From: Blasia pusilla
Taxonomy: Eukaryota
NCBI GenBank assembly: GCA_050084515.1
Contig: CM114271.1
Span: 19,344,001 to 19,408,000 of the forward strand
Reading direction: 5' to 3'
DNA length: 64,000 bases
Shown here: piece after piece, positions 1 to 64,000 of the stretch
Numbering within the stretch: the first letter of the stretch is position 1
Layout of the letters: each line of letters begins with the position of its first letter
Program-made: the position numbers and the translations under genes
Notes under the pieces: generated by a model
Databases searched by the model: none
What the model was told of the DNA's origin: nothing
Seen by the model: the letters and a program-made list of their open reading frames with translations, nothing else

Positions 1-301
1 GGAGATATGGCGACTTTAGCAGCATTTTGTTGTGCCATCACTTGGCCTAGTGCTTTGATTGAGGGACATGTCCATACATAGGATACTACCGTTTGTGACA
101 TTTCTATGGAGAGGAGTGTCATGGTAGCTTTGGGGCTCGATTAAGGAGCTTCGACGCTTAGCCTATGAGCATGTGCAGACCGTGTGGAGCGAGACGTTTG
201 CACTAGAGTGTGATAGGTCAGAGGAACCCCAGGTAGGCAGGAGTGTTGCTATGACCCCTTTGGAAACCACCCGGATTTTGTGATGCATCCCAGAGGAGGA
301 T

Positions 302-1252
302 ATTCGGGTGTTGGATCTCTTTGGAGGGATGAGCAGTGGGTTAGCTGTTGTTTTGTACGCTGGAGTGCACATACAATAGTACGTGTATGTGGAGATTGAT
401 GATGTTACAAGACGCGCTTCACTTCACCGTGTGGCGCAGTTATGCCTCCGTTTTCCCAACTTCTTGTCTGCGTCCGCCATTCAGGGTTACTAGAGTTCCT
501 TACCGAGGGACATTTCATTGTTGGGGGCGCATGACTTGGAGCGGGTAGGGATTGTAGGCTTGGTCATTTCTGGTTGGCCGTATCAGGGCCAATCGAGTGT
601 TGGACGAGGTAGCAAGTTAGCTAACACTCGGTTGAGGTTGTTCTGGGAGATGATGCGGATCTTGCAAAATTTACAAGAGCATTAGCCTCATTCTCCAGCA
701 TACATTTTGGAGAATGTGCCGATTTTGGGCGATTCGAGGTCCTACGTGGTGACGAGTGCACATTAGGTGCGCGTATGGATCGGCCCCACAGTGTTGTTAG
801 ATGCGGAAAGTGTAGGTTCTAGAGCACACCGCCCGTGTCTTTGGTGGACCAACTTGGTACCATATGAGGTGTTGCGGAGGGCTTACGCAAGAGTGGAGCG
901 TCCCTTTGATTTGTTGGTGGATTCTGTATTGGATTTGGGCGGTCAATCACAGGAAATTAGGCTAGATGATCGACCACCGTTGATTGTGGTCAATAGGATT
1001 GGTAGGCCACGGGCAACCTTTCCCACATTGGTGAGTTTTCCCGCTTCCTATGCATTCAAGGAGGCCGGAACTGGCTTGGTTTGGGATGACCAAGTACAGA
1101 GGTTGGTGGATCTCAACGCAGATGAGCGAGAGCGAGCGATGGGATTCCCCACAGGAGTGACGGCAGTACCGTCACTATCAGAGGCATCACGACGTCATGT
1201 CTTGGGTTAGGCAATGGACTTAAACTGCTTGACATGGATTTTTAGCTTAGGA
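302..1252 (+). pseudogene. Retrotransposon-encoded DNMT3-like C5 cytosine methyltransferase domain (copy 1; catalytic Cys mutated to Tyr, in-frame stops)
   Basis: All in one frame: IRVLDLFGG (motif I, 302), YVEID (II), DI..L (III), LVISGWPYQG (IV, TAT at 581-583), ILENV (VI, 710-718), GSRAHRPCLWWTN (VIII), ERERAMGFPTGVT (IX), SRRHVLG*AMDLNCL (X). Resembles the DNMT3 catalytic domain (RARYFWGN; EMERVFGFP..T; ARQRLLGRSW). Confidence 0.9.
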
Positions 1253-1532
1253 GTAGCTGAGCAGCGTCGTTTGAGGATGCGACAGATCACAACTCTTACG
1301 CTAGTGAGCCCCATGCCTACGGAGATGGTTGAGGCAGTGGCTGGCGGCCAAACTCGAGGAGATCGACACACCAAAGGTGATCGGAAGAGACACCCTTGGA
1401 CTTCTTGGGATGTTTTGCAGGTACGCCAAGAGATGATAGCCACAACATTGAGCGTGGTTCCGGGTACTGCATGTGGAGATGAGAGTTCTATTGTCCGAGG
1501 CGGGGTTTCATCATAGCAACCATCGACATCCG

Positions 1533-2167
1533 TATCGTGCAAATACACATCGCTACACAACATACATCGTTGTCATCTAACACACACACAAACACACACG
1601 ATCCCATGCTAACTCATGGCATCCAAACAGCGAGACAAGAAGTACTAAAATATCTCCAATAAAGTAAGATCCAATCTCTCTCCACACTATCTCACACCAT
1701 AGCTCTCAAAGGTGTGCACTCTCTCTCATGTCAAACCAAACCCACTCTCCTAATGAGCGGCTTGGGTGACACTCACAAGGCAAGGGACCATAGCTCCGCT
1801 GCCTTATGCCAAGAGGTTCAACAAAGAGAGAATGAGCTCTCAAGCTCTCTCTTGGAGGTATATCCCCTTCCCTCTCCCAAGCCCTCTCAACCGTAACCTA
1901 TTCTCCCAAGTCACCTCCTTGGCTCTTGACCTGATGTAGGAGGTCAAGGGCCACTTACCAAAAATATAAAGTTGATCATACACTCAAAATGATACTTACC
2001 TAAAATAGTTCCTCAATATGGCTCCAAATGAGCCGAAACGAAGGAGAAACCTGCTCTCTTAGGTTTCTCAGGGCCTCAGTAGGTCATCCTCTGACTACTG
2101 AGCATTTTCTCCACTTCTAACAGAGGCTTTAACTAGATCTCACGGATCTATCCTAAAAGACGTGACA
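1533..2167 (-). mobile_element. Solo terminal unit (A+B, 635 bp) of the DNMT-Gypsy family, nested in reverse orientation in copy 1
   Basis: On the minus strand it reads TGTCAC...GCACGATA and is homologous to 5974-6620. Flanked by the 4-bp duplication TCCG (1529-1532 and 2168-2171). Removing it restores the linker QPSTSASESPTVVTMETWEP, collinear with copy 2. Confidence 0.88.
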
Positions 2168-2250
2168 TCCGCGTCGGAGAGTCCTACCGTAGTCACGATG
2201 GAGACTTGGGAGCCAAATATGGGTATTAAGTTGACAGAAGGAGAGCGGAG

Positions 2251-2692
2251 TGTTGGATTCTCTACATCCACTTCTTTGAGCACCATTAATCTGATCGGCC
2301 CCCTTGTATGAGGAGAAGCCTAGATTGATGGTTCCGACTTAAACGTCGGAGGAGTCATAGTAATATGACATAGGTGGTCTTAAGAGTAGCGTTACTAGGA
2401 TTATCTAACCCTTTATTGCATCAGGGTGCGGTGCACCCTAATGCAATCTAGAGTTAGGATTAGGGGAAAAAATTCTATTAATAGAAACAAAGAAAAATAG
2501 GTTAAAAACCCTAATATCCTGAGAAGTGAAATAGTTGGGAGCCGCAGCGGTAGCGGATTCTCGTATGTCGAGTTATCTTCATGTTTAGGTTCCATCGAAG
2601 CTCTTCTGTAAGCGTACGGACGAACTAGGCCACTTTGTATCTCTAAGTTTCGTAAAGATTTCAGTGGTTTCGTCACTTTCTATTTTCTAACA
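2251..2692 (+). mobile_element. Solo LTR, family L2 (442 bp; orientation arbitrary)
   Basis: TGTTGG...CTAACA ends with 5-bp TSD CGGAG/CGGCG. Removal restores the pre-RT frame (EGERR*IHQFL). Related copies at 24078-24293 and 24429-24777. Confidence 0.88.
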
Positions 2693-2699
2693 CGGCGTT

Positions 2700-4090
2700 A
2701 GATACACCAGTTCCTTAGGAATTATAGGATTTATTTTGCATTTAGTATGTATGATTTGAATACGCGTAAGGGTCCAGGGATCCGCATTGAGTTGTCGAGT
2801 GACACGCCGATCTTCCGACGACGCTACAGGTACAATGACATGGAGAGGGATCTAATTTAGGGTAGGAGCTAGGACTTGGTTGGAGCAAGACTAGTGGAGA
2901 TGTCGCATGGAGAGGATGCATCAACCACTGTCATGCCCGCCAAGAAGGATGTGCATGGCAACTTGAAGGACAGGCGGATGTGTGGAGATCACCAACCTAT
3001 CAATCGACACAGAAAGTTCAATAGGTATGCCATGCCCACTCCTGAGCAGATCTTTTGATGTTATTGGACATGCAAAGGTCTTCAGTTTGTAAGATCTTCG
3101 AGCCGGATACCATCAACTGCCTCTTAGATTGGAGGACAGGTAGAAGACGGCAATTTGGGGCATCGATCCTCATGGGAAGGATTGCTTGTACTAGTGGCGG
3201 TTCTTACCATTTGGGTTAAAGAACGCCCCGGCTGAGTTTTAGAGGGTCGTGGATAGGATCTTGGATTGGGTCTAGATTTTACTATGTGTTATATTGATGA
3301 CATCGTAGTCTTTAGCGCCACGGTTGAGGAGCATGATCCACAGCTAGAGGAGGTGTCTCGACGATTGTAGTTACATGGGCTGAAGCTACATCCAAGCAAG
3401 TGCAAGTTCTTCTACGACCAGATTGAGTACCTAGGTCATATGATATATCCACGCCTTGATGTGCAACACACAAAGGTAGAGGCTATTTCATGCATTTCAC
3501 ACCCTACAAATGTGAGTCACGTTTGTGCATTCATGGGATTGGAGAACTTCTATTGACGATACGTCAAGGGTTTTAGCTCGATTGCAAAGCGGCTGACCTT
3601 GCTGACCAAGGTGGATCAGAAGTGGCACTCGGGGGATGAGCAAGAGAGAGCATTTCAGATGCTCAAGGACAGATCAACGTCCGCGCCCATATTGAGGAGA
3701 CCAATCAGGGAGCGTCCTTTCCAATTGCATACCCATTGCAGCATATTGGGGCTTGGAGCCGTGCTCACCCAGCATGACGATGATGGTTGAGAGTTCGTGG
3801 TGGCTTACGGTAGTCGCTCAAACAACGCTGCAGAGGAAAAGTATAGCTCGTATAAGGATGAGTGCTTGGCTGCAGTGTGGGATGTCGCACATTTCAAATG
3901 TTATCTATTTGAAAATCCCTTTACCATCATTATTGATCATCAGCCACTTAAGTGGTTGATGGAGTCCAACAAGCTTATAGGAAAGCTTGCGAAGTGGGCT
4001 CTTTTGTTGTAGGAATATGACTTCCAGGTGGTGCATAGACCTGGGATGCTCAACCAGGATGCAAATGGTTTGAGTCGTAACCCATGCCCG
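2700..4090 (+). pseudogene. Reverse transcriptase + RNase H of Gypsy copy 1
   Basis: PAKKD..RRMCGD, RYAMPTPE, DLRAGYHQL, PFGLKNAPAEF, CYIDD (3287-3301), FQLHT, YSSYKDECLAAVW, DHQPLKWL. Multiple stops and frameshifts. Confidence 0.93.
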
Positions 4091-4439
4091 AGTCAATGAG
4101 ATGCGACTCGAGCTCGTTGGCATGGTGAGAGTGATGAGGAGTTGGTGCTAGGATGGCATGCGTCAGCCTATTTGGGCTTGTTGGCTATGGAGAGCTAGAT
4201 TGTTGAGACTTCTATGGCAAGGTCTCATGGAGAGTCCTAAGATCCAGAGTCCAGTGAGGAGACGACACGTGGCCGAGACATTTACGACGATGGAGTGGTC
4301 TTGGAGTACCTACGTACTTGCAGCGTTGCGAGCATAGTGGTTGCTAGAGAGCGGGATCAGATCCTACAACGAGCAAGACGGTTTTGATGGGAGGGGACAC
4401 ATGTGTTATGAGTGTGGGAGGATGGTAGAGTGTGTGTAG

Positions 4440-5670
4440 TGCCTCATTCTTTGCAAAGAGCACGTTTGGTGCATTATGTCCACGAGGAGCTACGTCATTT
4501 TGGAATGAAGCGAACGTACAGCTTGTTAGGTTCAATATTGATGGCGAGGCATGCAGATTGACGTTCAGCAGTTTGTTGCTAGATGCATGGTGTGTGATCG
4601 AGTCCAAGCATCTTTCAATGCTCCGACTCCACACTTGCATCCACTTCCAATCATGGGTTTAGGTTATAGATGGAGTTTGGATTTTGCAGGACCTTTGCCT
4701 TTGATGGAGCATCATAGTCGTTATGTGTTGGTGATGGTCAAGCACTTCTTAAAGTGGATACAGTTGGTTGCCTTGCCAGACGAAGCAAGTGAGGGAGTAG
4801 CATCTGCCTTCCTAGATCGAGTGCTAAGTCATTACGGCGCACCAGCTAAGGTGTTGATAGACTAGGGTACAAAGTTCCACAGGGAGTTTCAAGCCTTGTG
4901 TGATCAGTTCGATCGACCATCGCACTACTTCACGAGATCATCCTAAGGTGGATGGACTAGCGGAGCGGGTTGTGTAGACGGTGAAGTGAGGACTACACAA
5001 GTAGATTGGGACCTTCAGTTGCCGTGGTTGGCCATGGGATACACATTCAACAGGTAGGCATCCGTAGCCTCTTTCTCATCGTTCTTCTTGATTTATGGCC
5101 GAGAGCCAAATTTACTCTGCGGCCATTCATTGAGATGTTGGTGAGATGTTGAACCTTGATGACCCTGATGTATGGATGCGAGCATGTTCTCAGAGGGTTG
5201 AGTTGTTTTGGAGAGTGATGCCCAACGCGTTTGAGAACTTGGCGATTGCGCAACACCGCGATACGTTGAGGTATGCAACTATTCGGGGAGGTGGTTATCG
5301 ACCTACTATCCGGAGGTTTCATCAAGGAGACTTTATCTACTTGCAGCAGACGGCACTCACAACGTTGGATGTGACTGCAGGGCGCACCATCTTGAGAGAG
5401 CGTGAGGTTTTGCCATCCGGTGTTCTCTTATTGGAGGGACGCGATGGTATGGTTTGGAAGGGCCATATGCGTAACCATGCACCATGTCATCTTTTGAACA
5501 TGGACGGTACAATTGATCAATGTTTGCGGTGTATGTCGTGTGGTTTTACCCGTGGTGCAATCACTATGCTAGTCTATGATGGGTGTTCGAGAGGATGGCA
5601 TATGACATGTTTGACGCCACCTCTCACTAAGATTCCTCAAAGCTGATGGATGTATCCTAGATGTACATAG
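4440..5670 (+). pseudogene. DDE integrase + C-terminal PHD finger of Gypsy copy 1
   Basis: VHEELRHFG...CMVC zinc-binding motif, WSLDFAGPL, VLID*G, DGLAERVV. Then CMSC..MLVYDGCSRGWHMTCLTPPLTKIPQS*WMYPRC (5530-5664). Confidence 0.9.
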
Positions 5671-5852
5671 CGTAGATAGTTCTAGATTGTGACTTATATC
5701 TATGACATGGATGACAAGAAGGCAACTAACGATGGGTCCACATGAGCACCCTGCCTTCTTGCTCTTAGCGTCTAAGAGATGCATGTCATGGTAGGTAGGG
5801 ATAGATGGCAATCTGGAGTTAGAGGGACCTAACCACCAACTAGGGAGGCGAT

Positions 5853-6620
5853 TGGAGATATTTTGGTACTTATTATCTCGTTGTTTGGATGCCATGAGTT
5901 AGCATGGGATCGTGCGTGTTTGTGTGTGTGTTCAGTGACAACGATTTTGTTGTGTAGCGATGTGTATGACAGGTGTCACATCTTCTAGGATAGATCAGTG
6001 AGATCTAGTAGGCCGCCTTCATGAGTAGTGGAGGATAGGCTCAGTAGGTTGAGGATGACTTGCTCAGGCCCCGTGAAACGTGACAGACCAGGTTTCTCCT
6101 TCGTTTTGGCTCATTTGGAGCCATATTGAAGAACTTACTATTTTAGATAAGTATCATTTTGAGTATATGATCAACTTTCTATTTTTGGTAAGTGGCTGTT
6201 GACCTCCTACATGAGGTCAAGAGCCAAGGAGGTGACTTGGGAGCATAGGTTACCATGGAGAGAACTTGGGAGAGAGAAGGGCCGATATACCTCAAGGAGA
6301 GAGAGCTTGAGAGCTCATTCTCTCTTTGTTGAACATTTTAGCATGAGGCGACGGAGCTATGATCTTGCTTGCCTTATTTTGTAACCCAAGCCTCTCATTA
6401 GGAGAGTGGGTTTGGTTTGACATGAATAGAGATATGTGAGAGTGCACACATGTGAGGACTATGGTGTTGTGAGAGAGATTGGATCTTATTTTATTGGAGA
6501 TATTTTGGTACTTCTTGTCTCTTTGTTTGGATCCCATGAGTTAGCATGGGATCGTGCGCGTTTGTGTGTGTGTTCGGTGACAGCAATGATTGTTGTGTAG
6601 CGATGTGTATGCGCACAATA
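5853..6620 (+). repeat. 3' terminal modules of copy 1: B1 (5853-5971) - GG - A (5974-6494) - B2 (6495-6620)
   Basis: 5853-5967 and 6495-6610 are near-identical direct repeats (TGGAGATATTTTGGTAC...GCGATGTGTATG). A starts TGTCAC. The purine tract AGGGAGGCG lies before B1, not before A. Confidence 0.85.
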
Positions 6621-6786
6621 TCAATGACTAGAGTTATTTACCGATTGTCTAGCCCCAATCATTTCCTGTAAATGACTTGGCTTATATGACTCTAATGGTC
6701 ATGAGTCATTCTTAGTCATTTACAACAAAAAATTGACTCGACCTAGTCATTTATTGGAGTCATAAAAACCAAGATTTCCTCTAGTG
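6621..6786. mobile_element. CACTA/En-Spm-like DNA transposon terminus
   Basis: Ends ...GATTTCCTCTAGTG (reverse complement CACTAGAGGAAATC). Preceded by dense short subterminal repeats TGACT/AGTCA in both orientations. The other end is not seen. Confidence 0.65.
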
Positions 6787-7474
6787 ACATCAATTCTCCC
6801 TGGCGGCTTACTGACGTGGAACATAAAATGCATACAATGCAGACCGAGATTCAAGGTTTGTAGGAAAATTCAGGAAGTTGTGGCTCTAGGAGATCAGCTA
6901 AAGCAAGCAAGGGACCAAGTTCTCAACCTTTGCCAAAGATGTGTAGGGATATATAGCAAATGATCCAAAGTTATCTCTTCATTTGAATATCATCCAGTCC
7001 ATGGTCAGGGACTTTAGGGGATACACAATAGTACTTTTTCTTTACATTGCCATCTGTACTCTCTACTGTATTTTACCTTCAGCAGTAATATGAGCACGGC
7101 TTTAGCATGAACATTCCACACATTGCCTTTCACTTCTTGGATCTTCATATTTTTTTGTCACATTTTCTCCAATTGTATCATGGTCTCCAATTTGCATACT
7201 CCATCCAACATATAATATGGCTTTTTCATTACACTGTACTCATCAATATAACGATGGGCAAACCAATTATTTCTCTTAGTTCAGCAACGAGACAGACTCA
7301 TGCAAGACTCATACAAAATTTTGTTTACTACAACGTTCTTTTGCACAATATTTCACACATCCACAAACTAAAGTTAAACCAAGTGACAAACACTCTATCA
7401 TCATTTTTATGCTTTAATATACTACTGTCCACACTTCTGCGAAAACACATAATGTAATCTTTACTTTTCTAACA
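6787..7474 (-). mobile_element. Possible LTR fragment of another family
   Basis: Begins TGTTAG on the minus strand exactly where homology of copy 3 stops. Non-coding with a TATA-like CTATATAT; cut by the CACTA end. No partner or TSD visible. Confidence 0.3.
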
Positions 7475-8630
7475 ATACCCTAAACCCTAGCCCACTCTTC
7501 AAGAGAGAATCCAAGCTAAATACATGCAAGCCGCACTATATCACGGATACTAACAAGGGTCTGCAATCCTGAGTTCATCCAAGGTATACCCTCCTGGGCA
7601 CCTCAATGGGTGACGTGTAAACACAACTCACCTCCCTCCTAGCAGGTCACTACCAACCTGTAGTACACACAAAATAGCTCCCTAACAACTACACATGTGG
7701 TCCCCTCATGAGACCAACTACCAATTAACCCACGACCCTATAGATCCAAGTGGAGCCATACATGGCTGGGAAGGTCATCCTCTCCAAGGTTGTCATTCCT
7801 CATAAAGGGAAGGGTGACCTACACTCGTAGGTCGTCTCCTAAGAGCAGGTCACATATGACCTCTCAAAATAGGGGATCAGAAGACCCCTCTAAGGCCTTG
7901 ATACTATCTCGCCCTATGCCTCATCTACCATGATAGATGTCGTGCAAATACACATCGCTTTCAACATACATCGGCTGTCATGCACACGAATGTATGAGAT
8001 CCATCTAACTATGAATCCTAACATCTCTACACATGAACAAATGGACAACCCCAATCGCCCTCCTAGCTGATGGTTAGATCCCTCTAACTCTAGATAGCCT
8101 CCTAAACAAGTCTAAATGCCATGCACCTGTTTGGTGCTAAGATCAAGAGGTCGGGTGTTATGTCGCACCATCGTTAGTCACCTTCCTACAATCCATAACA
8201 TCAAGATTCATCTTGTATCTACCTATCACACCTATGTACATCTAGGATAAAGCGAACATCCCTGAGCAACCAAATCAACAGGCGGCGTAAAAAATGACAC
8301 ATGCCTTCCTCGATCACACCGATCACAAACTAGGATCGTGGCTACGCCTCTGGCAGACCCACACAACATGCATCTCAAGCCTACGGGAACAGCTGCCAAG
8401 CTCACATCAATCCCCCCATCTACCTTTAGAAGATGAAATGGCACACAGTTACATACATGATCTTTCCAAACGGTACCATCACGACCCTCTAAAACAAGGA
8501 CTCCTGAAGAAAAAATCTCTCGCACTCGCAAAATAGTTAGTCACGCCGTCCCGTCCAATGTCGTCAACGCTGTCTGTTGTAGGAAGACATAATTGCCAAG
8601 ATGGAACCTCCAAATCCCAGGATGGTTAAC
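7475..8630 (-). mobile_element. DNMT-Gypsy family copy 3, 3' fragment (integrase C-terminus, PHD, B1, A-like module)
   Basis: Minus strand: WRFHLGNYVFLQQTALTTLD...EGRDGTVWKDHV...CMLCGSARGVATILVCDRCDRGRH...YPRCT* (stop at 8232). Then the conserved GTTAGAGGGATCTAAC/purine motif, B ending GCACGACA at 7938, spacer TC, and A-like sequence from 7935. Confidence 0.88.
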
Positions 8631-11159
8631 TTCCTGTGAAGACTTCGAATGGAGTTTTATCATGAACTCCTACTGTTGGAGTTCGCTTGACTAAGAAGAT
8701 TGCACATGCTACAGCCTCTTCCCAATACACCTTAGGCATGTTCTTCTCATTCAGCATAGCTCGTGCCGCTTCAGCAATATGTCGATTCTTCCTCTCACCA
8801 CTCCATTTTGTTGTGGAGTGTAACGACAAGTCACTTGATATTGGATGCCATTCTGACGTAAATAGTCATCAAACTCTATTGAAAGATACTCTCCTCCTCC
8901 ATCACAACCCAATTTCAGAATGTGTTCTCCAGTCTGCTTCTCTACTTGAACTCTGAATGTTTGGAACATTGAGAATACTTCTGACTTGGATTTCATAAAG
9001 TATACCCATATATACCTAGAGAAGTCATCAATAAATGAAACAAAGTACTGGCAACCACTAAGGTTATGTTGTGATGTTGTCCACACATCACTGTGGATCA
9101 ACTCTAATATCTTGGATGTTCTTCTACCTTGCTTTGGAAATGGAAATCTAGCTTGTTTTCCAAATTGGAAAGCTACACATACCTCTAACGTAGCAGGACT
9201 CGCTAATTTAGAGATTCCTATTACTATATTAGATGATGAAAGACTCTGTAATCTTTGAAGATTCATATGTCCAATTCTTTTATGCCACACATTTAGATCT
9301 CGTGACTTGTTGGCCACTTTGACCATACATTGCTGTTTGAATCTCTGGCATAGAAACATCTAATTTGAACATTCTGCGAGATCTAGTTGCTTTGGCTATC
9401 GTACTCTGGTCATCCATTGTTTCAATGAAACAACCATCTGCGTTAAACTTCACTTGATAACCCTGTTCTACTATCTTTCCTATAAAGATTAGATTTCTTG
9501 CAATGGTAGGAACATAGAGAATATTTGCAAGAGCATAAAGACCATGTGATGCTATTGGAACTTTACCGGTATGCGTGATATGATGTTGAGAGTCAATCTC
9601 TTGTGAGTATAATTGGAGGATCGTTCACCGGCTTCAAACTACTGAACCATTTAGCTTGTGAGGTTATGTGGTTTGATGCACCGGAGTCAATATACCAATA
9701 TGCTGTCGAGTCTTTCTTGACCGTTGCTCCCATATGATGAGTCATGACCAAGAGATGCTCCGTTTGTGAATATTGTTATTCTTGGTACTGCTCTTGGTGT
9801 TATTGCTCCACATAGTTTTGTTGTTGTAAGGCTCCTATTCTCATATCTGCCTTCTTCTTGAAGAAAAACTTTACATAGTGACCCTTTATGCCACAGTAAT
9901 TGCAAGATCCAAGGACCCTCTATTGGTAGCCTCGACCCCAACGATTTCTACCATCACCACCTTGTGATTGTGTCTGTACTGGTTCGTAGTTGATTGAGTG
10001 ACGTTATATTGAGTGCTTCTTCCTCCATATGCTTGATATCCACCACGACCACGGAAGTTTTTGCCATGATCCCTGCCTTTGTTTGGTCCATAACTTGCAA
10101 ATAGCGCACAGTCTTGCAGACTAGACAAGCTACCGCTGCCTACTAGGCGCATTTCTTCACTGATTAACAGAGGAACTAACTCTTGAAAGGTTGAATACTT
10201 CTCTCTCACAGAGATAGAGGTCTCAAAGGACTTGTAATCCTTTGGAAGGCCTTGAAGAGTGAATAAAATCATATCATCATCTTCTATTGTCACTCCAATG
10301 CTATTTAACTAATCAACAATATGTCAGATACTCAAAATATAATCATTGATGCTCTACGATCCTTTCCTTACTTCGTTCAATTTCTGTTTTAATTGAAGCT
10401 TTTTGGCCTTTGTAGATGTCTGGAAGAACTTTTCCAATACATCCCAGGTCTCCTTTGGAGTATCAACATCTTGGATGTGACCTATCATTGGCGAACTGAT
10501 CGTTATTGAAATATAGTGGATTACTTGCCTTGCGCGTTTGTTCAAAGCTCAAACATTAAAGTCTATTGAGTCACCTTCTGGCTTGGCTTCATCACCTATG
10601 ACAAGCTCTCATAGTTCTTGACCCATGAGAAATTATTTCAAGCAAAATTTCCAAACATTGTAATTCTACTTGTCTAGCTTCTCGCCTGTGATTGTTGTTG
10701 AGGAATACTCCATGATAAACGATTTCACTCAAAAAAATGTAATTTCAAGCTTTCTACTGCTCCAATTGAAGCATAGACCACTCCTACATAGAAATCGACC
10801 TGCTCCTACATAGAGAGCAAACTGCACAACTTTTCTTCACTTATTGCACTTTCCTACACTGAAATTGCTGCTGCAGAAGCTTAGAGTGTCAGAATCAAGT
10901 GATTTTGGGTGCGTTGGAAAGCTCTTGACAAGCTCTACAAGACGGCTAGAACTTGCTTTTGGCATCATTCTAGCCGAAGCGGACCCAGATGGCAGAATCG
11001 ACCAAGAAAGCCCTAAAAAATGCCTCCAAAGTTTTATCACCGTCCAAGCTTCTCTTGAAATCTGCTCCCACGGAGCTATCAATAAAATTTCCTTCTCCCA
11101 AAATGAAATTGTGCCTTCTCTTGCCTCTCTTATCTCTTCAAATACCAAGAATTTCAAGT
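8631..11159 (-). mobile_element. Ty1/Copia internal fragment (5' leader, gag, protease, integrase N-half), no LTRs
   Basis: Closely homologous to 17120-19845: gag (LQGLPKDYKSF), CNYC..GH knuckle, YWYIDSGASNH protease, [33 protein letters not shown]. Truncated at both ends. Confidence 0.93.
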
Positions 11160-12450
11160 TATGGTCGTGTGACTATTGCCACAGATATGGTCACATTAGG
11201 GATAGATGTTTTGACCTTCGTCAAGAGGCACGTCCAGAGGTAGGCCGAGGGCCTAGGGGCAATCGTCCTGGAGGAAGTCACGGAGTCCTTCCTGGACATG
11301 GTGGTAGAGGACCACCACCAGCAAGAGGAGCTGGAGCAAGAGCACTAGAGCCGGCACTTCTCTCACGCATTGATCAGTTGGAGCAGAAGATTGCTGCCAT
11401 GACGATGATGCAGCTCAGGGAAGGCACTGAGCCGCGAGCAGCTAGTGTGGCTCCAGTTTCTACCTCTTACCCTAACCTAGGTGAGGATCTCACTAGTATG
11501 GGATTTATGTGTAGTGCAGCTCAGGTTGAGACTGCTGTAGTGGTGACTCGGGGTGCTACGAGAGGCATCGAGCCATCAAGAGGTGGAGTTGAGATTGAAC
11601 CATCAGAGGGGACCAATGGGCGGCAGGCCACAGTTCCACAGTCATTCACATTATCGAAGGCACTACACACACAATCGATGGTGCCTTGACGACCAGTGGT
11701 GCCTTTATGTCATGCAAGTATGTCGACGTTACAAGGAGTTGGAGTGACAACTCCTATGTTGGCTCAAGTGGAGTCAGTGTCGACCATAGTGTTGGAGGTG
11801 GCCATCAGAGTGAGCCAGACTCCACTATTTTCCGCCATAGAGTTGGCGACATTGGGAGTTGGACCAACTGAGGTGTTCCGGCTGGCCGCCACGTTGTGTG
11901 AGCGTGGAGAGGTGACCGCTTCTTGTTTTGAGGTAGTTGAGGAGGTGGTGGACTTGCCCTCAGAGCCGGTGCTCAAGACGTCCCCCACAGAGTGATGGCA
12001 TGCGGCGGCGGAAAAGTTGGTAGATATGCCAGCTCGACCGGCCATAGAGCAAGCAATGGTGACACCTCGAGTAGTGTTACTGGATAACCAAGCTAGAGTA
12101 TTTTGCTTGGTTAATCCGATGGGGAAAATATACCACCCGCAGCGCGTCCTACTTGATTCGGGAGCCGAGCCCTTGATGTTAGGGAAGGCGGCGTGTTTAG
12201 CGTTGGGGTTACGGAAGACCAACATTAAGCCTTTTCAGACCTCGATTGGGGGCGTGTCATCCACGCAGTATATGACTCGATAGGAGATAGTTTTTAGAGT
12301 CCATCCAGAGCATGCGACGGATAGTGCTATGGTGCGCACACGTGTGATTACAACACCAGCTGACTCATACGATGGGTTGGTGGTTGGTGGGGAGTACAGT
12401 ATTATATCCCCTAGGATTCATCCTTGACTTTTGGGAGGAGACCGTTGTTT
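11160..12450 (+). pseudogene. Gag C-terminus with CCHC zinc knuckle and aspartic protease of copy 2
   Basis: CDYCHRYGHIRDRC (11168-11209) followed by a G/R/P-rich segment. RVLLDSGAEPLMLG (Asp at 12155) is in the same frame. Confidence 0.85.
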
Positions 12451-12870
12451 ATCGGCTAGGGTGGCGGTCAGGGTGATAGCCAGATGAGTCAGTTACCCAT
12501 GCAGTTTGCGAGACGAGGTGGTCGATCACAAGACGAGTCTGTGACCACATTGGCAGCTTTCATAGGTAGTGTTAGCTAGCCACGAGAGTTGTTGGAGGGG
12601 AATGCACATGCGGAGGACGTCCTAGTTGCGGATAGTCCCACGGAGAGACAGGCCATGGCGGGTGTCTCTTCCCATGTTGGTGAGACCTCTTCACCATTGT
12701 GGGGTACAACTTGAGAGCTATAGAGGAGTACCGAAAACCTTGTGAGGCAAGCGTGGAGTCATGCCTTTATCCCGAGGCAGCGAGATTTAGGTGGCAATCG
12801 GGCCCCTGGAATGGAGACGTTGATCCCACTGGATACTACACCCGTTGTGTGGTAGTGTATAGAGAAGGAT

Positions 12871-14790
12871 GTTAGGGTGTTAGATCTCTTCGGAGGGATT
12901 AGCATAGGATTGGTTGCGGTATTGTAGGCGGGCATACGGGAGCATCAGTACCTTAATGTGGAGAAAGATGAGACTGCACAGCGAGTATCATTACGTCATG
13001 TAGCAAGATTGGTCCAAAGGTATCCAGAGTTGTTGCCGGTATCTGCAATACAGGGATATCATCATACACTACCCGCCGACATCTCTTTGGTGGGGGCGCA
13101 GGATCTGGATAGAGTTGGCACCAGTGTCACGACCCTCATGACCAAACGAGTGCCAAAGCAGAACATCGGAATATTAGTGGGCTCACACTAAGATGGTTTG
13201 CGCGTTGGAGTGGTCTCGAAGAAGAGACAAGAGACGGGATGCAAGCAAGGCTTTGCGTTTCAGATGTTGTGGTCGCGACTAAGAAACCTGGACCAAACGC
13301 GAAACAAGACTTGAAAGGAGTTGAGTTTAGAAAGTGGGTTGCCAAAGGAAGGAATCCGGATTTGGGACGCCACTAGCTTTGAGAGTTTTCAACTGTATTT
13401 ATGGCCATAACTTTTAGCGCCAAGATGCGTTTGGATTGGACAAGGATGTGTTGAAGGCTTATGAAAAGTTGGTTCAAACGCACTAAAGATCTCTGCTAAC
13501 GCATAAGCAGTGGCTGAGAAACAACCCGGAAACGACTGTAAGTAGAGTCGGGTTGAGGGCCACAATGAAGGGCCTGACCCTCCTTTTCCAAAGATGGGGG
13601 GTTATTGGAGAACCCCAGAAGTACTAGTAAGGGGAAGGTCTCCAAGAGTGCTTGGAACTCGAACCCCACTTTGGGCGCCATGAGGCGGCTCAAGGGAATG
13701 GAACGAATCGAGAGTTTGGGGTTGGGTTGGAAAACCTAAACCAAGTCTATGGAGGCGATTTTAGACATCCCTCTTGGATTTCACCCCGCAACTCAATTAC
13801 TTGGGTCTCGATTTGGAACTCACATGAGGTCCGTTGAACAGTTGGGATCGCTAGGCACGCAAGTGCCATTTTAGGTTCCTGGACTAATCAAGAAGTTTGT
13901 TCCAAGTCTTGAAGGTTGAGTTTGATGAGACGCCGAGGTGAGAACTCGGTGGGTTGGAACGCTGGTTGGCCTAGACCCGACTAACAAGAGTGCGTGTTTG
14001 GGTGCAGATCGGCGATGAGATCGTGTCCTACTGAACGTACGCTTCCGCAACAATAAAGATTGACGTTCAAGGAGAGTAGGGGCGCGATAATTCATTTGGT
14101 GATTGCTGGATGGCCATGTCAGGGTCATTCATCAGTTGGCCAAGGGTTTGGATTGCAGGACCCGAGGTCAGGGATGTTTTGGGAGATGTTGCGAGTAGTA
14201 CGACACTTGCAAGAGAGTCAGACATATTTTGCAGCATAGATTGTGGAAAACGTGCCATTTTTTGGAGACACTCGTGCACGTGTGATGACGAGTGTGCATC
14301 AGATGAAATCCTGGTTGGGACCTGCTGTGTTGTTAGATATAGCGAGAGTTGGATCACGCGCCCATCGTCCACGACTATGATGGACAAACTTGATACCATC
14401 AGAGGTACTGAGTCGAGCATACAATGGAGTCTAGAGAGCACCACATCTCACAGTGGATGCTATTTTGGGCTAAGGGCGTCAATCTCAGGTGGTGACGCGG
14501 GATGATAGACCACCGTTGGCGATGGCCAATAGGGTGGGGGAGTTGAGGGCAGCCTTACCTACATTGGTGAGCTTCCCAGCATCACATGCCTTTCGTCAAA
14601 GAGGGCCAGACATGATTTGGGATGAGGTGACCCAAGCATTGGAGGAGCCTACAGCACATGAGCGCGAGCGCGTCACGGGGTTTGCTACGGGTACTACTGC
14701 GATGCCACGTATGACTGAGGCATCCCGGAGACAGATGTTGGGGTAGGCGATGGACCTCAACTGTCTCACGTGGATAGTCCGCCTAGGTAT
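12871..14790 (+). pseudogene. DNMT3-like C5 cytosine methyltransferase domain (copy 2), split by a solo LTR at 13125-14089; catalytic PC intact
   Basis: VRVLDLFGG (12871), NVEKD, DISL, then the insertion. After it: LVIAGWPCQG (TGT 14117-14119), DPRSGMFWE, IVENVP, GSRAHRPRL*WTN, ERERVTGFATGTT, SRRQMLG*AMDLNCL. Confidence 0.93.
13125..14089 (+). mobile_element. Solo LTR, family L3 (~965 bp; orientation arbitrary)
   Basis: TGTCACGACCC...GGGGCGCGATA imperfect terminal inverted repeat. Absent from copy 1 at the equivalent site. A diverged relative lies at 60758-61539. No clean TSD. Confidence 0.8.
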
Positions 14791-15046
14791 GGATGAGTAG
14801 AGACGGATGCGAGTGTCAACCATGCCGTCATGTTCACGAGTTGGACCATTGCCTATACGGTCTGTACAGGCATTGGCTAGGGGCAGAACGAGGAGAGATA
14901 GGAACCCATGGACTTCCTGGGACGTCGTTCGAGCGGAGAGTACGAAGGCGGCTAGAGCAGCACATGTTTATTTTTTGGATGTGGAGCATGGTGTAGGAGG
15001 TCAGAGTGGAATGGTTGTTGCGGAGGTGGCTAGGGTTGCTACATAG

Positions 15047-16764
15047 CAACCAAAGCCAGAGGTTGCGTCCTCTCCAAGTGAGGTCACGATGGAGACTTGG
15101 GAGCCTATGATAGGTCTCAAGTTGATAGGAGGAGAGTGACGGCGAGTTCATAGGTTTCTAAGAGGGCTTGTCAGTTGTTTTGCCTTCAATATGAGAGACT
15201 TGGGTACGCTGAAGGATCTCCGGATACGGATTGAGTTGGCTATTGATACGCCGATCTTTCGTCGAACCTACAAGTATTGTGATAGGGAGTGAGCCTTGAT
15301 TTACAGCAGGAGTCAGAACTTGTTAGAGGCAGGACTTGTGGAGTTATCACATGGGGAGTATGCATCTGACACAGTCATCCCAGCGAAGAAGGATATGTAT
15401 GGTAATTGGATGGATAGGCGGATGTGTTGAGATTACCGTCTTATCAACCGACACACGAGGTCAGATCGATACGCCATGCCTACTCTTGAGGAGATCTTTG
15501 ATGCAATAGGGAATGCAAAGATCTTCAGTACTTTAGATCTCCGTACTGGCTGTCATCAGCTTCCTATCAGGTTGGAGGACAAGGAGAAGATAACATTCTC
15601 GGGGATAGATCGGTTCGGGAGAGATTGCTTGTATTAGTGGCGGTTTTTACCATTTGGGTTGAAGAACGCTCCTGCGGAGTTTCAGAGAGTGATGGATAGA
15701 ATTCTGGTTGGCTTGGAGTTTATACGATGTTACATAGATGATATTCTTACCTTCAATTCCACGGTTGAGGAGCATGAGTGACATCTGGAAGAGGTGTTTC
15801 GGCCATTGCAGTTACATGGACTGAAGTTGCATCCATGAAAGTGCAGATTCTTTCAAGAGCACATTGAGTACTTGGGACACATCATATACCCAAGTGGGTT
15901 AGGCGTTCAGTAGAAGAAGATGGAGGCTATTGCGCAGATTCCACGCCCTACAGATGTGAGTCGAGTCTGAGCGTTTCTTGGACAAGTGAACTTCTATCGA
16001 CGGTATATCAAGGGTTTTAGTGCGATCGCAAAGTCTTTGACCTTGTTGACGAGACTTGATCGTGTTTGGTTGTGGGGAGATGATCAGGAGTGAGAAATTT
16101 AGGAGCTCAAGGATAGGTTGACGTCCTCACCCATTTTACATAGACCGGTTAGGGATCGCCCATTCCAATTACATACGGATTAGAGCATGTTGGGTCTAGG
16201 AGCAGTGCTTTCTCAGAGGGATGACGAGGAGAGGGAGTTCGTTGTGGCTTATGTGAGCTGATCGAACAACATTGTAGAGGCAAAGTACAGCTCTTACGAG
16301 GGAGAGTGCTTGGCTGCAGTGTGGGCCGTGGCACATTTCAAGTGTTATTTATTCGGCAACCGTTTCACACTTATCACTGATCATCAACTGTTGAGGTGGT
16401 TGATGGAGTCCGACAAGCTTACCGGAAAGCTTGCCAGGTGGGCTCTATTACTACAGTAGTATGAGTTTGAGGTGGTTCATAGGCTAGGTCGGTTGAACCA
16501 GGATACGGATGGGTTGAGTCGTAACCCATGTTCGAGTTAGAGAAACGACACATGAGCTCGATGGCACCGAGAGAGTGATGAGGAGATGGTGCCCGATTAG
16601 CATGCATCATCTGCCTATCTTTGTTGGTTGACTATGGTAGGTCAGTCGCAGGTAATGACTCCAGTGGTGGGGTTGGATGATGAGTCTTTGGATCCGGAGG
16701 TCAGTGAGGAGGCGATAGGTGGTCGTGATATCCATGACGACGTGGAGGTTGTGGAGTTCTTACG
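15047..16764 (+). pseudogene. Reverse transcriptase + RNase H of copy 2
   Basis: Same frame as the MTase C-terminal half: PIFRRTYKY, PAKKD, RYAMPTLEEIFD, STLDLRTGCHQL, PFGLKNAPAEFQR, CYIDD (YIDD 15731-15742), FQLHTD, YSSYEGECLAAVWAV, TDHQLL. Confidence 0.94.
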
Positions 16765-17094
16765 TATTGAAGATTGAGTTACAGTCAAGCTCATGAGATA
16801 CCTAAACTACTATATTTGGTACTCACACGAAGTAGGAAAACTTAATCTTGGTTAGTCAGTTAAGCACGATTATCTTAACTACGGTTAGTTAATCACAGTA
16901 AGTCTAACACGAGACTATGGTTAAGGGTAGGGTTAGGGTTGCTTGTACATATCCTATGTAATTGAGAAGAGGACTAACCTCCACTTATTCTTTCATCGCA
17001 AATTTTGTTCTCCATGGTGGTGTGTGTGTGTATGTGTGTGTGTGTGTGTGTGAGCCTTTTTCTACCAATTCTGCTTGTTTAGCAGTTTTCCACA
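16765..17094 (+). repeat. Copia 5' LTR (TA...CA)
   Basis: Direct repeat of 21937-22248 with a longer (TG)n tract. Confidence 0.95.
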
Positions 17095-17106
17095 TGGTAT
17101 CACAGC
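17095..17106 (+). other. Primer-binding site, initiator tRNA-Met type
   Basis: TGGTATCACAGC, one mismatch from the canonical TGGTATCAGAGC, immediately after the 5' LTR. Confidence 0.9.
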
Positions 17107-17193
17107 GGGAAGAGAACATCACTTGAAATTCTTGGTATTTTAAGGGAGAAGAGAGGCAAGAGAAGGCACACTTTCAGTTTGGGAGAAGGAAAA

Positions 17194-17747
17194 TTTTATT
17201 GACAACACAGTGGGTGCAGATTTCAAATGGAGCTTTCACGGTGATAAAACTTTGGAGGCATTTTTTAGGGCCTTTCCGGTCGATTTAGCTGTCTGGGCCC
17301 ACTTCGGCTAGAATGATGCCAAAGACTGGTTCTAGCCGTCTTGTAGAGCTTGTCAAGAGCTTTCCAACGCACTCAAAATCGCTTGATTTTGACACTCTAA
17401 GCTTTTGCAGTACCAATTTCAGCATAGAAAAGTGCAATTAGTGAAGAAAAGTTGTGCAGTTTGCTCTCTATTTTATTCAAAGCTCAGTGGGTGCAGATTT
17501 CAAGAGGAGCTTGGACGGTGATAAAACGTTGGAGGCATTTTTTAGGGCTTTCCTGATCAATTCTGCCGTCTGGGTCCGCTTCGGCTAGAATGATGCCAAA
17601 GGCAGATTCTAGCCGTCTTGTAGAGCTTGTCAAGAGCTTTCCAACGCACCCAAAATCGCTTGATTCTGACACTTTGAGCTCCTGGATCAACAATTTCAGT
17701 GTAGGAAAGTGCAATTGGTGAAGAAAAGTTGTGCAGTTTGCTCTCTA
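17194..17747 (+). repeat. 277-bp tandem duplication in the Copia 5' leader
   Basis: Units 17194-17470 and 17471-17747. The sister Copia at 10810-11085 has only one unit. Confidence 0.9.
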
Positions 17748-17888
17748 TAGGCCAATTTCGACTAGTTCTTTCATACAGTTGATCAATTTGGGAAAATTTC
17801 AGGTCGACTTCTGTGTAGGAGTGGTCTATGCTTCAAGTGGAGCAGTAGAAAGCCTGAAATTACATTTTTGTGAGTGAAATCGTTTATG

Positions 17889-20800
17889 ATGGATTATTCC
17901 TCACCAACAATCATAGGCGAGAAGCTAGACAAGCATAATTACAATGTCTCGAAGTTTCACATGAAAAAATTTCTCATGGGTCAAGAACTATGAGAGCTTG
18001 TCATAGGTGATGAGGCCAAGCCAAAAGGTGACTCAATAGACTTGAATGTTCGCGCTTCGAACAAACGCGCAAGGCAAGTAATCCACTACATTTCAATAAC
18101 GATCGGTTCGCCAATGATAGGTCACATCCAAGATGTTGATATTCCGAAGGAGGCCTGGGATGCATTGGAAAAGCTATTCTAGATATCTACAAAGGCCAAA
18201 AAGCTTCAATTGAAACAGCAATTGAACGAAGTGAGGAAAGGATCGTAGAGCATCAATGATTATATTTTAAGTATCTGACATATTGTTGATTAGTTGAATA
18301 GCATTGGAGTGACAGTAGAAGATGATGATCTGATTTTATTCACTCTTCAAGGCCTTCCAAAGGATAACAAGTCCTTTGAGACCTCTATCTCTGTGAGAGA
18401 GAAATATCCAACCTTTCAAGAGTTAGTTTCTCTGGTGGATATCAAGCATATGGAGGAAGAGGCACTCAATATAACGTCACTCAATCAACTACGAACCAGT
18501 ACCACACACAATCACAAGGTGGTGATGGTGGAAACCGTTGGGGTCGAGGTCATCAATAGAGGGTCCTTGAATCTTGCAATTATTGTGGGATAAAGGGTCA
18601 CTATGCAAAGTTTTGCTTCAAGAAGAAGGGAAATATGAGAACATGAGCCTTACATCAACAAAATTATGTGGAGCAACAACACCAAGAGCAGTACCAAGAA
18701 CAACAACATTCACAAACGGAGCATCTCTTGGCCATAACTCATCATAGGGGAGCAATGGTTAAGAAAGACTCGACAACAGATTGGTACATTGACTCTAGTG
18801 CATCAAATTACATGACCTCACAAGCTAAATGGTTCAATAGTTTGGAGCCGGTAAAAGATTCTGTAATTGTGCTCACAGGAGATGACACTCAACATCATAT
18901 CACGCATACCAATAAAGTTCCAATAGCATCACATGCTCTTTATGCTCTTGCAAATATTCTCTATGTTCCTACCATTGCAAGAAATCTAATCTTTATAGGA
19001 AAGATAGTAGAACAGGGTTATCAAGTGAAGTTTAACGCAGATGGTTGTTTCATTGAAACAATGGATGACCAGACTACAATAGCCAAAGCAACTAGATCTC
19101 GCAGAATCTTCAAATTAGATGTTTCCATGCCAGAGATTCAAACAGCAATGTATGGTCAAACTGGCCAACAAGTCATAGATCTAAATGTGTGGCATAAAAG
19201 AATTGGACATATGAATCTTCAAAGATTATAAAGTCTTTCATCATCTAATATAGTAATAGGACTCCCTAAATTAGGGAGTTCTGCTACGTTAGAGGTATGT
19301 CTAGCTTGCCAATTTGGAAAACAAGCTAGATTTCCTTTTCCAAAGCAAGGTAGAAGAACATCCAAGATATTGGAGTTGATCCACAATGATGTGTGGACAG
19401 CATCACAACATAGCCTTGGTGGTTTGCCAGTACTTTATTTCATTTATTGATGACTTCTCTAGATATATATGGGTATACTTTCTGAAAGCCAAGTCACAAG
19501 CTTTCAGAAAGTTCAAACATTCAAAGTTCTAGTAGAGAAGCAGACTAGATAATACATTCTGAAATTGCGTTGTGATGGAGGAGGAGAGTATCTTTCAACA
19601 GAGTTTGATGACTATTTACGTCAGAATGGCATCCAACGTCAAGTGACTTACCGTTATACTCCAAAAAAAAATGGAGTGGTTGAAAGGAAGAATCGTCATA
19701 TTGTTGAAGCGGCACGAGCTATGCTGAATGAGAAGAACATGCCTAAGGTGCATTGAGCAAAGGCTGTAGCATGTGTAGTCTTCTTAATCAACCGAACTCC
19801 AACATCAAGAGTTCATGATAAAACTCTATTTGAAGTCTTCATAGGAATTAAACCTGATTTTTCCTTCTTGAAAGTATTTGGCTGTATTTGTTATGCTCAT
19901 GTTCCTTTTGAGAGACGTCAAAAATTAGACCCCAAGTCTGAAAGATGTATCTTCATTGGCTATGTTGATGGAACTAAGGGGTATAAGTGCTACATTCCAT
20001 CCTCTAGGCAGCTTATTATTAGTCGGGATGTTATCTTTGATGAGCTAAAGTCATGGTATGCTCCATCCAAGCCTATTCCACCTCTAAACTTGTCTGTTCA
20101 GAGAGAGAATATTCCTATAAACCAATAGACATTGTCTTCAACTTCCCCAAGTACTAGTGCAGGATTAGGAGAGGTCCTAGATTCATCCATTAAATCTGTG
20201 AGTCCATGGACGGAAAGAGTACATATTCAGTCTGTTGACACTAGTCAGAGCTCGAGGTAGATGTCAGAGGCATCTACCTCTAAACAACAACTTCGTAGAT
20301 CAAGTAGAGTTACACATCCAGTTCATAGATTCATAAATGAAGGTTTTCTTGTGACACATCATGCATATATGATGACTACCCTTCAACAGCAAGAGCCAAG
20401 TTATTTTGAAGAAGCTGCGAGTAAAGCCGAATGGATTGAAGCTATGGAGGAAGAGCTTGCTGCATTAAGACATCAACAAACATGGGAGCTGGTTGATATA
20501 CCTTCCGGTAAGGAAGCTATTGTTTGCAAATGGGTTTACAAAATCAAGCGCAATCAAGATGGTACAATTAACAGATACAAAGCAAGATTGATGGCTAAGG
20601 GCTATGCACAACAATATAGTATCGATTATGAGAAAACATTTAGCCTTGTTGTAAAGATGGCGACTACGAGAATAGTGGTTGCAATTGCAGCAAGTAAGAA
20701 GTGGAGATTATATCACATGGATATCAAGAATACCTTCTTGAATGGAGATCTATACGAAGAGGTATATATGACTCAACCACCTAGATACGAGCATCCCAAG

Positions 20801-21949
20801 TTTCCATTTCGCGTATGCAGGTTGAAGAAAGCTCTTTACAGGCTCAAACAAGCTTCAAAATCTTGGTATGGCAAGATTACATACGTTCTACAAGAGTTGG
20901 GTTTTAGGGTATGTGATTTTGACTCCTTGCTATATGTCTTGAGAGGACAAGATTATACAGTTCTCATTGTGTTGTATGTTGACGATCTCTTGATTACTGG
21001 GAGTACTGAAAAAATGGTACAACAAGTCAAGCTTAAGTTACAAGCAGAATTTGATATGAAGAACTTGGGAGAACTCAAGTATTTCCTTGGTATTGAGTTT
21101 ATCAAGGTTGGAGAGAGCATGTGGCTACTACAACAACAACATGCTCTTCATATGCTTTCAAAATATGGTATGAAGGCTTGTAAGCCAATATCTACACCGT
21201 TGGACCAGAGCGTGAAGCTAAGAGTGGATGAAGGAGAGTTGCTTGCAGACTCTAATATGTACACGCGCATGGTTGGAAGTTTGATCTATCTAAGTATAAC
21301 CAGACGAGATTTAAGCTATGTTGTTGGCCTAGTGAGCCAGTTTATACAAGCACCTCGAAAACCTCACCTTGATGTTGTGAGGAGGATTATTCGGTATGTG
21401 AAATTCTCTATTCAATTCGGGCTTCAATTTGAACCTTCTCCGAGTTTTCAATTATAGGGATTCATAGATGCTGATTGGGTAGGAAGCGTGTCTGATCCGC
21501 ACTCCACATCTGGTTATTCATTTACTTTGAGAAGCGTAGCTATAAGTTGGGCTTCAAAGAAGCAAGCTATAGTTGTTTTATCTTCAACAGAGGTTGAGTA
21601 CATAGCAGCAACCAATGCAGTATGTGAGGCGGTGTGGCTTCATCAATTACTTGTTGAGATTGGTGTTAGTAACTTAAGACCTAGTGTAATATTTACGAAC
21701 AATATTAGTAGCATCAAGCTTGCTAGTAACCCTGTGTTGCATGCTCGTACAAAGCATGTTGAGGTGCACTATCATTTTATCATAGAGAAAGTGCTTGCAG
21801 GAGAAATTGATCTTGTGTATATAGGCACAGATCATCAAATTGCTGACATCTTTACAAACGCATTGTCTAGAGATAAGATTGAGATGTTTAGAAAAGATTT
21901 AGACGTTGGAGATATCGATATGAGCTTGAGGGGGAGTATTGAAGCTTGA
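17889..21949 (+). pseudogene. Copia gag-pol polyprotein (disrupted)
   Basis: WYIDSSASNYM (PR), WHKRIGHMN, RCDGGGEY and NGVVERKNR (IN), CKWVYKIK/YKARLMAKG/LYVDDLL (RT), WASKKQ/HARTKHVEVHYHF/QIADIFT (RNase H). Stops and frameshifts present. Confidence 0.95.
21928..21936 (+). other. Copia polypurine tract
   Basis: GAGGGGGAG directly abutting the 3' LTR. Confidence 0.88.
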
Positions 21950-22248
21950 GTTACAGTCAAGCTCATAAGACACCTACACTGCTACATTTGGTACTCACAC
22001 GAAGTAGGGAAGCTTAATCTTGGTTAGTCAGTTAAGCATGATTATCTTAACTATGGTTAGTTAATCACAATTAGTCTAACTCGAGACTATGGTTAAGGGT
22101 AGGGTTAGGGTTGCTTGTACATACCCTATATAATTGAGAAGAGGACCAGCCTCCACTCATTCTCTTATTGCAAATTTTGTTCTCCATGGTGATGTATGTG
22201 TGTGAGAGTTGTTTTCCACCAGTTATGCTTGTTTAGCAGTTTTCCCCA
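21937..22248 (+). repeat. Copia 3' LTR (TA...CA)
   Basis: Direct repeat of 16765-17094. Confidence 0.95.
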
Positions 22249-22253
22249 TTGGG

Positions 22254-23656
22254 CACTAACGTCATAGTAAGCACAGTGAGTGCTAGAGAGCGGGATCGGA
22301 TCCTACAGAGAGCCAGGAGGTTCAAGTGGGAGGGGACTCATATTTTGTGGGTATGAGGAGATGGTAGGATACGAGTGGTACCTCATCCTTCCCAGCGAGC
22401 ACGTGTAGTGCGACATGCCCATGGAGAGTTGGGCATTTTGGAGTAAAGCGTACTTACAGCTTACTCCAAGTTCACTATTGGTGGCGCGGCATGCATACTT
22501 GGGTAGAGCAGTTTATGGCCATATGTATGGTATGTGACAGAGTGCAAGCATTCTTCAATGCTCCCACTCCACAGTTACATCCTTTGTCGATTATGGGTTT
22601 AGATTATCGGTGGAGTTTAGACTTTGCGGGACCTTTGCCATTGACGTGGCGTCATCACAGGTATGTGTTGGTCATGGTGGAGCATTTCTCCAAGTGGATA
22701 GAGTTGGTGGCACTATCGGAAAAGGCAAGCGAGGGAACAGCTAATGTGTTTCTAGATCGTGTGCTTAATCACTTTGGTGCACCGGCAGAGGTGTTGACTG
22801 ACCAAGGTACCGAGTTCAGGGGAGAGTTTCACGCCTTGTGTGATGAGGCGCTAATAGATCATCGCACCACGTCCAAAGATTATCCTAAGGCGGATGGGTT
22901 GGCGGAGAGAGTAGTACACACGGTGAAGAGAGGATTGTGCAAGTATGGCTTGTAGCGAGGACAGTTGAGGGAGTGGGACCTACAATTTCCATGGTTGGCT
23001 ATGGGTTATCGCTTTAGTCAGAAGATATCCTTGGTGTCATTTTCACCGTACTTTTTGCTCTTTGGGAGAGAGCCAGATTTACCTACAGCTATTCGACGTG
23101 ACATGGAAGAGGTGTTAGATCTTGATGATCCAGATGTGTGGATATAAGCGTGTTCACAAAGGGTGGAGATTTTTCAGAGAGTTATGCCTATGGCCTTTGA
23201 GAACTTAGCTATTGCTCAACATAGAGATACATTGATAAACGCGACCATCCGTGGAGGAGGTTATCGTCAAGGATTAGGAGGTTTCATCATGGAGATTACG
23301 TGTATTTACAGCAGGCGGCACCCACGACACTAGATGTCACTGAAGGGGCACGATCCTACGTATGCGCGAGGTATTACCGACCGGAGTCCTCATGTTGGAA
23401 GGACGAGATTGTATGGTTTGGAAGGATCATGTGCACAATTGTGCGCCATGTCATCTTCCGAACGTGGACGAGACAATGGATCTAAGCTTGGCAATGGTAC
23501 TTGCAGGTTTGAGGTGTATGTTGTGCGGATCTACGAGGGATGCGGCCACCATGTTGGTATGTGATTGTTGTTCTCGAGGGTGGAATATGTCATGTCTGAC
23601 CCCCCCTTCTTGATGTAGTTCCCACGGGACGATGGATATGTCCGAGATGTGTATAG
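22254..23656 (+). pseudogene. DDE integrase + C-terminal PHD finger of copy 2
   Basis: HGELGHFG (frameshifted)...CMVC, WSLDFAGPL, VLTDQGTEF, ADGLAERVV. PHD reads CMLCGSTRDAATMLVCDCCSRGWNMSCLTPP(1-nt shift)LDVVPTGRWICPRCV* (23515-23656). Confidence 0.93.
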
Positions 23657-24077
23657 GGTAGTAGGTCATCTCAGAGATATGTGATATTTTCTATCTAGAG
23701 TTAGGAGGATCCAACTGCCAACTAGGGAGGCGGTTGTGTGATCTCCATGTATATGTATGAGTTGATTTTTGTACATCTGTGGATCCACCCGTGTGTGGGG
23801 AAGATCGATGTTGTGTGGTATAGATGTGACCAACGATGTATATTCTGTAGCGATATGTATGCGCATAACAGCTATCACATCTGAGTAGTCGATAGGCCGA
23901 GATCTATTGTGGATGGGCCATTGGAGCACCTCTCTTGTATGTGTGTGAGATAGGACTAGGGTGCTAGCGTCCGATTCCTTGATAGCGCAGGTGGACGAGG
24001 CTCGATATGCCGATGTAGATTGAGGAGTGGAGTTTTACGCCCGGAGTGTCGTTTTTACTTTTCTTTATTTTTCTTCA

Positions 24078-24293
24078 TTTCTATTAATAGAAATAAAGAT
24101 AAATAGGTGAAACATCCTAGTTTCTTGAGTAGTGAAATAGTCAGGAGCCGCAGCGGCAGCGCATTCTCGTATGTCGAGTTATCTCCATGTTCAGGTTCCA
24201 TCGAAGCTCTTTTGTGAGCACACGGACGGACTAGGTTGTATCTCTAAGATTTGTAAAGATTTTAGTGATTTCGTCACTTTCTGTTTTCTCACA
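24078..24293 (+). mobile_element. L2 LTR, 3' half
   Basis: Homologous to 2473-2692; ends TTTTCTCACA. Confidence 0.82.
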
Positions 24294-24428
24294 GGTAGAT
24301 GGCACCATAGAGAGGGGTACGTAGAGGATAGTGAGGAGTTAATTAGGCCGTTGGGTACCTTGTGGGAGGGAAAATTGTGCAAAGCGCCAAAAACAAGGCA
24401 TTGAGGTCTCCATCATTTTTTACTTTTT

Positions 24429-24777
24429 TGTGAGAAAATAGAAAGTGACAAAATCACTGAAATCTTAACAAAACTTAGAGATAAAAATGGCCTAGTCCGT
24501 CCGTGCGCTCACAGAAGAGCTTCGATGGAACATGAACATGGAGATAACTCAACATACGAGAATGCGCTACCGCTTCGGCTCCCGACTATTTCACTGCTCG
24601 GGAAACTAGGGTTTTTACCTATTTTTATTTGTTTCTATTAATAGAAAAATCCACCTACGTCGTATTACTATGACTCCTTCATCGTCTAAGTCGGAACCAT
24701 CAATCTAGGCTTCTCCTCATACAAGGGGGCCGATCAGATTAATAGTGCTCAAAGAAGTGGATGTTGAGAATCCAACA
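24429..24777 (-). mobile_element. L2 solo LTR, inverted, lacking an internal ~90-bp segment
   Basis: Reverse complement matches both ends of 2251-2692. Flanks TTTTT/TTGTT are compatible with a 5-bp TSD. Confidence 0.85.
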
Positions 24778-26393
24778 TTGTTTAGGAAAACTTTCCAAAA
24801 TGAAGAAAAAATAAACATGAAAATTTTTCTAGATACCAAATGATGGTAGGTCCTTGACATATCCATCATAAAATTTCTCTGATTGGTTAGTAGAGATGGG
24901 AAAGGTTCTCCTACAATTAGATTTGAATTTAGGATATTAAGTGATTAAACTTCCACATTACATGATGACTTAAAATGAGAAGATTTTTGACCTTATTGAT
25001 ATCACCTATGGTAATGATAAGAAAATGTTTCTCCACATACATTTCTTGAATCTTGAGGGATACAACTGTATTGAAATGAAGAAACATACCTACTAGGTAT
25101 TCATTACCTTGATCAATATGTTGCTACAATTGAGAAATCATAGCCATCGTTGCCTCAAGTGTGAGTTCTCTATCTACTTAGGACGTATTTTAGCCCTACC
25201 TCCACCATCTCATCAACACCCCACATCCCTAGTTCATACCTCCTATGATGTCTTTGTGTCCCTTGCAACTTCCAAGTGAAAAATCTCCATCTCTACGGAA
25301 CTTAAGATAGATCTATATAGAAGCATTTCTTGCATGTCTAACCATGTCTCTAGTATTATCTCATTGAGACGACAATGGCCTCATCTAAATTGTCTCATCT
25401 ATAGGATGGGTTGCAACATACGTATGTGCTCCACCCTACTTTCAAAAATTTGGTAGTAGATGTTATCTACCCCACATCCAACAAGTAAAACTTGGTGCTT
25501 GTTGGTGAGCGTTAGATAATACCAATCATGGTTCCTACTTACGGTATTCTCCCATAGTCCTGAATATCCAAGGTTTCATCTATAGTATTATGGGAGAATG
25601 CCCTTATAGGGATGCCATCCCTCTTGGTGATATCTGTCTATTTTGGCCTGTAGTTAATTGACACGTGTTGCTCTTTCCTTGCAAGTCGAAGCATGTAAGC
25701 TACTTTGAAATGCCCGAGTTTTTTTCTTCTTGGGCTAATCTTTCACCCATGTACAACACGCGCACCGGCTAGTATAGAAAAATTCTATGTCTGCCAACAT
25801 GTCAATGTTAGTAGACTTACATGTGTCTTGTAGGACTTGTCAATGTGGGCCCTATCTCCTCCTTCTTTCTCATCCCCCCACTTGCCTTCATGATCCGCAT
25901 TGTCTCGTTTCTTCCTCCTCCCATGCATCTCCACTCCCTCCCCCCTTATTGCCCCACCCACCCTTGGCTTGTCTTCCACCATGAACTATAAAATAGGGGC
26001 CCCATCCTTGGAAATCCATGTCTGTGGACATGTCTAAACTTGTCTGTCCATGTCCTTCATAGGGACGAAATTATCCCTTTTTGTGCAACCATGTAAATAT
26101 CACAACTTTATCTTGAGGTATGAATTTGTAGCATTTGTGGAGACATTATCACACTTATTATCTCCCTCGAGGATGGACCTCTTGCCATCAAAAACCTCTC
26201 CTCAAGTGCATTCAGCTCAATGCACAAATCTAACAAACATAGAGACCAGAAAACAGGTAAATCAACATGTAATAGAATCACATCACGTAATCTCTTCCCA
26301 AACTTGTGGTCTAGTATCCCATACCAAAATTGAACCGTTTGTGCCACTAAGTCATCAACATGATCAACGGTGCAATATGCCCATATGCATCTA

Positions 26394-26593
<200 letters not shown>

Positions 26594-29500
26594 CAACTAA
26601 ATCACTCCTCATTTTGTTTTAGTTCCTCCCCAACTCTTGAAACAACTATATCAATAGGTTGAATGTAAGTGATACTCAAATGGACACGATCAACATACGT
26701 GGATCAAAAACTTCACCAAGTTTCTCCTCTCTGTGTGTAATTGGCCACATGTATAGTCTTAGTTGTAGTTGCCACATCATATGACAAACGCCTAGTGATC
26801 GTGAGGAACACCTATACTCTGGAGACCAATATAGTCTCCATGCCACAATCTCCATCTCATAGAATTCAAAAGTCATGATATTTATCCATGGGAATGAGAC
26901 TAGATGCTAATAAAAATCTCTTCTCTCCCATGAAGGGGGGATGTTGATTCTACATCCTCCTCGTGTCGTACCAATTGTCAAACTCCTTCATAAAATCATC
27001 ACACTTGATGGTCCCCACCATGTTTGAGAATCATCAAGGTATCAAGGTCCCTCCATGAACCCATATGTATTGCAATCGTCCATATCCCACCACAATCGAG
27101 TGATGACACTCCATGGCATCTCCTTAGATAACTTGAAATCTGCTTATAACCCCTCTTATAACAATACAAATGACAATTGAGATGGTTCTCCATATGGAAA
27201 CCTTTGGTATCTAGCCCTACTCCTCATAAAATATCGTCCATTCCTAGCACCAACGTGCTCCCTATTTTTCTATGGGTACTTCATGGTCAACCCTATAAAA
27301 ACCCATCTAGCTCACTCTTGAGACACAAAGTCTACAACAACCAATGACCAATCTGGTAAATGTGTAGGAAAAGGATCCAAGAAACCTTGAGAGGCCACAA
27401 ATAAGAACTCTAAACCTATCCTAGAGGACTAGAACTTGTTTATCTCACTTCAATCATAAGTTAGAGATCTTAGGGTACCTATGTAAGGATTTTTCTCAAA
27501 GTGTTACCACATAAAACTCATGATCGATAGATGTAAATGTAGGTGAGAAGGTTTGGGGAAGGATCAAGGTCTGGAGTAGAGGATTCCTTGTGGAAAATCC
27601 CCCAAAGCCAATACTCTTGACCACTCAATGGACGCGCTATACCTAAAGGGGTCCCTAAATGCATGCCACAAGGCCCAAGGGGTTTAATAAGCCAAGAAGA
27701 AGAAGGGCTCCATCGTCAGGACTAAACTCCCAAACTTGAATCTTCCCCAACCATGCTAGAAGAGACCATGAAGGCATGCAACTCAAATTCGGTGAAGTTA
27801 CATTTTGTCGCTAAGATATAAGTTGGTCGAATCGAGGTACTAATTATGTGTGTATTGGAGTGAGACATGAATGGATATAAAGTGCCTCATCATTAAGAGT
27901 TGAAGTATCTATGTCAATCTCAAGCCTATTTGATTTGCTTCACAAAGGGTCATCGACAACAACCATTTCGAATTTCAACAAGATGCAAGATACCATTTAC
28001 AGACAAGATTATTAGTGCAACTCATTCTCATAGCAACATCACATGGATTGAAGACAAGTAGTGACAAAAGGATGACAAGAAAAGATGTGATGGTAATGGG
28101 GGAGATGGTGACATGCAAGATCTGGTCAAATTCGTGGGTAGGGGAAAATGAAACCTAATGCAGCAAGCAATAAGGTGACCACCCTCATCGATTGGACACT
28201 AACTGACAAGTACTTGACACGAAAGTATCTAAATGATCACGAATAGATCTCCTGTCAACACCTCGTGAGTTAGACATCTTACTAAATTTGGCAGTCACAT
28301 CAAAGATCTCAGCCCTAGTCATATTGATCGAATTGTAACCACAGGAACTCCATTGAAAACCCTATGAACTTCTAAGAACATGCGTCTTCTTATTTCGATT
28401 GCGAACTTGCTTCCCCATGTGTTCATCACCCACAATCATTGGAGTATCTCCTATCCAGCTGAACCTTGAGCTTAGCTTAGCTTGGCAGCAATCGAACCCG
28501 GGCTTGAAGTAAATTGGACACGGTTGAGGTCATTAAACTTGCTGGAAAATTATCTCAAAGAGAGTGAAGATATCTATGCGCAAAGGAGCTTTCTTTCGAG
28601 ACCAAGCTTTGCTGAATCTCCCAAAAATGATCGCTTGGAAGATGATTTCTGAAAACCCTCATCCTGAAGTTTTGAATTCCAGGATTTGAAACTGGACTGG
28701 ATAGCTGAGGCATTCTGCACAATGATACCGCAATCGGGCTTCAATATCTTTTCAGTGTCGCACATAATGGATGGCCTTTGAAGCCTCTACAGTGCGTGAA
28801 AATCTCTCCTGCGGAACGGAATGTTCCGTTCCAGAAGTTGCGATTGACTGGACAGCGGAAGGGGGTGTATTCTACACAGTGATGCCAAAATGTGCCTCCA
28901 GTGTCACTGCATACCGGTCGTCATTCCACTGACCTATCTACATTGAGTAATGAGTCAGACTCAGGCACACAACGCTCGCACTAACGACATCGGCACGAGA
29001 GAGAAAGTGAGAAACGGCCACCTCTTACCTTTGGATTTGCAGACAGGTATTACAGTTCAGCCGATCCTCTCTGCTGTTCTCCACATGCACACTCGACGCA
29101 TTTACAGCGGGTTAAGCCGAAGGGCCCACTACCCGAATGAGCTGGGAGAAGAGTGCGCCGACAGCTGTGAATTTTGGCGCCCACTAAGACGTTGGCTTTT
29201 CCCTACTCCACGTTACGCATTTGATTAGAACCCAGACGAGGCTTTTCGATCTCGAGCGTTCATCCACATGCTCGCCTCGATCGGCAGTTTCTACATCAAG
29301 ATTCGGTCAAAGCTCAACGACCTCGGTACTCTCATCGATAACCGCGAAAGACAGATAAAAACCGACCAGAGTTCTTCCTGTTTTTCACTTGAGAACCGGT
29401 TTACCTCTGGCATGCTGAGACAAATGCCGCTTCCTAGCGGACTCCGTAGTTTAAGGACGAGTTATGCAGAAAACTGGCGCTTGACGCCAGTTGTACTTCG

Positions 29501-29651
29501 CATTTCACAAGTCTTGTGGAGGGGAGAGTACTCTACTTGTATTGACAGCGGTTGGTCGTGCTCTCACCAGCTCTACGGAGGGTGACTTCCTAGTTAGGAT
29601 GACACTGGTCAAGATGAAGCACAGTTTTCGATGATGCCGCTGTTCACCTTC

Positions 29652-30143
29652 TGGATATGTAACGATTAAAGATTTAACTGAGCTTTACCTGACGGGCCAT
29701 GTGATGACTAACTGTCACGCGGAGCATTGTAAGCTGTACGACATAGATTTATCTACGAGGCATAGGTCTGGTACAAAATGGCTACTAGTCGTAGTAAAAC
29801 GACTAGTAACCATTTCTCTTAAAAGAATGGTGTTTGCCTTTTTGGCAAACAGCGGTGTTTGCAAAAATGGCAAACACCGCTGACTTCCTGTCTCCCAAAA
29901 TACATTGAGGAAAACGGTAATAGGAGTTGTGAACTGCATACGAACAACGTGAACTCCAAAAGCAGTTCCTAGGTTTGTGAACAGGCTGTTCAACATGAAG
30001 CATGTTAACTATTTGAAACACTATCATCATTTGGCGTCAACAAAAACAGTGAAAAGTTTTCATGCGGTTAAGACACATTGTTTTCTCAGTTTTTATTGAA
30101 TACACTTAAAACCTTTAAGATCAGGAGACGGTTCACATATCCA
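29652..30143. mobile_element. Candidate short non-autonomous element with 9-bp TIR and internal hairpins
   Basis: TGGATATGT...ACATATCCA ends; AT-richer than flanks; stems at 29776-29815 and 29829-29882. No TSD seen. Confidence 0.4.
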
Positions 30144-30703
30144 CTATCGCCCTGGTGCACGGAGATAATTTCTGGGAGTGGAGTAAACAGAATCCATCAT
30201 TTAAGACAATCATACACTACAAAGCGAACACAGCCCAAAGAGGTATGTTCGCACTCAGTCATCTAGACTATGATGTTTCTCTCTCGCATCAAACCAGAAT
30301 TAATATCTATCCGTATTTTGGACAATTATCCTCCTCCGGCACCTCCTCGCAGCGGGTGGCCGTTCGGCACAAATAATCACCTCTTCCGCAACAACATTCC
30401 CGGAGAATCGACCATTAGCAGTTAGCACACATCAATACGGTCGAAGGAGCGGGCGGCTCTTTAGGCGAACACCTCTGCTACCATCGAATAGAAATCCTTA
30501 AAAGCAGGCTGCCGGACAGTGGGCGCTGAGTATATGTACACGCCTCTTCTATTCCAAGAGTGCGTTCGCACCCAAACCTTCAAGGACATCAGTGAGTTCC
30601 AAGTCACTTGCCAGGAACTTCGTTTCTGGCTCGTCGAACCATTGGAGCTAAATTAGTATAGCCCTACACACCGTACGTACGTGCGGAATAGTCCTCCAAT
30701 ACA

Positions 30704-31979
30704 TTAGTAGCCTCCGAAGTTATAGTCCGTTTCGAAAGTTTGCCCGAAGTACCAGTTTCTCGGAGCAACGTTGAAGAAATCCTGGGTCCTGCCACTGCCG
30801 AGTGTCACTCTGAAGGCGAGCGCCTGCCCCACCAGATTCGCAGTAGCTTGCCAGTTCGAGCCCCAGTTTTGGCTCATGTAGTACCAACCCGAGTTTTCGC
30901 CCTTGATCGCCAGCGATTGCACATCTCCACTCCCCGCAACGTTAGTGACTAAGACGAGGTCGAACCAGGGATTTCCGTTCATCGTGAAGCGAATACCACC
31001 AGAGCGGCTGCATGCGACTCTGCAGGGTGCATTACAGAAAAGATGATCAGGCGAGTCGCACACACAGCCTCTGGGACGTTACAAAACTGGGAACTAGAAT
31101 CGAGATGGGTTATTACAACTTTCCAAACGGACGCAAACTAATTAAGGTCTAGAGGAGCTGAAGAGAGGACGTCTAATGTAATACCCAGGTGACCTGAAGA
31201 CCTTCGACACCATCTCGCCAGCAGTCAGACAACTGGTGAACCTCAGGTACGGGGCGTGCATCAGAAGGAGCGTGCATGTACATGAGGTGGAGCATTACCT
31301 CTTATACTGAACTGGAATCACTCCCCCAACTGGCTGAGCGAGCCTCTGGAACATGGGGTACGACAGGTCGAAGTGTGACCTCGGGGGATCGCACCAGCCT
31401 CCCTCCGAACCTGGGGGACATGCGTTAGTCGCAGTCACTGTGATGCTCGCGCCCTGGTAGCAATATTTGCTCTCAGCAAGTTTGCATACGATCTGGAAGC
31501 AGGCTCCGCAGCTCAGTCCGTTGTTGAATAGGGCATTGCTGAGAGCAGTGGAAGAAGTTCCATAACCGACAGAGTACAAGTTTCCGTATCCACAGGCTCC
31601 ACCTACAGTACCAGAAGAAGCACTGTCATTTTCTGAACAGCTCCTCATTTCAGTTCATTAGATAGGAAACGTCACATCTTCAAACTCGGACACATCTTCT
31701 ACCTCGGACAGTACTATGCCAGGCAGTAGACGTTCACTGAAGAACAAACGGGGAGAAGCCGAGCAATGTGAGAATAACGAAGGCTAGAGAAGAGTAAGCT
31801 TCATGAGGCTCACCCATGGTTCCGGAAGCGTCCTGCCCGCCATAGAAGGTTGCGTGCGCGTCGGTCCAATCCGTGACGGCCCAAGCTCCCCCGGCATTGA
31901 CTTGCACCAGCCTGTTACATAGGACTAACATGCTAGCTAGAAAGAGCCGCAGAGCTCCAGCTCCATTGAATCTGGCCAT
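30704..31979 (-). CDS. EXPA: Alpha-expansin, 261 aa; exons 31979-31814, 31602-31299, 31019-30704
   Basis: Signal-peptide-like N-terminus, [46 protein letters not shown] motif, C-terminal [10 protein letters not shown] and WYFGQTF. GT-AG introns in phases 1 and 2 give an open 786-nt frame. Confidence 0.97.
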
Positions 31980-32512
31980 TTCACTGCACATTCCAGAAGC
32001 GGGTGGAGGTAAGCTCTCGGCACAAAGCAGAGCTGCCGACACTCACATTACCACGTCTGATGCCTGTCCACTCGTTGCCATGGCAAACCAAGGCGTAACA
32101 AAGGACTGAGATGAGAAACAAGACGTGGGAGAGAGCTGTAAGCTGTCAAACCTCCAAATGCGTTGCGGCACACGAGCTCCAACGCTAGTCACCGAGGACT
32201 CGTACGACGGACAGGCTCCTAGGAAGCCAACACTCGCGCACTCTTGCAGGGAACCGAGACTAAGGACGTATACCCGGACTCCGCCGCTGCTCTCACTCTG
32301 ACTGGTCCCCGCAGAAATGAGGCGAGTGGAGAAGAGATTGAGGGGAGATGGCGGAATTATGTACCCACGCAGGCGGTGGAGGTGAGTAGGTGGGTGACGG
32401 ACGACGACTGCAGTGAGCGGGTTGAGCTGCTCCCGCTGCAGTCGAAATGCTCGTGAGGGTGAGTGAACGATTGAATGTATGAATGATGTTAGGAGGGAAT
32501 GAGCACAAGGGA

Positions 32513-32518
32513 TTTATA
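32513..32518 (-). promoter_or_regulatory. Candidate TATA box of the first expansin
   Basis: TATAAA on the minus strand ~530 bp upstream of the ATG, followed by a pyrimidine/CA-rich leader. An acceptor-like TGCAG 4 nt before the ATG suggests a 5' UTR intron. Confidence 0.45.
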
Positions 32519-35500
32519 TGGAGTGCAGCTCAGTCTAGCGGTGGGTCGTACTCTACAGCTACAGGGATTGCAGGCCGACGGGGAGACCAGGTTGATTGCA
32601 GCGTCAGTCGGCCAAACCCGGCCCCGCCTTGTGAACATGCAGTTCTGCCATGTCCAGCCTCTAATCTGGGCCGCCGCCTCCGCAACCGGGGCCCCGCTAA
32701 TGCACTTGGGCAAGAAAGAGCGGACTCGTAGGCTCAGCAGTCTACGACTAGAGTAGCGAAGCTGGATCGAAGCTGGACTGACTACCGGATCGACGCGAAG
32801 CGACGGATCGGAGGGAGTCGGGGAACGCGATGCGAGCTATACGCACCAAGGTGACTCCGTTCCGTCACCTTGGTCGATTTTACTTTACCTCCCGCTGCGT
32901 CCATCCATCTCGAGCCTTTACCCCATCCAAAGCCACCTTTTGCTCGCCAATTCTGAAACAACTACTGTACCGCGAAGCATTACGACAGTCGCTACTTTTG
33001 AGGCCTTGCTCGCTCGTGGCTGTTTCGCCTTTTGACAGACATCATGACAAAGGAGAGCGGTTGACCGAGTATTACCCCAATGCCTTACAGCCCATAGCAC
33101 ACACGAAAAAGGACCGGGCTCGTATTTATGTTTAGACCCAAATTGGGTGCGCAACCAGTTATTCACAAGCAGAGCGCCCCGTCTGCATCATTTATCCTAT
33201 TCATAATGGGTAGGTTTCATGATTCTGCTAGGACTTTTGCCATGTGGGTTGATCACCAGTAAAGGTTAGCATTCCGACTTTACTCTTTGGCGGAGGTGGA
33301 GGGCCTTATTTGTTATCTCATCACTGCACTGCACTGCAGTATGTGTGTGTGTGTGTGACCCAAATCGTCCGTTTGCCTTACCACACCACTATCGCTGGGG
33401 AACGAAGCTGCACCACACACGGCTTTTACTGTAGACCAGACCTCCCAACTGTATGCGTACCAGAACTGCAGCCATTTCTGTCAGTACCATTTATGAAAAC
33501 TATACCAACATCGCTCTAGCTCATGAATGTGGGGACGATGGGAGGGAAGGGTTTCTCCTTCTCATGTGGGGGCGATTAGCGGCTTCAAGATCCCAACATC
33601 GGTCAATTTGAATCTTCGTAACGTCGTCGACGACGAAGCCTCGTTGAAATGTTTTTTGGCTCCTGCATGGCTGCCACAAATGAGAGGAGACCTTGACCGG
33701 ACTCCCGAACCCGGCTCAGGGCAGTCCTTAACCCTAGCCGCAGGCTCCCTTCGAGCCCTCATTATTCTTCGGTAATTCCTGCGTATGCGTTTCATGCAGA
33801 CGCCACTCGAAGCACATCCGATCCAATCCTGAACGAGAATCCTTCATATTCCCTCCACCTCAACCTCAACCTCAACCTGCCCGCCCCCCAACGCAACTAG
33901 GTCTCGGCTCGAGCCCCCCGCCCGGACGGACGGACGGACGGAAGGATGGACGGACGGAGGGATGGATAACAGACAATAATAGTCATACGAGATCCACCCA
34001 CCATATTAATCGTGTTCGAATTAGGCACCACCGGGTTCGTGCGAATCTTCGTGATATGCGAATGCGGTTGTTGCGCCTACGTGGTTGAATGCTTGTCCGG
34101 TAAACTTGCATGTTGGGTTGGGTTGGGTCGGGTCGGGTCGGGAGGGAGGGCAACTTGTCCGTCTGCAATTGAGCTTGTCATGCAATCAAACGTTTCGGCC
34201 CTGCCCTGCCCTGACCCCACGAGGATGTGGCTAGGAGAAGTCGTGACCGATTCCGTCCGTTTTGTCTTCTTTCCGGTTCTTCCTGGTTCTGGGGTGTGTC
34301 CATCTAGACCACTAAATTTATTTATCTACAGAATGTGGTCACCGGGTGGATTTCCACCGTTCAAAAGTTATTCTCGGAGAGATCTGCGACCTAACTGACG
34401 ATCCTGCCTTCCCCGTTAGCCCTAACTTACCGAACCTGGAGAGCTCAACATTCAAAGTGGGGTTGCGACGTGGAGCTACGTGACAAGATTTCCGTTAACC
34501 CTAATCATTCCTAATCCTGAAGGGTTCAACTAGGTTAGTAAATGGGGCACGATGAGGCGATCGACGGAGGGTGCCCAGCACGTTCCGTGTATTCTAGCTA
34601 AGTTGACGAGATCTCTTAATTTAAGCACGTCCGGTGCAATAACTCGCTCGTTTACACCCGTCGGATTAGAAAACTCGGATCGTAAATTTAGAATCTTAGA
34701 TCGCCGCCGCCCACAGGTCAAACAAACATTGTTGTCAGCCCAATCAGTATTAATACTCATTTTCCTTGTCCTCTAAAAAGGGTCCTCTATTTAAATCCAG
34801 CATCCTTAATTTGAGGAAGGTCGAAAAGGAAAACCCTGAATGTGGTGATTGATTGATTGATGGATCGAACTCGTTAACCCTAAATAACCCTAAATCACCG
34901 CCTCCGCTCGCCATAGGCCGACGGTGATTGCCGCTCACGGAGACGGATGTAGGTAACGAATCCGATGTCGCGAAACGTACACTCTCGATCTTCCTGGCGA
35001 TAATAAAGATGCGGACCTGCTCCCCGCACAGGATTCCGACACGTGCTTGAGACAGATTCGCGTCGGTATCGTCCCGCGAAATTGCTATCAGAGGTGGCAT
35101 GCACACTGTACAGTTAAATTTCACCCTATCCGCGACCGCGAACGAGCTACTCTAGCAGCTGGATAGGATACAAGGAACGCGATCGCAAACTGCGGACTCC
35201 GATTGTGTGGACGACTCGCCTCATCATGTCCGGTTTCGAATTCGCAAGTAGACCTCGATCGCCCTACGCGCGACATTCCCCCCGCCCCCCCGGGGTCCAT
35301 GAAACGAAACGGTACTCCTCCTGAATCTTGATCCTGATCCTGCTGGGCGTCGATCAATCGCGAAGTTCGACGTAGTTAAAGTTTGATCCTGCCTGGTGGT
35401 TGCTTTTTCTTAGCCAGCTAGATGTATACTCCGATTTCAACTCTTACATCAGCCTCTTACCAACTGTGCCAGCTCTGTCCGGAATTGGTATTCGGTGTCT

Positions 35501-36163
35501 CCCACTCGAGGCAGGTGCGCGATTTCTTCCAACTATGGATCGACGGAGAGTGACGAGATCTTGGCGTTGGTTGACTCGAATAACCAAAGCTTAATATGCA
35601 CCGGTTCCGAAGGGAATAGGGGTTGCATGACTGAACTTCGTCGTCACCCGCCGCCCGCAATCAATGTCATCCACATGTAGTTTCCCCGACTCGATAGTTT
35701 AGCGACGCCATGTGCGATGAAAGGAAAAAATCATCGGAGAAACCTCCATCGCGGAAAAGGAAAGCGCGGCCATGTGTTTAGAGTAGACTTCGCGAGTCAC
35801 TTACTTACTTTCTGTTCCATTGGTATGAATCTAATACGATTTCCCACTTCCATTTTCCTGTGCGTCAAACTTTCCAGAACTCATAACAAACGAGGAAGGA
35901 ACGATCCACCGATCTTCGTAACTCACGCTGAACGCCACCCGCAAACATATTCCCGATGGAATAATGCCGATTTTGATTTGAACCTGGAATCGCGGGTTGA
36001 GTGCGAGAGCAGATACACTCCCCCTTTAGAAGATTAAAGCGACCATGAGTTCGGGGAGCCCTCGAGTCGGCCAGAAGTACCCGGTATCCTTTCAGGGTTC
36101 GAAGGTTCATGTGTCGTATACACATCCTAGGCATTAAATTCAATCCGAGTTTTGCAAAAGAAC

Positions 36164-36558
36164 AAAGATGCACTTCGATAAAAACGAGTGATGGAAAACC
36201 CTTCGTTATACCACACACTTGTGCCTATAATTGTTTGTAGGTTCTAACTTCTCGATTGAGTGATTGATTGAACAATATTAAACCACCCTCGTACCGACTC
36301 ACCATCACATGTGCAGTGTGCACTACTTGTGATGCCGACGCTTTCGTCGATGTTCGCGCTCTCAGTCCTTCGCGTATTCCCAGACGGAAGCGGGCGGGCC
36401 GGCGGGATCCCGCGGGGCCGACTATTTGGAGGGGGGGGGAATGCCCCCTTCTTCCTTTTCTGGTCCTGTTGTGGCCTTCAGGTTTTGACTCTTTGAGTCC
36501 CCCTCTTTTGTACTTCCGATGGGTTTTCCATCACTCGTTTTTATCGAAGTGCATCTTT
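36164..36558. repeat. Perfect 38-bp inverted repeat pair (36164-36201 / 36521-36558), 319-bp spacer
   Basis: AAAGATGCACTTCGATAAAAACGAGTGATGGAAAACCC and its exact reverse complement. Confidence 0.95.
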
Positions 36559-39500
36559 TCCTGACGGAAACGCAAAAGAGGGAGGAGACGGAAAACCCTC
36601 ACGCATGGCACAATATTCGCAGCAACTGCGCGCAGTGGCGGCGTCGATCTCCACCATCTCACGGCGCGGCGCGTTGGGCGCTAATTTGCCAGGCGGACTT
36701 TAGGGCCGTCTGGCGGTGAGAAACGCTACAGACAGACTCGTACGAGCGCGAAAAGCTTTAGACAACCCCGAAATCGCGCTAGACCATCTACCTCCCCTCC
36801 CCCTTCCGTCCGTTGTGTCCGCCCCCACCGAATCAACCGACTTACCGAACTCGCTCGCTCGGGCGGAGTCTGGGGCGGACCGACGAGCGGAGGAGAGCGG
36901 GGAGGGGAGGGGAGAAAAATAGACGAAATATACGAGAGGATAAAAAAAGAGAGAGAGGTGAGGTGAGGGGAGGTGGGGAACGGAGGGGTAGAGTGGAGTG
37001 GGGGAGTGATTGATGGGCGACGGAGTCACGGATCCATGACAGATTGACTGACGGAGGAGTGGGCCCTGGACGCGCAGGCCAGCAGCACAGCGGTGATGGC
37101 TCCCACCGCACCGGATCCCATCCCATGCGATGCCAGTGGTTCCAACGCTTTAGTGTTCAGGACGAGCGTCGTTTTGTTTGCAGTGCAATAAATCCTGGCG
37201 CAGGGAATTGTGAGTCTGCGGTAACTGCTCTGTTGGCAAAATTTGCGGGGACTGCCACTGAACAGTAGTGCGCGCGCAGGCTTGCTCGTAGTCGCCATGG
37301 TCAAGCCGCAGGAGCGCGCAGAAGGCCAGGCCAGCCTTCCCTTCGTCCCTTCCCAGCCAGCTAGCCAGCCAGCCAGCCAGCGACCGGGCGAGCGAGCGAG
37401 CTCAGCTTTAGGCTGACCGACTGTTCGTATGTCTGTCGATTGTGGTTCCCGATCGCGGTCGATCTATAACTATGAGTACATGCAGAGATACGGGAAAACT
37501 TTAAAACCAAAAGAAATAAAAAGATTATAAAAGTTCAGCGCCAGAAAGTCCTGGAGGATCCGATTAAAAAGAAGAAGATTTCCTTTAATCTTAAATCATA
37601 AATGGTTTAATTATTACGGGTATGCTATGAACTAGGAATGAGTGGTTCTTTACGCACAACACTCCAATTTGTATGTTTGTAGCATCATACGAAAACTGGC
37701 GAACGAGGTGGAAAGTATTAAACGACTGAATCTTCGTTGTGTGAAGGAGATAGACATACTTGAACATAAATGTACTTCGTAGGTGGTCAGGGTGGTGTTT
37801 TTCTTTTTTATTTGTCTTTTCTTTAAACCCAATTCATTCATGTTTTCTAACTCAGTTTTTTATGAAATCTATACTATTACCATACGAAGAGAATTCACCG
37901 CGTATCTTTTTGAATTGTGGCATGGATAGGGGAGGGGGCATTCAAGTAACCGGCCGTTATGGTGCACAGTCCTAACTAGTCAGAATTAATAGTCTACTTC
38001 CTAGCTTTTTTGTGAGTTCTTCAGTAGAAAACTCAGATTCCCAATTGTGACCGTGTTCTTGCGACCGCCATTCTCTAGGGATGTTATTAGCCCGTTTATC
38101 CGAGCTGAGGGAGATGAATCCATTCCGTAATCCTGACCTTCAATTGGGTTAAACGTACAACAAATTATATAGCAGGTGTCCTTAACAAGTTTAACAAGGA
38201 AATACATCTCTCGTTCGTTTGGGTTAAGCTTTATGGTATTGCATTGACCTGTAATTAAGTTAAGAAACTAAAAGTATTCCTAAAGTATAAAAAGACATAC
38301 ATATGGCTTGTTACATGTGAACAAGTTTTGCGTAAATTAGTGAAATACTATCAAGCGATTGTATGTGGAGTATTTTCTTCCCTTTAATTGTGGAAGTCAT
38401 AATGATTGATGACACGAAAAAATTATTCCAAATCATGCTGTGAATAGAAATCCTCTCCCTTGCCACTCCACATATTGAAGGGTATGCCCTCTTGCGGGAA
38501 AATGATTTCTTTTATATTTTTGAAATATTTTTCTAAATTTTGAAATAGAATTTTCTTCGTCTCAAATTTTAATAGCACTCCAATTCATGAAATATTAAAA
38601 TTTAAATAATTCCGAATCCCCTAAATAATTTCTTTCCTGGATAAAAATGTAAATAATATTTACTTTTTCCCTCAGCTCCTCCCAATAACTAAATCATTAG
38701 TTAATTTTAATTAATTAAATCATTTCCCTCTTTCATTCAAATTCATTTAAATTTTCCCTTCCCAAAATATCAAACATGAACCAAAGGAAATAATTCTAAG
38801 CTCGTTCCTATTTTTTCTTATTTTTTATATAGGATTTCCAATAATAATATAGACATCTACACTCCATTAATGTCCATTCCAAACACTTGGTTGGGTTAAG
38901 TCCCGAAAAACCAAAATATTATAATAAAGGTAAAAGTATGTTGTGGAAAGCCCAAATAATTTTACTACGAAAAATTCATAATTTTATATCTTTTCAATGC
39001 TACAACCAAACCAAAAAGGTTTACTTTAAGAGTGTCAAAACTTCTAGTAAGGAAATCTTAGAAAATTTGGTTGGGGTAGGGCAAAAAGAAAAGGTCATTA
39101 AGAAGCAAAATGTTTCAATAGTTGGACTACAAGATACCCATGACCAAAGGCCTCTACGCAAAAATCTCCACACTTGTACCTCCAAGAGACATAATGACAT
39201 GAAAATAAAACTTGAATTGAACTTTCATGAAAGAAGATTAGAACTTAACAGAGCCCAATATGATAAGGAAGCAATAGTTGAGTGAGGTTGCCTTAACTTG
39301 GCCTAAGAGAGAGTATCTAGATTCTATATGACATACAAACGAGGTTATTCACAAACTAAGTCTGTGTTAGCGAACATATCCAAGTCTATAGACCTATGTC
39401 CATCCCTAGGACGAACATGTTTGCATGGGCCTAGGTATCCGCATCCCATACCCCCGGCAAGGTTGACCTGGGCTTGGCCAGCCCGCACCTTGTCTATGAA

Positions 39501-42500
39501 CCGGTCACCTGCTTGCCAGCTCATGGCGGGTCCGTGCAAGCTACATGCAAGTCGATTCCTTCCCGGCTCCCTTAATTTGAGCCCGCACCCATTCTTGCGA
39601 CGCAAGCCGGTGCACGGGCCACTAGAATACTAAAAAACCCGAGATGGGGGACCTGTTGGGCATGTCTGTCCCATGGACAGACATGTATGTTCCCGTGTAA
39701 CCTTGCATGCGAATGTGTTCCCCTTGCATGGGAATGGAAGTAGCCAAGCTCAATCTTACAGCCTTGCTCCATGAGAATTGGGCTAATGAGGGAACATCAA
39801 ACTCACCCTTGCACAAGAGATTTTGTCTTAATAATAACCATACATTGGTTTCTAACTTGCATTTATAAATCAAGATACCTCTTTATGATTTATGGAAAGA
39901 AATCATAAAGATGTGTATTCCATTTATAAATCTTCAATCATCCATAAAAGAAGAGGACGCCGTCCTTCTTCTCAGAAATTACAATTTTAAAATTATAAAT
40001 GCAAGTTAGAAAATAATTTATCTTGATTAATAAAGATAGAAATGTGTCATTTTTAAAGCATGTGCTTTCGTGTTTTAAATTCTTTTCCTTTAATATTTTC
40101 CAAATTTCATACACTATCAATTTTCGAGAATAATCGAATGTGAATATCACCACTATTTTCAAGATCTTTGATGCTTTAAACTGTTTTCATCATAGTTGAC
40201 CACGCATAAGAACCCAAAGTCTATCTCTAAAGGGACGTTCCCCCTTCCTATTCGTCCCCGGATGGGTGTGTACTTGGGGTTGTTTACTCTTAGTTGAGTC
40301 CCTCCTTGTATTTCCGATGTGCTTCCCGTCTCTTCTTCTCAAGCTTCGTTCTGTTTTTGGGGAAACCAAAAAGAAAATTACAGTGATAACAAGCCCAAGA
40401 TCACCGACACCAACCAGGACAAACACTTGTAACCCATTTGCGGCACAAGCCGCTTCCACGAATCTCGAAATGAGTTCCTCCTGCCCCTAGTATTGCCCTT
40501 AGGATGGCGAAAAGGAGACGAGATTTGGAACGAACTCGGTTAGTGGTCAAACGATTCTCGGGCGGCGTTTCGCCCGTTTTGTGTGGTCACATCCAGAGCT
40601 CAGCAGTTCTGAAGCAAGAGAAGACTCAAAGAAAGTGACAAAGCCGGAGCACACTCTCTCTGTGCACTAACTATGTGGGCACATGTCCACTCTCCAGGAG
40701 TGAGTGGGTTGGCGAGGCTAACAGGAAATAAATGGATTGATTGAGTCCCAGTGAGTGATTCTCGCGTCGCAGAGTGAGTGGTTGCTGGGCAGTGGCAGAG
40801 GTCGTTCCCGCCGGGAGCCCCTGAGCTAATGGTGTGAGTGAGTGAGTGTGTGAGTGAGTGAGACTACTGAGTGACGAATGCCAAGTCAAACTGTATCTCG
40901 GGACCGAAATCAGACATGCGGCCCAGAAGGTGGATATAGAGGAGGACTCTGAAGAGTCCAGGCCTGACTGCGGATCCCCCTGAAGCACGTACGAGTGTAC
41001 GTAAGGAAAACAAAGTCTAAAATCGTCAGTGGCAACCGTATCCAGTCCGAAGGTGACAACAAAGATGCAGTAGGACTTACACATTGCGGGGATCGAGTGG
41101 ATAACCCGAGTTGCGCTCCCCCCACCACACCCCACACACGGATGCTCGATCACAGCTTCTGGTTATTTAGGTGGAACTCGAGCAATCCGTGAACCCTGAG
41201 GGTAAATGCTGGTCAGGTCTGTGAAGGCAGAGGACAGAGATTATTCGTTCGACGAAGCATGCACAAGTAGGAGGGTAAGGAAGCTCAAGAGTTTCCAGTT
41301 TCAGCTGAAAATAGTGGGAAAACTGTAGGTGGCATGCGAGAGCCACGGGATAATGAACAGTTGTGGATCGCATAGTAGTTCAACAAGTGGATGAGGCATC
41401 GCATATGCAGTGGTCATTCACTTCTTGCCATTCATCGTTCGCGGAAACCTCACAAAATCAGAGAGTTAGTCGTCACTGAACGCGTGCTAACTCTGGAGAA
41501 AAACCAGAGGCGTAGGAACGGCTCATGGGCACACGGTGTCCACGATTGATCGGAATATTCTGCAGTTCGACTCTGCCAGTGTTGAAGCTCAAGTTGCTCC
41601 AGATTCAGCCGTCCTGGCAAGAAAACTCGCAAGCATGTGACTGGAATTACCACGACAGATCAACCAGGCGAAACAATCAGGAGCTTAACGGCAGAGGTTA
41701 AGTTTGCTTGAGTTAATTTCGGAAAATTCTGGGTACTTGAACCCCAAAAAAACAACAAAAAAGAGGAGAAAACAAAAGGAACACGATAGAGGTGGAGGAC
41801 AGAGAGAGCACATGTGAGAGACAGGTAATTGACAGGAATATTGTGCAGTTCGAAGTTGTTAAGTTGAAGACCAATGGGCTTTGTCTTCAGCTGTAGGAAA
41901 CCAAAGGAATCTTGATTATGTCAATGACCTACCGGATTTGCAAGCGGACAAAGAGCAAAAGAGCCCTGAACACATATCATGACGACTGGATTTGTTGTAC
42001 ACGGAGCATGTTGAATTTGAACAGTAGGTCCACCTCCAGCTCAAGGATGGTTTAGGACAGGGTACTTAGTTTCTTCAGTGACTGGCATTACTCGTTTCGT
42101 TGAAGACGAGCCATTACCATTAGGGCAAAGTAAAGTCGAGATAGAAATACCCGGATGGAGGATAAGCACATGGTCGACGCCGTTCATGTAGGAACATTCT
42201 GCAGTTTGAAGTTCGTAAGGGAGATTACTTGGATTTGGCTTCCGCAGTAGGTCTGGTAAGAACATTTAAAGTTGAGAGCCAACTGCCGACCAAACGAACA
42301 TGAGGATTGACTCGAGCGGCCGTTTGCGGAGTGCAGTGCCCATCCAAAGGGGGAAAAAAAGGTGAAACAGATGAACAGTGAGTGGATTGCAATTGAATCT
42401 CGAGTGGGGCTTTGGTCCACTCTTGAGATGCGCCCCTTTGCGATGGGGGAAGTCAAAAAAGAGTGATCGAGTTCCAACTGTAGAGAGGAAGAAACACGAG

Positions 42501-43546
42501 AACTCGAAGGAGGAACTCGAGGCAGAGTCCGACCCTAAATGGATAGTTGAGAGGATTATTGCGCAGATCGAAGTCGATACGGAATCTTAAGTGGATTTGG
42601 TTTCCCTCGTATCGTAAAGTAAGATTTTTCATCAAAGAATACGAGTTTCATCTGTCCCCGTAGTGATCGAATAGGCGCATTAGTGGAAGGACCTGAATGT
42701 CCAGAGGGATTCACGCCGTTCAATCAGTCCTCTCGCTAATATCCCAAGAGACCGTAAGTGAAGGCCTCGTGAGTACCGCCGGCGAAAATCGACCAATGAA
42801 TCACGACAAGGCGTCCAATTTGAAGAAGGGTTCTGACCCCTTCGATTTCTTCGAGCTCGGACTTACAGGGAAAAGGAGAGAAGTTGAAGGCAGTAAGACG
42901 TTAAGGCACATCAAGAGAGGCGCATGTGCGGTGACAATCTGGTGGATAGACGCGACAAAATCACAGTTGTAGAACACTGTGCTGAAGAACAGTGCGCGGT
43001 GGGAAGATAATCATCCCCCAGAAAAGTTAAGGCGTAAGGGAAGGTGGAGATCGTGAGATCCAGAGGTAACTAACTCGTCGAGGCTAATCAAGAGAAGCGC
43101 ATGTGACGATCGATGCGATCGCAGGAATTGAACAGTGTCCGGTGGAAATAGATTTACATAGAAGTGGCGGACTCGTGATTTACGACGCAGTGCATGTTCC
43201 CCGGTACACTGGCAACGATAGCTTCTTCCGAATCGTCCGAGTGGAGAAGATTGATTTTTGTGAGGCGAGAGTTCGGAGCTCCGGGGGGTAAATCCACGCG
43301 GAAACATTGCATTGATTGGAAGGAGGAAAGCTAGGTCGATCGGGTGATGAGATGGCACCTCGATTGCAGAGTGATCACAAAAGTAATCTACTACTCCTGT
43401 CGGGGTCGAATCCCGACCACCAGACTTCAATCCAAAACCAAAAACCCTGACGGTAGGGGTGTTGGGAGACCCGGGAGTGACGGGCTGAACGATCGAGACA
43501 GACGGATAGAGAGGGCAGAGACCCATGTGGTCATCCGTTGTGACCC

Positions 43547-43547
43547 G

Positions 43548-43591
<44 letters not shown>

Positions 43592-43598
43592 GCTGCTG
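43547..43598. repeat. (TTG)n/(CTG)n trinucleotide microsatellite
   Basis: Read directly. Confidence 0.95.
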
Positions 43599-44938
43599 CA
43601 TCATCGGCCGTTCGGAATTTAGCGCTCTTTCCTTTTCAGAGCCAGCATATGTGAGAATTGAGGTGAAGCAGCGGCATGCGGCTCGCGTCCGTTCGGCTCA
43701 ATCATGGGCTGGAGGGGCACCGGAGGCTAATTCATCAGCGTGTCGACAACGCACGGGATAAGTTTTATTCGTTGACTGCCCCGATCCAAGTGTCACAATT
43801 CCCCAGACGCGACTACAGTACATTTGACTCAATCGACTGTGTGGCCGTGTGATTGGGGCCTGCAAGTGGTTGTCTTCTTTTGTTGGGGGATTCTCGCTCG
43901 TCCATCCGAAGATCCCATGCTGGCCTCGTGAACGACTGACTGTCTGCAGAGAGTTTTCCTTTATGAATATGGGTACAATTCAATGACGACGCAGCAAGAT
44001 TCCAGAAACAGATCATTCAATCGCCACAGTACCATGGCCGAGACCAGGTTTTGGATGTTGCGGTGGTGGAAGACTTCGCGCGCATGCAGAGCTTTCCTTC
44101 GAGCGCGGGTTCATGAGGCTTGTGCGCTTTTCACGCATGAGATTCCTAGAGGTAGAGTCAATCGAAAGCATCGACTCTGGAGACAGGGGACAGACACTTT
44201 TGCTCTCGCGGCAACACTCGCGTCATTCGCGTGCATGCTTCTAGTAGTTTCTTTTTCATCAGACACATCGATTTGCGATGATTGAAACACGGCTTTCTCG
44301 TCCGTCTTGGTGCCTGTGCTCGTCACACCAGTTGCGAACACCGCCGGCTGTGGGAAAATTCCCCGATCCACACCTCCGAGTTCCCTCTGGTTGGTATCCC
44401 GTTACTGATCAATGTGCGGTGATTAGAACTCGACGGGTAGCTTTGTCCTCCTAGCTGCGCGTATGCGCGCGCGTGGGTGTTGGCGTGTTTTGCCAGTGTA
44501 GGAAGTATCAGGGACGAGATCACCACATTCACGGGTTTTACTTTTCGTGTTCGTGTTTCATGCGACACATCGATTTGAGGAAACACAACTCCAACTTTTT
44601 CTTGATACTTGTGCACCCACACTGGTCGCATGTTTCACCACATGCCGGAAGGAACCTAGAGGATCTCTCACCACATTCGTAGACCTACTTTGGTTCCGAG
44701 AAAGTGATTCCAACTCAATTCCGCCCACCGCGGCTGCCATAGGCCCGGGCACAGGTGCGGACTTCCATGATCCACTGTGGCTAGCTTGCACTGCCCTGAG
44801 CGCGCACAGGTTTCAATCCTTGTCGTGTCTTTTGGAACAGTTTATTGAAAGCGATTATCATTACCGCCCGAAGCTCCTGACAAAGAGCTTGATCCTAAAG
44901 AGCCTGCTGTGCAGGCACCGACCTCTCCACGGCGGTGT

Positions 44939-44967
44939 GAAGAAGAAGAAGAAGAAGAAGAAGAAGA
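44939..44967. repeat. (GAA)n microsatellite
   Basis: Read directly. Confidence 0.93.
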
Positions 44968-45675
44968 TCCTACCCAAGTCCCACACGGCGCGGAGCTCCA
45001 AACATTGCAGTCACTGCACTGCTGCTGGGCTCCGCTCCTCTCCTCTCCTGACAGCGGGTGACAACACTTCAGTCCACTTGATCTGCCGCGGGTTTATGTT
45101 CAGGAAATTTAGTCCCGTAGGGCTTCCTAGGTGCACGCACGGAGGGACGATCCCGGAGATATGCCGCTGCACAGAAAGCATGTTTGTGACACGAATATCC
45201 ACGCACACAAAGGCAGAACGCTTTCGGGGATTCATCGACGAACAAGATCTCCTCAAAACGTCCCTCCTTTTGCATTCATATGAGTCTATGATCTGTCTGC
45301 ACCGACTTCACGCAATTTCCAATGCCCTGCTGGTAATGCCAGAATGTTAAAGTAATCTCGCGGCCTCCGGCCTCTCTACGATTTCCGGGAGGCTGATTGA
45401 AAGTACAAGTCTCTCAGAAACTAATAATCTTCTTTAGAAACGACAGTCTTTTCTATCTCTCTTCTTCTCTCTGGGCTATGCTTAGACTGCTGCTGCTGCT
45501 GCTACTGCTCTGTCGGTTCTGATCTAGGACTGCAATCTGAAGCCCGTCCGTCTAATCCACGGAAGAGGCGCCACGAAGGTTACTTCGTTGTCTCAGAACT
45601 GCGTCTCTGCTTAGAAGCAGCCAATAAAAAAATCTCGATCGATCGACCGATCGAGCAATCATGCTGCAGGGTTTC

Positions 45676-47184
45676 TCAGAAATTCCCCACGGTTTCGAAG
45701 GTCTGACCGAACTGCCAGTCTGGCGGAGCGACTTCCGAGCCCTCAATCATCCGCCCGTTGCCTATCGTCACTCGGAAGGAGAGCGCTTGGCCCAGCAACT
45801 TCTCTCTGGCTTCCCAGATCTGGCCCCAGTTCCGCCTCATCGCTATCCACTCTGTTCCGTTGCCCTTGATGGCCATTGAAACCACATCCCCTCCATCGCC
45901 AACGTTGTACACCAGCACCATATTGAACCAAGAGTTCCCGTTGACTGTGAACCGAATCCCTCCCACCCGAGAGCACGCTACCCTGTCACCAACCTCACGC
46001 TCTGCCATCAATTCACCAGATCTTCAACATCCGCAATGGATCGATCCATCGATCATCACCACCTGATTTCCTAAATTCGTTTCATTTCTTCCCGGCTTCA
46101 ATTCAAATCTCATCTAGTGTCATGAATGTCTCGCTGGAGCATCTCTCACTGAAGTTTATGTCGCATATCTGAGAATCCTGGCCTCCTCTTCTACTTGACA
46201 ACGATGTGTGCCTCGTGCCATAGCGGGGATTGACTCTTTCCCTTGTGCACCTACGCTGCTTTTGCCATGAAATCCTGACCGACGATACGGACCTATAAGG
46301 TGAACTTCTGACAGGAAGATGCTCTACCTGCGGTACAGAACTTCGATGATGCCTGCCACTGGATCCGCGAGGCGATCGAACATGGGGTATGACACGTCGA
46401 AGTGAGTCCGGGGAGGATTGCACCAGCCATCGGTGGGCCTATCCGAGTTCGGAGGACAATTGTTAGTTGCGGTGATGATTATGGAGCCAGAAGTCGCATT
46501 GCACCACCTCGATCCGCGCTCGGCCTCCAAATTGCACTTCAGCTCGAAACAGGCACCGCAGGAGTACCCGCCGTTGAACAAGGTATTACTCAGAGCAGCG
46601 GTGTTCGTGCCATAGCCTTGCGAGTAGAGATTTCCGTACCCACACGCGCCTCCTGCGTGCGCAACCGATAGATATCCTGGCCTGAGAAGTGTCGCAAACA
46701 AAAAGACTGCTGCTTCCCCATTCATGGTCAAGTGCTTCCGGTGCGTCAGCGGTCAGTATTCAGCAACCCCCGCATCTTCCTCATTTAATTTAAACAACAA
46801 GTACGATATCGGCAGCAACGTCCCAGGGAACCACGTAGAATCAATCACGACATCATTCTGGTTCAAAATCTCTACGCAGACAATTAATGGAGGACCAGGA
46901 ATTCAGGACCCAAAGAGTCAACCGATCGATGGGTTTGTTCGACGGGTGTCGCTAAATTGAATGCTGCTGATGTACGTACAGCGGGGATCATGAAATGAGA
47001 AACTGCTGTGGAAAGCGAAAACTTGTGTACCCATGGTTCCCGATGCGTCACTCCCACCGTAGAATGTAGCGTGGGAATCGCTCCAGTTCGTAAGGGCCCA
47101 TGGCATTGAGTTCTGCCCAGTCACAAGTCCCCCCCAGAACCAGATCAGCGCTATGGTGGTCTCAGTAAGCAGTCTTAAAGTCAT
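45676..47184 (-). CDS. EXPA: Alpha-expansin, 261 aa; exons 47184-47031, 46652-46328, 45982-45676
   Basis: MTLRLL... signal-peptide-like start, [75 protein letters not shown] introns at the same positions and phases as the first expansin; open 786-nt frame. Confidence 0.96.
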
Positions 47185-50100
47185 CTTTACTAAATTCTCT
47201 GGATCTGCAAAAATGACACAAGGCAAGCTGTTAACTAGAGAACTCGCAGCAGCTGCGCGACTTCCGTCGAGATTTGCTCCCATGTGAAGGACTCTTGAGA
47301 TTTCACGACGTTTTGTGTGAGAGACGAGTACACTTATCGATCCGTTGCTCATTGCCCAAAGCCAAGGTTCTCGCTGATACGGAGATGGGAAGAAAGAGTC
47401 GAGGTGGACATGGGGAGAATTGAAGGCGGGGAAACAAACCCTTAGGCGTAATTGGGCTGGATAATCATAACTGCTCTATAAGTTGAACTTCTTCTTCAAG
47501 TAGCACGCCTCATCAAACCCCCTTGGATTACGAGGACTGCGAATTGGTACTCAATGAACCATCGCTCAAAACATCCGTCACTTACCGACGGATGAGAAAG
47601 AGTCAATCTGGAAGCGTGATCAAATCAACCGTTCCAGTCTACACATCACACCGTCTAAAACCATGTCAACATAGAGAACAATTCAAGGAAGAGAGGCAAC
47701 TCGTACGAACTCGTGTGGACGTAGTAGACGAGCCCACTCACATTAGTTAGTCTCCCTCGTCCTCACAAAAACGTCCAACAAAATAGATTTTTCCGAGGTC
47801 TGTCCGACTTGTGCGGTCGTTCTCAGGGCAACAGAGAGAGCAGAAGACTTCGAATGCATTAGTTCGGAAAAATCTTAAGCTTAAGAACATTCTCGCGGGG
47901 CGCTTATGGCTACTTTTCCATGGAGTTGCGATTCCAAACCACACTGAGTCGCCATCCGCCCCAGAACCGGCAACGTGCTGCGTCGATTTCACGCGGTGTT
48001 ACATCAAGCGCCTGTCCAAGGGGGGCGGCTTTGCAGATTACTTCTCGGGAAAGTACGGGCCACCGGCTTTACATTCACTTTCGTGTGGCAACGGTGTGAA
48101 AGATAATCTAGGGATCATGAAACTTCCGACATTTGCAGCCAGTCAGGTCATCCGGGAGCTTGCCGCTCTCGAAAGGAACCATCACATCCCATGGAACAAT
48201 TTGGAACGAAGTTCTGATGAAGCATCTATTTGATCGATCGATCTTAGGGGACGGTTGCTCCACGTCTGCGTCGCACCTTTCGTACATCTACTGGCTCAAT
48301 AGGTCGGGGGTTGCATATGTTAGTCTCCAGTACTGCTACCTCCGCGCGTCACATCGTTTCCTCGAATTCGGTCAGTGGGCTCGATCAGACCCGTGACTGT
48401 CACAATCCCGAGCTCGATGACCGCGTGAGACTCCTCGCGCCTGTTCATCCTCCTCGGGTTTCATCAGGCGAGGAAGGTAAGAGTAGAGTCAAGCAGGGAG
48501 GAGTACTCGGGCAAACTGAAGTGCACAGGACCGGATTGGAACCCACGACCAGCTCGGTAGCAGGGAACTCAATCGCTGACAGTGAAATGATCATCGATCT
48601 CCTCTGAGGGCTGGTAAACCCGCATTGTTTCACGATTTCTTAATCCGTGTCCTGTCACAAGCCCAAACCCTAAACCCAGGGTTTTAATGTTTCTCAAATT
48701 CCACCTTCATCAAGGTCGGGACAGGCTTACGACGCTCTGAAGAATTCGTCCTCGAGACTGTTGATTTCAAGTGCAATAAGTGGAAAGCGACGGCAATCCC
48801 GATCGCCAAAGGCGACAGCATTCTGCCTTTGGGGAGACTGTCAGTGTCGGTCGGTGATCTTCATTTATGGCCGGCGGATTTCGACTTTGACGGCGGTCTA
48901 TGCAGACTCCATTCACAACATATATACGAACAAGAACTATCCACTCTAGTCTTGTGTGATCGCTCTCGCGAAACAACTTTTTTGCAGTGCGCCGCTGCGG
49001 ACAGTTGTGTCGGTCTCGTATTAATCGCCATTCACATGTACGAACACCATCCACGTCTGTCATGTTTCATTGCTCTCGTTAAAAGCGTGGATTGGAAGTG
49101 CACCAGTCTCCAGAGCCGTGTAGCACGAGAATTGAACTCCGGAGTCTGGACAATTCCACCAGAGAGGTCAGAAATGGAGCTGAGGCGATCGGTCAATAGC
49201 TCCCATCGGAGTTCAAGTACCGTGACATGTACGTTACTCGACTGTCGGATCGTTTCCCGCAGTCAGATATCACATGGCTATTCGCGCTTTTCGACATCTT
49301 CTTTTGGTTTCGTTTCGACGTTTTGGGATTCAGAGCAAATATCATTTTCTCATGAGATACCTTCTCTCTCCCTCTCCTCGCCCCATTCGTCATGCGCTTG
49401 GAGGACGAGAATGTTCCTCACTAGTGTTCTCCACGTGGAAACGTGACTTACACAGCGGAGCTCTTCCCATCCATCTGGTGTGCTTCAGTTGTGGTCCTTG
49501 TTTGATTTGGGTTAGTCCCCATTCGCCGACTCCTCTAGTATTCCCTCGTGCTTTTTTTCTATGCGTTCTTTCGAAGGATTCAAAAGTATTGCGTTTAATG
49601 CCTCGTGCAATGCACGGCAAATAATTACACTCTTTTTTTAATATATTTTTAAATAAGGATGGTCGTGTGTATGAATAGGAAAAATTTTATAGAAACAGGT
49701 TGATTGACACCCTTAGAATGTATTGTTTCTTTACTTATTAATAATCCAAAGCAGTGATCCAAATTTTCTTTTTAAACGTACGCACAAAAAGTTTTATTTT
49801 TATTTTTTTTTTTATTTTTTTATTTCGATGAAAGAGATTCCAAGGATACTAACATACCTTAGTAGTTAATCTACCATGTAAGTTTGAAGAGCTCTTACGA
49901 TCAAACTAGTACTTTGGCATGGTTATTGTCTTTCTTTTTCACATGAATTATAAGGAAATGCCTTATTTTTTCCTAAGTTTTAAGGGAGACCGAAAATCTT
50001 CTTATCTCCATTTGGAAGCTATACTTCTAGCCCCAAATACTTCTATGATGTTCCTAATTTTTTATATTCTTTCACTTTTTGTGTTTTTTAACGGATAGAA

Positions 50101-50428
50101 ACATCTCTCCAAAGGATAGCCATGTAAACTTGAAGAAGAGAAAACATTTGGGAATAAGAGATTGTAACATTCGTAAAAGGAAAAAGAAACCCAAATGAAA
50201 CGGCCACAAAAAATTAAGTCCACCTCGCTAGCACTAGATTATTACCTAGAATGATGACCTCAATTACACCCAATAAAAGAGAACCGGTCAGCACACAACC
50301 CAAACTCAAGGAGTTGTATGTCTCAGTGCCGTTACAATGAGAAGTCATCACGCAAATTTAAAGGAGGAGAGAACTAAACAAAACCGACACACGACATAAA
50401 CCTTTCGGACATGTTTTGATGCAACTAA

Positions 50429-50647
50429 TCTATATTATTATGAGAGCACCTTCTTTATTTGCAAATGCTTCTCTTTATGACATGTGATAATTGGACGGTA
50501 AGAAAATGTTTCACATGTTATGGCACTAAAAAAAAAATTTGAATTTGTGTGTAACATCATTGATCTTTCACTCGCTACAAATTTTAAAAAAACTCTTCAC
50601 ACTTAACACTTTTGTATTCCTTTTGCATCGCCGGGGCACCTTACCAC
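50429..50647 (+). mobile_element. Short non-autonomous Helitron-like element (degenerate 3' end)
   Basis: A|TCTATATTATTATG start; homologous along its length to 58182-58404. Confidence 0.6.
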
Positions 50648-53600
50648 TCTACATGGAGAGGCATGAATATGTGCAAAGGCACTCAAACCTTTTCACCTCA
50701 TACTATTCTCATGCTTCACAAACTTTCCTAAACAAAGAACTTGTGCAAGATTAATGGTTTCTGAATCAATGTGGCCTCCTCGTAATGTAAAATAAAAATG
50801 AGCTAGTGGAGGAGTAAAGTAACGCAACTAGGAGGTGTAAAATCCCCCAAGGATGTTAGAGATTTAACATGACACATTTTTGGATGCCCAGGAATGATGT
50901 CCCAATTCGAAAATGTAGAGCTCCAAATACAGTTGGGCTAATCACTGGGGTAGATAAAACGCCCTTGAACTGGTTCCTCACTACTCATGCTAAAGCGTTC
51001 CCTGACAGCAACTCGGAGGTTAAATGAAGGGGCCATAAACCCTTTGCGCAACGAAGCCCTTCATTGAGTCATGATCGCTCTGCAAGGATGATTACAGGTG
51101 CATTTGGTTTTGGCGTGACGCTTGTGAGCTGACAAAGAATGCTGGTTAATGATCAAATGATGGGAGTTATGGTTGGGGCATCCGACCGCAACAATCGAAA
51201 CCCTTCATATCCACATCTGTTCACTTACGCATGCTTTGGGAAGATATGGATATCGCGGTACAAGCTCTGTCTGTGACTCCGTGCGACATTTTGAGCTTAC
51301 AGCGAAGAAGAGCTCGTCGAAGTTACTGTGGACGAAACTTTTGCCCAAGAAATCTGACAGCGGCGAGTTTCCGGTTACTTGCCCGCACGCGCTCTTCGAG
51401 GACCCCTGGACTGCTCGAGCAATCGTCGATGCCATGAGTCATGAATGGTGAATTAATTCTTGGATCTACCCTCGATCGATGCCCGATGATTTGCTGTCTC
51501 CTGAAATTTCCAGTCTCATGTGCTGCTGCATGGAGCCTCTTTTAACTTCGACGACGGACAGCATTTTCGGCTATTTTTCCCGACAGCAATTGCTCCGTTT
51601 CACATCGTTGCTCGATCGTCTAAATACATGATCATCCTCATCCTATGTGTGCTCGATCCATGAAGCCCGATCGATCTCCACGGAGTTTTTTGCAGTTCAG
51701 GTCTGAGAGTGCAGCTAAGGCCAAGTCAAATCAAGTTACTGCATCGTCGCTTCTGACAGGCAACCCCTCGGAACCCTCGTTTACCCATCAGAGGATCGTT
51801 GCTTTCTCGAAATGCTTTCTTGGTTGAATGCTTGCATGATTGGCAATAATTTCTAACGAAGATACTGCACTCTTGAGACCCTCGTTTCCGCCGGCCTCGT
51901 GTTCTGAGTAACGCTACCTCAATGGGCATTCATGATGGCCACTGGTCCTCCTCATAAGGGCATGTTGCACCCGCTCCTACTCCCATGACTGTCGAGTCTG
52001 GTCCGTTGAGAATCGGCACCGTCTACACTTAGACATGGTAAGAAAATCACCGGCGCCTCTGGAACACTTAGGGTTCTCAACTTTTCAAAAAACACTCAAA
52101 ATGTGTGTGGTTGAGGATTCCGGCTTCCTCTCAAGATCGTCGCTCTGGAGGGCTCATAGAAGTCTTTTCACAGAGAAATCTACGGCCCATGCTTTCATTT
52201 CTCTGCAAACTTCCCTTCCACATACGTACGAAGAAAGAAACCTCACCTCGGTTACCGGCCCTTGTCGACATGCGACTTGAAACCTCATGACAAATGTGTG
52301 AGCACTCCCCGCGAGGTATCACTCATTGACTGGATCGCATGGTTGCGGTCTTTGTTCCAACGTTGCTAGCGTGAGTGCGAACTTTTGGACTGATCATTGA
52401 AGAGCACTGAACGCTCATGCAGCGAGATTCCTTGGTGGCCGCACCTCTGCAAGTACGTTCGTACGTCCAGCGTCCATTCTATCTTTGTAATAACAGGATT
52501 GCGTGGATCGATATGAAACTCAACCTGAGAATCTGTAACTCGTTTCTTGCATTTTCGGATCAGCTTTTTGAATTCAGGGGGCTTTAGGTGGAATTGCGAA
52601 GTTACGCCATTACTTCTGTGTAGTCACAGATGGCATGCGCTCATAGTTAGGGTATTGATCGATAGGCCAATCGCATCTCACGAGATAAGTGCATGGGCCA
52701 TGCGTGCTTGTCAGCGCCGAGATAGTGGCCTATGGCTGTTATTGTAATGGGACAATCAGGGTGTGAGAAACCCGTGACCGCTAGGAAATCGATTACAAAA
52801 TCTTTAGCACATGCACCGTGTCTATAAATTGAACCTCCCGGATAAGATCTACCTTTCTCACATCGTCGATATTTGGAACGGCGTGGCAATGGGACACAGT
52901 CTTGGGGAGTTGGGGAAATTCTCAGAAATGTTCCAGAAATAGCGGGAATTTCTCAGAATTCTCTTCCCGTGTGGCCTGCCAAAGCCACGCGCAGTAGTAA
53001 AAGCGACGACTCTATTTGGAAATACAGGAATCCAGCGTCCTTCCCGCTCTCGGACGGAGGCCCGGTGCGGCTCGATCTCTTCCCCTCTGAAACACTCAAC
53101 CCTAATATCTGCAGCGTCTGAAGAAATAACGATCCCAATTTTTTGACAATGCAGTCACACAACAGGACAAGTAACTTCCATGAAAGATGGATGCAATGAC
53201 ATCACTCACCCTTCCAATTCAACAAAAGTTGCAGAAAGTGACGCCCGTTGGTCTACGTCAACACCCGCACTCTACCGTCTTTCCAAAATCCGCGCTTCCA
53301 CATGCGTTCCCACGTACAACAAGCTGCGCGCGGCGCTTCGCTCCGCTGAGACGGACGTCCGCCATCGCCACTCCTTACGATCTCCGCAGAGCACTGTCGG
53401 CTTTCCGAATGCGCCTCGGCATAGGTACATCTTTTCATCTGTCCGCAATATCACGAAGGTACCCATACCCGACACCAATGTTTTCGGAAACTGCTGCAAA
53501 AAGTAAGGACTCCCACCATGAACTCAACTAAAGCGGATAGCACGGTGCCGAAAGGAGCTGAAAATCGAACTTGAATAAAAGCGGGTGGCGATTTCTCAAA

Positions 53601-54219
53601 AGTTCATAAAAGGCAATCAATCTGCCAGCTGAGGAGAGGGATCACAACGGGGAATCCTTACAAACTCACTTTATGCACCGACCTCGAAAACAATATTGTT
53701 GCATGAATATGACTATCAATAAAAGAGTGAGAGAACTGTATGAGCCAACAAAGTTTTAGGTCACAACTAGTAGAAAGGAAGGGAAAAGGGAACCCTTCGG
53801 AAACCGACTTCATCTCTGTAATTGCCATGGAAAAGAAAGCCTGAACCAAAAGGGGATGATGGGGAATCCATCTGGAGCACAAAAGAGGGGGATAAGCACA
53901 AAAAGGCCACAACCAATCCTACCCATGGAAACATGACGAGCATGGAAACAATGGCCGCAATGGCGAAAACGGGATTCAAGAAGCTAAGAAAGTTTTAGCT
54001 CACGACATGTGAGAGGAAAGGAAAGAAGAAACCTTTTAGAAACTCACTTCATCACTCCTTAGTAATCATGAATATTGCTTCCAGGAAATATGACATGAGC
54101 CAAATAGGGGATAGACATGTCTTGATTTGTAAATCAAATTTGCATCAAAATGAAATACATAGTACGTGAAAATATTGAAATACTTGTTTTTTAATAAGAA
54201 ACTAGGGAACCAAAGATCT

Positions 54220-55020
54220 TAACTATTCACAAAATACCTCGTACTCTTTTCCTTAAGTCGTCAAGATTAAATTTTGAGTCTTATCCAATTGTTACCTCAA
54301 GATTGGAATTCGACACAACATTGAGAACAAAAAAAAATCAACAATTGAGGCCTTATTCTATCTCTTTTATGAATTGTCTTCATGCCTCCCTCGGAGTAAC
54401 TTGTATTCATCCAAAAGCCTAGAGACTTTGTGACGGCATATTTTGAGATATCATGAATAATTTTTTTAATTCAAAAGATTTTGAAATCCATGTATTTCAT
54501 TTTGTATATATTTAAGTGTTATGTTGATTTTAATTATAAACTATGAGACTTAAAATTGAAACCATTCACAAAATACTTCATGTTGTTTTCCTTAAGTCCT
54601 TAATGTTTGAGTCCTATCCCATGGGTATTTCAAGATTGGAATTCAACATAAGATTGATTAGAATCATCACAATATTAAAAAAAAAATTTGAATGAATGAG
54701 TAGTATAAACCTTCTTCTCCGCCACTATTACCTTCATATCTCCTTGAATATATTGTCATATTTATCTAAAAATCTTGAGAATTTGTGAAAGAGTTTCTTT
54801 CAGATATTACGAGTAAGTTCCATTCCCAATTTTTCCAAAAGAAATAGAAATGCAAGCATGAGAGTAAAAACAAAAACTTGGAATACTGAACTATTATTTG
54901 TAATTTCATTTTAAACTACAAAACTGAAGAGTTGAGCCACTTATAAGACACCTCATGTTTTGAACTCAAGTCCATAGCATCAGAGTCTCATCACAAATCT
55001 ACTGAAATATTAGAATTCAA
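54220..55020. repeat. Degenerate ~340-375-bp tandem repeat, about 2.3 units
   Basis: ATTCACAAAATAC...TTCCTTAAGTC...TCAAGATTGGAATTC recurs near 54224 and 54564, and more weakly near 54940. Confidence 0.7.
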
Positions 55021-56313
55021 GGTATATATGGAAATTCTGAAAGTAGGTAATTATTCTTTCTATTAAAAGTTAATTAGCTCCCAATGGAGACACCTTTATA
55101 TCTGACACATTATGTCAAACATATCCTCCCCACCCCAACACATCTCTCAAAAAACATGAAAATGAGTTAATTTTATATACAAGGTTTAAGATCGATCGAT
55201 CTCTCTCTCTCTCTCTCTCTCCCTCCATGAATGTGCTCGGGTCACACATTCATTTCCAACATCGATCAATTTTCTTTTTTTTGTTAATATATACAAAGTA
55301 CGAGATCAATAATGATTTTAGGAATGAATTTTCTCAATGGTTTGATTTTAGGAACCAAAACATAGAGGTTAGTCTTCCGATGCGCAAGTGACAATTGTAT
55401 ATTTGCATAATAGTGTCTGCTTTCATTAAGGGTGTAATGTTCCTTCTACTCATGCACCATATTACTAAATGTTCCCATTCGCATAGTCATTCATAGAAGT
55501 GTGTGAAGATTACATAGATGTATCCTATTCTCTCCTACTCTAAGTAATTTTAGAGGATAAAGAAAGGTTTTAAAGCAACCTTATTTCATAGGTTTTGAAG
55601 GTTGTGACAATTCTGATTAAAAGTAAAACCGTATGGTCTAGCAAAAGTTGCAAAATCTAATGGAGTTTTTGGAAGGAACATGGTTAGTCTCAATAATTTG
55701 CATAATTTGCATATACCTTTTCACTTTTTTGGTCTTTTTGAAGGTCCTTTTAGAAAAACATGTATCGTGGTATAATATTATTGTTACACTTGTATAGATA
55801 AAATTAAGTGGAATTTTCTTGAAATCAGAGGAGCTATCAAATTTCATAAGAGAACTTTTGATTTCTCTATGGGCCCTCTTTAAGACTTTTTTTGCTTTAA
55901 ATAGGTCTCTGACCATGGATTTTGGTGAGGAAGGGTTGAAGATTGCTTGATATTGTACTAAGCAAGAGATTTTGTTGCATATAAGTTCCATTTTGTGGTA
56001 GATACTTCCATAAGTATCACTTCCACTAACGTTTGGCTAGGATCTATGATGTTTGAGTTGCAAACCCTTGTTGGAGAGGATGAAAGTAGCTTGATGATAT
56101 ATAGATGTGCGCAATCATGATTATAAGATTTGATCAAATACGGCATTTACTTAAGGAGAATCTAATTTCTAGTCATGCTGATAATCCTAATGAGGTATCA
56201 TAAACCTTTTTCTAAACAAGAAGAATGAATATCAAAAAAATATGCGAATCAGAAATTTTCCAAACATAATCAATATGTAGCAAGTTATCTATAAGTGTTT
56301 TTTTATGAATCTC

Positions 56314-56559
56314 AAAATAGAGTAATCAATCCCTACTAGAACTCTTAGGTCCTATCTCACCCCTACCAAGAAAAAGATCTTTTCCTTGGTAGAGGTGATT
56401 TGGCTCAAGGATGAAGGTGAGGTAGTGCAAGATTTGGTAGCCTTCGGTTTTAGTCGACTAAAATTTAGACAAAATACCCTTTAAGTTTTGATTATTTTGT
56501 AAGTATGATGAAGGTCTCTATGTCCTAAGATCCCTAGTAGGGATTGATGACTCTATTTT
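56314..56559. mobile_element. MITE/foldback-like element with ~36-bp imperfect TIRs
   Basis: AAAATAGAGTAATCAATCCCTACTAGAACTCTTAGG versus the reverse complement of CCTAAGATCCCTAGTAGGGATTGATGACTCTATTTT. Confidence 0.7.
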
Positions 56560-56575
56560 ATCAATCTTATAGTAC

Positions 56576-56731
56576 ATTCTTATAGTTTAAAGTCAAATAA
56601 GTTTATAAATAAATAATCAACTTTGTATTTCAAAGCTATCTTGTATAGAATACAAAGCTGATACAAAGATGTATAAAATAAGATTCCTGATTATTAATCT
56701 ATAAATTTATTTGACTTTAAACTATAAGAAT
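56576..56731. mobile_element. Second MITE/foldback-like element with ~44-bp TIRs
   Basis: ATTCTTATAGTTTAAAGTCAAATAA... and ...TTATTTGACTTTAAACTATAAGAAT; 3 mismatches over 44 bp by manual alignment. Confidence 0.72.
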
Positions 56732-57867
56732 CTTGGAATCTAGAATATCTCGTTCAATTTTTTATTTCTTCAACTATATATGATTTTGATATTCATTAAA
56801 CTAGTATTAAATATATATGTTGCAAAATTAAAATTTTGCCATTACTCCCTCCCCGATTTGAATATCAATGCTTTTTTTCCCACTACCCCTCTTAAACACT
56901 CTACTTGTTATAAACAATTATCGAAATATCCCCTTCTAAATTTAGAACCTCCATCTCACATTCTTATTTTAATGAAAAAAAAATCTCACGCCCTTGATTT
57001 TGAGAAAGAATGTTTTTCCCTTCTTTCTTTCTCATAGAGAAAAGAAAATCTAGTCACCTACTGTCTCCTATTTGGAAAATCAAAATCGAAGCTACCCTTA
57101 TTGCTTCCTTAAATTCCCTCCTAACCATATCCCTATTGTCAATATTTCCCTACTTTTGTTTATCTTCACCATTGCTACATATTTCAAAGGAATTTTAGAG
57201 GTTAATTTTAGTGTTATTCTTTTATCCTATCTATAATTATTATTGCATTTTGCAATAGTACTATTGATTTGTACACTTTTGCTCTCATGTAATGCCTTGA
57301 GCCTCCCTTCCCTTTCCCATCCCATCCATCTCATCATCATTTTCTACCCTCTTAGAATATTTTCTCTTCAAAGAAATAGAGAGGGTTTCTTTTTTACTTT
57401 CTAAAGGAACAAAGAGGATTCTTTGGAGACAATTGGAGGGATATGGGTCCATTCCTCCTCTCCAAATCTCTCCTAATTCCTTATCTCATCTTCACTCCCC
57501 CATTGAAAATAATTCCCAATCTCTCACCCCCTCTCTTATTGAAAATTTTACATTTATATAAATACAACAAAGCATTTTTTCCAAATAGATGAAAGAAAAT
57601 TTATTTCTACATTATTTTTAATTTTCAGGTTCAATCGGGATTAAACTCTACTTTGGAAAACAAAACAATCAAAATTTATTATTTTATTTTCGTAATTGAG
57701 ATATGGGGATTAGAAAAAAAACCATGACTTCTTTTTCGCCTAATTAATAAAAGAAAAAGACCCTTTTTTTTCAAGGAGGTTAAAGGTGCATTATCAAGGG
57801 AATCTTTCCTTGCTATTTTTAGTCATCTTTTCTAATGTTAAACTCTATAAATTTAACATATGTCCAA

Positions 57868-58065
57868 TCTATATTACTATGGGAGACTATCTTCTTGATT
57901 TGTAAATACCGCTGTACTTGACATGTGGCAATCGGGCAACAACAAAATATTTCTCTTTATACGGATAATAAGAAAATGTTTTTCACTCTACATGCAACAA
58001 GACTTTTTTTGTTGCCAACAAGATTAATTCCTTCACTTCCATGCATGGCATGTCGTGCCCATTAG
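57868..58065 (+). mobile_element. Short non-autonomous Helitron-like element
   Basis: A|TCTATATTACTATGGG start; CATGCATGGCATG hairpin remnant and TTAG|T end; homologous to 58182-58404. Confidence 0.6.
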
Positions 58066-58181
58066 TAAGACAAAATAGCAATATTTTGAATTTTGTTCTT
58101 TGACTTAAACTACATGGATAGATTGAGAACGAATTTGAAGGGGACAGAAAAATATTTTTTTATTTAATTAATAATTAATAA

Positions 58182-58404
58182 TCTATATTATTATGGGACA
58201 ATGTCTTCTTGATTTGCAAACACCTCTCTATTTGACACGCGGTAATTGGGAACCAAGAAAATGTTTCACATGCTACGAGCAGCAAGAAAAAAAATTGAAT
58301 TTGTGTGCAACATATTAATCTCTTCCCTTCACGAACTACACACACTAACAAAAGCTCTTCAAACACTTTTTTATTTCCCGTGCATTCCACAAGCACCTTA
58401 CTAG
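58182..58404 (+). mobile_element. Short non-autonomous Helitron-like element
   Basis: 5' TC after A, 3' CTAG before T, decayed subterminal hairpin CCCGTGCATTCCAC, no TSD. These are Helitron hallmarks. Confidence 0.72.
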
Positions 58405-58436
58405 TAACTTTACATAATCATTGTCCCCACTTTGAG

Positions 58437-58576
58437 ACTTTTCATTTCCAATCATCTCACCCAATGCATCACGCGTACAAAAACTTTATTAGTTATGATA
58501 ATTTAAACTTTTCATTTCCAATCATCTCACCCAATGCATCACGCGTACAAAAACTTTATTAGTTATGATAATTTAA
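58437..58576. repeat. Perfect 70-bp tandem duplication
   Basis: 58437-58506 is identical to 58507-58576. Confidence 0.95.
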
Positions 58577-59860
58577 TGATTAGTGGATCAATTAAAAAAA
58601 GGCAAATTTAAAGCCTTTTTGCTAATGCTGAGAAATTTAAACTTGATAGAAAAGGGCAAGAAACTTTGATAATATGGACATATTCTTTTTTGCACATGTT
58701 CAATCAAATACTTATTATTCACAATCTAAAAGAAACATATCTATCTCCTTTATCATAAGTGTCCGTGATTGTTGTTACATGTCCCCTAAGAATCCGAGTG
58801 AATGTTCTAAGACTTGCACCATCATTCTCCACAACTTTCCTAGCACTTCCATCTCCTCGCCATTCCCCCTCCTATTTTTATAAAGATGATAAGTAATTAT
58901 GAAGGGATATGATTGGAAGTTTGATTCCAAGATTTTAATTTATGCTAGTGGTGGTATATCATGATTATGTTGACTAGTGGGCAATTGAATTCAAATATAT
59001 GGTTATCCATAATTTGTAATTATTTTCAATGTGTCAAATTTGAGCTATATCTCTAAATTTTACATGTTGGTTTAAACTTTGTCTTTATGGATTAAAAAAA
59101 ATCTTCAAACAATGCCCAACTTGTACTCCAAAAATTTGGAAATCTAATATGATCTCATGTTTAATCATAAATTTAATTTAAAATTTCTCTCCTATAACAT
59201 AAATATTATTTACTTATAGAATCCTTGGTTCTAAATTTTTTTTAAATACTTTTTGCTTTAAGTTATATAGTACAACAATAACTATAGTAGTATCATAGAC
59301 CATCTCATTATGCATCACATAATTATAAAAATAGACAAACAAACTTGGCACACAAAATTTTATTTTAAGAGGAATAATCATTTTATATGGTACCATATTT
59401 TTTTAATATTTACTCATTTTCTCTTATGCGAGATCACTTAAAATCTAACAACAAAAAATAATTAGATTGTAATAAGAGCAAAATCTAACTTATTTGGGAT
59501 CTTTTTGTCCTCGAGATGATAATATCTCTTTGCATAATTTTTACTTGCAATTAAAAATAAAATCAAGAACATAGAAGAGAAAAAATGCAAGATAATTATT
59601 GTCACAAGAATGATTATCCTCTCGATGACTCCAAAAGGCAAATCTTATATAAATTAATTGATTATTGTCCATTGGGATTAAAAGCAAGGATCATAGGACT
59701 TTGATTTGCAAACTATAAGAGATAAGATAACTTGTAAATTGGGAAAACATAATGATGAAAAGAAAAATAATCATACAACCAAGAGAATGAAACAAAATAA
59801 AGGTAAGCATTCAAGTTCCTCTTAAGTATTCATATGTTATTGATACATATTACACAATAT

Positions 59861-59995
59861 ATGGTGGAGAGAACACATGAATAGTAGGGGAGACACAAAC
59901 CTACTTGTATGATGGAGAGAACACATGAATTCTACTTGAGACACAAGGCTACATGTATAATGGAGAGAACACATTATGAACAAGGGAGATACATA
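59861..59995. repeat. 48-bp minisatellite, ~3 units
   Basis: TGGAGAGAACACAT at 59865, 59913 and 59961. Confidence 0.85.
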
Positions 59996-60757
59996 AAAAT
60001 CCCTTTTTTCCTTCCATATGTCTTGCCATATATTTCTCCCATGACCTTCCTCAAGAGGCTCTTGAAGTTGATTGAAGTATAAAATTTCTTGTACATTTAT
60101 AGAAGGCTTTATTCATAAAGGAAGATGAAAACTTGCCTCTTCCAAGAAGGTTTTAAGAGACTTGGTAGAATACACGATACCCTACAAAAACTAAATTGTT
60201 ATAGAATATGAAACCTAAAGAGCATGTTCTCCATGTCCATTCAAATTTCAATCCACTTTTCCACTAGCTAATGTTATTCCTTCTCTCCCACATTCAAATT
60301 CAATCCACTTCTAGATTTTAGAATTACCCTTTTATTTTCCTGAAAATTAATTATGTACATGAAAAAATAAATCATAACAAAAAGAATTAATCATAATCTA
60401 ATATTTTACCTCAAATATACAAAATAAGGGAACATGTTTCTTTCATACTTTCCATAAGACTTCCTTGAGAAATTGGTATAGATGAAAACTTAAGCTTCAT
60501 GTATTTATTGATCATTTTTAATACTAAGTCTTACAATGGAAGGAAAGTGTGCTCCATTGAGATGCAACTCTATGCTCATTATCAAACTTGTGAACCCCCC
60601 ATCCATGAATCAAATTCAATGAATAGCCCCGTTACTACATTTCTAGCTTGCTAGTACGTAGTCAGGTGTTTATAGTTATTGCTTATATTATTTCTCTACC
60701 TATCATTCATGTATTGTTGGTGAGATTAGATCTTAGGATATTTCTTTGCTTCCATTA

Positions 60758-61539
60758 TGTTGCAACCCTAATAACCAAACATGGGCCAATATGGAATATT
60801 AGAACTCTCGTGGGCTCACATTATGATGGAAACACGTTAGAGTCTTACATGCAAGATATGAGTTACAAAAGCGAGCCACAAACTTTAATGGAAATCTCAA
60901 GTCATGAGGATCATAACTTGGAAGAGTATAACCACATGTAGGATGAAACTTGATAAAGTCCCACAAGAATTGGATTTCAAGCAAACTACAACCTAGCTTA
61001 GAACTTGATCGAGGGTTTGTTGGCTTTCCATGTTTAGATCATAATATATTAGCCCAAGATCAGTTTGGGATGAAAAATATGGTTTTGGAAAGCTTGTAAG
61101 AAGACAATTCCAATGCACTAAAGATCTTGAAAAACTCATAAGCAAAAGTCTTGGAATAAGGCAAGAATTTTCAAAATCATAGTTTAGGTTGAGGGATGTA
61201 AGGAGAGACCAAAGAGGGATTCTTTGGATGAAATAGGGGTGAATTGCCCTAGAACTATATGGAAATGGGAGGGTCTCTTATAGTGTTTGGAATCAAAATC
61301 CCACTTTGGGAACCTTGGGGGTTGAACCAAAGGCACGTGATGGAATGAGAGGTTAGCATTGGGATTATGACATCAAGACAAGTCCAAGTAGTTCAATTTT
61401 GGGCTCAAACCTTGGACCTTGATATGGGGCTAAAATATTAAATTTGATCACCAAACGCACTAGTGTCATTTCAGTTCCCTATACTATCAAGGAAGTATGT
61501 CCCAAGCCTTGAATGGCTTCGATATGTTTACAAGTGACA
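60758..61539 (+). mobile_element. Solo LTR (782 bp), diverged relative of L3 (13125-14089)
   Basis: TGTTGCAACCCT...GTGACA with TSD CATTA/TATTA. Shares collinear blocks with L3 (ACCAAAC, GTGGGCTCACA, GCACTAAAGATC, CCCACTTTGGG, CCAAG.CTTGAA). Confidence 0.8.
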
Positions 61540-63018
61540 TATTATATTAGGATATGACTTGATTAGTTTTACTGAGTTTGAGGAATGACTCAAGACTCAG
61601 ACTTTGGAGACGCAATGTTGGTTAGCCCAAACTGTGACGATTGTGAGTGTGTTTGTTAGCAAATTAGTAACGAGAACGTGACCTTGCTTGTTTAACACAA
61701 GCTTCTACGCCATAGAAGACCGACGTTCAAGTCAAAAGATGCACGACACGTCGAGTGTGGCCTAGGTGTACCCCACTATCTAAATACCTCCTCCTTTACT
61801 TCGAGACAACCCCCGATCTTCTTTTATTCACGGACAAAAGGGGAAAAAATTGCATGTTGATTCTATCTTGAATCGGATCCGTTTGTGTCATGGAGGAGCC
61901 CTCCAAGAGTGGGAGGGAATGAAGTAAGAAGAACATCCCTAGCACTTAAAAAGCTTTCTTTGGTTGAATTGCGCTATGAACCTTACGTCAATGGCAGTAG
62001 AACTCCCATGAGCTAGGGGGTAGCGTTATGGCCTTAGATCAAAATACCATACGACACAATTTCCTCTCTCGAACCCTAAACGACAACCGCCATCAACCAT
62101 CCGCTAGCACCCAAGTGAATGTGGAGAGAAGAAGTTCATCGCCACAAGAAACCATGTCCCCTTTGAATACCCATTCTTCTATTAAACACAAGAATCACAA
62201 AACATCTTTCACCCCACAACGTTGAACGTACCGTCCGTCCGGTTGTCCTCCTCACGGATCCGTCACGTAGGAAGACTCCGATTCTTAAAGTTTGCAATCA
62301 TTGCCTGGCAAAATCCCTACATGGGAGCTGCAGAGTGCAGACTGAATCCATCCGTAGGCCGTAGAGAGCTCGAAGAATTCTGTACAAACATGTTTCCAAC
62401 CGCTCGCGCTCATGAAGCGTCATATCGTTCACTGATCACCTCCGCCCTATCTTCGTATTGCGCTCTCTCTCCCTCTCTCTCTCTCTGTGCGCGGTTCTTT
62501 CTGTCGGGGCGGCAGATTGCTTGCATCAGAGCATATATGGTGGGATATTCATTTTCTTTTCTAAAAGTGGAGTGAGGAAATGCTTCATCCCTTGGAATCG
62601 TTTCCGTCAGTGCCGTGATGAATCCGGTGGTTGGCCGGTCCACGAAACGTGTATTCCACAGGCGCGCCACTAACTCGTACTGATCACGGGGTTACGGATC
62701 GTGGCAGAAGATCGTTTGCTGGTTCTCCTCGGGGCCGGTTCTGGCCTCTTGAGGTCTATTTCTTTGGCTCTCTATGCCCCGGGGCTCTTTTGTATCGTGA
62801 TGGGTTTCCCATCCTCTTTCTGCATATAATTTATTTCCCCCTTTTGCTGGATGGATTGGATGGATGTGAAGCCCACAATCCAATGCCCGCTTGCTCGTTG
62901 TTTGTACAGTCGGTATCGAAAATGTACATCGTGCGCGATCCTTTTTCTCGATCTTTAGCTCGTTACTGTTCACATGAGGACCGCCCCACTCCTCCCTCTT
63001 CGTCTCTCTCGTCCCCTC

Positions 63019-63050
<32 letters not shown>

Positions 63051-64000
63051 TTCTTTCTCTCTCACTAGGCTAGAGCTCGAGGCCTAGTCGCCTGCTCGAG
63101 TGCATTATGGAGAGTGGAGGACGATGTTCTGACGATTCCTGGTCGTGCAATCCGTAGATGGTGGGGTGGGGTGGGGTGGGGTGGGAGGAGGCTGGCAAGG
63201 AGGAAGCTACAGCTGACACTTGCACAGTTCTCACTCGATCCCTGAACTCGCAATTAAGCCATGGAAGCTGCCATCATCGAGCAATCAAACGTCGGCACTC
63301 AGTTCGAGTGACCACAGCCTAAGCAAAGGCAGGTGTCTCACAATCATCGGATGGAAACCGTATCTGCTGTCCAAGAATGGGGCCGGCCTAAGTCAATCAC
63401 GCATTGCCTAGATGAGACAATTCGGGAAGCTGTGGAGTCGTGGCGTGGCACACTTCCCAGCAATCGCCATTGAAGTAGTACATCACTTTCACGTGACTGT
63501 CAGTCTCTCTCTCTCTCTCTCTCACGGAACCTCAATTTTCGTACTGTTTAGAGATGGACAGAATTCCAAACTATAGTTTTCCTTCGCAGATTTTCAGGAC
63601 CTTGCAACTGTTTCGAAAGATGGAGCGATTTGCCACCTTTACCCAACCGACAATCATCTCAGACCACAGCTTTCGATCTTCCACAGAATTGGCACTTTTG
63701 TGGAACGGAAAGCACGCTTTTGCCAATTTCATCCACTCACGATTATTGGGCTGACAGTGTGTCCACTTTTACGGGGCGCAAATCGTGCTTTTGCGAATTC
63801 CATCTACTCACAATTGTTGAGCTCAGGCTCTTGCCCTTCACCCTGTTCCTGCCCGTCCCATCATTCCGCATCTGCTTGTAGCAGCTGTCAAGTCTTGGTC
63901 GGCCACTCATCGAGTCCTCCTCGCCATGGAATTTAACTCATCCGTTTCTTCCATTCTCTCCCGCTGGATTGTTCCCACTGACATGGAATCTTTTCAAGCA

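Follow-up and report, generated by a model that had tools for sequence, protein, structure and literature searches.

Results and Discussion

Two Ty3/Gypsy copies with a methyltransferase ahead of reverse transcriptase

The DNA analyzed here, a 64,000-nucleotide stretch of the Blasia pusilla genome that we call the window, carries two copies of a retrotransposon in which a C5 cytosine methyltransferase (MTase) domain lies ahead of the reverse transcriptase (RT). Copy 1 is cut by the start of the window and is seen from its MTase onward, followed by RT, RNase H, integrase, and a PHD-like finger. Copy 2 reads gag (with a CCHC zinc knuckle), protease, MTase, RT, RNase H, a nested Copia element, integrase, and a PHD-like finger. 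Coordinates and supporting matches are collected in Table 1. Pfam domains follow the same order in both copies (DNA_methylase, RVT_1, RT_RNaseH, and then the integrase domains Integrase_H2C2 and rve), and by tblastx the two are collinear along the whole of pol.

Table 1. Features of the two element copies and of the DNA inserted into them (positions in the window)
Feature	Positions	Strand	Details
Copy 1 C5 cytosine MTase domain (Dnmt3-type by sequence), dead	302..1252	+	translation, PF00145
Copy 1 linker after MTase, poorly conserved	1253..1532	+	homology to copy 2 traced to ~1456
Inverted A-B terminal-repeat unit of a related element, inserted in copy 1	1543..2167	-	B 1543-1660, A 1661-2167
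Copy 1 RT and RNase H	2696..4168	+	RVT_1 ~3063-3445, RT_RNaseH ~3635-4018; frameshifts, 13 in-frame stops
Copy 1 integrase, decayed	4310..5114	+	rve core ~4665-4910
Copy 1 integrase C-terminal region with PHD-like finger	5122..5646	+	Pfam PHD 20.6 bits, cut-off 24
Copy 1 split direct repeat B1	5851..5968	+	
Copy 1 split direct repeat A2	5969..6492	+	524-bp segment; layout as in related loci L049, L065
Copy 1 split direct repeat B2	6493..6611	+	92% identical to B1
Copy 2 gag C-part and aspartic protease	11168..12388	+	CCHC zinc knuckle 11168-11209; LLDSGAEP 12149-12172
Copy 2 MTase N-terminal part (motif I)	12871..13119	+	tblastn
967-bp insertion splitting copy 2 MTase	13120..14086		alignment to copy 1
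Copy 2 MTase C-terminal part (motifs IV PCQ, VI ENV, VIII RPR, IX, X)	14087..14788	+	tblastn, Pfam
Copy 2 RT and RNase H	15140..16612	+	RVT_1 ~15419-15886, RT_RNaseH ~16073-16462; 15 in-frame stops
Nested Ty1/Copia element, parting copy 2 RNase H from integrase	16770..22245	+	approximate borders
Copy 2 integrase	22249..23081	+	H2C2 ~22431-22547, rve ~22605-22880
Copy 2 integrase C-terminal region with PHD-like finger	23088..23607	+	18.2 bits, below cut-off 24
Copy 2 remnant resembling the copy 1 B repeat region	23693..23865	+	

Searching the three forward frames of both copies with Pfam returned no tyrosine recombinase (Phage_integrase); rve and Integrase_H2C2 were found instead. At the integrase C-terminus there was no Chromo match, and what appeared in its place were weak PHD matches, both below the cut-off (Table 1). 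Judged by their sequence, both copies are Ty3/Gypsy retrotransposons and represent two diverged subfamilies of one lineage.

Foreign DNA has entered both. The insert in copy 1 spans ~1533-2695, between MTase and RT, and the gag of copy 2 is cut at a Copia junction and is without its first ~333 residues. Eight in-frame stops interrupt the integrase of copy 1 and two that of copy 2, with frameshifts also present. Farther downstream, between 24.5 and 64 kb of the window, there are four open reading frames of at least 180 aa, none with a Pfam match.

Downstream of copy 1, a pair of 119-bp direct repeats, B1 and B2, brackets the segment A2; the matching A1 would fall upstream of the window. Downstream of copy 2, A2 and B2 are not recognizable and a B-like remnant is all that was found. 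Among six related metagenome loci examined, two (L049 and L065) show the full arrangement A1-coding-B1-A2-B2, with A1 upstream of gag, and four have the B1..B2 pair, L058 and L027 among them; L019 and L038 have neither layout.

The two methyltransferase domains are homologous, in register, and dead

An earlier note on this DNA had proposed that a second, clearly diverged copy carries the same methyltransferase at the same position. The in-frame translation of copy 1 gives 317 codons with C5-MTase motifs, and PF00145 (DNA_methylase) matches copy 1 with E 3.4e-5 and the C-terminal part of copy 2 with E 1.1e-7. When copy 1 was compared with the whole window by tblastn, exactly one further copy was recovered; it lies on the same strand and is matched as two pieces without gaps: 12871-13119 (83 aa, 56.6% identity, E 5.9e-23) and 14078-14788 (237 aa, 56.1% identity, E 6.5e-83). 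Once the 967-bp insertion is removed, the two domains align without a gap across all 317 codons, with an amino-acid identity of 56-58%, which bears out the proposal.

The motifs said to be in register (RLFWEMMR/GMFWEMLR, DDRPPL, PTLVSFPAS, and MDLNCLTWI) are all present in this alignment. The strong nucleotide divergence that had been described is equally real, identity being 65, 81, and 42% at the first, second, and third codon positions. As for the divergence of the linker residues, the stretch directly after the MTase (1253-1369 against 14789-14905) reaches only 38% amino-acid identity, and the linkers are thus indeed less conserved.

Motif I (LDLFGG) and motif VI (ENV) are present in both copies. 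In motif IV, copy 1 has TAT (Tyr, 581-583, PYQ) where copy 2 has TGT (Cys, 14117-14119, PCQ), and this contrast comes down to a single G-to-A difference at 582, as the earlier note had read it. Since all 31 full-length related metagenome copies have TGC or TGT at the Cys codon, the sequence comparison identifies the Tyr as a change private to copy 1 and inactivating. Motif VIII of copy 1 is damaged too: its second Arg is gone (RPC, with TGT, against RPR, with CGA, in copy 2). Five in-frame stops, all TAG, interrupt the MTase of copy 1, three of them facing CAG in copy 2; the MTase of copy 2 has six, one in its N-terminal part (12871-13119) and five in its C-terminal part (14087-14788). One motif X codon is TAG in both copies (1208-1210 and 14744-14746). 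The 967-bp insertion, the stops in copy 2, the motif VIII loss, and the shared TAG go without mention in the earlier note. The two window copies are dead and serve no function today, and neither reading frame is able to give an enzyme.

Several other readings of these interruptions were considered and rejected. The 967-bp interruption of copy 2 is not an intron: no GT-AG borders restore the frame, and it is therefore treated as an insertion. An alternative code with TAG as Gln is ruled out by TGA and TAA stops and by frameshifts in the RT/RNase H and integrase regions; with stops of all three kinds in both copies, the standard code applies. A conserved read-through stop at the shared motif X TAG is ruled out by the relatives and by the flanking third positions. 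Among the 10 closest database relatives, nine have Gln at this codon (LGQAMDLNCLTWI) and one has His, the flanking third codon positions differ between copy 1 and copy 2, and the codon has turned to TAG or TAA in 4 of the 31 related metagenome copies, so the shared TAG is best explained as a recurrent, parallel C-to-T hit. Finally, a decay spectrum driven by methylation does not describe the copies as a whole. C>T/G>A changes make up only 32 of 113 polarized changes in copy 1 and 22 of 90 in copy 2; because they are not dominant, we make no claim of methylation-driven decay beyond the stop codons.

The methyltransferase evolved under constraint

The earlier note had inferred long-term purifying selection on the MTase as a part of the element and had suggested comparing synonymous and nonsynonymous divergence across MTase, RT, and integrase. 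We carried out this comparison between copy 1 and copy 2 by Nei-Gojobori counting, with stops excluded (Table 2). The MTase ratio is not near 1, and its nonsynonymous divergence is far below its synonymous divergence; together with the catalytic residues kept in the relatives (see below), these counts uphold the inference.

Table 2. Synonymous and nonsynonymous differences between copy 1 and copy 2
Region	Codons	pS	pN	pN/pS
MTase	307	0.745	0.256	0.34
RT/RNase H	462	0.647	0.175	0.27
Integrase	390	0.681	0.168	0.25
Linker after MTase	38	0.624	0.385	0.62

Synonymous sites are saturated between the window copies, and omega for the MTase is therefore bounded without a point estimate (NG86 0.10, LWL85 0.20, ML 0.025, all to be read as bounds only). 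Three lines of evidence are independent of any dS estimate: the identity by codon position given above, a frame-shift control, and a test of synonymous excess. Shifting the MTase alignment by one or two bases gives pN/pS of 0.88 and 1.59, against 0.34 in frame, and the excess of synonymous over nonsynonymous change is strong (z = 13, Fisher p ~1e-38). At the protein level the MTase has changed faster than RT/RNase H (z 4.1) and integrase (z 4.3). As the two window copies died long ago, their difference includes some neutral decay.

Of the 31 full-length related metagenome copies, only 2 are stop-free. Pairwise omega among the 31 is 0.57-0.85 where dS is below 0.8 and ~0.18 for deep pairs with dS of 1.5-1.9, with 28 of the 465 pairs too saturated to score. 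This pattern fits neutral decay on the terminal branches and selection on the deep branches. Most of the surveyed metagenome copies are, as their stops and omega values indicate, not under selection now, and the substitution patterns indicate that the MTase was under purifying selection while the element lineages were active.

Catalytic residues and enzyme type

A phmmer search of 1.84 billion cluster representatives returned 1260 matches to the MTase at E<=1e-3 and 164 at E<=1e-30. The frequencies of catalytic residues were taken as counts in alignment columns, not from a consensus sequence. Of 133 full-length database homologues, 132 have the motif IV Cys, whose retention in the family the earlier note had asked about, and the remaining one has a gap. 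In the same 133 homologues, motif VI ENV has Glu in every case and Asn in 126, and the two Arg of motif VIII are kept in 132 and 131.

As to the kind of METHYLTRANSFERASE, a 20-member family profile compared with solved structures (PDB) matched DNMT3A best (E 2e-25), followed by DNMT3C/DNMT3B (to 6e-22), plant DRM (2e-16), M.HhaI (5e-9), and DNMT2 (2e-7); DNMT1 was absent among the 57 solved-structure matches of this profile. The motifs stand in the unrearranged order I, IV, VI, VIII, IX, X. Based on these profile matches, we classify the MTase of the element as a Dnmt3-type C5 cytosine methyltransferase.

Relatives in liverworts, Sphagnum, and green algae

The closest MTase relatives come from liverworts and Sphagnum: Calypogeia fissa (64-67% identical), Marchantia polymorpha (58-67%, many annotated as "hypothetical proteins"), Marchantia paleacea (61%), Riccia sorocarpa (62%), and Sphagnum troendelagicum and S. 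tenellum (57-60%). Identity drops to 33% in Closterium, 31% in Klebsormidium nitens GAQ93235.1 (phmmer E 1.1e-32), and 37% in a Scenedesmus "pol". The order found in the window, ZnK-PR-MT-RT-RH-IN (PR, protease; MT, MTase; RH, RNase H; IN, integrase), recurs in proteins of Marchantia, Closterium, and Klebsormidium and in unnamed long reading frames. Single reading frames document parts of it: P0294 (2240 aa) reads PR-MT-RT-RH-IN, P0303 ZnK-MT-RT-RH-IN, the Marchantia proteins P0163 and P0173 MT-RT-RH, and K. nitens GAQ93235.1 (P0137) ZnK-PR-MT. From its species and architecture, we infer that P0137 belongs to the KnitGypsy-Dnmt3 copies published earlier and discussed below.

Most other long matches read RT-RH-MT-IN-PHD, with clear PHD fingers. 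Across 186 database homologues we counted 47 RT-MT-IN, 17 RT-MT, 19 MT-IN (in which RT was not seen), 14 MT-RT or MT-RT-IN, and 89 with MTase alone. A FastTree of 135 MTase domains separates the two orders at a single branch (support 99), with 11 MT..RT and 0 RT..MT among the 38 rows on one side and 60 RT..MT, 15 MT..IN, and 0 MT..RT among the 97 on the other. A quick IQ-TREE search under a mixture model with 47 rows recovers the same split (98% SH-aLRT), with K. nitens P0137 on the side of the window copies, though not as their sister. The window copies belong to a liverwort-dominated group with support 100, inside which the branching order is not resolved, and copy 1 and copy 2 are as divergent from each other as copies from different liverwort genera. 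These trees are unrooted and were built without host DNMT3, and as such they fit either one capture followed by a move or two captures.

A selected module of the element

We consider it highly probable, given the domain order, the conserved residues, and the substitution pattern, that the window holds two inactivated copies of a Ty3/Gypsy lineage in which the Dnmt3-type MTase is an integral, selected module. The MTase has the same place in both copies and in the liverwort, Closterium, and Klebsormidium relatives, and in intact relatives it lies within one polyprotein reading frame together with the pol domains. The polyprotein reads gag (CCHC)-protease-MTase-RT-RNase H-DDE integrase-PHD-like finger, and the element, as seen in copy 1, ends as coding-B1-A2-B2.

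In such an element, the MTase domain would be made as part of Gag-Pol. It might then act as a de novo cytosine methylase, either on DNA reverse-transcribed from the element itself or on the DNA of the integration site, in which case new copies would enter the genome already carrying 5mC. For DIRS elements that bear a DNMT, the authors of a 2018 study proposed that the cDNA becomes methylated at reverse transcription, and that article also reports that two SymbioDIRS DNMTs methylated CG de novo in yeast (PMC5890265). We put the route forward tentatively for the Gypsy element and would stop short of calling it probable. An RNA substrate or a self-limiting role of the MTase is possible.

The strongest rival keeps the MTase catalytic but has it act on RNA, such as the genomic RNA or the tRNA primer, or gives it a structural part in the particle, with no action on DNA. 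The position of the domain directly upstream of RT, next to the RNA template, would suit such a role, and RNA methylation was raised by the authors of the same article for LINE-borne DNMTs (PMC5890265). The article also reports that the domain of KnitGypsy-Dnmt3 gave no DNA methylation in yeast, a result that its authors judged inconclusive (PMC5890265). Human DNMT3B was equally negative there, so the yeast result for KnitGypsy-Dnmt3 is not informative. The family profile is, moreover, far closer to DNMT3A/B/C than to DNMT2, the tRNA enzyme (E 1e-25 to 1e-20 against 2e-7). We regard a role confined to RNA or to particle structure as unlikely.

It is very improbable that the MTase is a neutral passenger, that is, a piece of host Dnmt3 that was picked up a single time and has since persisted without selection. 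In favor of this, both window copies are broken, and 29 of 31 related metagenome copies contain stops. Against this, pN is far below pS in frame and not in the shifted frames, homologues of only 30-65% identity retain catalytic residues in 131-133 of 133 cases, and the domain is found in hundreds of diverged polyproteins, as the phmmer counts above attest. Just as hard to credit is that the MTase reading frames are remains of a host DNMT3 gene lying between retrotransposon fragments, outside the element: the surroundings are heavily nested, foreign DNA having inserted on either side of the copy 1 MTase and inside that of copy 2, but the order PR-MT-RT occurs twice in the window (with copy 1 cut by the window start) between flanks that are collinear on both sides, and the same order stands in single reading frames of Marchantia, Closterium, and Klebsormidium relatives.

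An integral, selected MTase raises the question of what it is for. Hosts silence transposons chiefly by cytosine methylation, and it is therefore paradoxical for a transposon to encode a de novo methyltransferase of its own. The published streptophyte case rests on one alga, and the window and its relatives show the same type of element, with its domain order and unusual split direct repeats, in land-plant-type genomes. Many gene models of this element type in Marchantia, Calypogeia, Riccia, and Sphagnum are labeled as hypothetical proteins only.

A wider reading, which we entertain while leaning slightly against it, is that Gypsy-Dnmt3, instead of being peculiar to charophytes, is an ancient and widely retained green-plant lineage that reaches into land plants, with a chlorophyte and environmental sister group in which the MTase follows RNase H. 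If so, the Dnmt3 module would either have moved within pol or have been captured twice, and these elements would, for a very long time, have been unable to do without a self-encoded de novo methyltransferase. Bryophytes such as Marchantia would then offer a tractable system for asking why a transposon methylates DNA; since Marchantia is genetically tractable, the role of the element's methyltransferase could be tested there.

Comparison with known systems

The closest published system is KnitGypsy-Dnmt3 of Klebsormidium nitens, a Gypsy element whose DNMT is reported to be under purifying selection (de Mendoza et al. 2018, Nat Commun 9:1341; PMC5890265). Both systems carry a Dnmt3-type DNMT within Pol of a Gypsy-type element (RT-RH-DDE integrase), and both have family-wide conservation of the catalytic residues together with purifying selection. 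At the termini, the legend of Fig. 4 in that article gives KnitGypsy-Dnmt3 the DIRS-like split direct repeat layout A1-coding-B1-A2-B2, combined with a Gypsy domain set (PMC5890265); copy 1 has B1-A2-B2 at 5851-6611, where A1 would fall outside the window, and copy 2 keeps only a B-like remnant. The window copies differ in being dead and in having only ~31% amino-acid identity to the K. nitens protein. They differ further in that their closest relatives are in liverworts and Sphagnum, which are hosts outside the 2018 survey; its Supplementary Data 1 covers 13 Viridiplantae, with no liverwort, Sphagnum, Closterium, or Scenedesmus among them (PMC5890265). A 2026 preprint names "streptophytes (Gypsy-DNMT3)" (10.64898/2026.05.21.726589), and PMC12344493 mentions DNMT3 in streptophyte retrotransposons. 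A full-text literature search, with subscription journals and bioRxiv supplements outside its scope, found no paper on these elements in bryophytes and no description of the RT-RH-MT-IN group.

That second group, exemplified by the "pol" of Scenedesmus sp. PABB004 (P0020), shares with the window copies a homologous Dnmt3-type domain (30-40% identity) and the Gypsy RT/RH/IN set, and its RT-RNaseH-MTase-IN-PHD polyproteins end in a C-terminal PHD finger. Unlike the window copies, in which the MTase comes before RT, these polyproteins have it after RNase H. SymbioDIRS-Dnmt3 of Symbiodinium resembles the window copies in having a Dnmt3-type domain in Pol, and its split direct repeats have a counterpart downstream of copy 1; it belongs to the tyrosine-recombinase (DIRS) elements, whereas the window copies have a DDE integrase. 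The chromodomain that chromoviruses carry at the integrase C-terminus was not found in the window copies.

Among host enzymes, DNMT3A/3B/3C and plant DRM provide the best solved-structure matches, and motifs I, IV, VI, VIII, IX, and X of the element MTase are unrearranged, which sets it apart from DRM. Unlike host DNMT3s, the element MTase has no PWWP or ADD domain and is embedded in a retrotransposon polyprotein. The Gypsy-Dnmt3 kind of element is thus already known; the window copies re-derive a published conclusion and place it in a new host group.

Stop codons at matching positions in the two copies

The two decayed Gypsy-Dnmt3 elements, copy 1 and copy 2, carry a TAG at the same codon of motif X of their cytosine methyltransferase (MTase) domain (1208-1210 in copy 1 and 14744-14746 in copy 2). 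Close relatives encode Gln here (CAG or CAA), and the same stop occurs in 4 of the 31 related full-length copies from metagenome contigs. Based on these two observations, the codon is a recurrent C-to-T hit, and its reading as a shared or read-through stop was rejected. Elsewhere in the pol region, a second TAG, in RT/RNase H, is common to both copies.

Nested insertions and surrounding repeats

Copy 1 and copy 2 are interrupted or flanked by several other features, which are summarized in the table below.

Repeats and insertions associated with copies 1 and 2
Feature	Position	Strand	Context
Inverted A-B unit of related element	1543-2167	-	Inserted between copy 1 MTase and RT
Split direct repeats B1-A2-B2	5851-6611		3' of copy 1
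Ty1/Copia copy	8626-11166	-	Removes 5' part of copy 2 gag
967-bp insertion	13120-14086		Interrupts copy 2 MTase
Ty1/Copia copy	about 16770-22245	+	Separates RNase H from integrase in copy 2
Additional Gypsy-Dnmt3 family fragments	8232-8606 and 26183-27030	- (both)	
Short repeat family	2251-2692; 24078-24293, 24429-24777		Within copy 1 foreign insert; inverted pair 3' of copy 2

The Ty1/Copia copies share about 92% identity with each other, and the LTR region of the plus-strand one contains a tandem duplication (17114-17748). For the 967-bp insertion, no similar sequence was found in the rest of the window and no clear target-site duplication at its ends, and its borders are not intron-like. 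The inverted A-B unit may be what is left of an element that recombined or was truncated at its 5' end. The additional Gypsy-Dnmt3 fragments comprise the C-end of an integrase, which includes a PHD-like finger, and two short pieces from the N-terminus of gag. These fragments may represent both ends of a third element, inside which copy 2 and the Ty1/Copia copies are nested. A separate segment, 54001-60000, is AT-rich, with a GC content of 0.29-0.31 vs 0.40-0.54 in other parts of the window, and no ORF of at least 180 aa was found in it.

Additional domains in database relatives

Additional domains were noted in the database proteins P0047, P0099, P0015, and P0311. Some relatives with the order RT-RH-MT-IN also have a G-patch or PTM/DIR17-like Tudor domain. 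P0311 (2311 aa) has the domain order RT - PHD - PCIF1_WW - DNMT - RNase H, and this combination of chromatin and RNA-modification domains in one retroelement ORF is an unusual mix.

Follow-up and report, generated by a model that had tools for sequence, protein, structure and literature searches.

Split end repeats and an internal CA-NN-TG joint in an integrase-encoding gypsy lineage

Both the biology of LTR retrotransposons and the programs used to annotate them assume two equal LTRs with the PBS and the PPT placed directly against them. The lineage described here breaks this rule: it keeps a DDE integrase and target-site duplications (TSDs), yet its end repeats are split in the style of DIRS elements. 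One of its members lies in a 64,000-nt stretch of Blasia pusilla DNA (the window), and its 3' end at positions 5813-6620 raises the question of how an element that encodes an integrase would use a joint, carried inside its own sequence, between copies of its two end modules. This stretch is the 3' end of an old, broken element of Ty3/gypsy order, from a lineage with split end repeats. Below we set out the modules of this end and of the two other copies of the family in the window, compare them with relatives in which both ends are visible, and weigh the routes by which such an element might replicate and insert.

Module order at the 3' end in the window

Direct reading of 5813-6620 (plus strand) gives the order motif and purine tract, B1, GG, A2, B2. 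The conserved motif and purine tract (5813..5850), which end in ..CTAGGGAGGCG and are seen in the three window copies and in metagenome relatives, are the presumed plus-strand primer site (PPT) and abut B1 (5851..5971), an internal copy of the right-end module that ends in ..ACA. After the GG spacer of this internal CA-NN-TG joint (5972..5973; J1), which is also 2 nt long in 17 relatives and in RNA reads, comes A2 (5974..6492), an LTR-like module that starts TGTCAC and aligns end to end with a solo copy at 2167..1660. B2 (6493..6620), identified by repeat comparison with B1, is the terminal B copy and the right end of copy 1, and it follows A2 with zero extra bases (6492/6493). B1 matches 6493-6611 with 92% identity over 119 nt (BLAST E 3e-43). 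The original prediction ended copy 1 with a second B reaching 6620, which stands; from the solo copy and the relatives, we corrected its last bases to ..ACA/..ATA at 6620. Within the motif (5813-5835) there is a short inverted repeat, GTTAG..CTAAC, kept in the window copies and in one metagenome group (L001-L033), that may form a structure next to the plus-strand primer site.

The B-NN-A joint had been described for all three window copies, and direct reading and alignment bear this out. The 3' end of copy 2 (23693..24040, plus strand) has the motif and purine tract, B1 at ~23734-23870, the spacer GC and an A that starts TATCA at 23873; that of copy 3 (7480..8098, minus strand) has the motif and purine tract, B1 at 8055-7938, the spacer TC and an A that starts TATCA at 7935. 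Module order is the same in all three, with DNA identity to copy 1 of only ~70-80% for copies 2 and 3, and B in the window copies is 116-136 nt long and ends in ..ACA. No B2 of copy 2 or copy 3 was found by a sensitive, permissive BLAST of the window, as the first reading had it. The A of copy 2 is cut near 24050 by an unrelated inverted-repeat element (24078-24647; arms of ~220 nt, 88% complementary), a relative of which (86-94% alike) is inserted in the coding region of copy 1 at 2251-2692. Copy 3 is cut off at ~8621 by a partial, inverted copia element (8624-11166, minus strand; gag_pre-integrase and rve at 8754-9359).

A solo A+B unit (1533..2167, minus strand), which starts TGTCAC and is 84% identical to 5974-6620, is nested in the coding region of copy 1. 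CGGA stands on both sides of it (2171-2168 and 1532-1529 in minus-strand reading), and A+B in the window is therefore a unit beginning at TGTCA; its exact insertion point could not be fixed by comparison with copy 2, which is too diverged there. An ordinary LTR equal to A+B, with a U5 duplicated before the 3' LTR and a purine tract 120-136 nt upstream that is not a working PPT, would be compatible with the window alone, where the solo copy at 2167..1533, flanked by CGGA, shows A+B acting as a unit. The window holds no 5' end of the family: as the original prediction said, none was found, and BLAST detected no 5' regions like those of the relatives.

Upstream of this end, copy 1 has a decayed polyprotein with many stops and frameshifts (767..5646, plus strand), pieced together from reading frames and Pfam matches. 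It consists of a C-terminal DNMT remnant (767-1207), RT (2873-3553; RVT_1), RNase H (3557-4009; RT_RNaseH), integrase (4241-5149; Integrase_H2C2 and rve) and a C-terminal region with a PHD finger (5134-5643, stop at 5644-5646; PHD), all on the plus strand, and it is interrupted by the solo A+B (1533-2167) and by the other insertion (~2251-2692). Copy 2 has the same domain order and is split by a nested copia element. By Pfam, window copy 1, copy 2 and the intact relatives are alike in the order RT, RNase H, DDE integrase, which is the Ty3/gypsy order. We detected no Pfam match to a tyrosine recombinase (PF00589) in the window pieces, in the polyproteins of five relatives or in 10 of the 18 ORF pieces of L003, a single decayed element whose 5' 4.5 kb has no Pfam match of any kind. 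When compared with an ordinary Ty3/gypsy element, the family has a short TSD of 4 bp; its relatives have A only at the 5' end and B-NN-A-B or B at the 3' end instead of two equal full-length LTRs, and its purine tract abuts B1 rather than a 3' LTR, with A2 starting 116-136 nt plus 2 nt further on.

The methyltransferase remnant can be recognised from a relative: window 767-1207 aligns to residues 158-310 of P0024, beside its PF00145 match, with 42% identity (E 1e-25), and a weak DNMT3A match in the window agrees with this. PF00145 matches are present in P0024, P0065, P0070 and P0047. Remnants of a C5-DNA-methyltransferase lie upstream of RT in copy 1 (767-1513) and copy 2 (14303-14932), the two being 56% identical in amino acids; the DNMT of more distant relatives is placed between RNase H and integrase. 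The proteins closest to the integrase-PHD end are from bryophytes (Marchantia polymorpha, 73%; Calypogeia; Sphagnum) and then from green algae, and several of them carry PF00145.

Stranded RNA reads with the same species label give sense coverage of 5542-6630, the first mate falling almost only on the minus strand. Most of these reads, at 85-95% likeness, derive from other copies. The joint appears in them as B-end, AC, TGTCAC (50 reads in X20), and other reads have heterogeneous sequence before 5974 (agreement 0.57). Some reads join 5795 to 6286 (4 in X19, 8 in X20; none in two DNA contig sets), skipping 490 nt without GT..AG ends, which could reflect a template switch, or an expressed copy with a deletion. 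At 6499, just past A2/B2, 13 molecules of X19 begin, with the first mate on the minus strand, where the depth beside them is 32; as an RNA end this is ambiguous.

Other repeats share the window with the family. The Ty1/copia element nested in copy 2 (16764-22203, plus strand) has 268-nt LTRs at 16764-17031 and 21936-22203 that are 91% alike, and an RVT_2 ORF at 20261-21454; inside it are two tandem 277-nt units (17193-17746; 87% alike), with inverted matches at 10810-11103. An 88-nt repeat occurs in three copies, at 50450, 57891 and 58205, and the region 54000-60000 is AT-rich (GC ~0.30 vs 0.40-0.54 elsewhere).

Relatives with both ends visible

Relatives were taken from metagenome loci that encode kin of the integrase-PHD end, as the best 80 of 368 confirmed loci (449 candidate stretches). 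Among these best 80, 68 have at least 300 nt downstream, and 27 of the 68 have B1-NN-A2-B2, with an A of 290-340 nt between the two B copies. After apparent duplicates are collapsed, the 27 loci represent ~17 insertions in at least three diverged groups. The A module of the relatives has a TATA box and a site complementary to the predicted PBS. Nine distinct 5' ends are visible (L003, L007, L010, L012, L028, L030, the second element in L039, L035 and L058), and in all nine the 5' repeat is A alone, followed by a 5' leader, with unrelated flank before it and no B on either side. The elements take two forms. Form I is A1 - coding - purine tract - B1 - NN - A2 - B2, and its full layout, 5' end included, with A recurring alone, is visible in three loci (L012, L030 and L058). 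Form II, seen in many copies, is A1 - coding - purine tract - B, and the sequence beyond B is unrelated flank. Distinct cases of form II and form I number ~9 vs 4-6 in group 1 and ~15 vs 12 in group 2. One locus has neither form: in L024 (3299-3602) the PHD stop and the next module, the second half of A (starting near position 177), are 21 nt apart, and B comes next; the purine tract, B1, the spacer and the first half of A2 are absent, and the breakpoint adjoins the PBS-complementary site.

The 5' ends bear directly on the reading in which an A+B LTR has a duplicated U5. All nine have A only, with PBS-like sequence directly after it, and there is no purine tract at the end of B. Moreover, the solo A+B unit is equally expected from A1xA2 recombination in form I. 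This alternative, which the original prediction had allowed for, is excluded for the relatives and, by extension, unlikely in the window; we consider it very improbable overall. Two other ways of drawing the LTR were also ruled out. An LTR equal to B-NN-A-B, with a repeat inside it, disagrees with the solo copy and with all of the 5' ends, which start at A. A B that is the true short LTR, with A internal, as in a TRIM-like tandem, disagrees with the position of A1, which stands at the element edge beside the TSD with no B before it.

The start of A, TGTCATG (or TATCA), and the end of B, ..CGTGACA/..CACGACA, form short inverted repeats. The spacer from B to A is 2 nt in all 17 relatives' loci and in all three window copies, and its letters vary among the relatives (GC is the most frequent, then AC, TC, GT and CC). 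A perfect 4-bp TSD pairs the start of A with the end of B in five of eight evaluable units: L012 (form I), L003, L010 and L035 (form II) and the solo unit in the window. Three of four bases agree in L007 and L058, there is no TSD in L028, and L030 is 5'-truncated. If the element ended one base earlier, a 5-bp TSD would fit equally, because the base before the upstream copy is A in four perfect cases. The form I element L012 lies, from A1 to B2, within a single TSD. Chance tandem or nested insertion, another of the alternatives raised at the outset, is therefore unlikely, given the constant spacer and the single TSD in L012. The guess that an integrase element has the structure A1-ORFs-B1-NN-A2-B2 gains support from the relatives, through their A-only 5' ends (9/9), their 2-nt spacer and a TSD that pairs A-start with B-end, and we take the split direct repeats to be a true feature of this element. 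The layout of the window family's own 5' end is inferred from these relatives.

The existence of two forms leaves room for a simpler history, in which form II (A-coding-B) is the normal insertion product and form I arises occasionally, by insertion of a dimer or of a second A+B head-to-tail, so that the extra B-NN-A has no role in replication. Form II is no rarer than form I, its copies L003, L010 and L035 have perfect TSDs of their own, and the window has a free-standing A+B with a TSD, all of which this history accommodates. It accounts less well for the spacer, which is 2 nt in 17 of 17 loci and not a 4-bp TSD, for the one TSD around A1...B2 in L012, and for the recurrence of form I in at least four diverged groups and in three window lineages. 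Furthermore, a form II transcript would have no 3' A for first strand transfer, so that a lineage of this form could probably not persist under retroviral rules. We give this history a low probability.

Trees of the repeats are informative about the state of an element when it inserted. In L047, L061 and L040 the element's own B1 and B2 fall together (SH-aLRT 99, 95 and 93, respectively), as do A1 and A2 of L030 (SH-aLRT 85), and the trees contain no position-specific clades among the repeats. Since repeats cluster by element and form no clade by position, they were alike at insertion. Every copy in the analysis is old, with repeats 80-98% alike, and broken.

Priming sites, the A2/B2 joint and a candidate route of insertion

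If the element follows ordinary rules of reverse transcription, the sequences that abut A1 and B1 should be its priming sites. In group 1 (L003 and L007), A1 is followed immediately by 12 nt whose perfect complement lies within A. The 15 nt found at this place in group 2 (L058) have a different sequence, and their perfect complement is the corresponding site in A. In both groups the complementary site begins 31-32 nt after TATAAA, from which the transcript start is predicted, and the observed length of complementarity was reached by no more than 1 in 1000 shuffles of A. Hence, the sequence just 3' of A1 looks like a self-priming PBS of the Tf1 type. Of the nine distinct 5' ends, only three have the complementarity intact. 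It spans 9 nt at the same site in L010 and 11 nt at another site in L012, and in the other four there is no complementarity of at least 9 nt. We read the missing complementarity as decay. On the other side of the coding region, a purine tract abuts B1 in all groups, one of which has a poly-G tract at that place.

The two priming sites give a predicted identity to the A2/B2 joint. In the window, in group 1 and in group 2, this joint directly links the base that precedes the predicted PBS to the one that follows the purine tract, without any extra nucleotide; the exception is L057/L058, which has a small deletion there. The predicted cDNA tips lack TG..CA inverted repeats, which are found at the start of A and the end of B (TGTCATG / TGTCGTG).

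We propose an explanation that we hold at a little under an even chance as a whole: the cDNA would be self-primed and have B-NN-A as its LTRs, its ends would be joined, and integrase would cut it at the internal CA-NN-TG. Specifically, A would be a promoter-bearing, LTR-like module, with minus-strand DNA self-primed, as in Tf1, at the PBS directly 3' of A1, and plus-strand DNA primed at the purine tract directly 5' of B1. Ordinary reverse transcription of an RNA that runs from A1 into A2 would then give a linear cDNA with an LTR equal to B-NN-A. The ends of this cDNA would be joined, either in a 2-LTR circle or by end-to-end template switching, and the A2/B2 seen in genomes would be that junction. 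Because the A2/B2 positions are those expected for the cDNA tips by ordinary rules, form I can be described formally as [B-NN-A]-PBS-coding-PPT-[B-NN-A] permuted circularly and opened at one CA-NN-TG. Integrase would ignore the cDNA tips and would use instead the inverted-repeat ends that stand back to back at the internal CA-NN-TG. Nicks 3' of each CA, 2 bp apart, would leave recessed CA-OH ends with 2-nt 5' overhangs, like a processed retroviral end, and this distance between the two nicks would explain the fixed length of the spacer. Insertion would then make the TSD, and the inserted copy would be a circular permutation of the cDNA. Form I should be the replicating form, because only form I keeps the 3' A (R) for first strand transfer; form II and the solo A+B could be by-products of the same cutting, or the results of later BxB and AxA deletions.

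The earlier suggestion that the family may replicate through a junction-containing or circular intermediate, cut by a DDE integrase, is still a hypothesis, but it suits the anatomy better than expected: A2/B2 looks like joined cDNA ends. Further evidence agrees with the proposal: the likeness of the repeats at insertion is what the route predicts, and the RNA reads across B-NN-A are as needed by it. Other observations count against it. Only old copies were seen, and no circle, concatemer or cDNA end, and the PBS complementarity is intact in a minority of the 5' ends. The circle model predicts a mirror product, A-B-NN-A-coding-B, which was seen at none of the nine 5' ends (only three form I elements have a visible 5' end). 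The frequency of form II, at least that of form I, could mean that unit-length insertion is the main route, and L028 has no TSD. In addition, known retroviral and retrotransposon integrases act at, or a few bases from, the DNA tips.

An internal joint might instead serve replication itself. A template or splint role for such a joint has been proposed for tyrosine-recombinase elements, and replication here could be DIRS/PAT-like with an integrase swapped in: RNA would run from inside A1 to inside B2, B1-NN-A2 would be the template or splint that restores the missing tips, and the DDE integrase would insert the complete A...B DNA, linear or circular. The RNA reads that cross B-NN-A fit this scheme, as does the repeat layout, which matches that described for PAT/Ngaro elements in excerpts of two papers (PMC4157794; PMC5890265, Fig. 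4c legend). It leaves unexplained why A2/B2 is made of the PBS-side base and the PPT-side base, and why A1 and B1 are bordered by a self-priming PBS and a purine tract, respectively; the clustering of repeats by element, not by position, also stands against it. We regard DIRS/PAT-like replication as rather improbable. The joined-end route that we favour can be put more broadly, and at this breadth it is a tentative claim that we think is more probably wrong than right: a streptophyte/bryophyte gypsy lineage may integrate via joined-end DNA, with its DDE integrase opening an inherited internal CA-NN-TG "att" joint and not the tips of linear cDNA.

Comparison with known systems

The first reading of this locus implied that the layout is novel; it is already in print for a gypsy element with a DNMT. 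KnitGypsy-Dnmt3 of Klebsormidium nitens has gypsy domains with a DNMT3-type domain inside Pol, and an A-coding-B-A-B repeat layout is reported in a figure legend (de Mendoza et al., 2018; PMC5890265, Fig. 4c legend). The likeness extends to both features: the window has the DNMT in Pol as a broken remnant, and it has the B-NN-A-B half of the layout, which is complete, as A-coding-B-A-B, in L012, L030 and L058. The window element differs in belonging to another host lineage, judging from its liverwort and bryophyte protein matches, in a comparison that is by description and not by sequence. It also differs from the excerpted description of KnitGypsy-Dnmt3 in having the DNMT upstream of RT, as P0024 does, and a C-terminal PHD finger. 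The same excerpts give no TSD, spacer, PBS or mechanism (PMC5890265). The layout is thus known, and the window element adds a member from a bryophyte-like genome; it is rare, having been noted once before, in a green alga.

Elsewhere, "LTR subparts" are remarked on, in an excerpted account, in the active element Gypsy-7a_cRei (PMC9940879), and literature searches on PHD, gypsy and plants, on Chlamyvir and on TOC1 brought up nothing closer than this and the Klebsormidium report (PMC5890265). Among the matches listed for split direct repeats in retrotransposons, no title and abstract describes an integrase element. In the literature searched, supplements aside (those for K. nitens may hold more), we found no account of the TSD, the 2-nt spacer of fixed length, a self-priming PBS, what the A/B joint consists of, or the two genomic forms. 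What appears to be new here, from sequence comparison, is the PBS complementarity to a site after the TATA box and the identity of the A2/B2 joint. Together, the putative self-priming PBS beside A1, the purine tract beside B1, the A/B joint that would be joined cDNA ends, and the inverted ends 2 bp apart supply a specific mechanism, open to testing, by which integrase might use an internal joint, where before there was a one-line remark in a legend. There is also a practical consequence, in that LTR finders will mis-annotate the lineage, for example by taking A+B as the LTR or B as a TRIM-like repeat.

Self-priming Ty3/gypsy elements offer a further comparison. In Tf1/sushi elements and the plant Tcn1 clade of Ty3/gypsy, the PBS by the 5' repeat is complementary to the element's own predicted first transcript bases and not to a tRNA, and the lineage may share this arrangement. 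Among Tcn1 elements, those of mosses and club mosses have been predicted to self-prime (Neumann et al., 2019; PMC6317226). Tf1/sushi and Tcn1 elements have two ordinary LTRs, unlike the window lineage, and the likeness is drawn from the PBS, not from RT or integrase kinship.

The repeat layout itself is shared with PAT-like and Ngaro elements of the DIRS order, including the non-autonomous TOC1 of Chlamydomonas, which are likewise arranged A1...B1-A2-B2 with an internal B-A joint that repeats the two ends of the element. These elements encode a tyrosine recombinase and are not known to make a TSD, whereas the window lineage has a DDE integrase, no PF00589 match and a 4-bp TSD. The present lineage is also relevant to the question of how one repeat layout came to occur in both tyrosine-recombinase retroelements and gypsy elements.

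A parallel to the CA-NN-TG joint, by analogy only and with a geometry that we read from sequence, is with the junctions of IS3/IS30 circles and of retroviral 2-LTR circles, in which inverted ends stand back to back with a very short spacer and could be opened by two DDE nicks. Those junctions are formed anew in each cycle, whereas here CA-NN-TG is inherited inside the element, and it is the joint between the end of A and the start of B that looks newly formed. If integration does proceed by way of the inherited joint, the old circle-junction model of retroviral integration would be realised in nature, and a gypsy lineage would have converged with both tyrosine-recombinase retroelements and IS circles.

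Follow-up and report, generated by a model that had tools for sequence, protein, structure and literature searches.

Decayed copies of a bryophyte Ty3/Gypsy-type retrotransposon family with a DNMT3-like cytosine methyltransferase domain

The window, which is the whole stretch of 64,000 nucleotides of Blasia pusilla DNA analysed here, is best explained as containing two decayed copies and two fragments of one bryophyte retrotransposon family of the Ty3/Gypsy type. Judged by the copies and their relatives, the Gag-Pol of this family very probably consists of a CCHC knuckle, an aspartic protease, a C5 cytosine methyltransferase (MTase) of DNMT3 type, reverse transcriptase (RT), RNase H, integrase and a PHD-like finger. 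By its motifs and profile match, the region at positions 12877-13122 and 14090-14797 is confirmed as encoding a stop-riddled C5-MTase. Both copies in the window are dead. They carry stops and frameshifts, copy 1 has lost the catalytic Cys, and copy 2 has received a solo-LTR-like and a Copia insertion, so that nothing in the window can act.

The two copies and two fragments in the window

The features are listed below by position, strand and content.

272-1273, plus strand: copy 1, complete uninterrupted MTase in one frame; 6 stops; catalytic Cys replaced (PYQ for PCQ)
1533-2692, no strand assigned: small repeats in copy 1 between MTase and RT (1533-2167 and 2251-2692)
2693-5646, plus strand: copy 1, RT, RNase H, integrase and PHD-like finger (5530-5640), located by tblastn
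8051-8611, minus strand: third family fragment, integrase C-terminus and PHD-like finger (blastn to 5312-5855)
11168-11209, plus strand: copy 2, Gag CCHC zinc knuckle (CX2CX4HX4C); the copy is 5'-truncated exactly here
12020-12418, plus strand: copy 2, aspartic protease region, with LLDSGAEP (D-S-G) at 12149-12172
12877-13122, plus strand: copy 2, N-terminal half of the MTase, from motif I to just before motif IV; frame 1; one TAG
13123-14089, no strand assigned: 967-bp insertion private to copy 2, most likely the solo LTR of another element
14090-14797, plus strand: copy 2, C-terminal part of the MTase, motifs IV, VI, VIII, IX and X; frame 2; 5 stops
15173-16763, plus strand: copy 2, RT and RNase H; 15 stops; same frame as the C-terminal part of the MTase
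16764-22249, plus strand: Ty1/Copia element inside copy 2, between RNase H and integrase (RVT_2, 8e-70)
22250-23650, plus strand: copy 2, integrase and C-terminal PHD-like finger (CMLCGS at 23515-23532)
26183-27030, minus strand: N-terminal Gag fragment of the family (tblastn to Mp_4g09160)

The canonical motifs of C5-MTases are named I, IV (PCQ), VI (ENV), VIII (RxR), IX and X. In copy 2, motif I (VLDLFGG) occupies positions 12877-12897 in frame 1. The remaining motifs lie in frame 2: GWPCQG at 14108-14125, ENV within 14243-14254, RAHRPRL at 14357-14377, ERERVTGF at 14660-14683, RRQMLG at 14726-14743 and AMDLNCLTW at 14747-14773. The motifs follow the canonical order I, IV, VI, VIII, IX, X in both copies, and every motif of the preliminary description, which had claimed this order, was found where it had been placed. 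The two halves in copy 2 were studied as separate pieces, with the uninterrupted MTase of copy 1 used alongside. The C-terminal part, translated through its five stops as X, matches the Pfam family PF00145 with E 9e-8 and 32.3 bits (curated cut-off 22), a score far beyond chance; PF00145 is the profile that had been proposed for checking the region. The N-terminal piece alone has no Pfam match, and in alignment it is colinear with intact relatives. The MTase domain occurs twice in the window. That of copy 1, also upstream of RT, matches the two halves of copy 2 with tblastn E-values of 3.7e-85 and 9.6e-32 and scores 23.7 bits for PF00145, against the cut-off of 22. The proteins of copies 1 and 2 are only 56% identical, while their domain order is shared.

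The interruption of the MTase in copy 2 can be followed in reads from sibling copies. The joint from 13122 to 14090, which skips the 967 nucleotides, is crossed by 615 DNA reads with 222 start places and by 7 RNA reads, all from siblings, and the tblastn alignment to a Marchantia protein breaks at the same joint (residues 963/965). These are exactly the splice points first proposed, and removal of the 967 nucleotides brings both halves into one frame. The insert itself is repeated in the genome, with a DNA-read depth of 150-350x per strand class over 13123-14089, and its siblings run past 14087 into a PBS-like word with an agreement of 0.52. Self-blastn found no match to it elsewhere within the window. 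A clear target-site duplication was not seen; an apparent AGAGT repeat is at odds with the joint defined by the reads. The interruption therefore behaves as the solo-LTR insertion that had been described, and it is most likely the solo LTR of another element.

Upstream of the MTase and across it, tblastn aligns copy 2 colinearly with Marchantia Mp_4g09160, beginning at the knuckle and reaching as far as the MTase end. The knuckle aligns from residue 334 of that protein, and 452 DNA reads from sibling copies extend upstream at 11167 as a loose end. The protease region corresponds by tblastn to residues 757-892 of the relative P0357, a part assigned to Asp_protease_2 in Pfam. When all three frames of 11090-12873 were searched against Pfam, neither Gag nor protease was matched at E ≤ 0.01, and the identification of Gag and protease in copy 2 is by homology to relatives. 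In this sense the MTase lies downstream of knuckle and protease, as claimed at the outset.

Downstream, RVT_1 (1.2e-25) and RT_RNaseH (4e-32) are matched in the frame of 14090-14797, which agrees with the earlier statement that the MTase is in frame with RT from motif IV onward. The integrase matches Integrase_H2C2 (2.1e-9) and rve (6.1e-12), while the finger of copy 2 is without a match to the Pfam PHD profile. The LTRs of the inserted Copia element (16764-17095 and 21936-22249) are 86% alike. The Pol order RVT_1, RT_RNaseH, Integrase_H2C2, rve is that of Ty3/Gypsy, with the protease supported by homology, and the domains and their order support assignment to the Ty3/Gypsy type, in line with the first description of a Gypsy element. 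No LTR pair was found within the window for either copy; copy 1 runs off the start of the window, and the truncation of copy 2 falls at 11167.

Positions 2693-5646 of copy 1 are 70-72% identical in nucleotides to copy 2 (self-blastn). Its finger reaches 19.4 bits (E 0.0011) with the PHD profile, for which the cut-off is 24; that of the third fragment (E 0.0026) likewise falls short of the cut-off. Of the small repeats in copy 1, 1533-2167 is found inverted at 5974-6620 and 2251-2692 is repeated at 24079-24777. The Gag fragment corresponds to residues 14-69 and 191-244 of Mp_4g09160 (E 8.6e-6 and 2.6e-7). With observed/expected ratios of 0.65-0.81, CpG does not depart from its average over the window (0.76), and CpG depletion was for this reason not used as evidence.

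An expansin-type DPBB gene is also present in the window. Bacterial contamination was rejected in view of this gene and the Copia and Gypsy elements.

Mapping of DNA reads at a likeness of at least 90% gave 24,620 reads, only 362 of them at 99% or more, which points to many sibling copies. At the differing places, 489 in number, copy 2 has A/T for the G/C of its siblings at 300 and the reverse at 78. The sibling copies are transcribed in this organism: 369, 359 and 419 RNA reads were mapped, with the first mate mostly on the minus strand, which suggests sense transcripts if the library is assumed to be of dUTP type.

Class and conservation of the methyltransferase

Against the sequences of the PDB, the family profile gives its best matches to DNMT3A (4.1e-26), DNMT3B (1.9e-23) and DNMT3C (2.3e-23), followed by tobacco DRM (4.8e-15), DRM2 (1.9e-11), M.HhaI (8e-9) and DNMT2 (2.4e-6). 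Neither DNMT1 nor CMT is among the 57 PDB matches of the profile. An AlphaFold2 model of the MTase, the structure prediction proposed beforehand, has a pLDDT of 90.2 and a pTM of 0.89, and all 32 Foldseek matches listed (up to rank 50) are DNMT3A, DNMT3B or DNMT3C chains, with E-values from 1.4e-18 and TM-scores up to 0.84. By sequence profile and predicted fold, these comparisons support DNMT3 as the nearest class among solved MTases, as the DNMT3-like label had implied.

The two other plant classes named in the preliminary description were set aside on the grounds given there. DRM enzymes have a circularly permuted motif order, with motifs VI-X before I-V. The order here runs from I to X, and DRM chains match only positions 92-224 of the profile; with its canonical order, the MTase is not a DRM. 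CMT enzymes have a chromodomain inserted in the catalytic domain. No chromodomain match was found in the window pieces or in the relatives, so the MTase is not a CMT. In Pfam searches, PWWP and ADD domains are absent from seven relatives and from the full polyproteins P0357 and P0037, and the relatives carry instead a PHD finger after the integrase. The reading of the domain as a disrupted host DNMT3 gene was rejected.

Catalytic residues are well kept in the family. Among 36 aligned proteins that are 32-76% identical, at least 90% retain the Gly of motif I, the Cys and Gln of PCQ, the Glu and Asn of ENV and both Arg of motif VIII. In the Marchantia proteins checked, GWPCQ is kept in nine of eleven and ENV in ten of eleven. 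The MTase has a median pairwise dN/dS of 0.55 (300 pairs, 25 loci), a value obtained from decayed copies, namely those 25 of 80 metagenome loci with an ungapped full-length MTase match. The ratio drops from 0.86 at dS below 0.1 to 0.42 at dS 0.25-0.5. The MTase frame is broken in 78 of the 80 related metagenome loci. For the same three pairs, dN/dS is 0.51-0.70 in the MTase and 0.30-0.45 in RT, which indicates weaker constraint on the MTase. Pairs with locus L004 were excluded from the RT comparison, since its equal dN and dS (both about 0.55) show that RT is misaligned there.

This weaker constraint is what might be expected if the MTase were kept as a silent DNA- or RNA-binding pseudo-enzyme, or as an RNA methylase like DNMT2. 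In the 2018 study of de Mendoza et al. (PMC5890265), a LINE-borne DNMT failed on DNA in yeast and RNA methylation was suggested. However, the conservation of the catalytic Cys and Gln, of ENV and of both motif VIII Arg speaks against this alternative, as does the profile comparison, in which the DNA enzymes DNMT3A/B/C are far ahead of DNMT2. In that study, moreover, the Dnmt3-type domain of DIRS elements is reported to methylate CG sites. Such a non-catalytic or RNA-directed role is considered improbable, and an active DNA methyltransferase in intact elements is the reading tentatively followed here.

Relatives and domain order

Liverworts, peat mosses and green algae commonly carry intact relatives of the element. 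Public annotations already list members of the family, either unnamed or as "hypothetical" proteins. The order protease-MTase-RT-RNase H-integrase is found in relatives from Marchantia, Calypogeia, Riccia, Sphagnum and Closterium, while chlorophyte relatives have RT-RNase H-MTase-integrase-PHD. Among the 304 proteins matching the domain query, the MTase precedes RT in 16, including proteins of Marchantia, Riccia, Sphagnum and Closterium, and follows RNase H in 67. In each of two metagenome proteins, a single open frame spans zf-CCHC, protease, DNA_methylase, RVT_1, RNase H and integrase. For PF00145, intact relatives score up to 54 bits. Four metagenome loci have TG..CA LTRs of about 0.33 kb flanking elements of about 9.1 kb.

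The two orders are also separated in the trees. The MTase tree was built from domains of 270-420 residues only, which gave 186 rows from the 304 proteins. It contains a clade of 113 rows (support 95) that holds all 67 proteins with the MTase after RNase H and none with the MTase before RT. A single branch with support 99 parts the two orders in the tree of RT-RNase H (82 and 9 rows). The MTase and RT trees, as inferred from these alignments, are thus congruent in splitting the two domain orders.

These data bear on whether the MTase could be a fragment of a host DNMT3 gene, set beside a gypsy element by nested insertions, and therefore a passenger or an assembly chimera. The region is indeed a dense transposon nest, with insertions, an inverted duplicate and truncations. 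However, the two diverged copies in the window share their order. Proteins of Marchantia, Riccia, Sphagnum and Closterium have this order and frame too, and so do the 60 of 80 metagenome loci in which RT follows the MTase. Of 37 metagenome loci, 28 have MTase and RT in frame at a spacing of 297 nucleotides, a fixed rather than sporadic position. Single open frames span all domains. The shared order, the open frames and the congruent trees refute the passenger or chimera reading, which is left with a negligible probability. On the best explanation of the sequences, the MTase belongs integrally to the element and has been inherited vertically along with it, in the place between protease and RT that was originally assigned to it. 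The suggestion of a lineage inherited from streptophyte algae has likewise gained support, because Closterium (Zygnematophyceae) and bryophytes share the order protease-MTase-RT.

Proposed role and comparison with known systems

A possible role of the MTase can be outlined for intact elements, somewhat tentatively. The MTase would be produced within Gag-Pol and enter the particle together with RT. There it could methylate the new double-stranded cDNA, or alternatively DNA at the integration site, which the PHD finger may help to choose. A new copy would then arrive already bearing the methylation mark of the host.

The enzyme might instead act in trans and target the host genome or rival elements, silencing rivals or blunting methylation-based sensing of self and non-self. 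The many sibling copies and their sense transcripts (again assuming a dUTP-type library) would be consistent with such action, the PHD finger could carry the polyprotein to chromatin, and host-wide effects are discussed for Symbiodinium by de Mendoza et al. (PMC5890265). However, the MTase is embedded in Gag-Pol between protease and RT, which favours packaging into particles over free nuclear action, and K. nitens, which has such elements, is described as having an ordinary plant-like methylome. Action in trans is regarded as unlikely, and methylation by the packaged enzyme is the preferred proposal.

A wider hypothesis is more speculative and on balance rather doubtful. The family may represent an ancient green-lineage Ty3/Gypsy clade with a DNMT3 "writer" and a PHD "reader", predating the chlorophyte/streptophyte split, in which the MTase moved once within Pol and whose copies in liverworts such as Marchantia are still transcribed and mobile, laying 5mC on their own cDNA or on host chromatin. 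If this were true, a part of bryophyte de novo methylation would be transposon-encoded, and exchange between the transposon clade and cellular DNMT3/DRM genes would be a live question.

The role of transposon-encoded DNA methyltransferases has been open since their description in 2018, in hosts (Symbiodinium and Klebsormidium) that are hard to manipulate. Marchantia polymorpha is transformable, has methylome data, and carries many family copies whose reading frames are long and open and whose catalytic motifs are complete. Together with the transcribed siblings, this makes the role testable in a land plant. Among the Marchantia gene models matched, at least 20 are transposon polyproteins, some with PF00145, and counts of "DNMT genes" in bryophytes may therefore be inflated. 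The two domain orders, one per branch of the green lineage, provide a datable marker of the capture history.

No paper naming a land-plant case was found in the literature, in agreement with the initial remark that none had been characterised; bryophyte sequences may already appear among the transposon DNMT3s in the trees and domain figures that accompany PMC5890265 and PMC12344493, and a 2025 paper loosely mentions such elements "in streptophytes". On its domain content, the family appears to be a real land-plant member of the KnitGypsy-Dnmt3 kind, which has so far been described only from algae and dinoflagellates. KnitGypsy-Dnmt3 of Klebsormidium nitens is presented in PMC5890265 as a non-rearranged Dnmt3-type MTase within the Pol of an element of Gypsy composition, with conserved key residues and purifying selection (Ka/Ks below 0.2). 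In both, the Pol ORF of a Gypsy-type element encloses a Dnmt3-type domain, and the host is a streptophyte. They differ in that the host here is a land plant of the bryophyte clade, that the relatives have direct TG..CA LTRs in contrast to the DIRS-like repeat arrangement described for K. nitens, and that dN/dS is higher here, with the 0.55 coming from decayed copies. Klebsormidium proteins were not among the named matches, and the K. nitens elements were compared by description only.

The chlorophyte Gypsy elements, such as the "pol" protein KAF8056149.1 of Scenedesmus sp. PABB004 and those of Haematococcus, Chromochloris and Cymbomonas, have an MTase of the same family (31-44% identity to copy 1, long polyproteins). 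Their RT, RNase H and integrase are of the same Gypsy type, and the integrase is followed by a PHD finger. However, their MTase lies after RNase H and not before RT, and they form separate lineages in both trees. SymbioDIRS-Dnmt3 of Symbiodinium, for which PMC5890265 takes CG methylation activity as the ground for proposing cDNA methylation, also has a Dnmt3-type MTase within a Pol polyprotein. It is a dinoflagellate element of the DIRS type, carries a tyrosine recombinase, and is described in that paper as an independent acquisition.

Cellular DNMT3A/3B/3C share with the family the catalytic fold and the motif order (Foldseek TM about 0.8), and in the profile alignment the motif VIII context AHRxRxxW resembles that of DNMT3A. 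The family has PCQ where DNMT3A has PCN; it is without PWWP and ADD, and its MTase is a domain of a retrotransposon polyprotein. From plant DRM it differs by its non-permuted MTase. Finally, chromoviruses and PHD-bearing retrotransposons resemble the family in having a chromatin reader at the C-terminus of the integrase (cited in PMC6673714). In this family the reader is a PHD-like finger, and it is paired with a putative writer of DNA methylation.

The two methyltransferase copies and the transposon nest

The methyltransferase of copy 2, the Gypsy copy from 11168 on, was located by three-frame translation of 12700-15200. All the motifs claimed in the preliminary description, which placed a C5-methyltransferase in a Gypsy element, are found at their positions.

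Motifs of copy 2
11168-11209, CCHC knuckle, upstream of the methyltransferase
12149-12172, LLDSGAEP, protease motif, upstream of the methyltransferase
12877-12897, frame 1, VLDLFGG
14108-14125, frame 2, GWPCQG
within 14243-14254, frame 2, ENV
14357-14377, frame 2, RAHRPRL
14660-14683, frame 2, ERERVTGF
14726-14743, frame 2, RRQMLG
14747-14773, frame 2, AMDLNCLTW

The C-terminal part (14057-14797, with X at five stops) matches Pfam PF00145 above the cut-off (E 9e-8, 32.3 bits against 22), which bears out the domain proposed; the N-terminal piece by itself has no Pfam match. RVT_1 (1.2e-25) and RT_RNaseH (4e-32) lie 3' of the methyltransferase in the frame of its C-terminal part, and Integrase_H2C2 and rve are found beyond a Copia insertion. 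The proposed layout, with knuckle and protease motif 5' and reverse transcriptase (RT) in frame, is therefore retained. Marchantia polymorpha Mp_4g09160 (1278 residues) is colinear with copy 2 in four segments.

Segments of Mp_4g09160 and of copy 2
residues 334-720, 11168-12388
residues 717-746, 12384-12473
residues 747-963, 12475-13119
residues 965-1261, 14090-14992

Raw reads of organism A, taken as the organism of the window, were mapped from one DNA run and three RNA-seq runs. The joint 13122 to 14090, which skips 967 nt, occurs in 615 DNA reads (222 start places) and in 7 RNA reads, so the splice points first suggested are exact. When the 967 nt are taken out, a single frame runs across the methyltransferase. 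The inserted stretch is itself repetitive in the genome (read depth 150-350x per strand class), and its siblings run past 14087 into a word (agreement 0.52 in the reads) that we take to be the tRNA-iMet-type primer-binding site of plant LTR elements. On these grounds the best reading of the interruption is a solo LTR, as had been supposed. A target-site duplication was looked for at the ends of the insert and none could be fixed.

A loose end at 11167, common to 452 reads, shows that the truncation of copy 2 falls at the knuckle. The Copia element recurs to the left of it as a partial, inverted duplicate (8624-11166, minus), 88-92% alike to 17114-19854 (plus) beyond copy 2; an inverted integrase/PHD fragment flanks this duplicate. 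Segment 11167-16763, of Gypsy origin, is thus central in a large inverted duplication. A 277-nt tandem duplication (17193-17746, 87% alike) is located just inside the Copia 5' LTR, and its unit is single in the inverted partial copy (10810-11103). The exons of an expansin-like host gene at 46324-47475 (minus; DPBB_1, E 2.8e-20), about 20 kb from the nest, identify the window as plant nuclear DNA.

A tblastn search of the window with the two halves of the copy 2 methyltransferase found that of copy 1 at 131-1261, in one uninterrupted frame, with 56% and 45% identity. It has six stops, and PYQ in place of PCQ.

Other parts of the family in the window
2693-5448, RT, RNase H and integrase, 3' of the copy 1 methyltransferase
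8051-8611, minus, integrase/PHD fragment
26183-27030, minus, Gag N-terminal fragment

Both copies have TAG at one motif X codon (1208-1210 and 14744-14746) that is a sense codon in intact relatives. Either the codon is a mutation hotspot, or the lesion is ancestral to both copies, which are only 56% identical in protein. Between methyltransferase and RT, copy 1 contains small non-coding repeats, with repeat pairs 1533-2167/5974-6620 and 2251-2692/24079-24777, both inserted into or beside Gypsy copies. The second also forms a nearby MITE-like inverted pair (24078-24293/24429-24647). Next to the Gag fragment, at 26300-26560, are long microsatellites of (GA)n and (TA)n.

Class of the methyltransferase and its relatives

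A family profile of 36 aligned methyltransferases was searched against all PDB sequences.

PDB matches of the family profile
DNMT3A, E 4.1e-26
DNMT3B, E 1.9e-23
DNMT3C, E 2.3e-23
tobacco DRM, E 4.8e-15
DRM2, E 1.9e-11
M.HhaI, E 8e-9
DNMT2, E about 2e-6

The 57 matches include no DNMT1 or CMT chain. An intact member, P0160, was modelled with AlphaFold2 (pLDDT 90.2, pTM 0.89) and the model compared by Foldseek; all 32 matches listed, up to rank 50, are DNMT3A, B or C (E from 1.4e-18, TM up to 0.84 by target length). The likeness to DNMT3 noticed earlier is confirmed by both comparisons. The motif order is canonical, which excludes DRM as had been argued; no chromodomain, the insertion already reported absent, and no PWWP or ADD domain was found in the family members examined.

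With copy 1 as query, an exhaustive HMMER search gave 1318 proteins at E <= 1e-3, of which 169 reach E <= 1e-30; many are polyproteins of 1000-3400 residues. The named sources are liverworts (Calypogeia fissa, M. polymorpha with at least 20 gene models, M. paleacea, Riccia sorocarpa), four Sphagnum species, several Closterium strains, and the chlorophytes Scenedesmus, Haematococcus, Chromochloris and Cymbomonas. The closest long relative of copy 1 outside bryophytes, P0006 (metagenome, 1775 residues), has no Pfam domain in the about 1280 residues preceding the methyltransferase. Close relatives (42-77% identity) are also encoded by 160 stretches in a few metagenomes (loci L001-L080), almost all of them stop-riddled like the window copies; their contigs look like bryophyte nuclear DNA.

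When five domains were mapped onto the retrieved proteins, with matches in 304, two orders were found. The methyltransferase stands after RT and RNase H and before integrase (followed or not by PHD) in 67 proteins, and directly before integrase in 19 more. It precedes RT, RNase H and integrase, again with or without PHD, in 16; this order is shared by the window and all bryophyte or Closterium proteins that extend to RT. The metagenome proteins P0357 and P0037 carry zf-CCHC, Asp_protease, DNA_methylase, RVT_1, RNase H, H2C2 and rve in one open frame.

In a FastTree tree of 186 methyltransferase domains, all 67 proteins with the methyltransferase after RNase H, and none with it before RT, belong to a 113-row clade (support 95). 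Of the 11 proteins with it before RT, ten lie on the other side, the exception being the long-branched outlier P0303. Copy 1 groups with Calypogeia, Sphagnum and Marchantia in a clade of 22 rows (support 99). A single branch (support 99) also parts the two orders in the RT-RNase H tree (91 rows), where copy 2 is nearest to Marchantia proteins (74% identity). The methyltransferase is not the sporadic passenger considered as an alternative: RT follows it in 60 of the 80 metagenome loci, and in 28 of 37 with both ends seen the spacing is 297 nt, in frame (in eight others it deviates by 1-4 nt, and the remaining one carries an insertion). Four loci have TG..CA direct repeats of ~0.33 kb bounding elements of ~9.1 kb.

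Selection, decay and expression

The 36 aligned sequences are 32-76% identical to the first of them, and at least 90% keep the Gly of motif I, Cys and Gln of PCQ, Glu and Asn of ENV and the two Arg of motif VIII. GWPCQ is kept in 9 and ENV in 10 of the 11 Marchantia proteins checked. Most genomic copies are dead: an unbroken methyltransferase frame is present in only 2 of the 80 metagenome loci. Pairwise dN/dS, the measure first proposed for this domain, has a median of 0.55 (300 pairs from 25 loci with ungapped matches) and falls with divergence (0.86, 0.55 and 0.42 over three dS bins). Purifying selection on active lineages with neutral decay after insertion would give this pattern. The values for RT in the same loci are 0.23-0.47, so the methyltransferase is less constrained than RT.

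Of the 489 places where copy 2 differs from its siblings, 300 show a sibling G changed to A or a sibling C changed to T, and 78 the reverse; almost all stops of copy 2 are TAG or TGA. This is the signature of C-to-T decay. CpG depletion in the copies is not marked. The three RNA-seq runs hold 369, 359 and 419 reads matching the window copies; nearly all are 90-95% alike and so come from sibling copies. The first mate is mostly on the minus strand, as expected of sense RNA in the usual stranded libraries, and RT-RNase H is covered more deeply than the methyltransferase.

Comparison with known transposon-borne methyltransferases

The family integrase ends in a Cys/His finger (5530-5640, 23515-23620, and 8232-8540 on minus), read by Pfam as a partial PHD below cut-off (E 0.0011 and 0.0026); algal relatives have a clear PHD finger (E about 1e-9) at the corresponding position. 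PHD fingers are known in retrotransposons (PMC6673714). Such a finger and a methyltransferase in one element would pair a chromatin reader with a methylation writer. In an intact element the methyltransferase would be packaged as part of Gag-Pol and would methylate the new cDNA or the target site, while the PHD finger would serve as the reader. We propose this mechanism as a whole tentatively, as somewhat more doubtful than probable.

The methyltransferase relative P0112 (Closterium sp. NIES-54) has a precomputed Copia-type Gag domain (PF14223), and capture of DNMT3 may not be confined to Gypsy elements. It recalls the LTR Copia elements with DNMT3 mentioned in a 2025 paper (PMC12344493). The data set of that paper, as described there, takes in EukProt, which has Marchantia proteins matched here, so its supplements may already show them. 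No paper that names a land-plant case, whether from a liverwort, a moss or another group, came out of the literature search, although these supplements may hold one.

The structural reading of the preliminary description is right and the finding is real. Its value is that the family behind these copies is widespread in bryophytes, is transcribed and has open frames in a model liverwort. In de Mendoza et al. 2018 (PMC5890265), Dnmt3 domains are described for Klebsormidium nitens, in the Pol of a Gypsy-type element, and for the DIRS elements of Symbiodinium, with Ka/Ks below 0.2, and cDNA methylation is proposed among other ideas. The present family is a land-plant member of this known transposon-DNMT3 kind, present in the window as dead copies.
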